64,000 nucleotides of DNA from Callorhinchus milii (taxonomy: Eukaryota). Below the pieces are notes generated by a model. The model saw only the letters and a program-made list of their open reading frames with translations, searched no databases and was not told where the DNA came from. Where the stretch lies: positions 102,674,001-102,738,000 of the forward strand of contig NW_024704742.1 of the NCBI RefSeq assembly GCF_018977255.1. The letters are read 5' to 3'. Positions 1 to 64,000 of this stretch are shown here, one piece after another. A program made the position numbers and the translations under genes. Position 1 is the first letter of the stretch; the number at the start of each line of letters is the position of its first letter.

Positions 1-277
1 TACAGTTCTTGTTAGCTGACTAGTTTAAAATAATTATTTCAGTGATCAAGTGACACCACATTAAAATATTTGCAAACATAATTTTCAAGTTTGTTCAAGA
101 CTCAAATGAAAAGAGGCCTTCATTGAGTCACTGCAACAGGATGCCGTGTTAGCACTGCACATTGCAAATCCAATGCAATATACCGGAGTGGAACAACACA
201 GGCTAAATCCTGAGGGAGAAGGATGTAGGAAGAGGTGGGGGAAGAGAATTAGGATGGATAGAGTATCATATACAGTA

Positions 278-868
278 CTAGCTGTACCTGTTGCAGCTAC
301 GCTTGCAACCAAATAATTCAATATGGAATGTAGATTGACACACATACAGACACACAGACAGATGTCACATCTTCATCGATAATCATCTGGGGACTCCTGT
401 GGGAGGACTCCTTTTGGGAGGACGCCTTTTGGAAGGACTCAGTGGGAGTCATCGGTGCTTAGAAATGTAGTTTTGTTGTTGTTGCCACAGCTTAGCTTTA
501 TCTGTGTTCTTTATTTTGTTCCCATCCCTTGGCTACTTGTACGCTCTGTGATGCAGGATGCCACAGTGCCACGGTCAGCCAGCAAGACCACCTGGTGTAA
601 CTGCAGTGTGTGCGTACATACGTATGTGCTCTATGATGCACAATGCCACTGTGCCACTATGACTCGACAGCCACCAAATGTAAATGCAGCGAAAAATGCA
701 AAACTGAAAATAACTCATGAACGATATGAGATACCCGAAAATAAATATGCCCATGTCACTTCCAGTAGCAAGACCTTTCAGATGAGGTATAAATCATGTC
801 TCTACGTCAATCGGTTATTGAGATCCTTCTTGAAGCGCAGGCAGACATTGTCGTTTTATTAGTATAGA
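278..868 (-). mobile_element. Non-autonomous Helitron, copy 1
   Basis: Minus strand starts TCTATACTAATAAA and ends CTAG followed by T. Hairpin GTTGCA..TGCAAC at 290-309 lies near the 3' end. Colinear with 11047-11625. No TSD. Confidence 0.75.
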
Positions 869-2159
869 AGAAGATAGAAGATAAACACAAGCACAGACAA
901 GTTGGCCGAACTCGTTTCCTGTGTCGGAGCTATAGATTCTATGTAATGCTATGTAAAATCTACTCAGATCTTCTCAAACCAGTTTTCTAATCTATTGGTA
1001 AGTTTGCTGCAACAGAATATATCAAGAATCACATATCAATGGGGCTGAAAAGCACACTGAACATTTAGCAATATCAGAATTAAAGCTTTTATTGAGCACT
1101 GAGCTTCAACAAATTATCTGGACAAGCACAATTTAAGATACCAGAATTTAATTTGTGAAATTCGCAAATCAGATTTGATACAGTAATTGCTTCTTCTAGT
1201 TTGCAAACATTAATTTGCGAGACAATTCTTGCTCATCGGCTTTTTTGTTGGGTTGTGCCAGGTTTGGGGATTCTCAATTGACCTTTTTGTAAATCTCATA
1301 AATTGGAAATCCCATAATCACAAGTTCAATCTTGTAACACAAAAATAATATTGCATACCAACACATTCATCATTTTCAATCTGATGTTGGAAGTGCTGAT
1401 TATTCTGACAGGGTTGAGATGTTTTGAGAGCAATAAATCAATGGTTATATATCAACATCGCTGTCTTGTAAACACACTATTAAATCTTAATGTAGTGTAC
1501 AACCATGCCTTCCTGTGCTGCTGTGCACCAATATAAGCCATTTTAATCTACAGTGTATATGCAATGGATATTGCATAATAAGCATTTTAAATGGTAAATA
1601 AAAGAATATTTTCAATAACTTCAAACAGTTGTAGAAAATATATAAGCACTGAACAAAACATCACTTAACCTGCTCTACAGGCATAAATATTCCCCTCAGT
1701 CATTTCTTCAAGTTTCCCTACTGCATCCCAAGTTTTACTTCTTTTATTAAACTGAATTGTGCGGAGCTCACATTTTCCTAACCACTGAATCTCAGCAAAA
1801 CTGTTGAAAAGTCATTCCCATATTGTGAGTCTAACTGCTTGGAGGATTTTCAACTACTTCTAATTTCAGCCAATCTACTCCATCCTTTTGAAACTTCACT
1901 TTGACTATTTAAAAGTAATCTGTTGTCAATAAAACAAAATCACTGCATGAAAAATCATCACTGAGTGCAACAGTGGTGCCCAATCCTTTTCAATATTGAA
2001 ACCAACACTGTATCTTGAGCACGTGAATAATATAGATCTACATTAGCCCAGATGTTATCCTGGCAAAAGATAAACCATCTGCTGTGGCGACCTGAGGCTA
2101 ATTGCAAAGCAGTCAATCTGGATGTAGCTAGCAAATAATATGAGGATTTTGGCAACTGG

Positions 2160-2581
2160 CAACTAGGATTATTCTCCTTGGAGCACAGAAGGTTAAGAGG
2201 AGACTTAATAGAAGTTTTCAAAATTATGAGGGGATTCAGTAGGGTGAACAAGGAGAAACTGTTTCCACTGGTGGGAGGGTTGGTAACCCGAGGGCACCGA
2301 TTTAAAATAGTTGTTAAAAGAAACAAGAGGGGAGGTGAGGAGAAATTTCTTCACGCAGCGAGTTGTTCGGATCTGGAATGCATTGCCTGAAAGGGTGGTG
2401 GAAACTGATTCAATAACAACTTTTAAGAGAGAAGTAGATAATTATTTGGAGAGGACAAGTTTGCAGGGCTACGGGGAGAGAACAAAAGAGTGGGATTGAA
2501 TTGGATAGCTCTTTTCAAAGGGCCAGCACAGACACGATGGGCTGAATAGCCTCCTTCTGTGCTGTATAATTCTATGATTCT
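2160..2581 (+). mobile_element. CR1 LINE 3' fragment
   Basis: LEHRRLRGDLIEVFKIMRG..TRGH..FFTQRVVRIWNALP C-terminal motifs; TTCTATGATTCT tail. Confidence 0.9.
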
Positions 2582-3733
2582 CTGATCAGAAAGTAGCTGG
2601 GTGGGTTATCATAGGATAAAGAGCTGTTTCCAGATAACTTCCCATTGCAGTCATATTGCGTTTTGAAGGACACCATGCTGGATGGAGTTTGGAATTCTAC
2701 TTTTTTTAAATGAATAATTAGAAACAAAAGCTGGAGTAGGCCATTCAACCCATGAAGCCTGCCATTAGGTCTATGGCTACACTCTTTAAATGCCACTTCC
2801 TTCTTTTCTCTATATGCCTTAACATCTTTAATTTCCAAGTATCTCGAAGAGTTTGGTCTCAGTAGTTCCAACTGACCAATGTCATTCCCTACTTTCTCTC
2901 TGACCAGGACCTCTCCTTCTCTTCCCTGAAAGGTCTAACCTGTGGGGTGTAGTGACTGGAATGTCCCACCTCCATGGATCCCACAACGGTGCGAGCTTGC
3001 CAGCCATACTCTTTTTTTTGAGTATCTAAATTGGCTCTTCATCAATGGCAGTCTTTTCCTTACTTGTTGGATCAAGAGGCCTGTTTCTGTTCCCTATGTT
3101 CCTTGTAACTCTTTGTAAGTAAAGCTGTGTTTTATTTAATAGCTACAAAAGTGCCAATATTTCTGACTAACATTTTAGTATCAACATAAAGGAGAATAAA
3201 GCACCCTCCTCCTAAATCTTTTTAAGAAGCTGAAGGATTGTGATCAGGCCCGGACTCAAGATTCAAAACTCAGTCCAACTCAATAAAAAGCCATAGAGCC
3301 AAAGAACCTTACAGCACAGAAGGCCATTCATCCCATTGTCTCCACTCTGGTAATTGGGACTGAGAGGATTGCTCTTTGAAAGAGACAGCACAGACACGAT
3401 GGACTGAATGTCCGTCTTCTATGCTGTAAATTCCTATGGTTCTAACCTAAGCCCACAGAAGGATTAACTATTATAGGTTCACAATTATTTTGGTTTACAT
3501 TTCCCCAATGCTCTTCACAAAGCTGCAATTGGTGAAGCAGCTACAGTAAACTGTCTAACCAGTTTGCTGGTATCTCGACTAGTGAATAGATCGTAGACCC
3601 GAAAATTGGCTTTTTTTAAAAGAAAAGTCACCACACTTACACTAGATAAATGACTATTAAGTGCTTTGACCCAATATACAGGGTGACCAAAAAGTTGTGA
3701 TACCATTATAATGGTTACTAAGCTGGGCCAATA

Positions 3734-6700
3734 TGTGGGAACACAATGATGGAAAGAGTAGACAGACGTTTCTGCAACCAAAAACGTGACTCTAGGTATG
3801 TTGCCTCCCTGATGCCAGGGTTGAAGACATCAAGGAACAAATACAAAACATTCTACAGGGGGGAGGGACACATCCAAAAGTTGTGGTCCATGTTGGGATC
3901 GATGACATAGGGAAAAAAAGGGAAAAATAATAGTGTAAAGAGCAAGGAGGGGTAAGGATTCCTGAAATGTGTGCAGGATAACTTTCTGGATCAGCATGTT
4001 TCCAGTCCAATGAGGAAGGAAACAGTGCTGTATCTAGTTCTGGGGAATGAAGTGGGGCAAGTGGAGCAGGTTTCAGTAGGAGAGTATCTAGACAACAGTG
4101 ATCACAACATCAATAGGTTTAGAGTACTTATAGAAAGGGACAAGGAGCAATCAAGGGTGAAGGTACTCAACTGGAAGAGAGCTAATTTCAATGAGTTAAA
4201 AGGGAACGAGCCAAGGTGGACTGGACAGAAAGATTGGGAGGTAAAACAGCTAACGAGCAATGGGAAGCTTTCAAGGAGGAGATAGTTCGGAGGCAGAACA
4301 AATACATTCCCACAAAGAGGAAAGGTAGGACTTCCAAACCTCCCTGAATTATTAAAGAAATTGGGATTAAAGTAAAACAGAAAAAGGAGGCTTATGATAA
4401 ATGTCACAACCAAAATAAAGATAATCAAACAGAATATAGAAAGTATAGAGGAGAACTGAAAAAGGAAATAAGAAGGGTAAAGAGATTGTATGAGAAAAGA
4501 TTAGCAGGTAACATAAAAGAGAAGAACCCTAAGGTATTTTATAAGCATATAAAGAATAAAAGGTTAGTCAAAGGATAGATCCAATTAGGGACCAAAGAGG
4601 AAATCTTCTTGTGGCGGCAGAGGGCAAGGCTGACGTACTGAATGAGTACTTTGCATCTGTCTTCACAAAAGAAGAAGATGCAGCCAATGCCACAGTGTCA
4701 GAGAAGAAGGTAAAGAAATTGGATAAGAATAAACTGAGAGGAGGTACTATAAAGGTTGTCGGTGCTCAAGGTAGATAAGTCACTCGGACTGGATGGGATG
4801 CATCCTAGGTTACTGAGGGAAGTAAGGGTGGAAATAACCACAATCTGGCCACTGACTTTCAATCCTCCTTGGACACTGGGATAGTGCCAGAAGACTGGAG
4901 GTTTGGAAATGTTACTCCCCTGTACAAAAAGGGGCAGAAGGATAAACCCGGGAACTATAGGACAGTCAGCATAACGTCAGTAGTGAAAAACTTCTAGAGA
5001 CTATAATCCGTGACAAAATAAATTTTCACTTAGAAAAATATGGGTTAATAAAGGACAGCCATGTGGGTTTGCTACAGGCAAATCATGTCTAACAAACCTG
5101 AGAGTTTTTTGATAAAGTAATGGAGAGGATGGATGAAGTTAATGCAGTTGATGCAGTTTATATGGATTTTCAAAAGGTATTTGATAAAGTGCCACATAAG
5201 AGAGTTGTAAGCAAACTAAAAGCCTACGGTATTAAAGGGACAGTGGCAGCATGGATACAGAACTGGCTCAGAGACAGAAAGCAGAGAGTGGTGGTGAACG
5301 GTTGATTTTCTGACTGGAGGGAAGTGTGCAGTGGTGTCCCCCAGGGGTCAGTATTGGGACCACTGCTGTTTTTTATCTATATGAATGTCCTGGACTTGGG
5401 TATAGGGAGTACAATTTCCAAGTTTGCAGATGATACTAAGCTAGGAAAAGTAGTAAACAGTGAGGAGGATAGTAGCAGACTGCAAGAGGACATAGACAAA
5501 CTGGTAAAATGGGTAGACATGTGGCAGATGAAGTTTAATGTGGATAAATGCAAAGTGATGCATTTTGGAAGGAAGAATGAGGAAAGACAATATAAGTTGA
5601 TGGTACAATCTTAAAGGGGGTGAAGGAACAGAGAGACCTGGGGGTTCATATAAGTAAATCTTTGAAGGTGGCAGGACAGGTACATAAAGGTGTTAAAAAA
5701 AGCATAGAGAATACTAGGCTTTATAAACAGGGGCATAGAATACAAAACAACAACAACAACAAGATTCCATTTATAAAGCGCCTTTCACGTCAGGAGGACG
5801 TCCCAAGGCGCTGCACAGTTGGGTCATGACCTGAGCAGGGGGGAAATGGTCAGGGGAGGGGAGGGAGCGAGGAGGGGGAAATGGTCAGGGTGAGGGGAGG
5901 GAAGGGAGGGAGCGAGAAGGGGAAGAGAGTCGAGAGGGGAGCTGAAGGCTCGGTCAAAGAGAAAGGTTTTGAGACCGGCCTTGAAGGAGGAGAGGGAGGA
6001 AGCGGCGAAGGCACTGGGGTATAGAGTTCCAGAGCCTCGGGGCTGAGAGGCTGAAGGCCCGACCACCAATGGCAGGGCGATTGGGGCGGGGGACGTGGAG
6101 CAGACCGGAGCCGGAGGAACGGAGGGTACGGGCAGGTAGGTAGGGGATAGTAGGTTGGAGAGGTAGGAGGGAGCAAGGCCGTGAATGGCCTTGTAGGTGA
6201 GGATGAGGATCTTGAAATCAATCCTCTGGGGGATGGGGAGCCAGTGGAGGCGAGCGAGGGTGGGAGTGATGTGGTCGCGAAGCCTGGTGCGGGACAGTAC
6301 ACGAGCTGCAGAGTTCTGAATGACCTGCAGCTTGTGGAGGGAGGTGGCGGGAAGGCCGGCGAGGAGAGAGTTCCCATAGTCCAGCCTTGAGGTGACAAAG
6401 GCGTGGACCAGGGTTTCAGCAGCGTGAGGGGTGAGGTAATGCCGTAGTCTGGCGATGTTCCGGAGGTGATGGAAGGCGGTGCCAGTTGTGGTGCGGATGT
6501 GAGGGAGAAAGGACAGCTCAGGGTCGAACAAAACGCCGAGGTTCCTGACTGGCTTTGAGAGGTGGAGAGTGCAGCCTTGGATGCTGATGGTGTCAGCGCC
6601 TGAGGTGCGGAGGCGCTGACGTGAGCCAATCAGGAGGGCCTCGGTTTTTCGCACGTTGAGCTGAAGAAAGTTGTCTCTCGTCCAGGACTCGATGTCGGAC

Positions 6701-7938
6701 AGGCAGCTGTCAGGACATCGGTGGTCGTGGAGTTGAGAGTAGAGGAGGAAAGGTAGAGTTGGGTGTCATCCGCATACATGTGGAAGTTAACTCCATGTCT
6801 GCGGATGATGTCACCAAGGGGGAGCATATAGAGGGTGAAGAGGAGGGGACCGAGGACAGAGCCCTGAGGGACACCACATGAGACAGTACGGGGGGTGGAG
6901 GAGAAGCCATTCGTCGAGACAAAGTGAAGACGGTGAGAAAGGTACGACCTAAACCACTCAAGGACAGTGCCTTGAAGGTTGAGGTGGGAGGACAAGCGGT
7001 GGAGTAGGATAGCGTGGTCGACCGTATCGAATGCTGCCGATAGGTCGAGGAGGACGAGGAGGCAGAGGGAGCCCTGGTCACAGATGGTCAGGATATCATT
7101 GGTGACCTTGACCAGGGCAGTTTCTGTGCTATGGGCAGCACGGAAACCCGACTGAAGGGGTTCGAAAAGAGAATGGGTGGAAAGGAAAGAGCGCAGTTGG
7201 GAGGCGACAACTCTTTCCAGGACCTTGGAGAGAAAGGGGAGGTTGGAGATGGGCCGGTAGCTTGATAGCTGCGACGCATCAAGGGAGGGTTTTTTCAGGG
7301 TGGGCGTGATGGTGGCAGTTTTTAAGGGAATGGGGACAGAGCCAGAGGAATAGTCAGGAAAGTCAGGAAGTTACGATGAACCTTTATAAAACACTGGTTA
7401 GGCCTCAGCTAGAGTACTGTGTCCAGTTCTGGCCACACTTTAGGATGTCAAGGCATGGGAGAGGGTGCAAAGGAGATTTACCAGGATGGTACCAGGAATG
7501 AAGGACTTCAGTTATCAGTAGAGGCTAGAGAAGCTAGGATTATTCTCCTTGGAACAGAGAAAATTAAGAGGAGACTTAAAATAAATTCAAAATTGTGAGG
7601 GACTTTGATAGGGTGAACTAGTTCCACTGGTGGGTGGGTCGGTAACCCGAGAGCACCAATTGAAAATAGTTAAAGGATTGTTAAAGGAAACAGAGATGAT
7701 GAGAATTTTTTCACACAGCGAGTTGTTTGGATCTGGAATGCATGGCCTGAAAGGGTGGCGGAAGCCGATTCGATAACAACTTTTAAGAGAGAAGTAGATA
7801 ATTATTTGGGGAGGACAAGTTTGCAGGGCTATGGGGAGAAAGGGGGGGAAATAGGATTGATTTGGATAGCTCTTTTCAGACATGATGGGTCGAATGGCCT
7901 CCTTCTGTGCTGTGTAATTCTAAAATTCTATGATTCTA
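3734..7938 (+). mobile_element. CR1 LINE (ORF1 esterase-like remnant and decayed ORF2), interrupted by an L2
   Basis: VVVHVGIDDIG ORF1-like segment; [50 protein letters not shown] after the L2; TTCTATGATTCTA tail. Confidence 0.92.
5746..7350 (-). mobile_element. L2 LINE, 5'-truncated, relatively young
   Basis: [54 protein letters not shown]; (TTG)n tail at 5746-5762. Confidence 0.95.
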
Positions 7939-9309
7939 CAAATACAACAGTGGGACCGCACTTTTTCCACGGAATGCTCTGCAAACACCTACCTGCGCTA
8001 CAACCCACACCCCTCCCCTACAAACCAACACACTGTGCGCTAGGCTCCTCTACAAACCTGTACACACATTGTGTTAGGCTCCGCTACAAACCTATAAACA
8101 CAATATGTAGGCCTCGGGAGTGTTGGGTTAGTGGAAGCAACGCGAGCGGAAAATCAGCTTCCACTGGCACCCAGGGCCTAAACTGAGCTCCTGCGACCAC
8201 TTCTTGATAAGTGCTGTGCTATTCACATTAACATTTTTAGTATTTCAAACATAACTACATTTTCAGGAAATATATGCCTATAGTTTTAATCGGGTTGCTT
8301 CACAAAATGTGTCTCTCAATAGCACGAATTAACGCTCTCAATTTTCCTGCAAAATTTGTCAGCAAATTTTGGCAAACATTTCCACACTTTTCTATTGGCC
8401 CAGCTAATAAGTCTTAAAGAAATGATTTTTTTTAGATGACTGGGTAGATAACACAACTTTTTGGTCACCCTGTATTTGACATTTTACCAATCCAACAGCT
8501 GTTTTGTGCATGTTGACAGCTGCAATTGGTTCCTCAGTTAAAGCAATTAGTTACAGCTAATGGCACAATTGTCTGCTGCTGATTTTAACTCCATTTCCAA
8601 TACAAATTTCAGACGTTTACTGCCCTTCTTCCAACAGACACTAAAATTCCTTTGGAAATCAAAGCTGGGCTCTCCACAGAAGTGGTAGCAGTCTGATACC
8701 AGCAACCAATGACAACTAGTTGTGCATCATGGCACTTCAAATGTCTGCATGTCTGCACTGGAGATGACTGCAGCCGCACTAACAGTGGGAAATCCATTGG
8801 ATTACAGAATGTCAAATACCATATATAATGAATGATGATATACATTGTAATTTTTTTGCTGTATTACCTGTTCATAAAAGTAGGATCACAAATGCAGTAG
8901 AACTTATTTCACCCTTTTCTAAATGCTGTATTTATTTAAACGTGTTGAGCCCTATATTCAGAGATGCCGTGGTAAACACACTTCAGGAGGTTTAACTGAG
9001 TATTAGCCGCATTCAATTAGCACTGAATTGCTAATCTGCAATAGTCAAACCTAATAATTATATGCTGAGCAAGAAAAGCAAGAAATACAAGAAAGAAATA
9101 CAAATAAGAAAGAATATTTCTTTAGGATGTGCTATTGCTCTGTTTTTTGTGCAGGGTAGTGGCATCCTGTTTTCAAGGGAATTCATTTTTGATAAACATA
9201 TTTGATAATCATGCAGAATTAAAACCAGGGGTTTTACATAAAAATGTATTTATTTTTCTCCAGACTATTTTTCTGCCTTTCTATTTTCAAAACCGATTGG
9301 GTGCAGGTA

Positions 9310-9592
9310 AAGTGGATTGATTGTGTATTTTGTGGGCAAAGCACGGCAGCCAATTGCGTACAGCAGTGTTCCATAAACAGTTGTGGATTGAGTGACCAGA
9401 TTTTTTTTGGAGGGATTATTAAACCCGGAAAGCAATCCGTCAATCAACTACAATCTGAGTTCCAATTTATTGCTAAGTAATCAGAGCTGTGTGGAGTAAG
9501 GAAACTTGCATAAGGTTTCATACTGTCCGGCAATCGAATCCGGCCTTTTGCTTGCGTGGCGAGTGTGCTAAACACTAAAATAGGGGACTGCA
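9310..9592 (-). mobile_element. tRNA-derived SINE (degenerate copy)
   Basis: Same family as 46211-46589 (GGCAGCCAATTGCG core, GTAAGGAAACTTGC segment, tRNA-like head). Confidence 0.7.
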
Positions 9593-10129
9593 CTGTTAAA
9601 ATAAATGTGCTCTAAGGGTACAAATCAAGCATTGACTGCAATAAAACTATTGGCCTCCAGCAATGGACTGTTTCACAAGTTTCATAATCTGCGTGTCCCT
9701 TGTGTCCATTGCTAAAACTACTCCACACCAATTCCAGTAAACTCACTTATCACATAACAGGAATCTTCCCAGCGAAACTCAACAGTCAGTCAAAAGAATA
9801 AATTAGAGAAACACATACCAGAACCAAATGAATTCATTCAGATTGTAAAACGACCTCTGCTGTGCACTGTATAACATTTTTGATGAGGTTACTATACTGG
9901 ACAAGAGGTATGATTGAAGCACAAATTCCCATAGGATCTTAAGTTTACAGTTTTCTGGTATTGTAGTGTTTTTATAACTTATCAAAATTGAACCTTCACT
10001 GCTCCTCCCATCACTTTACAAAGTAAAACTGTTCAACACAAAGCCCCTGAAAGGTATTGCAAACACGGAGTATTCACTCAGACCAAATAAGGTCCTTCAT
10101 GAATAAATATTTAAATCAGAAGAAAATAC

Positions 10130-10240
10130 CTGTTCCAAGATAAAAGATACGGTTTCCAGCACGAGATGTAGATCTTGCTTTTCCAAAGAAAGCGCAACTT
10201 GAAGTTTTTCTTCCTCTTCCTCGCTAAATGAACGTTCATC
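10130..10240 (-). CDS. COMMD10: COMMD10 coding exon 3 (111 bp; [37 protein letters not shown])
   Basis: Matches COMMD10 [34 protein letters not shown]. Canonical AG/GT ends, phase 0 on both sides. Later exons were not found in the window. Confidence 0.95.
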
Positions 10241-10309
10241 CTAAAGTAAGAAACAGCTCATTGTGGTACCAACAAATTTGGTGGTATCAACATGTATGAA
10301 GAAGAATCC

Positions 10310-10960
10310 TTGAATTGTTGCATTTCCAAGTGTGCCTTATCACATTATCGAGGCATCTCAAATTGCTTCATAGGATTTTGCTGTAAAGTATAATGACTAT
10401 TTTTGTAGGCAAACGCAGCAGCCAATTTTTACATAGCAATGTCCCCACAAACAGCCAATTTTATCTTGGGGACTGCAAGCCAGGATATAAGGAGAAACTC
10501 ACAGTAAATCTTGTGAAGAGCTTTGAGACATCCTCCCAACGTGAAAGGGGGAAACCACAATTTCCATTTATATAGCAGCCTTCACAGGAGTAACATCATG
10601 GAGCACTTAACAGCTGCGTGGCTCAACACCAAGTCGGAAAGGGGTAAAAGTGACCAAAGGCACAGTCAAAGAGGAAAGTCTTCAGGTGTATTTTGAAGAT
10701 GGGCAGATTGGGTGGCAAGACAGAGGCACTGAGGCAAGGAGATCCAGAGATTCGGGGTGTCATGGTGTAAGTACGGCCATCAATTGTGGAGTGGAGGGGA
10801 CGAGGAATGTGTGGCATTCCCGTGCCAGCTGAGTGAAGGCAGGAAGAGGAGTAGGGTGTGAGCAGATTGGGGAGATAGGGAAATGCCAAGGCGTGAAGGG
10901 ATTTCGAAATGAGACTGAGGATCTTAAAAGCGATCCATTTTTTACTATATCAAATCCAAG
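10310..10960 (-). mobile_element. Old SINE tail and L2 3' fragments
   Basis: Deu-like GCAGCCAATTT segment; L2 FKIHLKTFLFDCAFG motif. Confidence 0.65.
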
Positions 10961-11046
10961 GATGATTATTATTACCATGCAAAGCATTAAATGCAACACA
11001 AAAAACATTTATGCCTGCTACTTTGATCACATTGTTTTATTAATAA

Positions 11047-11625
11047 CTAGCTGTCCCCATTGCAGCTTCGCTTGCAACCAAAGGATCCAATATGGAATGC
11101 AGACTGACACTCAGACAGACCCACAGACAGACATTTCATCTTTATCTGTACTCATCTGGGAGGACTGCTTTTCGGAGGACTGCTTTTGGGAGGACTCCTT
11201 TTGGGAGGACTCAGTGGATGGACTCAGCGCTTTAAAAATGTAATTTTGTTGTTGTTGCAGTGGCTTAGCTTTGAATGTGTTCTTTATTTTGTTCCCGCGC
11301 CGCTTGGCTACGTGCGTGCTCTGTGACGCAGGATGCCACGGCTCCAAGGTCAGCCGGCATAGCCACCAGGTGTAACTGCACGATGCCACAACGCCACTTT
11401 GACTCAGCAGACACCAGGTGTAACTGCAGCAATCAACGCAAAACTGAAATACATTTTAAGTCAACTCATGAACGATAGGAGATACCCGAAAACAAATATG
11501 CCCATGTCACTCCCAAGTACAAGTCCTTTGCAATAAGGTATAACTCATGTATCTATGTCAACCAGTTATTGAAATCCTTCCTGAAGGGCACAGACAGACA
11601 GACATTGTCATTTTATCAGTATAGA
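11047..11625 (-). mobile_element. Non-autonomous Helitron, copy 2
   Basis: Same termini (TCTATACTGATAAA...CTAG|T). Hairpin TTGCA..TGCAA at 11060-11077. Internal GGAGGACT(C/G)CTTTT repeats shared with copy 1. Confidence 0.75.
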
Positions 11626-11668
11626 CAGAGTAAAAATAGGCATCACTACTACAGCTGCCATTGAGTAC

Positions 11669-11759
11669 CTTTAAATGAAGCTTCTGAAGGATGCGAGACA
11701 ATAGCCGCGGAAATTTGCCAGTGTCGATGCCATTAATCAGGACCACAGCTCGCTTTATG
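11669..11759 (-). CDS. COMMD10: COMMD10 coding exon 2 (91 bp; [30 protein letters not shown])
   Basis: Strong match to remembered vertebrate COMMD10 ([29 protein letters not shown]). AG acceptor at 11761-11760, GT donor at 11668-11667. Confidence 0.95.
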
Positions 11760-12399
11760 CTGTTCAAAGGGAAAATAGTAAACAGAGGAGAAGCTTCACT
11801 CAGTTATGCAAAATTTTAAAATCACTGCACCTGACAAAATGTTAAAATCACTATTCAAGGAGTTAAATGCTTTTATTGCTTCTGGAGATTATAAAATTAA
11901 CACTCATCAAATGACCAAGTACATGTAGTGACAATTTTAGAAACCCCTTTATTTTTGACTGTGATACTGTATTGCAGATTCAATTCTTAAATAATGGCAA
12001 TAAACAGAATTTTTTAAATGTTCGAAAAATAGCTTCAATATTCCGAAAATAGGAACAACAAACTCTCGGTGTTTTATCATTTGAACTCATCAAAGAGATT
12101 ATTTTTCTTTTTATGATTCCTAAATATCCATTAATCTTTATGTTTTTAATAAGTACGTGTGTGTGAGAGTGTGTGTGTGTTGAGGAACGGAAGGAAAGTA
12201 TGTTCAATGTATAGTACTCCTTTTATTTAGATTACTTTTTTTAAAAAAATACAAAATATTAATTCCCCAAATGTTGACATGCGCAAATGTACCTGATTCC
12301 CTGTCCTGCAGCTCTTCCCTGACATTTTTTTTTATCAGCTGCTGTAGACCAATTTTGCAGCTATTTAACTTTCCATTCATTTTTCTCAGTATTTATGAC

Positions 12400-15266
12400 C
12401 TGGGTCAATAGAAAAGTGCGGGCGCACCTTTTCCGCAACAGCGGGCCTCGTCTGCTACAAACCCACTGTAAGAAGCACCTCGGGTAGTGACCGTTACCCA
12501 CAGTGCGCTCGGCCCCAGGCCTCTCGCGCTGTTCGCTCAACGCCGCTACTGTGGCCGGAGCGGCTCCGACCTCGCATGCGCGGTGCAGTGACTTTTGGGA
12601 TCGCGGAATCGACGGGAAACCGACTTCGCCGGTGAGTGAACCTCAACAGGAAAAATCAGCTGCGTCACACACGCTCCCACACAGTCCTGGTAAGTGCTGT
12701 ACTATTTCAAATTAAGATATTTAGTATTTTGAACGTAACTACATTTTCAGGAAATTCACACCTCTCCGGGCTGTTTCGCTTTTTAGGTTGTTCAATACAA
12801 AACTGTCCCAAGTTTTTGTAAATCCCACGAGGAAGCCTCATTTTCCGCCTATCTCTCAGATAGAAACTGTGCTCTATCCAGATGGCCTTTATGAAGAAGG
12901 GGGTCAGGTGTTTCGCCATGTTTGTTGTCACACAATTGCCCATGTTCGCAAGTTCACTGATGAGCACATGAAATCTCGGAAACAGTGTGAGCGGCAGTAA
13001 AGAAAAAAACCATCACTGCTTTGTAATACATACTTATTACAAACCATCACAGCTTTGTAATACATACTTTTTATATATATAATATTAAACGAAAATGTAT
13101 CATTATTAGTTTTCACTTCAATTTGAAAGAAAATCTTAATTTGTAACTATTACAAAAATTAATCTCCCTCCTTTTTTGATTGAATTTTAAAAGCACATAA
13201 AACAACCACAGCAAACCAAAACAAACAGACAGAACATTTCTAACCACAAATGCATCATGAAGATCAATTTTTATTTTTTTCTTTATAGGTGGATCTGGAC
13301 CTCAAAGATAACTTGCTCTGACAACCTGCTTCTCTAGAGCCACTGCATCATCTATGGAGAGAACATAATTCATATTGGATTTTGTGCAGTGTTTGATGAG
13401 AGCAGACATACTACTTGAAAAACTGCCTTCCAAGAGTTTCTATGCAAGTACAAGAAACGGAGGGATTATTCCAACACCATCACAGCTTTGTAATACATAC
13501 TTGAAGGAGCTTATTCCTCAGAGAAACCCTCCTCTTTTTGAAGAGTGCTGTGGGATCTTCAGAGTCCACCTGAACAAGCTGTCAGGACTTCAGTTTAAAG
13601 TCTCATCCAAAGATGGCATCTCCATGAAGCATTTTTGCATGAAGCATTTTTGAAGAAATATGTTGAGGACACGGATGTGTACTGGTTCCTGGATGAGACC
13701 ACTGATTCCAACGGGCGCAGTATTCTGGCAGTGCTGCCACAGCTACTGCAGAAAGTTGGGGAGAAGCATCTTATTGGAGTAAAATTTTTGCAGTGAGTCA
13801 ACCACGCCACTGTGTCACAAGCTCTTCTAAAAGTCTTAAATGTAAAAATGGTTAACTTTGATAAAGTGCTTGCAGTTGCCACAGTCAGTGCAAGCTACCT
13901 GAATCAAAGCATTTAACACAGTTCTGTCGGGATTGTTTTGTGCATTGCCCATCTTCTAAACTTGATTTTGGAAATTTGATCTGTTATACTGGAGGACTTA
14001 AACACAGTGGTTGTTATGGTCAAAAAAGTCTTCTGCCAAAGTCCAATGCACCGGCATCAGTACTTAAAGTTATGGAGACAAAGGATGGAATTAAACCACA
14101 GACGTCGTTGGTGCTCCTGGGTGAAGACTGTTGAATATTTGTGTGAGTACTTGCCTGTCTTGGCAGAATTTCTTCAAGGAATTGCATCAGAGACCTTAGC
14201 AGTGAAAAATAACGCTCTTGAACAATAACACTGCAGAATTGCAAGCCCAAGCAATCTTTGTCACAGAGCACTCATCTGAGCTCATAAAACTCATTGAAGA
14301 ATGTCAGGCAACAGCTGTGCCTCAGGGCCACAATCTGTACTTACCGGTCCAAAATTTACATTTGTTTATTGATTTCTGTGCCACTGCTGAAGCACAGGAG
14401 TACAGACCAAGGACAAAGGAATAGTTGGCATCCTGTTCTGAGAGTGAGGAGAGAGGCATGTGTGAACCTTTTCCAGAGAATCATGCAAGCCAGCAGTGAA
14501 AAGTTGGCACTGATTTTGAAAAAGCATCCATCAATTGCTACCTATAAAGCAGTTCATATTTTTGATCCTCACTAGCTAGCAATAATGGATGCAGAAAAAG
14601 ACTTATATAGTAATGTGATTCCTGCCCTTTCAACTATTGCAAACTTCAAATGGCATGCTTATAAAGCAGCTGGAGAAAATATCACAGCAAACCACAAAAT
14701 AGCAGCATGGAGAGGAGCTCAGCTTGAGCCACTTGTGAAACTTGCTAAAATTGCGAAAAGGTACATTTGGCTACCAGTGAGCACAGTTGATGTTGAAAGG
14801 TCATTTATGTTTATTCAGACCTCCTCAAAGATAATAGACAAAGCCTAATAAGAGAAATTATAAATTATAAATATTCTTCTCATGTTAAAATTTAACCAGC
14901 ACTAAACTTTTGGCTGAGAATTTTTTGTTTGGTTTCTGTGGAAATTTGATTTCGAATATTAGAATTTCTCTGCAAACTGTGTTGAAACTGCACTTTTGCA
15001 TCTTTTGAAAGGTGCTATCTTCTGTTTTTGTTAAAACATTAATACATTGTTTTTTTTGCAATAAGCTATGATGTGTTATTTATTTTTTACTAATAATGAG
15101 AAAAGAGAAAAAATGTAGGTTAGCAGCAAAATGTGTCTCTCAATAGCATCAATCAACCTCCACAATTTTCTGCAAAATTTGGCAAACTTCTCTGCAATGC
15201 CCCGCAAGGCTAGCAAAATGCTCTGCAATTTTTTGCAAATATTTTCACACTTTTCTATTGGTCCAG
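12400..15266 (+). mobile_element. Full-length decayed hAT DNA transposon with a CGGBP1-like transposase, in COMMD10 intron 1
   Basis: 19-bp TIRs CTGGGTCAATAGAAAAGTG (12400) and CACTTTTCTATTGGTCCAG (ends 15266), 17/19 match. 8-bp TSD tttatgac (12392-12399) / cttatgac (15267-15274). Internal transposase remnants. Confidence 0.9.
12829..14900 (+). pseudogene. hAT transposase pseudogene: CGGBP1-like BED-type finger and dimerisation region, DDE core, C-terminal hATC motif
   Basis: LYEEGGQVFRHVCCHTIAHVRK..EHMKS and LDFVQCLMRADILLEK..RNGGIIPTPSQLCNTYL resemble CGGBP1 (LHEDGGKLFCTSCNVVLNHVRK..DHLKS; QDFVKMCLEANIPLEK..KNGGSIPKSDQLRRAYL). Downstream are FLDETTD (13692), CIAH (13941), RWCSW (~14105) and LPVSTVDVERSF (~14795). 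Multiple stops and frameshifts. Confidence 0.88.
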
Positions 15267-15746
15267 CTTATGACTAAACAAAATGCTCATTTGCATTATT
15301 GTCTATTAAACAGCTTTGTTCCGTTACTGACATCAGCTGTACATTACCCTGCTGAGTCTGAAAAACAGAAATGCCAGGTCTCTGCCGGCAAGTAGAAATA
15401 AATTTAAAGAAAGCTTGAAGTGAGAAATTGTCATTCAGTCTACATTTCACACAACCTCCATTCACATGACCTCCACTTGAGTCTCTCCCAAAACTCTCAA
15501 ATGTATGAATGCAGGATTCCAGAATTCTATCTATCTCCACATCTCAATTCTGCCCAGTTTCCTACTACTCATGCATACTCATCACTAGGTATGCAACTTA
15601 TTCTGTCTGTGAATATCCCATTAACTCCCTTTCCCCAGTTCCAGATAGTGATCCAGTTCCTTTTACATCTCCCACAAAGTAGGCTTTCCTAGGTTGTTTT
15701 TTAATAAATGGCTTCTATTCACAATTACCACACTTCTTGCAAAAGA

Positions 15747-16070
15747 TGACTGGCTGGCTCAGTTGGCGGCATTCTTGCTTCTGAGACAGAAGATTGTAGG
15801 ATAATGTCACATGTTGAAACTTTGACCCCATAGTGCTGGGGGAGTGCTGAATTTTTGGAGATGTAATCTTTGGATGAGGGTTTAAACTGAAGTCCTGACA
15901 GCTTGTTCAGGTGAACCCTGAAGATCCTACAGCGCTCTTCAAAAAGAGAAGGGTTTCTCTCAGTGTCTTGGGCAATGATCCGCCTGGCAAAAAATAGGCA
16001 TTCACTTCATGGCTATTACTGTGGCAAACTGGCTGCCACATTCGTCTAAACAGTAACTACAATTTGCAGA
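15747..16070 (+). mobile_element. Deu-domain SINE (older type)
   Basis: GGCTGGCTCAGTTGG head, then CTTTGGATGAG...GTTCAGGTG...AAGATCC and CAAACTGGCTGCCACATT, typical of the Deu central domain. Confidence 0.65.
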
Positions 16071-16081
16071 AAATTCTATGA

Positions 16082-16480
16082 TGTCCCAGAGAGGATCGAC
16101 TTCAAGATCCTCACCCTTGTCTTCAAATCCCTCCACTCCTCTGCACCACCTCCTCTCTCCTCAAAACAGTACTCATTGTCTTCGTTCCTCTGGGTCTGGC
16201 CTCCTCCTTGTCCCCCGAGTCCTCCACTCCACCCTCGGCGGCCGTGCCTTCAGCCACTAAGCCCCGAGGCTCTTGAACTCCCTTCCTCACTCCCTTTGCC
16301 TCGCCCCCTCTTTTCCTATTTTCAGGTCTCTGCTGAAGACCTTTCTTTTCGACCGCGCCTTTGGTTCCCTTCCTCCTCCTCCTCCTCCCGGCTCAGCCCC
16401 GGGATCCGTTACTGTGAGGCACTCTGAGACGCTGTTCGGCGTGGAGGGCGCTATATAAATCCAAGTTGTTGCTGTTGTTG
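16082..16480 (+). mobile_element. L2 3' fragment
   Basis: QRIDFKILTLVFKSLH, GGRAFSH, LKTFLFDRAF; GTTGTTGCTGTTG tail. Confidence 0.85.
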
Positions 16481-17151
16481 AGAAATTTCAATGTAATAGA
16501 CGCTATATAATAATAATAATCCTTGCATTTGATATAGCACCTTATCATGTCTTCTAGACATCTCAACGCGCTTTACAGAATATACTGTAAAGTGAATTGA
16601 CTGTGCTACAGATTCCACAAAACTCCCAAGCATCGTTGCTTGGGATCCATAAACCCGCTCCGGCTCCCACGCTAACAGAAACACGGCTGACTCTCGGGCC
16701 ATCGGGACAACATCAACGTCACGTCCCATTCGCTGCGTACGTGTACGTGTACTGTGTACGTGTGAAGTGGCATTGGTGATGAACTGACGACCCCGAAGGT
16801 GTCCACGTTTCTTTCAAACACCAACAACTCGCGTCACATGCGGCGTCTCAGAGCGCTTACGTTTCTCTCGATCAGGGAACATCAAACATGTTTAACACCC
16901 ACTCCCCTCCCCGGGGGGGACATAACCCCCAGGTTCCCAATGGACGGAAAACGAGCTTTAACATTCAGGTGGAAATTAAGAATTTGCCAAAATTCCACAG
17001 GAGCTTTAATTTTCAAACCAGGGATTTAAACCCAGTGAGAGGGGGAGGGGAGGGGGGGGAGGGGAGGGGGGGGAGGGGGGGGTAAGGAGGTTATCTAAGC
17101 AAACACAGGCATCACATCCTGGAGTTGTCCCCACCACTGGGGTCTGTTTAC

Positions 17152-17180
17152 CTCGGAGTCTCCGTGACAATCGCAGCCAT
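17152..17180 (-). CDS. COMMD10: COMM domain-containing protein 10, coding exon 1 (MAAIVTETP + AG, phase 2)
   Basis: Minus strand reads GAGG ATG GCT GCG ATT GTC ACG GAG ACT CCG AG|GTAAAC. It sits in a CpG-rich segment and joins exon 2 in frame to give MAAIVTETPSIKRAV. Confidence 0.85.
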
Positions 17181-17360
17181 CCTCGGCCGCCTGTCAATCA
17201 CCTGTCAATCACCTGCAGCTGGACCCCGGGCTCAGAACCTTCCCCGGATCCGCGCGCTCAGCAGCGGCGTCACGTGACTCGACTCAGCCGCTGACAGCCG
17301 ACGGAAGCTCAGGAGGCGCGAGCGTCCAGAACCCCACTGAGCAGCCAGGGGGGCGGGGCC
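17181..17360 (-). promoter_or_regulatory. COMMD10 CpG-rich promoter/5' UTR
   Basis: GC box GGGGCGGGGC at ~17350, ETS-like CGGAAG at ~17302, palindromic E-box GTCACGTGAC at 17269-17278, and two TGATTGACAG decamers (minus strand) at 17191-17211, directly upstream of the ATG. Confidence 0.75.
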
Positions 17361-17377
17361 AGGCACAGCACTGAGAC

Positions 17378-18062
17378 AGGGCATCAGGATACACAGGGGC
17401 ATGGGCATCAGGATACACAGGGGCATGGGCATCAGGATACACAGGGGCATGGGCATCAGGATACACAGGGGCATGGGCATCAGGATACACAGGGGCATGG
17501 GCATCAGGATACACAGGGGCATGGGCATCAGGATACACAGGGAGATGGGCATCAGGATACACAGGGGCATGGGCATCAGGATACACAGGGGCATGGGCAT
17601 CAGGATACACAAGGGGGTGGGCATCAGGATACACAGGGGCATGGGGATCAGGATACACAGGGGCATGGGCATCAGGATACACAGGGGCATGGGCATCAGG
17701 ATACACAGATGGGCATCAGGATACACAGGGGGATGGGTATCATGATACACAGGGTGATGGGCATCATGATACACAGGGGGATGGGCATCATGATACACAG
17801 GGGGATGGGCATCATGATACACAGGGGGATGGGCATCATGATACACACAGGGATGGGCATCATGATACACAGGGAGATGGGCATCATGATACACAGGGGG
17901 ATGGGCATCATGATACACTGGTAGTTTGGCATCATGATACCCAGGGAGATGGGCTGATACACAGGGAGATGGGCATCATGATACACAGGGAGATGGACAT
18001 CATGATACACAGGGAGATGGGCATCATGATACACAGGGCGATGGGCATCATGATACACAGGG
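17378..18062. repeat. 24-bp minisatellite, ~28 copies (ATGGGCATCAGGATACACAGGGGC, switching to ATGGGCATCATGATACACAGGG(G/A)G)
   Basis: Directly visible tandem array with two sub-arrays. Confidence 0.97.
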
Positions 18063-21000
18063 AGAAGATAAATAAAAGAAAGGAGCAAATAGACAAAGAG
18101 AGGGCAGAGAGATTAATAGATAAACAGCAAGGACAGATAGACAAAAGGACAGAAAGATACACAGAACGACACACAGTAGAGGAAATACGTTATTTACTGT
18201 TTATTAACAATGAACAAAAAAAATCTGTTCATCAAGGTCAATATTGAAGCTAATAGGAAGAAAAATGAACCCTGACAACCCTGGGTTCCACTTATTAACA
18301 TTGTCATTACTGAAGCTTGTTCATATTGTGGATGTGCGGAGTTAAATCACATGTGAGAAATGCAATAAAATTGTAAAAATTGCACAATAAATAGATTTAT
18401 CATCAATAAGTCACACAAAGTGTAGCGTATATTTGAAGGGGCACCATATTTATAGGGGAATGTAGCAAACTTCTCTTTTTGTGTACAAACTCACCATCCC
18501 GTTGTGTAAATTACAATGTATTGTCATGTCTCTTTAGTACCTTTTTTTTGTTAAGTTCTGTGCTTCTTGGACAACTGCCTGAGTCCATTTGTTGTTGTGG
18601 CCACTTGCTGTAAACAGACCACATAAGGTCCTGAAGGGAGAGGAAAGAGATGGAGGGATAACTGTCTGCATATCAATTGCACAGTTCTCTGCTTCCTTTG
18701 TGTAATCTACATTAAGAATTGGGGCGGGGTGCGAAGGGTGTTTGGAAACAGAATGTCAGAATCGAGTCAACTCTCTGTGGCCGTCTCAGCAGTGCAGTTC
18801 CTGAGCCAGATGGGTCCACAGTACTTCAGGGCACTGCAGATGACAGACCAGCCAACCTGGCTCATTGGCAGGATTTGAAGGAAGAGATCAGTCACTGGCT
18901 GCAAGAATCCCTCCTATCCCTGTCAGGATCCCAGGCTCGAACAACTTCAGGACCTTGGGATGTCCTCCCAACGTGAAAGCCACTTTACAAATGTAGTATT
19001 GAATTGTCTTTTGCCCTTACCTTTGTAACTTACTCCTTTTTAGATTCATGGTGAGGTTCAATTTGCTGAATTTTACATTTGAGACTGACTGAGGTTGACT
19101 TATGTTCCATATCACCACATAGTAATTCTTATATTCTGGTTCAAACAAAAATCACTTTAAACAGCCAGTTTTCCACAGAAAATGGAGAGGGGCAAACAGA
19201 TAAAACTACTATACTACTGGCCAGATCGATGGAGAAGCAAGAAATCAGTTACAAACTAAATAAAAACAAGTGCTAGAATAAATGGATGAAATGTGAAAAA
19301 ATGTGAAGAAGAAAGAACCATGATAATAGGATTGCTGGTGAAGAAAAAAAATACACTTACAACTGAAAGTTGAATTCTTCCAAAATATTTCTTTAATCTT
19401 GATATATGGTTGCTGTGCTACAGTAATAATAATCCTTGCATTGATATTGCACCTTATCACATGTTTATATATTGTAAAATTGAATGACTATATTTTTGTG
19501 AGCGAAAACATGACCATCATCTACATGGAGACCGATTTGTAACCCGTCAACAGCTGACTGGAAATCTTAGACACCTGCCTTGTTCATTTTGTGGCTTCTT
19601 TATTTTTTTAAATAGTTTAAACAGTTTTTTTACTGTATGGTCACGCTGTTTCCTGTTGAAAAACCTTGACTCGAGTTGTTGTGGAACCACATCCCCCTTC
19701 AGTTCTGCGCACAATTGTCTGCTGCATTTTGCCCACAAAATATACAGTCAATTCACTTTACAGTATATTCTGTGAAACGCTTTCAGACATCTTGAAAGCG
19801 TAATAAGGCGCTTGATTATAATCCAATGATTATTAAGGACTTTATTCTAACTGGATCTCTGACCGACCAGTTAGTAGCTTACTACACCTGCTGTCTTGTG
19901 GAACTTTCTAAACCCAAAACTCACAATGCTTGGTTGCAAAGATTTGAAGATTTAATGAATACAAAACATTGCCTTGAATGCCTTCCTTTATTCTGACAAA
20001 CTGGTCCTCTCTTTGTTTTGCAACAATCCAAGTACTACATGACAATTCATTTGAATCATCAACACTTCTCAATGTTAATATTTAGTAGAGTAAATGAAGC
20101 TAAAGATACACAAGTTCAAAAATGAACGACTAAACAATTTATTAATGGTTCACACGCAATAACATTGTGATTAATTTCAATATAATTTTAATAATAATAA
20201 TAAGCTAGTACATTTTCCTTTGATTTTTAGGTCTTGGACTTAAATCTTGCCCAGAATGTTGCAATGGGAGTCTCCTCACTCAACTGATTGTAAGAAATTC
20301 CTATAAGGCTTTCTTAACCTAATTTGTGGTTGAATCACAAATTTGTGGATGCTTGATTTATTCTTGCTACAGTAATTCCAAATGACAGAGAGTAACGAGT
20401 AAGTAAATATAGCCATGAAAGTGTGATGAAACTTTGATTCTAGTAGCTTCAGACAAAAATACAGATGTAGTGTGCTTTTGTGAAAAGAGGATACGACAAT
20501 TTGATGTTTGCGAAATGGTCTCAATAAGGAGCAAAATGTCTGATAACAAGTGGCTACAACTGTTTGCTTTGGCTACAGCTAATATTTCTCATAATTGACA
20601 GCAAGTTTTGAAATGATATTACAATTAGGCCACCTTGTGGTCCAGATAGTCTGAAACAACGGATGGTATTGGAGCCTTGAATGGGCTCCCAAACAAGCCA
20701 ACATGCAACGCAGGTGAAATAGATGTTTGTACTTGTGGCATGTATTGTACCACAAACAAAGGAAAAACACTTCTTGGCTGCACATTATTCCCCAACAAAC
20801 TGAAATTCTAATCATTAACTTAATCAAAGTTTTGTAGTAGAAATTATACATTTGATATCAAAATTATATTGATAAAGATAAATGGAATAATTCTGTAATA
20901 TACGCATATATTATATGCAACATTTTATTCTTCACAACATACATACTAGAATTATATTACAGTCAGAAAAAAAATTGGAAGGGATCCCGTAAATTAATTT

Positions 21001-21121
21001 ATACTTAAACTATCAGCCATCAGTTGTACTAAACATAGAAAACAACAACAAATTGCATTTGTATAGCTCCTTTCATATCAGAAGGATGTCCCAAGGCACT
21101 TTTAAAACCTTTTAAATCACA

Positions 21122-21383
21122 TTATTGTATAAAGTCATTCAAATCAGAACATATTCCATTTGAATCAAAGTTTGGGAACATCTGCACTGCATCACTTCCT
21201 TCAGTTTCAATTTGCTCATAGATCCATTTTCTGTTACATCGGCATTTAGGACCACATTTCCAAGAGCTGCACTTGGGGCAGGGATAGAAACAGCCAGAAC
21301 AGTTTGCATTTAGACAGTCACATAGGTCTGTACCACAGAGAAGGAGCTTGCCCGCTTGGTCATATTTTCTCTGCCCATCAGCT
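21122..21383 (-). CDS. ARL14EPL: ARL14EPL last coding exon, Cys-rich ARL14-effector C-terminal domain ([58 protein letters not shown]...)
   Basis: The [25 protein letters not shown] pattern is diagnostic of ARL14EP/ARL14EPL. Adjacency to COMMD10 on the same strand fits the ARL14EPL paralogue. Stop at 21124-21122; total CDS 543 bp. Confidence 0.93.
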
Positions 21384-21623
21384 CTGATTTGGAAGTAGAG
21401 GAAAGAAAAGTGGTCAGGACATGTTTGGAAATACATGGAAACAAACTGCATTAAAAAAATCTCACTTTTAATATTTTCTCCAGGTGGCACACATTAGAGG
21501 CTGAAGACATAATTTCGGCAACATGTTTCCTAGAACTGACAAAGTTCATATACAGTAGGCTAGCTTGCTTTTGGGAAGTGGGGGAGAAAATTTTCAAATC
21601 ACATTTTAAAAAAAAGTCTTTTA

Positions 21624-21761
<138 letters not shown>

Positions 21762-22267
21762 CTATAAGAGATCAGTAAACAGGACTGTGTAAAGACAAAG
21801 CAAAAGAGCAGTAATAGCACGCATATAACATAGGAATTCAGGTTTAAAATACACTTTGTTTAGTTTATTAGTACTACAGTAAATATCTTTTTGCTATATA
21901 CATATATTTAGACTTTCAAATATATCTACAATATATACAATATACAATATATCTACAGTAGTTTGGAAACACAATCAGCACACACCCAAAAAGAATTGGT
22001 CACTCAATCCATGACTGTATGTGAGACATTGCTGTGTGCAACTGGCTACCACATTTCGCCCACAAAAAACACAGGCTTATTAGTATTATACTTTATAATA
22101 TATTCTGTGAAACCCTTTGAGATATTTCAAAGAAGTGATGAAGGGCTATATCAAATGCAAGGATGATTATTATTATCATCTGCCATACAATGATTTCAGC
22201 TTTTCAACAGATGCCATTTAAATGGATAGAACTGTGCAAGACCTCCAATCACAAATTAATACTGAAT

Positions 22268-22680
22268 TTGAAACAAAAACAGAAGTCACAAGGAACATTC
22301 AGCAGGTCAGGCAGCATCTATGAAGAAAGGAAAGTGAGTCAACGTTCCGGGTCCACAACCCTTCGTCAGAACTGGGGCACGTTGGGAGGGAGATGTTTTA
22401 AGGGCTAACAGAGAGGGGGGAGGCAGGGCAAGGAAGCCGAAGGAGAAAATGGGGGTAGAGGACAGGGATGATGGGTTAAGGTGGTGTCAATGATCCAAAA
22501 CAAAGGGGGGGGTTTGCAACAAACCAGAGGAATAGAGGTTTTAATACTGCAGAATAAAAGGGTGGGGGGAAGATTGCAACAAAATAGTTCCAGAGAGAAA
22601 ATGTGATGATGTGGTAATGGTCACAGAAGAGGGGCAATGTGAGCTGTTATGGTCTGAAATTGTTGAAATCAATTTTGAAG
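22268..22680 (-). mobile_element. Penelope-like element 3'/pLTR fragment
   Basis: Colinear with 25752-26160 (AAACAAAAACAGAAG..CAGCAGGTCAGGCAGCATC..CCCTTCGTCAG). Confidence 0.8.
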
Positions 22681-23029
22681 AATAAAACAGAATAAAAATA
22701 ATCTTTGCAGCTAACACCTTTCATGTCAAGATGGTATCTCAAATGGTTTTGCATGTTTTACTGTAAAGTGCATTGACTGTATTTTGTAGGCAGATTCTGC
22801 AGCTAATTTGCACACTATAATGTCACACAAGCAGCCATGAAATAAATGACTGACTTTATCTTAGGGATTGTGGGCCAAGAAATCGGAGAAACTCCCTTCT
22901 AATTTCAAATAGTGCCACAGGATCTTAAACTTCTATCTGAATAGACCTCCCAACACTGCATAAGAATGTCTGCCTTGACTATATAATTTCAAAGTCCTGA
23001 CATTTTTAAATTTACATTGAAACCATTTA

Positions 23030-24010
23030 GCACTTTTCTTTGGTTTATTTTTAGGTTCCCTTGCACCACTGATATTTTGCCCTCTTTCTCTCCTGTGAAA
23101 ACGGAAGCAAAATATTGATTCAACAAGCCTTATTGTCCATTATAGTCTCACCTACATCTGTCTTTAATGGGCCCACATTCCCCTTTACCACTCTCTTTCT
23201 CTTAATACATTTATAAAAACTTTTACTGTGGCCTTTAATATCCTTGCAAGTTTTTTCTCATATTCCCTTTTTTGTTACTCTTATTACTTGCTTTGTATCT
23301 ATTTGTTGTATCTCCCAGTCCGCTGGATTTCCACTTTTACTTGCATTAGTATAACCCTTTTCTTTGCATTAGTATAACTCTTTTCTTTTAGGTTGATGCT
23401 GCCTCTTACCTCATTTGTTGACTGTGGTTGTTGAACTACACAAGTGGAGGATTTGTTTTTTGGGATATGTACTGTTTTTTTTATTGTTCCAAATTCTTCT
23501 CTGAATGCATCCTTCTCTCCTACCCCTACCAGCCCCCAACACTAACCTCCCCACTTGAACTGCATCCTGCTCCACGGTAACTTGGTTAGCATTCTGCTCA
23601 TCCTCCCCGTAGCCTTCTTCCCCACCCTCATGTGGAGCAAGGACATTTACCTGTTGGACAGGACCAGTTCTGCTTCCACTAGGTTGCCCTGCTGTCTGTC
23701 AGTCACACAGTTCTATTCCTGTACCTGTCTCTCTGTTCCGAAGTAAACTATTCAGATATTCCTCCCCTCCCTTATGTGTTGGAGTGTCTCTATCGCGCAC
23801 TCCAGCTCAAAGGCTCTGAGCCGGAGTGACTCAAGGTATTTCCCACAGATGTGATCATCTGTGACAGTCCACAATTCCCCAAATTCTGCAGTCTGGACAC
23901 ACTGCCTGTACAACTATTTTCTACTGTTTATTTAATGTTTAATTTTTTTCTAATATGAGCACCTCCTTCCCCCTCTGCACCAAATTCTCACTCTCACCAA
24001 ATTCTTGTTG
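23030..24010 (-). mobile_element. Old CR1 fragments (ORF2 and ORF1 region) in an ARL14EPL intron
   Basis: Reverse complement resembles the CR1 endonuclease-RT linker seen at 4300-4700, plus ORF1-like segments. Confidence 0.6.
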
Positions 24011-24555
24011 TAGAGGCCTCATTCTGTTCCCCCCTCACTCCTTTCACAGCTTCTGCCATTGGGCTCTCTGCAAGTTATTTACAGTAATTTCTCTGTCCAT
24101 TGGGCAGATACTACTACAACAACTTGCATTTCTATTGCACCCTTCATATATAGTAACATCTCAGAGTGCTTTACAAGAATAAGGTCAGACACTGAGCGAG
24201 GACATAGACATAGTTGTATTTGAAGAAGGGGATTTGAGGCAGAACGTAATGACAAAGATAGGGTCAGACAGAAGAAGTCCAAAGTCAGGGGCATGGATAT
24301 CCTGAACTGCATTTCACAAACTCTATTTCATCATTTACTTATGAATGACCAGAGAACAAAAATCAATATTTTGGAATTAAGATCATTTTAGCAAAAAAAC
24401 TGACAACGTAGGCCTTATAGTAAGGGAAGAACATGGAGTGTCCCATCAATCTTTTCTGATTGCATAAGTTACCTAATATTATAGAACATGGAGTCCAACC
24501 TTACAACTATGACTACTACACCTGAATATAGTTAATCCATTCTCATCTTGCGTAC

Positions 24556-24699
24556 CATTTTCTTTCGGGTTTCAGCTTCAGCCACATTTTCCTCTTCCAC
24601 AACTTGCTTTCTGTCTTTCATGGAATAATTTTTAGCAAAGGAGGTGGTTCCATTTTGAGAAGAAATGCTCGCCTCAGCACAGTACTTCATGACAGACAT
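24556..24699 (-). CDS. ARL14EPL: ARL14 effector protein-like, first coding exon (MSVMKYCAEASISSQNGTTSFAKNYSMKDRKQVVEEENVAEAETRKKM)
   Basis: Open 144-bp frame from ATG to a GT donor (ATG|GTACGC), phase 0, matching the next exon. An AG acceptor lies 4 nt before the ATG. The sequence is poorly conserved, so the call rests on structure. Confidence 0.7.
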
Positions 24700-25751
24700 T
24701 TCTCTATTTGAAAAATATTGAAGAATTGTAAAGATTTTTATACAAGAAATCTAAGAAGTACATGCAATGAAATCTGCACAGAAAGGCTGCCTTTAAGACA
24801 CTAAACAGTCACTAATGAATCCGACTGAAGTAGGTTTCTAGAAAAAAACCCTCATGAATTGACTTCCTGTAAACAACAGAACTGCATCAAATCAAATGAT
24901 CAGCTGAACAGGAAAAAGCAAAAAGGAAACACCTTGGTCACAATGACAAGCTGTCACATGGGAAAGCAAACAGTCACACCAGAGACCAGAGTTTCCCACC
25001 TGTGTTCTCTTCCGGTGCAGAAATAGAGACCCATAAAACAGCGAGAAATTGCATTGTAAAACCACATTATATACCACAAGTCACGAGTTAAACTTTCTTT
25101 TTGTGCTTGAGTTAGAGGACGTCAGCTTGATAGTGGGGACTGTCATAGTCATTCATCTCTTTTCTTATCAGGTGAATACAGGTCCAGGCAGAGCGATCTC
25201 AAGAACTACCCAGAACACTTTATCATGTAAACCATTCCTCTTTACTCAACCAGTAATATTCTACACACAGAGCTTTCCGGAAACTGCACAATGGCGCAAA
25301 AATAAATCAACTTTAGCTCAACAAGCAATCTTATACTATAAGAACTGCTACAAACAGTTTTGCGCTGCCTGGGAATCAAACCCAGGTCCTCTCGCTTGCG
25401 AGTCGAGTGTTCTAGCCAATGTCCTACAGGACTCCCATGCTCCTGGACTACCTGCTCCTTTAAAATAATAAGCACCCAATTACCAGTTTCAATAATACCA
25501 ATGTACCAGTGAGTTTATTAGCTATTAGACTGAGAGTGCTGTTTTAATTTGAGCAGTAAGGAATTAGATACAGGTTATGGTCTATAGAGAAGTCCAACGA
25601 GGAATATATTTAGCAATTTAAATTTTTTGAAAGAGTAAACTACAGTGCAAAGCACAACCAGCCCAACATATCCACCAGTAGCTGCAATGGGGACATAATA
25701 TTATGTGCGAGATTAGTCATTAAAATTCTCCAACTCATCAACACGTAAAGC

Positions 25752-26405
25752 TTGAAACAAAAACAGAAGTCGCTGGGAACACTCAGCAGGTCAGGCAGCA
25801 TTTATGGAGAAAGGAAAGTGAATCAACGTTTCTGGTCCATGACCCTTCGTCAGGAGGGAGGGAGAGGCTTTTAAGGGTTAACAGAGAGGGGGGAGACAGG
25901 GCAAGGAAGACAAAGGAGAAAATGGGGTAGAGGACCGGGATGATGGGTTAAAGAGGTGTTAATGATGCAAAAAGGGGGGATTACAACAAAGCAGGGGAAC
26001 AGGGGTGTCAATAATGCAAAACAGAAATGCAACAAAATAGACAGACCAGAGAGAGAAAAGGTTGTCTGGGACCCAGATGATGTGGTAATGATCACAGAAG
26101 AGGGGGAGGGGAATGTGAGCTGCTATGGTCTGAAATTGTTGAAATCAATATTGAGGCCAGAGGGCTGTAAGGTCCCTAGCAGATAAATGAGGTGCTGTTC
26201 CTCAAGCTTCCACTGTGGCTCATTGGAACAGCATAGGAGACCATGGATGGAGAGGTCAGAGTGCGAGTGGGAGGGAGGGTTGAAGTGGCCAGGTGAACGC
26301 CATGGTCACTTTCCTTTCTCCATAGATGCTGCCTGACCTACTGAGTGTTCCCAGCGACTCATGTTTTTGTTTCAGATTTCCAGCATCTGCAGTATTTTGC
26401 ATTTA
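25752..26405 (-). mobile_element. Penelope-like element (GIY-YIG C-terminus with an inverted pLTR copy)
   Basis: Minus strand encodes GHFNPPSHSHSDLSIHGLL..KLEEQHLIYLLGTLQPSGLNIDFNNFRP*. ~70-bp inverted ends. TAAAGCTTGA direct repeat at 25746-25755 and 26415-26424. Confidence 0.88.
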
Positions 26406-27809
26406 GTTCATACATAAAGCTTGATATTTGAGCAGTCCTTTCAATCTAACAAAAATAATGATCAACAGCACTAGACAAGGCACTGAGCCACTCATTATGC
26501 TGAATACCTCCATGAACACAATTCCCTTCCAGACTCCTGAAGCATGTAGCGTATAATTATCTTCAACTGTCTAATTAATTGGATGTCCCTGTAAGGAACA
26601 GGTGAATAAAATGTGAAGTAATTTGTACCACGTAAAGCTTTTTTTAAATAAAAGAGACTTCATTGGGAAAAGTTGTTACCGTAACATTTAGAAAAACAGA
26701 AACATAGAAATCTGCAGTGCAGAAAGAGATCATTCGGACCATCGAGTCTGCACTGTGTTCAGAGTTGTTTTCCCTCTAACAAACAGGGAGGCTGAGGATT
26801 TGGTTCATTGTGTTGTGTAAATTCAGATGTAAAACAAGTAATAGTTGTTAAGAGTTGAATCATGTGCAAGAAGGTCCAAGTCCCATGGCTTTGCCTTGCT
26901 ATGGTCATCACAACAAAGCCATCAGTGCATTGTTCTGACCATAACCAAAAGGCCATCTGGTTATCAGATACACACCAACACCCTCCCCCCACCCCACCCA
27001 ACATGTTTTGAATATACATTTTCAAATGGTGATCATATTACAAACACGTTGATATTTCAAAAGGGTGAATGTTTAGCTAACCTCCAACTGCTTGCAAGAA
27101 GTTTCTGCAGATTCAGCACAAAGCCTGAGCAGGACAGGTGTCAGTCAGTTAGTCAGAGCTGAAGCGATGCCCAAGCACCTGATATACAAACTGTCAGTCT
27201 GCACTCGCTTCGCTCTGCAGGCGATCTGTGTATGTGTTGTAAATGCCGTGTTCAACGCTACTTCTCCAACACCATTCACATCTGATCAATGCAACTTATT
27301 CCTTACATGATGAAATACTGCCCCCCCCCTGCCCCCCTCTGCACGCGCGCCTTCATCTCTCGCTTTTTTTCCCACTCCTCTCTTCCCACCTGTCAGTCAA
27401 ACATAAGCAATACATTTGCAACTGCAACTCGGGCTTCAGGGTTGAAAGCGCAGTAACGTCACTGTGTAGTGATCACCTGCAGCAACACAGCCGTGTAATC
27501 AATCACCTTTAGGGCTGAAAAGCACGACTTGTATCACAGCACAAGGCTAGCTCGTTGTAACAAAAGCATCTTGGCGCCTTGGGACGTTCTCCCAAAGGCG
27601 CTATAAAAACATAATTTTGTTGTGTATTGTTGCTGGAAATGGGTCAATGCATTATTGCAATTGTACCAGAATGTGAGGTTCATCATTTTGGGGGATTAGG
27701 AAAGGTTAGTTTAAACAAAAGTCTTTAGGGGAAATATACGCAGGGCAGATACATATCACAATCATCTGACCCAATAGTTTCTAGGTGCACAGAAATACAA
27801 GTATGCGGA

Positions 27810-27920
27810 GAAATTTCACTGGCGCCCCAAAGGAAATTTCACTGGTGCCCCAAAGGAAATTTCACTGGCGCCCCAAAGGAAATTTCACTGGCGCCCCAAA
27901 GGAAATTTCACTGGCGCCCC
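27810..27920. repeat. 23-bp tandem repeat GAAATTTCACTGGCGCCCCAAAG x ~4.8
   Basis: Near-identical units with no spacers. Confidence 0.95.
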
Positions 27921-28427
27921 AGATCTACCAAGTCATTGTCTCTTCCAGCGGAAGCAAATTGTTCCACCCCCAGATCTACCAAGTGTCTACCATCAAGAGA
28001 TATATCACTCCGACTTATATATTTTTTAAAAATCCTTGTATTTGATATAGTGCCTTATTGCATTGACGAACCATCTCAACGGACTTAACAAGAATTGCTG
28101 TAGAGTGCAATCAATGTGTTTGTAAGGAAAAAATAATCTACACTATAGATTTAAAAATGTATTGATCATGTATGTTGCTTTGAAAATAACCTGGATAGTG
28201 GGAGTGCCTGTTCTATTATGCATGGTACAAGGTTTTTCAAAATTTGTTGAAAATATTTTTCAGCCATAATTAAGCACCTGTGTTCACAATTTTCCAACCA
28301 GTTTAGCAGTTGCTTTTAATCGCAACCATGCATATGCTGCTAACCAATATGCTGCATGAATCATAGTCCACAATTGTGCCACTTACAAAATAAATTTACC
28401 TACAAAAATGCAGTCACTACAACTTAT

Positions 28428-28798
28428 AATAACAATCCTTGCATTTGATATAGCTATTTATCACTTCTTAGAAACATCTCAAAGCACTTCACAGAATATA
28501 CTGCATAGTGAATTTACAATATTTTGTGGGTGAAACGCAGCAGCCAATTGCGACAGCAGAGTCCTTCAAACAGTCATGTTTTGAGTGACAAAATCACTAT
28601 TATTTTTTTTGAAGCGATTACCACCCCCGTAAAAACAATCCACCAATCGACTAACAACTGGGCTCCTAACTTACTACTAGGCAAATAAAGGCGTGTGAAG
28701 TAAGGAAACTTGCCTAGGTTTCGCCCTACCTGGGAATCAAACCCAGGTCCTTTCACATGCAAGGCGAGTGCTCTAACCAATACGTTGCAAGACTCCAC
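28428..28798 (-). mobile_element. tRNA-derived SINE, full length
   Basis: Head GTGGAGTCTTGCAAC..GGTTAGAGCACTCGCC..GGTTTGATTCCC, family core, and AAATGCAAGGATT tail. Confidence 0.85.
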
Positions 28799-29714
28799 TC
28801 AAATTTACACTGAATCCTGTGTGGTGCTTTGAGACGTCCTTCCAACATGAAAAGCACTATATCAAATGCAAGGATTATTTTACAGTGGTTCCATCCATGC
28901 AGCAGATATACAACACATGCAGAGCTTGTTACTATAGTAACCATTCAACCTACCATTTGAACCCATCTTCATCGTTTGGCAATTATGGAGGAGGATTTAG
29001 TCGATCAAGTTACCAGTTGTCCACCTCGTTGTTAGCAAAGCTAACTACAGCTCTGGTATGAAGTGCTGGCAAGATTCCCTGTGCTTGTCTAAGTAGGTGT
29101 TAGATACTGTAGTTAGGTGTACAATATTGACTCACAGAATTGAAGACACGTTTAAGCCTCCACTGATTAGCCAACTTGAGTGCCTGGTGAACTATCAACA
29201 GTATATTGGATTGCTGAGGACTTGCCTGTCTGTGTTTACCTGGTGTATCCCCTGGGAGGCCTCGCTTAACTGGTCCCAAAAGGTTCCATGTGGCATCTGT
29301 GTTTTTTCGACCTCAAAAGTGAAGGGCCAAACGGAAAAGTCTAAATTTCAGTGCACAACAGCAATAGCAAATTATGAATCTTGAACAGACTTGTTAAAAA
29401 AAACCTTGCTTACAACTGCAGCCACCAACGTGTGGGAGGGATGGCAAACTGAGCATGCATCTTGCGTTGTACTTGAAATATAAAAACAATCAGGAAATGT
29501 TTGGGCAAAAATGTAATATGTAATGTCGACAGTAATATGCGGTACACGTGATGTGTAAAAGCAGTAGCATTAAGTAATACATGCATTGAAAAAAAACAAC
29601 CTTATGATAATAAGGGTGCTTTAATATTCTTGATTTGGAGTCCAGAAAAAGCAGTGAGAAAGAGGGTGGATATTCAGTGCTTCATCATTATTATACTATT
29701 GGGTATAATACGCT

Positions 29715-32180
29715 ATAATGCACTCCCTTTCCGCTTCGCTGGAGACATCCGAACTCCTGCCCCCCTGGCTCTCCTCTAACAACAACCTACCCTCCTCCCT
29801 CTCTCTTCCCCACAACTCCCTCTCCTCCATCGTTGATTCCCTTGCCCCCCTGTACATGCTGACATCATCCACGCAGAGGGGATTAACTTCCACATGTATG
29901 CAGATGACACGCAACTCTTTTTCTCTGCCTTTACCCTCAACCCCAGGAACACTGATGTCCTGACAGACTGCCTGTCAGACATCAAGTCCTGGACGAGAGC
30001 CAACTTTCTACAGTTGAACATCAGCAAAACCGAGGCTCTCCAGCGCCTCCGCACCTCAGGCACTGGCAGTATCAGCATCCATTGAGGCACACTCCACCTC
30101 ACCAAGCCAGTCAGGAACCTAGACATCTTGTTTGACCCTCAACTATATTTTCTCCCCCACATCCATGCCATGACCTGCTTTGCTTTCTCCCATCTCCCCA
30201 ATATTGCCTCGCCCCTCAGACAACTGAAACCATCATACGTGCCTTCATTACATCATGACCCGACTATGCCAAATCCCTGCTTGTCGGCCTTCCCAACTCT
30301 TCCCTCCACACGCTGCAGATTATCCAGAAGTCTGCAGTTTGTGCCCTCTCCCGCACCAGGCTCTGTGACCCCATCACACCCATCCTCACCCGGCTCCACT
30401 GGCTCCCCATCCCTCAAAGGATCGAGTTCAAAATTCTCATCCTCATCTTCAAGGCCCTCCATGGCCTTGCCCTCTCCTACTTCTCCGACCTGCTAACCCT
30501 TTATCAAGCTATCTGCTCCCTCCACTCAGCAGGCTCCGGCCTGCTGCATGTCCCCCACCTGGCCTGTCCCACCATCAGTGGTCAGGCTTTCAGCCTCTCT
30601 ATCGCACCTCAGGAACTCCATCACACATTCCCTTCGCCTTGCTCCCTCCCTTGCCTCCTTCAAGACGCACCTCAAGACCCTCCTCTTCAACCATGCCTTC
30701 CGCCACCCCACCCTCTCTGCCCTCCAACCTCCCTAATCCCAAACCCCTCACGCTCGGGTCCTAATCCCTGACTGTTCAGCAACTTTGGAAGTCCTCCTGA
30801 ATGTTTACAAATGTAATTTTGTATTTTATTGTACCTCTCCCACCATCTCCACTTTTGTTCAACTAATGGCTTCTCCTCTAGCCCCCGCACCATCATGTAT
30901 GGCAGCCCTTAGGGTTCTATCCTTGGTCCTCTCCTTTCCAACATTTACATGCTCCCATTTGGCAACATCATCTATAGGCATGGGGTCAACTTCCATCTGT
31001 ATGTGGATGACACCCAACTCTACCTCTCCGACTCCACCCTTGACTCCAAGGCCATTGCTGTCCTCACAGACTGCCTGTTGGACATCAATTCCTTGATGAG
31101 AGCAAACTTCCTCCAGTTGAATGTCAACAAGATCGAGGACCTCTTGCTTGCCTCCCGTCAGGGTCTCCATTCTCAGGCACTGACAGCATCACCCTGCATG
31201 GATGCCAATATGGAAACTGGCATCCTATTCGAGCCTCAACTGTCCTTCATCCCCCATATCCTTGCCATGACCCGCTCTGCATTTCTCCACCTCTGCAACA
31301 TTGCCCGGTTCCGCCACTGTCTCTCATTGAAGGCCACCAAGAACCTCATCCATGCATTCATCACATCCAGCTGACTGAACAAACTCCCTGCTTGTTAGCC
31401 TCCCCTCCACAGGATGCAAATCATCCAGAATACTGCAGCCTGTGTCCTCTCCCGCACCAAACTCCGTGACCCTATCATCCCCATCCTTGCCTGACTCCAA
31501 TGGCTTCCCATCACACAGAGGATGCAGTTCAAGATCCTGGTCTTCACCTTCAACACCCTCCACAGTCTGCCTGTACCCTCCGTTCCTCTGGGTCCAGTCT
31601 GCTCCACATCCCCCGCCCCAACTGCCCTACCATTAGTGGCCGGGCCTTCAGCCTCTCAGCCCCGAGGCTCTGGAACTCTATCCCCCAGTGCCTTCGCCTT
31701 GCTTCCTCCCTTTCCTCCTTCAAGGCCGGTCTCAAGACTTTTCTCTTTGACCGTGCCTTCAGCTCCCCTCTCGACTCTCTAACCCTCCTCGCTCCCTCCC
31801 TTCCCTCCCCTCAGCCTGACTATTTCCCCACTGCTCGGGTCCTGACCCAACTGTACAGCGCCTTGGGACGGCCTCCCGACGTGAAAGGTGCTCTATAAAT
31901 GGAATCTTGTTGTTGTTGTTGTTGTTGTTGCTCCTCTGTGACCTCCTAATCCCCTACAACCTACCCATTCCTCCTGCTCAGTGAGCTCAGGCCTGATTCA
32001 TGTCCCCCAACTTGCCCATTGGCTGGAGAGCTTTGAGCCTCTCTGCCCCACCCTCTGGAACGCCATCTTAGTCCCTCCTCCTTGCCTCCTCCCTTCAAGA
32101 TGCTTCTCAAGATCGACCATCCTCCTAGCCCTACCCTCCCAGCCCTCCACCCCTAATGAACCCAACCACCAGCTCGGGTG
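29715..32180 (+). mobile_element. Tandem and nested L2 fragments (at least three copies)
   Basis: YADDTQLF and [10 protein letters not shown] motifs, LHWLP motifs, LKTFLFDRAF ends. A young copy at 31570-31930 has a (TTG)n tail. Confidence 0.9.
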
Positions 32181-33944
32181 AGGATCACTCTCTTCCCCTT
32201 CTTTTTTTGCATTGTTAAAACATGTGTTGAGTAAACCTGCCTTGGTTGTTGGGGCTCTCACCTCAAAGAGTCCAAAGATTGTAGGTTTAGGTCCCATGTT
32301 CGGGCTTGAGCTTGTAGATTAGGCTGATATTTTAATGAGGTATTTGAGTAAAACTGTCATCTCATCCACCTATTATTCCCTTTTACCTCCTTTATTTTCT
32401 TCCCTGTAAAGAATACTGCTATTCAGTCACTCTGGGTTCAAAACTTGAAGATGTCTACGTGGCAGATTAACTTCTGAAAATATCATTGCTGATTCTTATC
32501 TGAGCTCGGCAGGCAATGGCCTGCTCTGTGTCCCATGCCCTGCCTGCTCCACCATCAGCAGTTGAGCCTTCAGCGTTTCTACCCCGACCCTCATGTAATT
32601 GAGATGTCCGAAAGCACTTCACATTGTGAAGTGTAGTGACTGCGTATTTGTAGGTGAACCATGTCATACATTGAACTACCAGTTTGTGGCAATGGGCTGC
32701 TGGTTAGTGGAAGAGTAGCTAAACTAAACAAATCAGAGTAAAAGCAGCATCCCCCTAGCAGGTAGTTTGATGCCAGCTGCTCAACAAAACCATTGAAAAG
32801 TGTGTGTGGGGGTGCAATGAGAGAGTGTGAGAATCCAATGCAGCACACCCAGGATCCAGTCAATGTGTTAGATATAAGAAGGTGGCTATTTTGGATGCAT
32901 ATGTGTTAATAAGATTCATGGCATTAATTAACACAGGACACGTTGCAATTCTCACTCCATCAAAAACATCCAATAAAGAGGCAAAATGCACACACTATGT
33001 CAGTATGACCTGATGATGAAATGCTGAACATTTAAGGATGAATAATTCTTATTCTAAATTATTACATATACAGTATAGTGATTAAGCCTTGACATAAACT
33101 TTGATTTTACATTGTATGAATGCTGGAATAATTACATACTATGTCAATTGATTTATAACAACTGAAACAGAATTCTACGACATCGTATGTGTGTATGTGG
33201 GGGGAATGAGGCAGAGGGAGGGAGGGATGGATGGATGGATGGAGTTCCAGAGAGCAAGGGCAGATGGCTGATGGCTGGGCACAATTAGATGGTGGATGTA
33301 AAATAAGCTGGTGTTCACGGAGGAATCAGCCAGGGCAGTAGGGTAACATCAATTGAGCCTGGATATGTAGAATAATCCAATCTAATGCATGACTTTTGTA
33401 GGGGGTACTTAATATCTGACCCAGCAGTGAAGTAAGGACTGGCACAAATGCTTTCAATCAATCAATATTTATTGATACAAATTAGCAAGATTATGCAAGT
33501 TACAATCAGTAAATCAATCAAAAGTAATGCTTACATGACAACAACTTGCTTGCATTTATATAGCACTCTTTATGTGGGGTAGCATCCCGGATTGCCTAAA
33601 CAAAGGGCGGTGAGTAGGAGTGGGAGCATTTTCAGAGGGTGTGGCTCAGGTCAGGGGCAGCAGTCAAACATGCACTCCGAGACTGGGAGCAGAGGAATCA
33701 GTGGGGCATCATGAGCCCACAAGCATGGTGGCCGCAAGAGGCTAGAGAGGACTTTGCAGAGGGGAGACAGAGGATGGTGCTCATGGCTTTGTTGGATCAA
33801 AGCCAGAGAGGGAGGGAATGGTGGATGGGATTAAAGGAGGACAGGGTGCTTGCAAGTGGGCCTGCTCATGAGTGTTCATGTGGGAAGAAATAACATAGAT
33901 AGAAGTAGACCAGAGGTCCGTCATGCTAAATTTAGAGGATTAAC

Positions 33945-36600
33945 ACCAACAACAAAATTACATTTGTAAAGCGCCTTTCACGTCGGGAGGATGTCCCAAG
34001 GCACTGGACAGAGTTATGGACATAAGCTGGGAGTCGGGGTGGGGGAGAGTGGAGGGCAGGGGGGGAAGCAGGAGATCGAAAGCACGGTCAAAGAGGAGGG
34101 TTTTGAGTTGGGTCTTGAAGGTGGCAAGGGAGGGGGCGAGGTGGAGGGACTGCAGGATGGAGTTCCGGAGGGTGGGGGCAGAGTGGCAGAAGGCCCGCCC
34201 GCCAATAGTGAGGCAAGCAAGGTGGGGCACATGAAACAGGCCTGAGCCTGCTGAGCGGAGGGAACGAACAGAATGGTAGGGGGTTAGGACGTCGCAGAGG
34301 TAGGGGGGGAGCAAGACCGTGGAAGGCTTTGAAGGTGATGACCAGGATTTTGAACTGTCTCTTCTGTGTGATGGGACCCAGTGGAATTGGGCAAGGATGG
34401 GGATGATAGGGTCACGGAGCCTAGTGTCAGCTCTCTCGCCTCCACTGGCTTCCCATCCCCCAGAGGATCGAATTCAAGATCCTCATCTTCACCTACAAGG
34501 CCATTCACAGCCTTGCTCCCTCCTATCTGTCCGACCTACTATCCCCCTACTTACCTGCCCGTACCCTCCATTCCTCTGGCTCCAGTCTGCTCCACATACC
34601 CCGCCCCAACCGCCCTACCATCGGTGGTCGGGCCTTCAGCCTCTCAGCCCCTAGGCTCTGGAACTCCATCCCCCAGTGCCTTCGCGGCTTCCTCCTTTTC
34701 CTCCTTCAAGGCCGGTTTCAAGACCCTTCTCTTTGACCGAGCATTCAGCTCCCCTCCCGACTCTCTAACCCTCCTCGCTCCCTCCCTTCCTTCCCCTCAT
34801 CCTGACCATTTCCCCCTGCTCGGGACCCAACTGTCCAGCGCCTTGGGATGTCCTCCCGACGTGAAAGGCGCTCTATAAATTAAATCTTGTTTTTGTTGTT
34901 GCTGTTGTAGTGTGGGAGAGGGCTGCAGAGTTCTGGAGTTCTGGGAGCCAATCAGGAGGGCCTCGGTCTTGTTGACGTTCAACTGAAGAAAGTTAGCTCT
35001 CATCCCGGACTTGATGTCTGACAGACATTCTGTCAGGACAGCAGTGGTCCTGGAGTCAAGGGTGGAGGCAGAGAGGTAGAGTTGGGTGTTATCCGCATAT
35101 AAGTGGAAGTTGACCCCAGTCTGTGGATGATATCACCAAGAGGGAGCATATAGATTTTGAAGAGGAGGGGACCAAGGACAGAGGCCTGAGGAACGCCGCA
35201 CAAGACTGTGCAGGGGTTAGAGGAGAAGTCGTTTGAGGAAATGAAGTGCAGGCAGTGTGAGAGGTATGATCTGAACCAGTCAAGGACAGCGCCGTGGAGG
35301 GTGAGGTGAGAGGAGAGGCGGTGGATGAGGATAGAGTGGTCGACGGTGTTGAAAGCAGAGAGGTCAAATAGGACAAGGAGTCAGAGGGAGCCCTGGTCGC
35401 AGATGGACAGAATGTCATTCGTCACTTTGTGCTGTGGGCAGCACGGAAACCCAATTGGAAGGGTTCGAGAAGGGAGTGACAGGAGAGGAAGGAACGAAGC
35501 TGAGAAGCAACAACTCATTCCAGGACCTTGGAGAGGAAGGGGGTTTGGAGATGGGGTGGTAGTTAGGGATTAGAGAAGGGTCCAGGGAGGGTTTTTTAAG
35601 GATGGGAGTGATGACAGTGTTTTTTAATGGGGTGGGAACAGTACCAGAGGACAGGGAGAGGCTTACAATGTCAATAAGTAAGAGGACAAGGAGGTGGAGC
35701 TGGGAGGTAAGGAATGGGGTAAGGATGGCGTCAAGGGAGCAGGTGGTAGGTTTCATACAGTTTATGGTGGTGATGAGAGAGGAGGGGGAGACAGGTTCAA
35801 AGATGTGGAGGGATAGATGGATAGGGGCTGGGGTGGGAGGATGAGATGGGGAGGGGGAAGCAGATGCAGTGGCAGAGGCAGCTGAGTGGATTCCCTCACT
35901 TTGGATTCAAGGAAGTCCAGCATCACCTCGCAGTTGGCATTTGAGATGAGGATGGATGAGGCATGAGAGGGTGGGCAGAGGAGCTGGTTCTTGATGGAGA
36001 AATGAGCCTAGGGTTGTCCTTAGCCTCCAAGATTGTCTTAGAGTAGAACAACGATTTAGCAGAGGTGAGGGCAGAGCGGTAGGATTTGATATGGTCCAGC
36101 CAGATCTGCCGATGGACAGTGACGTTTGATTTAAACCAGGTGCGCTCAGCAGAACATGTCTGAGCTTCAAGGGAGTGGTGGTGGCTGGTGTACCAAGGTG
36201 ATTTATGTGAATAGGAGACAGTTCGGGAAGAGAGGGGAGTGAGAGAATCAAGAGTGGAGGAGAGGAAGCTGTGTGACCGAGGAGGACAGGTCAGTGCGGG
36301 AGAATGCCCAGAGGGGAAGGAGTTCAGATGACTCCAAAGAAACCGGGGGGAGGAGACTTTTTTCTCAGGGGCAGTATGAGATGGAGGTGGGTTGGGTGGC
36401 GGTGGGGAGAGGGATTGAGGAGTTAAGGGAGATGAAGTGATGATCCGAGCTTGATTTGTCGATGATGGTGAGGTCCGAGACGGTGAGGCCCCGAATGATC
36501 ACCAGGTCGAGGGGATGACTGTAGACGTGGATGGTGAGTGTTTTGTTGGAGAGGGAACAGATGATTTGTAGACCGATGCAGAGGGGACAGTTGGTAGTGA
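33945..36600 (-). mobile_element. L2 LINE (endonuclease to 3' end, decayed)
   Basis: PLDLVIIRGL..SDHHFI endonuclease region, TCSLDAI..GTVPTPLK, RT region and 3' tail. Confidence 0.9.
34428..34907 (+). mobile_element. Young L2 3' fragment nested in the older L2
   Basis: TSD TAGTGT at 34422-34427 and 34908-34913. Very similar to the 3' part of 5746-7350. Confidence 0.88.
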
Positions 36601-36739
36601 AAAGTGGGGGGCGAGGTGGGAGAGAGGGAGGACTGACAGGGAGGGTAGGGATGTGAATCAGGAAGTAGTGGTTGGAATTAGGAAGGAAGCTAAAGGGAAA
36701 GACTTCAAGTGTAGTATTTTCTGAAGTACTACCTGTACC

Positions 36740-39553
36740 ATGTGCTAGTGAGGAAAGATAGAGGGTAACTAGGCAGACCACTGTGTGGCTAAGGCATTGG
36801 TGTAGGGAGTCAGGCATTTGTTTCCTCAAAGAATGGGGCACCTGTTAGAATAGGGGTCATCTATATAGAATGGATGGGCTCCATGTAAACAAAAGGGGAG
36901 TTTAGGTCTTGGCAGGCTGGATAGATAGTTTGGTTAGGGAGTGTTTAAACTAGGGGTGGTTGAGGTAGATTTAAGAGAGCACCCAAACTGATTAGGGAAA
37001 ATCTTTAGGCATACCAGTGTCTCCAAAGTTTGATGAAAAAGAAACAAAAAATAAAGTAAATGGGAAAGGCAAAAAACAACAGAGCTGTAGTTGCATTAAT
37101 ACAAGAAGTCTGACAAACTAGATGCGTGATCTGGAAGGTCTTGTAGGGGCTGATAAATTGGACATCATTAGCATCACAGAGACATGGTGGAATTAATCCA
37201 AACAATGGGATATGCATCTGGAAGGTTATAAACTGTTTAGGAAGGACCGTATCAGAAGAAGAGGAGGTGGTGTAGCACTATGTATAAGCTCCATTATTGA
37301 GACACAAGTGAGAGAGGATATAAAAAAGGAAAGGGCAGACACAAACACACATTGGGTAGAATTATAAGATGGTAACAGAGATAAGCTATTACTTGGGGGT
37401 CTGCTACAGACCCCAAGTCAGGGTGAAAGCCTCAATCTGGAACTGCGGGATGAGATAAGGAAGGACACTAGTAAGGGACCAACCATAGTAGTTGGAGATT
37501 TTAACTTACCCAAAATTGATTGGGATAATAATGCGTCTATTGGTAAGATAGGGAAGGGGTTTCTAGAGTTAAAGGAAGACTGTTTTGTGACTCAGTTTGT
37601 AAAAGAGCCAACAAGGGGAGATAACATCTTGGATTTGATAATGAGTGGGGACGACCAAATCTCCACATAAAGGTGAGAGAAGCATTAAGCAACAGCGATC
37701 ACCTTGCAGTCACATTTGACATCACAAGAATTGTGAGGTTATAAAAACCCAAACAAAACCACCAAATTTCAAGAGAATTGCCTTTGTGCGCTTGAGAAGT
37801 CTAGTCGGAGTGGGCCTGGCAGACTTAAATATGACAATGGGAGTGGAGGACCTATGGAGTTCCTTCAAGGATGTGATTATGAAGGCAATGGAACAATGTA
37901 TACCCATGCGAAGCAAAGGTACCAAGCTTAAAGGGACTCGTGCCTGGTTGGACGGGGCTACAAAGCAAATCATAAAGAGAAAAAGAAAAGGCATTTGAGG
38001 CCATGAAGGAAAGTCGCACAGAATTAAGTCGGATTCAATACCAGAAGACTTGCCAGGACTACAAAAAAGGCATCAGAATGGCAAACATAAGTTTTGAAAT
38101 GAAACTGGCAAGAGATGTGAAGGAAATCAAGAAAAAGTTTTTTAGTTACATTAAGAGATGTTATTATTATATATATTAAGAGTAAAAGAAAAACAAGCAA
38201 TGGAATAGGGCCACTGAATATGGGTTTGTGAAAGAATGTGATAAATAATGCTGCACAGGCTGCAATAGTGCTAAATAAGTTTTTTGAATCAGTCTTTACC
38301 ACGGAGGAACCAGATAACCTATCTGATCTAGAAAGAGAACTCAAGGATGTCACAGAGAAAAGTTGCGACACTATTCATATCACTACCAGCATGGATGCCA
38401 AACAGCTGTGTAAACTAAAGGTAAATAAATCTCAGGCGGGATAAATTGCATCCCAGGATCAGTGGTGGTATATTGCAATGATACACAATTGGTTGACCAG
38501 AACAACCCGGAGGATGGTGGTACAGGGAATGTCATCAGACTGGGAAAATGTTACCAGTGGAGTTTCACAAAGGTCTGTTTCGGGACGTCTATGGTTTAAT
38601 ATTTTATAAACGATCTGGAACTAGGAGTCGCAAGCACAGTGGCTACATTTGCAGATGACACCAAGATAATGCAGGTGGTAGATTGCGAAGCTGAATAAGA
38701 TAGGTTACAAGAGGATTTGAACTTATTTGGAAATTGGGCAGATCTGTGGCAGATGAAATTCAACGTGGAGAAATGTAAACTACTGAACATGCGGGCAAAA
38801 AATCCTGAAAGGGACTATAATTTGAACGGAAGGAAAATAATATGTATGGAAAATGAAAAGGACCTGGAGGTCGTGATTGACAAAAATTGAAGCTTTCCCT
38901 ACAATGCTCTGTGGCAGTGAGTATAGAAAACCGGATGTTGGGATGTATCAAAAGATCAATAGCAAGCCGGGGTAATCCTACCACTGTATAAATCATTGGT
39001 GAGACCATATTTGGAATACTGTGTACATTTCTGGTCGCCACTGTAGAAAAAACATATTGGAGAAATCGAGAAGATACAGAGGAGGGCAACCAAAATGATT
39101 GAGGGAATGGAAAGACTGGAGTATGAGGAGCGACTATGTAAATTGGGCATGTTTACGCTGGAAAAGAGAAGATTGAGAGGCAACATGATTGCTGTCTTTA
39201 CGATTCTAGAGCGGCAAGACAATATAGATCATGACAGGCTGTTTCAACTTGTCCAGAATAGTGAAACCAGAGGACACGGCCTGCGATTGAAGGAGGTAAA
39301 TTCAAAACGAATCTACGCAAACATTAATTCAGTGAGTGAAAGTGAACCTGTGGAACAGTCTCCCTAGGGAGACGGTTGAAGCAGGAAGTGTTGATTCTTT
39401 CAAACACAGATTAGATAGTTTTATTTTAGGAAATAACATGATGGGATATAGTACATAGGTGGTTTGAGACGTATGTGCATGCGAGCACCAGGAAGGTGGA
39501 AGGTGAACTAGATGGACCTTGGTCCTTTTTGGTCCAGCATTTCTTATGTTCTT
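36740..39553 (+). mobile_element. CR1 LINE, second family (ORF1 end and ORF2 with an internal deletion)
   Basis: DGLHVN ORF1 remnant, ITETW/LFRKDR endonuclease, FADDTK, RPYLEYCVHFW, EKRRLRG; TTCTTATGTTCTT tail. Confidence 0.88.
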
Positions 39554-40980
39554 TTGAGTGTGGTAGTGACCGGCAAGAGGCCAAGGCCGAGGTAGTGACC
39601 AGCGAGGGGCACAGGGCTCGGTATTTCCAGACGAGGAGTTTTCCAGGCGCCAAGCTGCCATTTTTAAAAATCTCCCACCTGGACCAACAGCCCAAACTGC
39701 CTGCATGCCATCACCTCCGTGCACCGTTCTTCAAACCCTCCAGGCTAAGTATTGTTTGTCTTTTATATTTACATCTTCCCTGTCCTCCTCCTTTACCCCA
39801 GTCCACCGCTCCCTCTCTGGCTTTGGTCCAACAAAGCCATGAGCACCATCTTCTGTCTCCCCTCTGCATTATCCTCTCTAGCCACCCGCAGCTGCCATGC
39901 CTATGGGCTGCTGATTCACCTCTTCCCTGTCCTTCTCCTTTACCCCGTCCACCACTCGTCTGCTCACGTCTACATGTATTCAGTAGAATTCACAAGTAAA
40001 GTTGGCCAGACAAATATTGTGGAAGAGGTAGAGGAAGAACCAGCCGACCGACTCGTATACAAAATGCAGATTTATTTTAAAAACATCAGTCAGTGCAGTT
40101 CAGTCTGAGAATATCACTAGGTGGCAGTATAACACCCTGGATCAAGAATGCAGTAGCACGAGGTGGTGCTCAAGATTTATTTAAACACGAGCACCAATGT
40201 TCCCAATCCAGGATTTGTTTCTGCTGAGAATGCAAAAGTAACAACTTCAATGTTTATAAAAGAAAGTCTATTTTTAAAAAGAATCATGTGAATTTTGAAC
40301 GTCTTCAGCATGTGTAGTTTGAAAAGAACTAACAATGATGATTTAAAGGCAAAGTTCATATTTTATGTAATTCCTCTTTAAGATTGGTTCATTTTTAGCC
40401 ATTACCCAAATTGCAACAAAATTGTAGTAACTATTAGATCAATGTCATTTCAGCTGAGCTCTCCAGGATGCTACCCCACGTGAAGGGCTCCCTATAAATG
40501 CAAGTTGTTGTTGTAGCTCACTGACTGAATTCAAAATTTTGTAATGGTTTTATTGGCAGCTTCAAGCTGTAGCTTGTTAGAACCCTTGTCTTTGCACTGT
40601 CTTTGCACTGGCAATTGTCTGACAGGGATTCTCAGTCCCAACATAGGAGGTTCAGAGCACATTTATTCCAAAAAGATCAAAATGAATCCAGATTGGAAAC
40701 CGCTTAGTAGAGAAACTGAAGCATCAGGGTCGGTCAGATGGAAATGATAGCAATAACATGGCTGTGACTTGATTACTGAGGACATTGTGTTCTCTTCAAA
40801 ATTTCATTCACTCCTAGCCAGTAAGACCAATTTCTCTTAAAATTTAAGATAGTGTAGAAATATCAAAATTCTTACAATTTGGAAGCTGATTCTTTTAAAG
40901 AACCAAGGAAAAACAGCTTCAATTTTAAGACTAAATATAAGAAATTTCCATAATTCTGTGCATGAAACCAACATCCTATG

Positions 40981-41603
40981 ATGATAATAATCCTTGCATT
41001 TGTTATAGCAAGTTTCCTTACTCCACACAGAGCCTAATAATAATCCCTCCAAAACCAAAAACAATAATAAATTGGTCATTTTCAATCTACGACTGTTTGT
41101 GGGACATTGCTGTGCGCAATTGGCTGCCGCGTTCGCCCACAAATATACAGTCAATTCACTTTACAGTGTGTTCTGTGAAGCGCTTTGGGACGTCCTCCCG
41201 ACGTGAAAAGCGCTATATCAAATGCAAGGATTATTATTATTATTATTATTATTATTATAGCGTTTTATCACGTCATTGAGACGTCTCAAAGCACTTCGCA
41301 GGATATTGACTGTGTATTTTGTGGGTGAAATGAGGCAGCCAATTGCGCACAGCAGTGTCCCATAGTCGTGGATTGAGTGACCAAATTATTATTATTTTAC
41401 TTTCTTTTTTTTGAAGGAATTATTACCCCAGGAAAAACTATTCGCCAATCGAGTAGCAACCGGGTTCCTACTTACTGCTAGGAAAACAGAGGCGTGTATT
41501 TGGTGTAAGGAAACTTGCGTAAGGTTTTGCCCCGCCTAGGAATCAAACCTGGGCCCTCTCGTTTGCGAGGTGAGCGCTCTAACCACTAAACTACAGCACT
41601 CCA
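40981..41603 (-). mobile_element. tRNA-derived SINE, interrupted
   Basis: Tail at 40981-41009; body and head at 41255-41603. Confidence 0.8.
41009..41257 (+). mobile_element. Young SINE subfamily copy, 5'-truncated, inserted in an older SINE
   Basis: (TTA)n tail; TSD TTATAGC at 41003-41009 and 41255-41261. Confidence 0.85.
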
Positions 41604-42454
41604 CAATATCCCTGACTACCTCTCCTGGTCCCCTAACAGCGCCCTCCCCACTTTGGCTGTTGAAACAGTGGTGTAGGTTAAATGTCTTGTCACTGTTGAT
41701 GGACTGAGTGTCTGTTCAGGTGTACATTAAAAATTACATGACATTATTCAAAAGGAAATGGGCTGAGTTTATCCTAATGTGTAACCAGCAATTCTTCAGG
41801 TCATTCAACTCATGGCTGTTTGTGGGACTGTGCAAATAAATTCTTCAAACGCGACCTGAAAATGGGGAAGGAGAGAACAAGGTAGAGGGATTGAGAGAGA
41901 GTGCTGTATAATTCTACGATTCTTGAGTGAGTTTCGGGGCATAGTGGCTGCAAGTGCGGCTGCTGATGGTGGAGCGGAGGGGATGAAGGAAAGCAGGAGG
42001 CTGGAAACAGATTGAATGTCCAGCCTGACACTCCAGCACAGTGTTGAGGGCAGCATTGCTTTGCTGGAGGCACCCCTGTCTGTGTCTGCTCAGGTTGATG
42101 TCAGTTTCCTTTGAAGAACAGCAGAAAAATACACTGTGGCTGTTCGTGGGATGTTGCTTTGTGCAAATTGGCCGCCACATTCACCTCCAAAATAAACAGT
42201 CACTGCACTTTACAGTGAAGACCAGAAAGAAAGTGAACGGGGGTAAGGAGCATCCTTCTCCCAGCTGTGTTCCCACATGCCCAGTGCTTGGCCTGTAACA
42301 CAACATTGTCCCCTCCTGGCACACAACAGAATCACAAGTTATTCTGCAATCTTCAGTCTGAATAGAAGTGAATTGTAGCTGCCATGTTCAGGGTGGTGAG
42401 GCAGACCTGAAACTCTCTCTTTCAGTTTTCTGCTTCACTCAGACTCCACACATG

Positions 42455-42661
42455 TAGTCCTGTAGTGGTTAGAGCATCACCTCACAAGTGAAAGGACCCG
42501 GACTTGATTAGATTCCGAGGCAGAGCGAAACCTTAGGCAAGTTTCCTTACTCTACACACCTCTGTTTACTTAGCAGTAAGTAGTTGTCAGTTGATTGGTG
42601 GATTGCTTTCCATAGGTAATAATCCCTTCAAAAAAAAATAATAATTTGGTCACTCAATCCA
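42455..42661 (+). mobile_element. SINE 5' half
   Basis: tRNA-like head followed by CCTTAGGCAAGTTTCCTTACTC. Confidence 0.7.
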
Positions 42662-42679
42662 CTTAGCATTTAATATGAG

Positions 42680-44103
42680 GATAGAGGGAGCTTCAGTGGA
42701 TGCAGGAAGGAAGTGATGGACAGTGGAAAACAGCGTCTTTGGATTGTTGTTTGCCTCCAGGATGACTTTGGAGTAAAAGTCAATTTTGGCCTGTGAAAGA
42801 GAGAGGCGGTAGGTGCGGAGGTGCTCAAGCCACAGCTGGCGGTGAATTGTGAGGCCAGATTTCTGCCATCTGTGCTCGATTGTCCGGGTTTGTGTTTTGA
42901 GTGAGCAGAGATGACTGTTGTACCAGTGAGAGTGGGTGGGTTTGGAAACAACCCTAGATTTCAGGGGAGCCAGGCAATTAAAGCTTGTGAAGAGATGGTC
43001 ATTCAACAGCTTCATGGCTGCACCAGGATCGCTGCAGGTGGAGGGTCAGAGGGAGATGAGGTCTGAAGAAGAGAAGGCGTTTGTGAGGGACTCAGGGGGA
43101 AACTTTTTCCAGGGGAGGAAAAAAATGGTGCTGTGCTTGGAAAAGAATGCGGGAGGAGAGGGAGATGAGGAAGTGGTCCGAAATGGCCTTGTCCATGATA
43201 GATGGATCAGAAATGTTAAGGCCATGTGTGATGACGAGGTCGAGGAAGTGGACACGGTTGTGTGTTGGCAAATTGATGTGGAGGGTGAGGTTTAGGGAGG
43301 AGAGGAGGGCAGTGAAGTCCGAGGAAGTGGTGCAAGGGGAGTTTAGGTAGAGGTTGAAATTACCCATCATGAGCAGGTGTTCAGTGCAGAGGAATAGGGA
43401 TGAGAGGAGAGAGGAGATATTAGTGAGGAAGGAGCCAGGAGGTTTGTGGGGGGTGGTAAACTAGAAGGATTTTGAGGGAGAAAGAAAAGCGATGGTAGAG
43501 GGAGAGAGAGGAGGGATGGTAGAGGGTAAGGTATTAAAGGAGGAGAAACAGCCAGAGGAATAGGAGGATAGACCAAGGGAAGCTTGGGAGATGAGGGCCT
43601 CCCCACCGCCACGTTAGTTGGGCGGGGGGTGTAATGAAAGGTATAGACAGCAGGGGAGGCTTCAACAAGGGGGACAGGGTCACCAGGGGAGAACCAGGTT
43701 TCTGTTAGCCCAAGAAAATCAATGTGCTCATCCAGGATGAGGTCATGGATAGTAAGGGCTTTATTGGAGAGGGAGTGGACATTTTGGAGGGAAATGCAGA
43801 TAGGTTTGCTGGTGGTGGGGGGAATGGAGGGGAGTGGTATAGAGAGGATTTGGGGTTGTGGGGGAGCAATGACCGTGGAGTTTCAGGAGGGGGGGAGAGT
43901 TGGAGAGGATATGGATGAGGGAGGGAAAGGGATGTTTGTCTTTCGGAGGCGGACGGTGTGGAGAGAGTGAGTGATGGGACAGTTGGGGTGGCTGCTCTGG
44001 GACAATGCCGGGAGTCACAATGGGCCTGGCGGAGGATGCCCAGGCTGGAGCAGAAGGAGGTAATGGTGGGGTCCAGGAGAGAGAGAAGACGAGGAGGGCA
44101 GTT
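42680..44103 (-). mobile_element. L2 ORF2 N-terminal (AP endonuclease) fragment
   Basis: LGLTETW, MGNFNL, LPTHNRVHFLDLVIT, ISDHFLIS motifs. Confidence 0.85.
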
Positions 44104-45510
44104 AGAATCATAGAATCATAGTATCATACAGCACAGAAAGAGGCCATTCGGCCCATTGCGTCTGCGCCAGCTCCTAAAAGAGCAATCCAACTCAATCCCA
44201 CTGGCCCACTTTCCTAACCTCCCCTCTGCTTCTTTTAACAACTAATTTAAATTGGTGTCCTCGGGTTACTGACCCACATACAGGTGGATACTGTTTTTCC
44301 CGCTTCAACCTATCAAATTCTCTCATGATCTTGAAAATCTCTATTAAATCCCCTCTTAATCTTCTCTGCTTTAGGGGGAATAATCCTAGTTTCGCTAACC
44401 TCTCCTCATAACTAAGGTCCTTCATTCCTGGTACCATCCTGGTAAACTTCCTTTGCACCCTCTCCAATACCCTAACATCTTTCCTAAAGTGCGATGCCCA
44501 GAACTGAACGCAGTACTCCAACTGAGGCCTAACCAGCATTGTATAAATATTCAATATAACCTCCTGACTTTTGAATTCTATGCCCCTATTTATAAAGCCT
44601 AGTATCCCGTATGCTTTTTTAACAGCTTTATCAACCTGTCCTGCCACCTTCGGAGACTTGCTTATGTGGACCCTCAGGTCTCTCTGTTCATTTTTGCCCC
44701 CTTTAAGATTGTACCATGTAGCTTACACTGCCTCTCCTCATTCTTCCTTCGAAATTGCAACACTTCGCATTTCTCCACATTAAATCTCATCTGCCACGTT
44801 TCTGCCCATTTTACCAATCTGTCTAAGTTCTCTTGGAGTCTGATGCTCCCTGGAAGGAGGTGTGTAGTGGTCCCAATACCAACCACTACACACCTCCCTC
44901 CAGTCAGAAAAGCAACTGTTTACTACCACTCTCTGCTTTCCGTCTCCGAGCCAGTTCTGGATCCATGTTGCCACAGTCCCTTTAATACCATGGACTTCTA
45001 TTTTGTTTATAAGTCTCTTTGTCAAATGCCTTTTGAAAATCTAGATAAACTACGTCTACTGCTGTACCTTCATCCACTCTCTCAGTCACTTCATCAAAAA
45101 ATTCTGTAAGGTTTGTCAGACACGATCTGCCTTTAGCAAATCTTTTCTAAGTGAGAATTTATATTGTCCCGGATTATCATCTCCAGAAGTTTCCCGACTA
45201 CTGATGTTAGGCTGATTGGCCTGTAGTTCTCAGATTTATCCTTCTGCCCCTTTTTGTACAGGGGAGTAACATTTGCAACCTTCCAGTCCTCTGGCACCAC
45301 TCCAGTGACCAAAGAGGATTGAAAGATTGTGGCCAGAGCCTCCACTATTTCCACCCTTGCTTCCCTCAGTAACATAGGATGCATCCCTTCCAGACCAGGT
45401 GACTTATCTATGTTGAGCACAGACAGCCTTTTTAGTATCTCCTCTCTGTTGATTTTTATCATATCCAATTTCTGTTCACACACCTGCGATATTGCAGCAT
45501 TGGTTGCATC
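44104..45510 (-). mobile_element. CR1 LINE fragment inserted in the L2
   Basis: GVVPEDWKVANVTPLYKKG..NYRPISLTSVVGK, VRPQLEYCVQFW, RRLRGDLIE; (ATTCTATG)n tail at 44104-44128. Confidence 0.92.
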
Positions 45511-46210
45511 GTTGAGAGAGGACAGAGTGGGAGTCGTGGATATTAGGGTTTAGGAGCAGGAACATTTTCAGGGGGAGCGGGTCGGGGCGGCAGCCAACAC
45601 TGTTAACTAATAAATAAATGTAGCTATTTTTAATTTGTTACAGATGTTTCAGGGTCCAAGGCAGATAAATACCAAGAGCAGTCATTTGATCTATGTGGGA
45701 GTATTTTAAGCCTGTAAAAGTATTCGTTTTAAAAGACTTTTCCTGTCACCCGAGAAAATGACAGTGTATTTTCCAGGCTCTTTTAAAGTCTTTTTTCAAG
45801 CTATGCAAGGCTGTAATTCAGACCATTAGGAGCCATATTGATATAAGCGCTCTGAGATGCCACCTGGCGTGGAGGGTGCTATAGAAATGCAAGTTGTTGT
45901 TGTTGTTGTTAATGTTGCCAATAAAAGGTAGACTCCAAAGAAAAAACTCAAACAGCAGAAGCAGCATTGAAAACCTACTTTTTTACATTGGCTGGATGTG
46001 TTTTCAAAGCTATAAAACACTCCTGTAATTTTCATCATATCAAACTAATTTTCCCACTCGGACTTATGATATCAACCAAGCCCATGAGTTTTTTTACATC
46101 ATATGAAATACTTCCAACCATCTGTTAATAGATAATTGTTAATTTGTGAGATTATTTAAATTTATCCAGCAAAGATAGTTCTTTGAATAAAGTATTGTGG
46201 TCCCATACAA

Positions 46211-46589
46211 GTGGAATCCCCCAGCTCAGTGGTGAGAGTACTCGCAACGAGAGACCTGGGTTTGATTCCCAGCAGGGCAAAATTTTGGGCAAGTTTCCTT
46301 ACTCCACATGCCTCTGTTTCCCTATCAGTAAGTAGGATACCAGTTGTTAGTCATTTGGCGGATCGCTTTTCTGGGGGTAATAATTCCTTAAAAAAAATAG
46401 TAATAATAAATTGGTCAATTCAATCCAGGACTGTTTGTGGGACACTGCTATGCACAATTGGCTGCCACGTTTCGCCCACAAAATATACACAATATAGTCA
46501 ATTCACTTTACAGTATATTCTGTGAAGTGCTTTGAGATGTCTCAAAGACGTGATAAGACTCTATATCAAATGCAAGGATTATTATTATT
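46211..46589 (+). mobile_element. tRNA-derived SINE, full length
   Basis: A-box AGCTCAGTGG and B-box GGTTTGATTCC, CORE-like segment, Deu-like segment, L2-type tail and (TTA)n. Confidence 0.88.
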
Positions 46590-47214
46590 CTTCCAGTTTA
46601 TAATGTTCAGCATGAGACATCAAGAAACACTCTTCTTTTGACTTCTAGCATCTGATAGAAAACATGTGCATATTCCGAAAGCTACAAAGAGTCTTCAAAG
46701 ACTTCATTTTGTCTGGTTGTTTTACAATTTGGAAATAAATTATCTAACCAGCAGGAACAGGAAACATCTGAGGCAATTACTTGAAGCTTATTATTTTGTC
46801 TTTAGTGAATGCTATTCTATCTTTTACTATGCAATCCAGACCAAAAGCCTTCAGCAATCCAGAGTTTTAACCACCACCTGCCAATGACAACAAACATCAG
46901 ATACTTTTGAGAGGATAAAATCTAATTCCTGAGAAGTCGTTTTACTATTACTTGACTTTTATTAAAAACTGGCAAGAATTGAATGACCTTCCATAAATTT
47001 TTTGGCCTTGATTGACTGTTTAGATGTCCAACCAATTAATCTGCTTTCCTGATTATATTGTAAGATGACAATATACAGGAACTATGAATTAAGAACAAGT
47101 GCTGTGGCCAATGTAAGAGGTTAACAATGCTATGGTTCATACTTCTATACAATTTTTGAGGTGCATATTGTTTAGACACAGTGAATGATGAGACAGTTAA
47201 CACACCAGGTCTCT

Positions 47215-49085
47215 TTCAACTTCCACCTTGCTTCTGTACATTACCTGCCTCCATTCGTAATTCACAACTGATGCAGCTGAAACCCTCGTCCACCCCTTTG
47301 TCACTTCCCAGCTGGATTATTCTAATGCCATCCGCGCTGATCTCCCCAGCTGATCTCCAATTAATTCAAAGCTCCACTGCCTGGATACTCACCCACACAC
47401 AACAACTTGCATTTATATAGTGCCCTCCACGCTGGGCAGACTCTCAGAGTGCTTAACAGTGGTGGAGCCTGACTCCTAGCCGGGGGAAAGGGGAGGTGCC
47501 TGTAAGAATGGTTGAACAGAAAGTTTTCAGGTGGGACTTGAAAGAGGGGAGAGAGGGGGCAAGGCGGAGGGATTGAGGGAGAGTGTTCCAGAGTTTTGGG
47601 GCGTACGTTGGAATAATCCAAGCGGGAGTTGACAAATGCATGCACGAGGGTTGTGGCTGCATTTGGGATAAGGTACGGTCGGAGGTGGACAATGTGATGG
47701 AGGTGGAAGAAGGCGGTCCTGGTCAGGAACTGGATGTGGGGGAGGAAGGACTGCTGGGATTCAACTGGATGCTTAGGTTGGCACTGGTTTGGTGAGCCTG
47801 AGGGAGAGCCCAGGGAGGTTGAGGAGTTTAGATTCGCAGGAGTGAAGACGTTGAAGGGAGCCAAGGAGTACGGCTTCCGTCTTGTCCATATTCAGCTGCA
47901 GGAAGTTTATACACATCCAGGCCATGATGTCTGCCAGACAAGTTGATAGATCATTGGTGGACCTGGAGTTGGTACTGGAGGAGGCAAAGTAGATTTGTGT
48001 GTCATCCGCATTTGGAAGTTTGGAAGAAATGGAGGCGGTTGGTTAAGTAGGACTCGAACCATGCAATTCCAGTCCCACTAAGGTAGATGAGGGAGGAGAG
48101 TCGATGGAGGAGGATGGCTTAGTCGACTGTGTCGAATCCGGAAGACAGATCCAGGAGGATGAGGAGGCAGAGGGAGCCCTTGTCACAAATAGAGAGAATG
48201 TCGTCTGTGAACTTTGACATGCGCTGTCTCTGTGCTGTGGGAGAAAACCAGACTGCAGTGGCTCAAGGAGGGAATGGAGGGAGAAGGACCGAAGTTGACC
48301 TGCAACAATGCGCTCCAGGACTTTGGCAAGGAAGTATAGGTTGGAAATGGGATGGTAGTGTGAGAGATTAGAATGATCAAGGATGTTTATTTTGAGGAGG
48401 GGTGTGATGACAGGGGTTTTCAGGGGGAGTGGAACAGAGCCTGAGGAGGGAGACTGGTTGACCATGTCGTCCAGCAGTGGGGAGAGAAGGGGAAATTGAG
48501 TGACCAGCAGCTGGGTGGGGAGGGGGTCAAGGTAGCAGGTGGTGAGCTTCATCTGGCTGATTGTGGTTGAGAGGGAGGAGGGAGAAACGGGGGCAAAGGA
48601 GTGTAAGGAGGGGGGAGTGGCAGGAGCCGTGGCGGAGGGAGATAGCGGTGTGGACGGTCTAGGTGGGGTGGAAGGGGACATGGGGGGGTGCAGGATGATG
48701 CAGCCAAGCGGATGTTTTCAATTTTTGAGGCAAAGAAGTCTAGGATCTCTTCGCATTTAGCATTTGAAGTGAGAATAGAGGGGGCTTGAGGGGCTGACGT
48801 AGGAGGTGATGAACGGTGGAAAACAGCGTCTTTTGAATTGTTGTTTTTCTCCAGGATGAAAGTCAGTTTTGGCCTGTGAAAGGGAAAGGCGATAGGTGCG
48901 GAAGTGTTCGAGTCACAGCTGGCTGTGAATCACCGAACAGATCGACTTCAAGACTTTAAGATCCTCACTTGTTTTCAAATCACTTCTTCCCTCACGCCTC
49001 TAGCCTATCCGACCTGCTTACCCCCCACTCCACCACCCGCTGCCTCCGCTCGGCTGGCTTTGATCTCCTAATTGTCCCTTGTGTC
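47215..49085 (-). mobile_element. Cluster of decayed L2 fragments, mostly on the minus strand
   Basis: LVHAFVNSRLDYSN, TCYLDPLPTQLL, LEPLQSGF motifs. Confidence 0.85.
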
Positions 49086-49351
49086 TAGCAAATATTTAAC
49101 TTTCTTAAGTGCAAACTTAACCATCTCACTTTGAGTTTATAAATTCAGGACACTTGTAGATACTAGGAACAGCGGGGTCTATAAACAGACCTCTGAGGGA
49201 TTTTTCTTAGGACCTCTTTCCATCCTGATCCAGCCTCCTTTAGAACTACCTTCTGCTTCTTCCCTTTAGCCATTGACTGAACTATTGCCTAAATCATACC
49301 CTTCATACCAACTTAAATTGATTTATAAATTAATCTTTTAATTTTTAATTT

Positions 49352-50250
49352 CGATTCCAGGACTACTGACATCCTGACAGACTGCCTGTCCTGGATGAGA
49401 GCCAACTTTCTACAACTGAATGTCAGCAAGACTGAAACCTTACTGATTGGCTCATGCCAGCGCCTCCGCATCTCAGGCACTCGCAGCAACAGCATCCACG
49501 GATACGCACTCCACCTCACCAAGCCAGTCAGGAACCTGGGCGTCTTGTTCAAACCTTACCTGTCTCTTCTCCCCCATATCCATGACATGAGCCGCTCTTC
49601 CTTCCCCCACCTCCGCAACATTGCCCCACTCTGCACTGGCTTAACCTTCAGGTCGCCAAAATCCTCATACATGCATTTGTCACCTTGAGGCTCGACTACG
49701 GAAACTCCCTCCACAACTTTTCCCTCCACAAGCTGCAGATCATCCAGAGCTCTGCAACTCATGTTCTCTCCTGCACCAGACTCCATGACTCCATCACCCC
49801 CACCCGGCTCCACTGGCTCTCCATCCCTCAGAGGATAGAATTCAAAATCCTCGTCTTCACTTTCAAGGCACTCCACAGCCTTGCCCCCTCCTCTATCTAT
49901 GACCCACTGATGACCTATCAACCTGTCCACTCCCTCCGCTCAGCAGGTTCCGGTCTGCTCCATGTCTCCCACCCGACCAGCGCTACCATCGGCACCAGGG
50001 CTTTCAGCCTCTCTGCGCCCACCCCTTAGAACTCCATCCCACAATCCCTTCGACTTGCTCCCTCCTTGCCTCCTTTAAGGCACAACTCAAGACCCTCTTT
50101 TTCGACCATGCTTTAGGCAACCCTCCTACCCTCTCTGCCCTCCCTCATCCCAACCTGCCCCCCATGCTCGGGTCCTGATCCTCGATTGTTCAGTTCCTTG
50201 GGACATCCTCCAGCGTGAAAGGCGCTTTACAAGTATAATTTTGTTGTTGT
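49352..50250 (+). mobile_element. L2 3' fragment
   Basis: [40 protein letters not shown] tail. Confidence 0.9.
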
Positions 50251-50409
50251 TTTATGTGGTACCTAGTCAAAGATGTTTAAAAAGGCCAGATATGTCATAT
50301 GCAACACACAATTTGGAATTACAGCTCCTCAAAACAGTAAAATGCAATACATATAGTCATATAATGTCTTTCACAGTGGGTGGATATCTCAAAGCACTTA
50401 TAAACAATA

Positions 50410-51035
50410 TGTGAGGTCCTGGGCTCGATTCCCGGGCAGCGCGATACATTGGGCAAGTTTCTTTACTCCACATGCTTATGTTTATCTAGCAATAAGTAGG
50501 AACTCAGTTGTTAGTCAATTGGCGGATCGCTTTTCCAAGGGTAATAATCCCTTCAAAGAAAAATTTAAGCAAAATAATAATAAATATTTGGCCACTCAAT
50601 CCACTACTGTTTGTGGGACACTGCTGTGCGCAATTACCTGCCGCATTTCGCCTATAAAATATACAGCCAATTCACTTTACTGGACTGGACTATTCAAATG
50701 CCCTCCTCGCCAATCTCCCCTCCACTACAATTCATAAAATCTAGGTCATCGAGAACTCTGCCTCCCGCATTCGCACCCGCACCAAACTCCGCTCCCCGAT
50801 TACCCCAGTCCTTGCCAGACTACACTGGCTGTCTGTCCCAGAGAGAATCGATTTCAAGATCTTCACTCTTGTCTTCAAATCCCTCCACTCCTCTGCACCC
50901 CCCTACCTCTCTGACCTCCTCTCTCCTCACAACAGTGCCCGTTGCCTTCGCTCCACTGGGTCTGGCCTCCTCCTTGTCCCCTGAATCCTCCACTCCAACA
51001 TCGGAGGTCTTCAGCCACTACGCCCCGAGGCTTCC
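50410..51035 (+). mobile_element. SINE (50410-50680) followed by an L2 fragment
   Basis: Family SINE core, then an LHWLSVPERIDFKI L2 segment. Confidence 0.75.
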
Positions 51036-51802
51036 TATTTTCTATTCCTATGTTGTTGTTGAGGTATAGGCTAATAGTAGTTGCTAAGAATGACTATCAA
51101 TCCTCATAATGCAACACATTTAATCACATTTGTTTGTTTCTATTCTCTCAGAACATCTGCAATGTTTATTGCCTCCTTCAAGTGATTGTCAGCATTTCCC
51201 AATTCTCAACTCTTGGCTCTGAAAGTGCTCCAGCGTAAAATCTATCTGGGGTGTTCATTGTTCTCCAAATCTTTCAGTCTCTGCAGAACCTGTTTTACTA
51301 ATGTTAGAGGCCTGGAGCACACGCAAAATGTGTGATTGACAAATCGTTGATTTCCTACTTAATAAAAACCTCCAAGAAGTAATTATTTAGTATGTTTGCT
51401 ATCTCTTGTTAATCCTCAATTTCAACTCCCTTTGGGCTCTATGGAATTTTAGCTACTTCCCTGACTACCTCTTGCTGTTATAGTGTTAGGAGAATTGTTC
51501 AGCATGCATTTTTACATCAGCTGCACCAGTTCCCATAATTTATTTTCTTGATCTGCTTCTTTATAACTTTGTAGTCAGCCAAACAATTCTCCTCTCCCTT
51601 CTCCCTACAAGCTTTCTAAATCTTTGCCTTCTCCCCCATTTTAGTCTCCTTTTTAATTTTCATGTTGACATATTTCAGAGCATTTTTAGTTAATAATATT
51701 CATTGACAAACTCAGTCAGAGTCAATTCCCATTTGGACGTTCCTAATTTACATTGGGCTTGTTAAAGTATCTAATCAGTTCTACCCTTTCTCATTATTAT
51801 TT

Positions 51803-53018
51803 ATAATAATAATAATCTTTGCATTTGTTATAGCGCTTTTCAGGTCTTCTGGACATCTCAAAGCTCTTCACAGAATAGACTGTAAAGTGAAATGACTGTA
51901 TATTTATGGGAGAAATGCGGCAGCCAATTGCGCACAGCAGTGTCCCACAAACAGTCGTGGATTGAAGTGACCAATTTGATTAGAGTATAAGAGTAGGGAA
52001 GTCTTGCTGCAACTGTATAGGGCCCTGGTGAGACCACACCTGGAATACTGTGTGCAGTTTTGGTCTCCTTATTTAAGGAAGGATGTACTTGTCTTGGAGG
52101 GGATGCAGCGTAGATTTACTAGGTTAGTACCAGGGATGAAGTGGATGAGTTACGAGGATAGGCTAACCAATTTGGGCCTATATTCTCTAGAATATAGAAG
52201 AATTAGAGGGGATCTTATAGAAACCTATAAGATCATCAAATGGCATGATAGAGTAATAATAATAATAATCCTTGCATTTGATATAGCGCTTTTCACGTCG
52301 GGAGGACGTCCCAAAGCGCTTCACAGAACACACTGTAAAGTGAATTGACTGTAAATTTGTGGGCAAACGCGGCAGCCAATTGCGCACAGCAATGTCCCAC
52401 AAACAGTTGTAGATTGAAAATGATTTTTATTATTGTTTTTGGTTTTTGGAAGGATTATTATTAGGCGTGTGGAGTAAGGAAACTTGCCCAAGGTTTCGCC
52501 CTGCCTGGAATTGAACTCAGATCTCTCACTTGCAAAGCGAGTGCTCTAACCACTGAGCTACAGATAGTGGGAGATTGTTTCCCCTGGTTGGAGAAACTAA
52601 AACCAGGGGTCACAACCTTAAAATCAGAGCCCAGCCCTTTTGCACTGAGTTGAGGAAGTGCTTCTTCACTCAAAGGGTGGTGAATGTATGGAACTCACTA
52701 CCCCAAAGGGCTCTTGACGCTCAGTCCTTGAACATATTCAAGACTGAGATAGATTTCTTATTGCAAAAGGGATATGGGGATAAGGCAGGGTTATGGTATT
52801 AGCTGGAGTTAGATTAGAAGATCAGCCATGATTGAATGGCGGGGCAGGCTCGAAGGGCCAAATGGCCTACTCCTGCTCCTACTTGTTATGTTATTTATTA
52901 TTGTTTTTTTTTCTTGAGGGAGTAAGGAAACTTGCCCAACATTTCGCCCTGCCTGGAATCAAACCCAGGTCTCTCACTTGTGAGGCGAGTGCTCTAACCA
53001 CTGAGCTACAGGACTCCA
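51803..53018. mobile_element. Minus-strand SINE split by a plus-strand CR1 3' fragment (51980-52900), itself split by a young minus-strand SINE (52254-52563)
   Basis: CR1 LVRPHLEYCVQFWSP..RRIRGDLIETYK, then TRGHNLK..FFTQRVVNVWNSLP. SINE tail at 51803 and head at 52920-53018. Confidence 0.85.
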
Positions 53019-53259
53019 GGGTTTGGTGATCTGCAGCCAAATGTTATGCTTTAATTTCTCATTTCCAAGCGGTTACATTCCTGCTTTATCCTGTGATGTG
53101 GCTGAACCTCTTTACTCCTGAGGTGCCCCTTATACATAAGGCAACTGTTGGTGATCGCATGATGATCTGCCAGTCCAACCCAATCATTGGTTTTGATTGA
53201 TTGGTTATTGATTTATGGTCAAACCATCAATATCGCTTTTTGGCAGCGACTCCACCACA

Positions 53260-54867
53260 GGAGTGTGTGTGTGAGAGAGAGAGTCTGTCTGTCTCTCTGT
53301 GAGTGTCTCTCTGTGTATCTAAGTGAATGTCTGTGCCTGAGTGTCTGTGTGTATCTGTGAGTGTGTGTATGTCTCTGTGTGTGTGTTTGTGAGTGTCTGT
53401 GTGTCTCTCTGTGAGTGTGTGTGAGTGTTTGTGTGTCTGAGTGTGTCTCTCTGTTTGTGTCTGTATGTCTCTCTGCATATCTATGAGTATGTGTCTCTTT
53501 CTCTATGTCTGTGTGTCTCTCTCTGAGTAGCTCTATGTGAGTGTGTGTGTGTCTCCCTACGTGTGTGGGTGTCTATGTATGTGTGTCTATATGTGGGTGT
53601 GTCTGTGTGGGTGTGTCTGAGTATCTCTATGTGAGTATGTGTCTCCCTATGTGTGTGTCTGTGTGTGTGTATCTGAGTGTCTCTCCACAAGTAGCTATGT
53701 GTGTATGTCTCCCTATGTGTGTGTGTGTCTGTTAGTGTCTGTATGTGTGTGTGACCCTCTCTCTGTTTGTTTGAGTGTGTGTGTGTGTCCCCCTCTGTTT
53801 GTTTGCGAGAGTCTGTATGTGTGTGTGTCCCCCTCTCTGTTTGTTTGAGTGTGTGTGTGTGTGTCCCCCTCTGTTTGCGAGAGTCTGTATGTGTGTGTGT
53901 CCCTCTCTCTGTTTGTTTGTGAGTGTCTGTATGTATGTATGTGTGTTTGTGAGTGTCTGTATGTGTGTGTGTCCCTCTCTCTGTGTGTTTGTGAGTGTCT
54001 GTATGTGTGTGTGTCCCTCTCTCTGTGTGTTTGTGGGTGTCTGTATGTGTGTGTGTCCCTCTCTGTTTGTTTGTGAGTGTCTGTATGTGTGTGTTTGTGA
54101 GTGTCTGTAGTGTGTGTGACCCTCTCTCCGTTTGATTGAGTGTGTGTGTGTGTCCCCCTCTCTGTTTGTTTGCGAGAGTCTGTATGTGTGTGTGTCCATC
54201 TCTCTGTTTGTTTGTGTGTGTGTGTGTCCCTCTGTTTGTGTGTGTGTGTGTCCCCCTGTTTGTTTGTGAGTGTCTGTATGTGTGTATCTGTGAGTGTGTG
54301 TATGTTTGTGAGTGTCTGTGTGTCTCTCTGTGAGTGTCTGTGTGTCTCTCTATGAGTGTGTGTGTGTTTTTGTGTCTGAGTGTGTCTCTCTGTTTGTGTC
54401 TGTATGTCTCTCTGCATATCTATGAGTATGTGTCCCTCTCTGTTTGTTTGTGAATGTCTGTATGTGTGTATTTGTGAGTGTATGTATGTTTGTGAGTGTC
54501 TGTATGTGTGTGTGTCCCTCTCTCTGTGTGTTTGTGAGTGTCTGTATGTGTTTGTTTGTGAGTGTCTGTATGTGTGTGTGTCCCTCTCTCTGTGTGTTTG
54601 TGAGTGTCTGTATGTGTGTGTTTGTGAGTGTCTGTATGTGTGTGTGTCCCTCTCTCTGTGTGTTTGTGAGTGTCTGTATGTGTGTGTGTGTGTGTCCCTC
54701 TCTCTGTGTGTTTGTGCGTGTATGTGTGTGGGTCCTTCTCTGTTTGTTTGTGAATGTCTGTGTGTGTGTCTGTGAGTGTCCCTCGGTGAGTATCTCTATG
54801 TGAGTCTGTCTCTTTCTCTATTGTGTGTTTGCGAGTGTTCGTGTGAGTATCTCACTCTCTCTGTTTG
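53260..54867. repeat. 1.6-kb compound (TG/TC)-rich satellite with ~42-bp higher-order units
   Basis: Recurring GTGAGTGTCTGTATGTGTGTGTGTCCCTCTCTCTGTGTGTTT. ~100-bp direct repeat at ~53393-53495 and ~54333-54434. Confidence 0.95.
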
Positions 54868-55669
54868 TAATTGGCTTCAGCATCCTCGGGTTAGGGAGGA
54901 AAAATCACTCAGGGTTCACACGCCCGATCATATGTAGAGAATGCTGCTAGAAGATTCGTTTGTATATTGGGTGGGTGAGAACACAATAACCCATGGCTGT
55001 GATGCCTCCATACCCGAATGGTCTGGTAGCTCTCACTGTGAAGGCAAATGCATGAATAATGGTTACTTGGGCATAGTGATGGAGGTTGCTAGTATGATGG
55101 AACCATACTTGAGAGAAAGAGAAATGGAATTAAATACAGAAGAGAAAATTGGCAGAGAAACCAAACGTGCTAATGTTTAAGTATAGTTGGCAGTGGCAAA
55201 TCCAGACTTGAAGCACTGGGCATACTTATTTGTAATCAATAAAAGTCCTTGCTGATTGGAGTGAGAAAAATGTGTCAAGTGATTTTATACAGATCCATGG
55301 CAATACTTGTCACTGGTATCCTCATGCAGTGTTCCTGAACCTGACTTGAGCAGAACTTCCTCCCACAGACTGCAGGTTATCTCACAGTTCACAATGTTTC
55401 CAATTGTTCTTCCATGTTTTTGAGGAAGGCCAACATAAATTGCACAGCACTGCTGTATTAATAACTTAGAAAATAATATCTGTTCACCCTTACAAGAAAT
55501 ATGTCATTTGTATTTTTTTAAAAAGTACTTGTCAATCAGGCGGCTAGTTATTTTCACCAATACAGTGACTGCTTTATCTCTGGAGCTGCAGTAACCCACA
55601 TTGCTAAACCTAAGTTCTAAGAGGAATTTTTATGTATTTGTCAAATAGCTCAGCAGTAGTTAACACAGA

Positions 55670-56260
55670 TTGCATAGATTTACATAGAATCTACAGCACA
55701 GAAACTGGCCAATCTATCTAATTGAGCCAATCTGGCTAATTCCACATGAGCTCCGTAACTCTTCTTTCCTTCTCTCTCTCATTTGCATCAGATTTTCTCT
55801 TAAACATACTGATGCTTTCTTCTTCAATCACAGCTTCTGGAAGCAATTCTCACCACGCGCTGTGTAAAGATGTTTCCCTTAAACTTTTATATCTATTAGT
55901 GTCTATCTTATAATTATGTTGTTATGAACTCGCTAATTAATTGAAAGAGTTTATCAAACCGCTTCATAAATTTAAACACATCTATTAGGTATTTATTTCA
56001 ATTTGTCTCTATCTCAATTGCTTCATCCCCAGGGAAAAAAGCTCTAACTTGTCGAATCTTTTCTGATAGTTTTATCGTTCATCCCTGGTAACGTCCTAGT
56101 ACATCTATGCTGTACTGTCCCCATTGACAATATCCTTCTTGTACCAGTACTGTATACAATATTTCAAACGTTGCTTTTGTACTCTATTCCTCTGCACACA
56201 ATGTCCATGACTTTATTTTCATTCTTTTATGGCTTTATCCACATGATGTATTGCATTGTT
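55670..56260 (-). mobile_element. Old CR1 3' fragment
   Basis: CATAGATTTACATAGAATCTACAGCACAG tail (reverse of the CR1 3' end) and a degenerate ORF2 C-terminus. Confidence 0.6.
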
Positions 56261-56456
56261 ATATAAAAACTAAACAGAAGCATAATTATTTTATTTTGTG
56301 TAATTAAAAGACACTTGAGCAGTATAAGCAACATGAAGTTGCAATGATATTCCACATAGATTTTTTTTATAGTTCAACTTCTTCTCAAGCAATTATTGCT
56401 GTAAGAATATTCCTGCCTCTTGCTTCTGTTTCAGTGTTGGTGGTTGACATTGGAGA

Positions 56457-56818
56457 TAATAATAATGTTCTTGCATTTGATATAGTGCCTTATCACGTTT
56501 TTGACACATCTCAAAGAGCTTCACAGAATATACTGTAAAGTGAATTGACTGTATATTTTGTGGGCGAAACGCGGCAGTCAATTGTGCACGGCAGCATCCC
56601 ACAAACAGCCGTGGATTGAGTGACCAATTTTTATTTTTTTGAAGGAATTATTAACCCCAGAAAAGTGCTCTGCCAATTGACGAATTAAGTTCCTACTTAC
56701 TGATAGGTTAATAGGCGTATGGAGTAAGGAAACTTACCCAACGTTTCACCCTGCTGGGAATTGAACCCAGGTCTCTCGCTTGTGAGGCGAGTGCTCTAAC
56801 TGAGCTTATAGAATCCAC
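56457..56818 (-). mobile_element. tRNA-derived SINE, full length
   Basis: Same family as 46211-46589. Confidence 0.85.
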
Positions 56819-58195
56819 ATTACGTTTGCTTTGGGGTAGTCTCAACTGTGGGACATTTCAGTACATGTGCTTAGGAGTACTAAATTACCTAGCTGATGTA
56901 CATGTTTGTTGTGGCTGAATTCCACAGGATTTCTCCATAAAGCATTTGGAATCTCTCTGTTTGAAGCTCTGGACAAAACTAGCTAGGTTACCTTTTGCAG
57001 TGGGTTACAATTAAGTTAGTTTTACAATTTCATTACGTCTGACTAACTGTAACTAACAAATTCCCACTTTTGTGTGTTTATAGCCATATTATGAATGGTG
57101 CTTCAGTTCACATTCTGTTCTACTTTCTTCAACTCTTACACAACTCAGTTTATGCTTTCCTAGGGATGCCAACCTTCAGTTTATGCGTCGTACTGTAACA
57201 ATAGCCTTCAAGTATGCACATTGAGGCTCCAATGAGACCCCATCTATTAAGGATGCTCTTAATTTGAATTGAATGTGGTGATGAAATATTCAGTTTCACG
57301 AACTGTATTTTCTTTGTCTGTCGGGCGTCAGACACGTACGGAAACCTATCACCATGCTTAAGAGTATCCAAACCAAAATGAGAATTCCATGCATCCCACC
57401 TACACATGGATATTCCAGAGATAGATTATTGGAATGTAATGTGCACCCTCTCTGTGGAGGGATGCATCCTGCTTACTTAATTCCAGAAAGAAGTAGGCGC
57501 AAGTTGGCAACAGCCAATGTTTGGCTGTCTGGCAAAGAACTTCCAATAGCTACAGCATCAAAGAAGTTGTGAGCTCGGGGAATAGATGAATCACAGCAAT
57601 CTCTGTTGAGTTTTAAATAAACATTCATGTCCTTTTGACAATGCAGAAAAGATACCTTCTTGAGATATGCATTGGCCTCCCACAGAAGACCTGAGTTTGA
57701 CTTACAGTGTTGTTTGCAGTTTGCTGCTTAAGTAATTAATCTTCTTTGGATGCTTCCCCCTTAGGGTATGTGTTTGCTGGTGTGAGATGGGTGAGCTGCC
57801 TAAGTGAGCCTGACATGTTTTTACAGCAAGAAATTAAAATCAGATGGTAGAAGTCGCAGCTCTCAGAGTACTCTTCACAATGATTTTATTCTATGACAGT
57901 CTGGACTCTCATTCCATTAAAGCAGCACTTCCTTTGTTTGTACCAGAGCTTTGGGACGTCCTCCCGACGTGAAAAGCGCTCTATAAATGTAATTTTGTTG
58001 TTATTGTTGTATTCCTTCTCGTGTCAATGTCATCAGCAGGAGGGGGTGACTGAGTTTACATTACAAGTTATCAACTTGTCCAGATTTCAAGCCAACTTCA
58101 TACGTATAATTTCCTCATCAAATGCACTCCAATCCTTTCAGAAATAACTGGTTTGCATCACACAGACATTTTATGTCTTCTTTTAGAAACTGTGA

Positions 58196-58830
58196 TAACA
58201 ACAAATTACACTTGTATAGCGCACTTCACATTGGAAAGAAGTATCAGGGAGCTGGATATTCAGGGATTTTGGCCCTGAGCTGGGAGTTGAGGTCAGGAGG
58301 GGTGGAGGGCTGGAGGAGTGGAGGTGGCAGGGTGACCAAAGGCACGGTCAAAGTGGAAGATCTTTAGACGGGACTTGAAGGAGGCAAGAAAGGGGTTAAG
58401 CTGGAAGGATTGCGGGATAGAGTTCCAGAGCGTGGGGGCAGAGTTGCCAAGTGCCCAACCACCAATGATGGGGCGGGAAGTGATGGGGACCTGAAGCAGG
58501 CCAGTGTCCGCCAAGCGGAGGGATTGGACAGGTTGACATGGGGTTAGGCGGTCACAGAGGTAGGGAGAGCAAGACCATGCAGGGCTTTGAAGTTGAGAAT
58601 AAGGGTTTTGAACTTGATTCTCTGAGGGATGGGGACCCAATGAAGCCAGGCAAGGATGGGGATGATGGGTCGCAGAGCCTGGTGTGGGAGAGAACACGAG
58701 CTGCAAAGTTTTGAACCATCTGCAGCTTGTGGAGGGAAGAGTTGGGAAGTCCAGCGAGCAGGCACTTCACCTCAATGCAGTAAGCCCGAGCTTCCTGGAC
58801 TTTGGGATCCAGCATTCAAACCTAGCCGGA
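58196..58830 (-). mobile_element. L2 3' fragment
   Basis: LAGLPNSSLHKLQMVQN, LHWVPIPQRIKFK motifs. Confidence 0.85.
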
Positions 58831-59394
58831 CCGGGCCCAAAACCTAAAATTAAAAAATAATTTCCTTGGGCGTTGTCAGTGCGTGTGTAGAATCCCACCA
58901 GCCTAACTCTCCTAGCCTGTGCCAACATTGTACTGAGCAGCCTCACTGTCCTTTCAAGCCTTCACAATGGCCAGGAGTACTGACTTTGACTCTGATTGTT
59001 TGAATCCTGGAAGCAGAAGATAGCTTCACACAATTACAATGCCGGTGTTGTAATGACACCTTCCAGCATTGTAATTACACTTAGTTGGAAATTCCAACTC
59101 GCAGGACCAGATCTCACTCTCCAGCATTTGCATTAGTCTGGCCAGCCAGGGTTTAAGTCTTTTAGGGTTCAAGTAATTTACTGGTTTGTCAATGAGCACA
59201 TCCTTTAACTGCTGAACCAATATCTGAGGTGCTTCACCAGATTTTGATCTTAATAATACATCTGAGGCCTGAAATTTAGGTTAAACACTCTGAATAATAT
59301 TGACAATAAAAAGAACATCTAAAAGTGCTTCACTGAGTTTTCTCTGTATTGTATAGTAACTGTGTATCATAGAATCATAGAAATGTATACAGCA

Positions 59395-60280
59395 ATAACA
59401 ACAAGATTACATTTGTATAGTGCTTTTCATGTTTGGAGGACGTCCCAAGGCACTGGACAGTGCAATGCATTTCAGACCCGAGCTGGGATCAGGGGGGGAG
59501 AAGGGAGGGGAAGGGAAGGGGGGTGGCCGATGGCATGGTCAAAGAGGAATAGCAAGGGGGTCATTTGGCCCATTGAGTCAGCACAGACTCGCAGAGCAAG
59601 ATGTAAGTTCAATCCAACTGTCCTGCCTCATCCCAATATCCCTTCAGGCCTCTATCATTCCCATCTACTTCCCTCTTGAAACCCACTATGAACTCTGCAC
59701 CACTATAGTTGGCAGGGCATTCCATGTCCCAACATCTCTCTGAGTGAAAACATTTCACCAAAGTTCTCCTTTTGCCCTTGTGGGGCTATCTGATAACTCC
59801 CCATTTGTCGGCCTTCCTAACTCTTCGCTCCACAAGCTGCAGATGATCCAGAACTCTGCAGCTGGTGTCCTCTCCAGCACCAGGCTCCATAACCCCATCA
59901 CCTCCACCCTCACACGGCTCTATTGGCTCCCCATTCCCTCAGAGGATAGAGTTCAGAATCCTCGTCCTCGTCTTCAAGGCCCTCCACAGCCCTGCTCCTC
60001 CCTACCTCTGCGATCTGCTGAGCCCATATCAACTTGTCCACTCCTCTCAGCAGGCTGTGGCCTGCCCCATGTCCCCAACTGATCCGCCCCACCATTGGTA
60101 GTCGGGCCTTCAGTCTTTCTGCCCCCACCCTATGGAACTCCATCCCAAATACCCTTTGCCTCGCTCCCTCCCTTGCCTCCGTCAAGGTTCGTATCAAACC
60201 CTCCTCTTCGACTGAGCCTTCAGGCACCCTCCTGCCCTCCACCCTCCCCAATCCTGAACCCTGCTCAGGTCCCAGTGCTG
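59395..60280. mobile_element. Minus-strand L2 tail and CR1 remnant, then a plus-strand L2 3' fragment (59800-60280)
   Basis: VGLPNSSLHKLQMIQNSAAG, GSRAFSLSAPTLWNSIP. Confidence 0.8.
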
Positions 60281-63200
60281 AAAAGTTATTCAGACAGATG
60301 TACTGACTGAATTTTTATGAAAAAAAATAATTTATGTAATATCAATAAAGATAATGAATAAAAAAGTAGAAACAGCTTAAGGGGCAATTTAAAATATTTA
60401 GTAATATTTCATTAGAGCCAATTGTTTATTTCTCTGGACTGATTTCATTGTCCTAGTTCGAGGCATATGTTGAATCGCTCCTCACACCCATGTTCATTTT
60501 CCGGGTTTCTGGTTTGATTCAGCGGAATTTTTACCAGGAAGGTGGTCTGTGCATATCAGTGAGATGGCAAACTAAGCTACCAGTAGATGGAATTAATATA
60601 GACTAGATTTGGAGGGGAAAGGGGTAATGCTTTGGTAGAAAAGAATGAGCTGAGGCCAGGGGTTGATCAGAAGAGCCTTGTGGTCAGGGTGAAGGGAGAA
60701 AGGGTAACAATGGGTTTTAATTTACTAACTTTGCAAACGAGATCACAGTTTGCGCTAAAATTTGTGGCTTGCGAATCCCAAATTGACTGAAGTCTGGAAA
60801 AATTCTGGAGAATACACAGGCGGGAAGTGGCTGGCTTGGGCTTCCTGATTCACAGGTCATGGATTTCACAAGCAGAAACTATCCCAAATAATTTTTTGGA
60901 AATATCACAAGTTAAATAATAATATTCCTCACAATTCACTGGGGGAGGATATCTCAAAGTGGCTTAAGGATTTACTGTTAAGTTTAGTGACTGTCTATTT
61001 TTGTAGCTGAACAAAAGTTATATAATAATAATAATCCTTGCATTTAATATACCAATTTATTATTGTTATTAAAAGTTAAACTCCAAAAGGATCCAAGGCG
61101 ATTCTTTGGTTTATTATGTCATTCTGTGTTTATAATGGGTGGTTTAATTTATAAACATGTAATGAAAAGATTGCTCTTTTACCAATTTTCATGGCAAAAG
61201 GATCAAATAGGTGGCAAAAGGATCAAATGGAGGAAATGCTCTCTTGGACAATAACTTCTAACGCTTTTTACTTATGCAAGCAGCATCAAAAATAAACTGA
61301 AAATTAGAATTATTTGCAGCCAGTGAAAATATTGACATTAGTGGCATCACATACATTATAACTGAGGGCAAAAATTGTAACATGATAATCATAGTTGACT
61401 CGATTACATAGAGTTAATATAATAAAACCAGGGATGACAAGAAGAGAGGAATGAATACAGAAGACGTTTAATAGATTACATTTTCTGCTTACCAATCCAC
61501 CAGAATGGATCAGTAACTTGGATATGGGTAAAAGTAAGGCTCCAATGGTCATTGTGTGCTTAGATGTGGTACTGTAACAATAACTAAGATCAGAAATAAT
61601 AATAGAGGTGTCTGAATTTAGGAATGCAAATTTTGGAGTGTAAATGGGATTCTAGAAGGATTAAGAGGGAAGCAGGACAGGAAAGCAAAACAACAGAGGA
61701 AAAATGAATTCTTTAAGAAAGATTTTAAGGAAGCTGGAAATAAAATAGATCCCTACCGTATATGTAAAAAATATAATAATAATAATAATAATCCTTGCAT
61801 GTGATATAACGCTTTTCATGTCTTCTAGACGCCTCAAAGCGCTTCACAGAATATGTTGTAAAGTGAATTGACTGTATATTTGTGGGCGAAATATAGCACA
61901 ACCAAGCGTGAAAATGGCTGAATAAGGAGATCAAAGCTAACCTAAAGGCCAGACAGAAATATTTTACAATACGAAACAAGATTGGTCAGAAGTTTTGATT
62001 TACCCTAACTCTCTCACACACTCTCTCTCTCACACACACACACACTCTCTCTCACACCCTTCTCGTTGTCATATTTTTAATTCACTTTACAGTATATTCT
62101 GTGAAGCGCTTTGAGATGTCTCAACGATGTAATAAGGCACTATATCAAATGTAAGGATTATATTAGTTTTATTATTTTCAGTTAAATCTTGGATGAGATG
62201 TAAATTAAAATTAATTCCATTTCAGATGAGAGTTCAAGACAAAACAACTCATATGCTTAAAGACAAGGTAGGAAAACTACAATTCTGGTCCATGCTAGCC
62301 CCAGATTCCTCCATTACACATTAAATCTCCGTCCCAGCAAGAGTTTTAACAAATTGAAATAGCTAAGCAGAGACCAGGCAGTTGGCATGAGTAATTCTCC
62401 TTCATGTCATAATAAAATATACGCTGGTCACAAGAAGTTCAGTGCTTAGGATCACTGATCTTGCCGACAATTGTAAAATGAGGATTAATGGCTTTGGTTA
62501 GTGAAACATTAAATTCAGGGACGATCCAGGCCATCTGCTTGCATGAGTTATTTGTTCAATGTGACTCAACAAGCCAAAATGTTTAAACGTCCTCATCATG
62601 AACTGCTTTTGGAATTGACAACAGTCCGAGTGCTTCCTGATACAGCTGCAACATGAATGTCAAACATCTGCTGTATAACAGCATGTTTTAGAATAGGTCC
62701 ATGATATTCTGGTTGATTTAAGACTTTTGGGGTGTTCAGTACAAAGGGAAACGGACAAATGACAGTGTAAAAGTCCTGGAGGATAAACGTTTGGCTCGTG
62801 CCCCATTTTCAACCCTTGTTGATTGATAGAAACTGCTCTGCAATGTATACTGCTGTACTGAAAGTCTGTCAAAAGCCTCTGTTTGATGAAATGCCTGGTG
62901 CCACCTTAATGCTTCACTAACTATATTTTGCTAAATTACTAAAATGTGAAATGCTAGTCTTTGTTTGGACTCCCGGGAGAGGTAAGCAGGGTCTCCTTGA
63001 AGCTGAGCTGACTCAAAAGTAATGTGCTTAGTATCAGAATTGAGTCAACATTCTGTGGCAATCTGGTTTTCATCCAAGTAGGTCCACAATATTCCAGGAC
63101 ACAGCTGGTGACAGACCGTCAATCCTGGATTATTAGCAGGGCTTGGAGGGCAGACCAGTCACTGGACAGGTATTATTCACAATTTTCTCCTGGTAAACTT

Positions 63201-64000
63201 GCATTCTAAAGTCCTAATGGTAATCCTAGCTAGACAAGCAGTGGCAATCTTGCCAGGCAATGCTCTTAATGTCAAGCTATGCAGTTTTAACTGGTTAAAC
63301 ATCCAGCAAAACCCAAAGCAATCATGAGTCCCTAACCTTGGCGTTCGGCAAACTAATACTCTCCATTAGATAAGCACAATGCGTCCCTCCAGGATAAATG
63401 CACATTCTATTTCAGACACGGGAAAATTTTGATGTGTAGGTGGCATATATATGTACAACTCTCAGACTGGTTTAATCTTAAATACGGGGATGGGCTTCTG
63501 CATGCATCAGACACCTGGCTGACCAAAAAAAATGGACTTGGAGGTTCAATCATGGCTTACAAATATCATTACGAGCCATTCAGATCAGATATTTTCTCAG
63601 GAAATCACATTAACAATTTGTGACGCCCCAGTGCTTTTCTGAATCCGAATAAGTGTTTGGGAAAGCTCTGACCTGTTGTTGAATGAAACATGGTACTAAA
63701 TTTCATTGACACAGATGAGATATTCTGTTTATTCTGTCTGTGCAAGTGATCCTTCAGATCCTAGGCATCCTTTACATTGATTCTATAGTAATTCATACTG
63801 TCTGTTATTTGCCAGAAACCAACTGGGGATTGTCACTCAGCAGACTCGCACGGATTAAATCACAATTGTTGATTCTTCAGTCTGGATGTCATTACCGCAT
63901 CCACTGCACAGAACCTGCTGTTTGTCTGAATCTCATTGCCGGCCAACAGAAAGAACACAAAATGGACTAACCCATTGAACTCCACAGTGTATATTACAAA

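Follow-up and report, generated by a model that had tools for sequence, protein, structure and literature searches.

A decayed hAT transposon with a CGGBP1-like N-terminal module in the genome of the elephant shark, Callorhinchus milii

Positions 12400-15266 of the window (the 64,000-nucleotide stretch of the Callorhinchus milii assembly analysed here) hold a 2867-bp hAT element of the elephant shark. With a probability of about 0.93, it is a decayed copy of a once-autonomous element and belongs to a multi-copy family that is now extinct in the assembly. The initial annotation had described a complete hAT transposon bounded by terminal inverted repeats (TIRs) and an 8-bp target site duplication (TSD), and these ends indeed turn out to be common to the copies of the family. 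The ancestral element was probably about 2.8 kb long, with inverted ends of 22 bp and subterminal repeats that contain CGG, and its transposase gene would have encoded about 595 aa from two coding exons. At the N-terminus of this protein, a C2H2 finger and a small helical domain, a module type that CGGBP1 has kept, may have bound these repeats. The DDE core would then cut the element out at its inverted ends, and reinsertion at an S-T-n-A-T-R-A-S target would duplicate 8 bp.

A DNA search of the elephant shark's own genome with the element gave at least 110 matching pieces at 71-88% identity (40 of the 2743 first-look candidates were scored), and many of these start at element base 1 and stop at base 2862-2867. 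The 19-nt end motif, with up to 4 mismatches allowed, located the same termini among the 30 loci fetched, and in the family consensus the inverted ends are perfect over 22 nt. The match of the ends thus goes beyond coincidence. Other copies are flanked by different 8-mers that match within each locus. For the TSD comparison we used nine loci with both ends and readable flanks, including the window's own copy (L001), and the two flanks agreed in 8/8 positions (n=3), 7/8 (n=3), 6/8 (n=2) or 5/8 (n=1). L023, a tenth locus with both ends, stands outside these nine pairs, its flanks agreeing in 4/8 positions when read by eye, and the low-similarity end matches in L019 and L029 (4 mismatches) were excluded from the TSD count. 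Since the flanking 8-mers vary by locus, they are target duplications and not element sequence. The initial annotation had put its reading at risk on whether other genomic copies stop at these TIRs with 8-bp TSDs, and other copies do. Across 24 insertions, the target has T at position 2 in 19, A at position 4 in 22, T at position 5 in 23 and A at position 7 in 18, which gives the palindrome-like S-T-n-A-T-R-A-S. Both 250-bp flanks of the window copy are unique in the genome and therefore no paralogous empty site could be shown.

The majority consensus was built from 27 copies and is 2802 bp long. Copies are 80-93% identical to it (at least 90% in 24 of the 27), and a transposase of about 595 aa in two exons can be read from it. 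Exon 1 is open with an intact CCHH finger, and exon 2 is an open stretch of 524 codons that keeps DETTD, TDSASY, CIAH, RW and ERSFS. The intron is flanked by a canonical donor (AAG|GTAAAA) and acceptor (TAG|GT). The exons are one base out of phase with each other in the plain majority consensus; the phase is set by a run of 7 or 8 A at the donor, with the extra base present in about 6 of 18 alignable copies. Splicing of this intron agrees with public gene models P0006, P0007, P0009, P0010 and P0011, which join exon 1 to exon 2 of family copies. Expression was checked in contigs only, from four runs of which three were guessed to be RNA. In one of these guessed RNA runs (X3), a 97-nt contig lacks the intron and passes from exon 1 directly to 13287 and beyond; its junction uses the acceptor given above and the predicted donor as found in copies L005, L021 and L027, and its frame agrees with model P0009.

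DDE, CxxH, RW and ERxFS are the names of motifs of hAT transposases, and in our motif comparison D, D, E, CxxH and RW of the consensus transposase align. Over 502 aa, consensus exon 2 shares 35% identity (E=4e-93) with a sea-urchin hAT transposase (P0043, 594 aa), which itself passes Pfam for Dimer_Tnp_hAT and DUF659. In copy L003, an open piece of 224 aa matches DUF659 at E=4.4e-5, below the Pfam cut-off, and none of the eight stop-free pieces of the window copy scored above the Pfam cut-offs (Dimer_Tnp_hAT, E=0.075). Consensus and homologues carry the assignment of the protein to the hAT group. Like the canonical hAT elements Hermes, Ac and hobo, the elephant-shark family has an 8-bp TSD, short inverted ends, a target with T at 2 and A at 7, and a transposase with the DDE, CxxH, RW and C-terminal ERxFS blocks. 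It differs from them in its CGGBP1-type N-terminal module and in a target that adds a nearly invariant central AT. Subterminal repeats are a further property of the consensus: the last 105 bp contain six CCGCA, against one in about 2100 internal bp, and bases 100-240 are rich in CGG/CCGC, with CCGCTAC present three times.

The window copy is 92.4% identical to the consensus (205 substitutions in 2684 aligned bases), and its features are collected in Table 1. All protein strings of the initial annotation could be located in it (the finger, the second region, DETTD, CIAH, RW and VERSF), and against the consensus the first-Cys, last-His and second-Asp replacements it had listed proved to be true lesions of this copy. 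It had also called the copy dead, which fits the 6 nonsense substitutions and many frame-shifting indels that we found in the exon 2 remnant. No transposase can be encoded by this copy: the start codon and the splice donor are missing, two zinc ligands and one catalytic Asp have been replaced, and two filler insertions have come in. At the donor, an exon-2 piece (13477-13502; self-matches of 93-95%) is inserted twice in tandem, in copies of about 27 bp. The suggestion to excise 13520-13637 was well placed, as all other copies that span the second insert skip the corresponding element bases 1123-1237. That insert gave 1813 first-look candidates in the genome, and its best match (91%) is an inverted neighbour at 15856-15963. 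MERT and a stop precede the second CGGBP1-like region. One CCGCAA is left at the 3' end versus five in the consensus.

Table 1. Features of the hAT copy and its target site, in positions of the window.
Feature	Position	Strand	Remark
Left TSD copy, TTTATGAC	12392..12399	.	7/8 match to 15267-15274
Left terminal inverted repeat	12400..12418	+	17/19 complementary to right arm; terminus recurs in other copies
5' subterminal CpG-rich region	12419..12802	+	probable promoter and 5' UTR
Putative GT donor-like sites	near 12633 and 12691	+	
Coding exon 1 remnant	12803..13009	+	consensus ATG maps to 12803; start codon lost
C2H2 finger	12872-12997	+	versus CGGBP1 E=3e-6; first Cys to Arg, last His to Gln
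Copy-specific insert replacing splice donor	13010..13070	+	from alignment; insertions of 11 and 33 bp
Rest of AT-rich intron	13071..13288	+	acceptor TATAG (consensus TCTAG)
Coding exon 2 remnant, rest of transposase	13289..14905	+	motifs spread over three frames
Second CGGBP1-like region (helical DNA-binding part)	13369..13521	+	versus shrew CGGBP1 E=2e-7, 40% over 50 aa
Copy-specific 115-bp insert	13522..13636	+	high-copy SINE-like repeat fragment and about 15 bp of duplicated target
First catalytic Asp motif, DETTD	13692..13706	+	intact
Second catalytic Asp motif, VATVSASYL	13875..13901	+	Asp to Val versus consensus
CxxH motif (CIAH)	13941..13952	+	motif comparison
RW motif	14100..14120	+	motif comparison
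VERSF, C-terminal ERSF motif with third catalytic residue	14786..14806	+	within hAT dimerisation region
3' untranslated and subterminal region	14906..15247	+	decayed CCGCAA repeats at about 15150-15247
Right terminal inverted repeat	15248..15266	-	17/19 complementary to 12400-12418
Right TSD copy, CTTATGAC	15267..15274	.	7/8 match to 12392-12399

By sequence comparison, the N-terminal module of the transposase is indeed CGGBP1-like. A profile of elephant-shark models made from family copies matched mammalian CGGBP1 at E=1.3e-22 in a HMMER search of 1.84 billion proteins, where CGGBP1 was 14th among the 150 matches listed and among the best outside the species itself. Amniote CGGBP1 was reached by this full HMMER search and not by a word-based homologue search. 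Pairwise, finger and second region together are 39% identical over 137 aa (E=3e-24) to shrew CGGBP1 (P0166, 167 aa), and both regions are already recognizable in the pieces of the window copy. The initial annotation was thus right that a CGGBP1-type finger opens the transposase and that a second region of this kind comes after it, and the CGGBP1 match, whose absence it had named as decisive against its reading, is strong both by profile and pairwise. Across 59 aligned domain sequences, C27, C30, H45, P94 and P116 are near-invariant, and the same Cys, Cys, His, Pro and Pro residues are stressed for the CGGBP1-type module (PMC8097297). The finger piece of the window copy had no match among PDB sequences at E up to 10, and the profile of the module matched a U1-C finger at E=0.0033. 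The predicted structure of the module (mean pLDDT 89.9) gave U1-type zinc fingers (Z 5.6-6.2) and generic helix-turn-helix domains (Z 4-5.2) as its best matches in fold searches, and Hermes was absent from the sequence and fold search results. In the published account the module is equated with zf-BED plus the Hermes DNA-binding domain (PMC8097297). Since our fold matches are to U1-type fingers and generic helix-turn-helix domains and not to Hermes, we take this equivalence from the paper alone.

How close the family stands to the progenitor of CGGBP1 is a separate matter. The strong profile match, its 14th place among the 150 listed and the 39% identity over 137 aa could be read to mean that amniote CGGBP1 has its source, or its sister lineage, in this family, whose ends and gene would then show the progenitor's form. 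We consider this very improbable. Firstly, when 181 matched fetched proteins are ranked by similarity to shrew CGGBP1, the elephant-shark models come 78th or lower, with 77 proteins nearer than the best of them; this model scores 68 bits, versus 194 bits for a coelacanth protein. Coelacanth P0045 (634 aa) and CGGBP1 share 55% identity over 163 aa, in an alignment that begins at residue 1. Secondly, a domain tree of 104 rows places CGGBP1 in a 6-row group with coelacanth, tuatara and ropefish proteins (support 99) and the elephant-shark models in a 9-row group with teleost proteins (support 98). The tree omitted 18 redundant cluster members and proteins whose match does not span profile positions 30-125, a criterion that left out horn-shark protein P0144. 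Forcing the elephant-shark models together with CGGBP1 costs 39 log-likelihood units in an AU test (p-AU 0.035), made on 41 of the 104 rows that were picked after the first tree had been seen, with the groups also named after the tree. From the domain sequences, the family thus seems not to be close to the CGGBP1 progenitor and sits on a branch of the domain tree apart from CGGBP1. The earlier proposal of a relationship to the progenitor lineage was sound in its CGGBP1 match and overstated in its closeness. For the question of the origin of CGGBP1, the full-length coelacanth and bichir-group proteins are better candidates, among them coelacanth LOC102354807 and the product of a 916-aa gene of Polypterus/Erpetoichthys.

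The spliced models and the spliced junction in the guessed RNA run X3 could also indicate that the locus, or some member of the family, is a domesticated CGGBP-like host gene instead of transposon debris. This is very unlikely, since the window copy lacks a start codon, carries six nonsense codons and many frameshifts and still has its inverted ends and TSD, and stops are present in every family copy examined; the public models also lack zinc ligands in a by-eye comparison with the consensus finger. We therefore rejected domestication. An equally slim chance, that the window copy is non-autonomous with competent ends that can be mobilised in trans, has both ends and the deletion derivatives L022, L023 and L026 in its favour, and we rejected it because the inverted ends mismatch at 2/19, the CpG-bearing subterminal repeats are mostly mutated and no source of open transposase was found in the assembly, where all 130 genome candidates were scored without an intact copy and the longest open frame was 270 aa.

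According to PMC8097297 and PMC9004415, CGGBP1 derives from hAT-19-type transposases, with full elements in crocodile (hAT-19_Crp), turtle (hAT-31_CPB) and coelacanth (hAT-13_LCh and hAT-39_LCh). The link between CGGBP1 and hAT-19 is thus already in print in these sources, and the element is of a known kind. CGG-containing subterminal sequences have been described for four hAT-19 elements (PMC8097297). The elephant-shark family resembles hAT-19 in the bipartite CGGBP1-type DNA-binding module at the N-terminus of a hAT transposase and in CGG-containing subterminal regions, here with CCGCA(A) repeats, but its host is a cartilaginous fish. CGGBP1 likeness alone is what suggests an assignment to hAT-19. 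Our literature search found no paper that names hAT-19 in Callorhinchus; the species list in Table S1 of PMC8097297 lay outside this search. Amniote CGGBP1 shares with the element the finger and second region and the Cys, Cys, His and two Pro residues, but it is a host protein, short, encoded in a single copy and lacking a catalytic domain, whereas the element encoded about 595 aa, a complete DDE core included. Outside the host, the named proteins nearest to the family come from teleosts: Hypomesus LOC124469923 (P0008), a partial Coregonus protein (P0024) and Thunnus LOC121892296 (P0029), which are 49-51% identical to consensus exon 2 over 208-331 aa but differ in being predicted proteins of 309-426 aa that are truncated or partial. 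Of the three, P0024 and P0029 join the elephant-shark models in the 9-row group, and P0008 is outside the row set of the tree.

For genome annotation, it follows that several of the public 'genes' of the elephant shark, including one with the name CGGBP1-like, are pieces of this transposon family joined by splicing. The element adds little beyond annotation in this respect and brings the origin of CGGBP1 no closer. What it does give is a clean anatomy of a single family of CGGBP-type hAT elements, in a chimaera genome that evolves slowly: its ends and subterminal repeats, its preferred target, and its gene of two exons, for whose intron there is support. We give about even odds to the proposal that the family takes CGGBP-type (hAT-19-like) transposons to cartilaginous fishes while keeping the cis/trans pair of six CCGCA(A)/TTGCGG repeats and a CGGBP1-type module, with the unusually strict, palindromic S-T-n-A-T-R-A-S target as a property of its subgroup. 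If the module binds the repeats, recognition of transposon ends would be the direct origin of the preference of CGGBP1 for CGG.

The 2867-bp element at window positions 12400-15266 had been described in the initial annotation as a hAT transposon bounded by terminal inverted repeats (TIRs) and a target site duplication, and this description holds. Its arms (see table) form the longest inverted pair within 12000-15700, and the flanking 8-mers are identical at 7/8 positions. The 19-nt end motif gave the same termini across 30 fetched loci, and nine loci, the window's own copy included, had both ends and readable flanks. Their flanking 8-mers vary between loci and match at 8/8 (three loci), 7/8 (three), 6/8 (two) or 5/8 positions (one); copy L023, with flanks that match at only 4/8, was left out of the nine. 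Other copies thus end at these TIRs with 8-bp duplications, as had been expected. Among 24 insertions, target position 2 is T in 19, position 4 is A in 22, position 5 is T in 23 and position 7 is A in 18, which gives the palindrome-like pattern S-T-n-A-T-R-A-S.

Features of the element copy in the window (window coordinates)
Feature	Position	Strand	Description
Left inverted arm	12400-12418	+	17/19 complementary to right arm
Right inverted arm	15248-15266	-	17/19 complementary to left arm
Private insert	13010-13070		two tandem copies (about 27 bp each) of exon-2 segment 13477-13502 from the same element
Private insert	13522-13636		115 bp, in transposase gene; derived from the central part of a high-copy SINE-like repeat

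Searching the same assembly (991.5 Mb, 1762 contigs) at the DNA level recovered at least 110 matching pieces of 71-88% identity; scoring covered 40 of 2743 first-look candidates, so copy counts are lower bounds. Numerous pieces begin at element base 1 and end at base 2862-2867, and copies L022, L023 and L026 are internal-deletion derivatives. The consensus proposed in the initial annotation was built by script as the majority sequence of 27 copies; it measures 2802 bp, has open exons, and is 80-93% identical to the copies (24/27 at ≥90%; window copy 92.4%). Its inverted ends are perfect over 22 nt. The first 240 bp are CGG-rich. The final 105 bp hold six occurrences of CCGCA(A), compared with one across about 2100 bp of the interior. 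A palindrome, GCGCATGCGC (consensus bases about 175-200; window 12565-12590), lies in the CpG-rich 5' region of the consensus; it is partly retained in the window as GCATGCGC and may resemble an NRF1-type promoter site.

Exon 1 of the consensus forms an open frame that includes a start codon and encodes an intact C-x2-C-x14-H-x5-H finger. Exon 2 is open over 524 codons and keeps DETTD, TDSASY, CIAH, RW and ERSFS, which align with the corresponding motifs in full-length relatives. Between them lies an AT-rich intron with canonical donor (AAG/GTAAAA) and acceptor (TCTAG/GT). The exons are out of phase by one base in the plain majority consensus; the A-run at the donor differs among copies, and about 6/18 alignable copies have one more base there, which brings the exons back into phase. 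The ancestral gene would have encoded a product of about 595 aa. In a 97-nt contig from sequencing run X3, exon 1 runs directly into exon 2, with the junction at the predicted acceptor and at the predicted donor in the form found in copies L005, L021 and L027; the frame is that of gene model P0009. This supports the intron weakly, because X3 is only guessed to be RNA. In several public elephant-shark gene models, exons 1 and 2 of copies are spliced together, and the homologue search found one model that is 100% identical to the open frame of a copy. The models P0005-P0007, P0009-P0011 and P0022 are probably annotation artefacts rather than host genes.

Pfam searches with the window fragments alone gave only matches below cut-offs. 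A 224-aa open piece of copy L003 matches DUF659 at E=4.4e-5, also under the cut-off, and consensus exon 2 is 35% identical over 502 aa to the 594-aa sea-urchin hAT transposase P0043 (E=4e-93) and about 30% identical to further proteins of 589-612 aa. P0043 and these proteins pass Pfam Dimer_Tnp_hAT, and all but P0083 also pass DUF659. Stop-free frames of 261-263 aa at loci G000:C429:5110-5721 and G000:C400:63074-63691 are just 34-35% identical to this transposase, and may represent a different hAT family within this subgroup that is better preserved.

The proposal that the transposase begins with a CGGBP1-like module is borne out. A profile of five elephant-shark gene models, searched against 1.84 billion representatives, gave 479 matches at E≤0.001 and 95 at E≤1e-10; the mammalian CGGBP1 cluster was the 14th match (E=1.3e-22), directly followed by a rattlesnake protein. 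Shrew CGGBP1 (P0166) shares 39% identity over 137 aa with model P0006 and is also matched by the finger (E=3e-6) and second region (E=2e-7) of the window copy. In an alignment of 59 domains, almost no variation is seen at two Cys, one His and two Pro, the residues emphasised by Yellan et al. In the structural model of the module (mean pLDDT 89.9), the best fold matches to residues 1-67 are U1-type zinc fingers (Z 5.6-6.2) and those to residues 70-145 are generic helix-turn-helix DNA-binding domains (Z 4-5.2); the profile matched a U1-C finger among PDB sequences (E=0.0033). These predicted folds fit a DNA-binding role. Hermes was absent from the fold-search listings for the module, and the matches to the modelled fold do not prove the zf-BED/Hermes equivalence given in PMC8097297.

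The suggested closeness to the CGGBP1 progenitor lineage, on the other hand, was overstated. When 181 matched proteins are ordered by their similarity to shrew CGGBP1, the elephant-shark models stand 78th or lower. Coelacanth P0045 (634 aa) is much nearer, at 194 bits and with 55% identity across 163 aa beginning at residue 1, as are a tuatara entry and a ropefish/bichir protein of 916 aa. The proposed tree with CGGBP proteins, made from the domain (104 rows, 162 columns, quick IQ-TREE search, SH-aLRT support), keeps the elephant-shark models and CGGBP1 apart: the four elephant-shark models (support 99) fall in a 9-row group with teleost proteins (98), and CGGBP1 in a 6-row group with coelacanth, tuatara and ropefish proteins (99). 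Forcing them together costs 39.3 log-likelihood units (p-AU 0.035, 41 rows, groups named after the tree was seen). The chimaera family is not specially close to CGGBP1 and is outside its progenitor lineage. P0045 (LOC102354807) and P0105 (Erpetoichthys/Polypterus, 916 aa), full-length, transposase-sized and grouping with amniote CGGBP1 (99), have the first catalytic Asp and the ERSF Glu replaced. They look like domesticated full-length relatives, so domestication of the CGGBP1 lineage may have preceded the amniotes, with truncation following later.

All 130 genomic candidates for a 224-aa coding piece were scored (108 matches); no intact copy was found among them, the longest open frame being 270 aa, and stops occur in 30/30 fetched loci. 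The window copy is dead, as was claimed: it differs from the consensus by 7.6% substitution (205/2684 aligned bases) and by 18 insertion and 20 deletion events, its exon 2 holds six nonsense substitutions, and its start codon and splice donor are lost. The peptide strings quoted earlier are all present, spread over three frames.

The stretch 13520-13637 had been marked for excision, and 13522-13636 (element bases 1123-1237) is skipped by every matched copy spanning the site and is therefore private to the window copy. Its repeat has 1813 first-look candidates; the best genomic match is an inverted copy at 15856-15963, 2.2 kb off (91% versus ≤86% elsewhere), and about 15 bp of target are duplicated directly after the insert. 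The insert resembles templated filler left by the repair of a break rather than a retroposition event. The insert that takes the place of the splice donor is absent from other copies and is a second templated insertion, whose source adjoins the SINE fragment. Fragments of LINE reverse transcriptase, with related tails, are also densely spread through the window in both orientations (5800-7400, 30000-36500, 42600-44100, 47300-51100), and long tandem arrays of low complexity occupy 17200-18250 and 53200-54850.

A CGGBP1 domain model matches 29/824 RepeatMasker hATs, chiefly hAT-19 (13/16), and hAT-encoded CGGBP domains bind motifs present in their own subterminal regions (PMC8097297). According to PMC9004415, hAT19 fossils back a hAT19 origin of CGGBP1; hAT19 proteins of coelacanth and turtle are listed there. 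Our search, without the species table of PMC8097297, found no publication naming hAT-19 in Callorhinchus. The initial reading was correct and careful, and the element itself is ordinary: a dead copy belonging to an extinct family of CGGBP-type hAT transposons in the chimaera, of a known kind.
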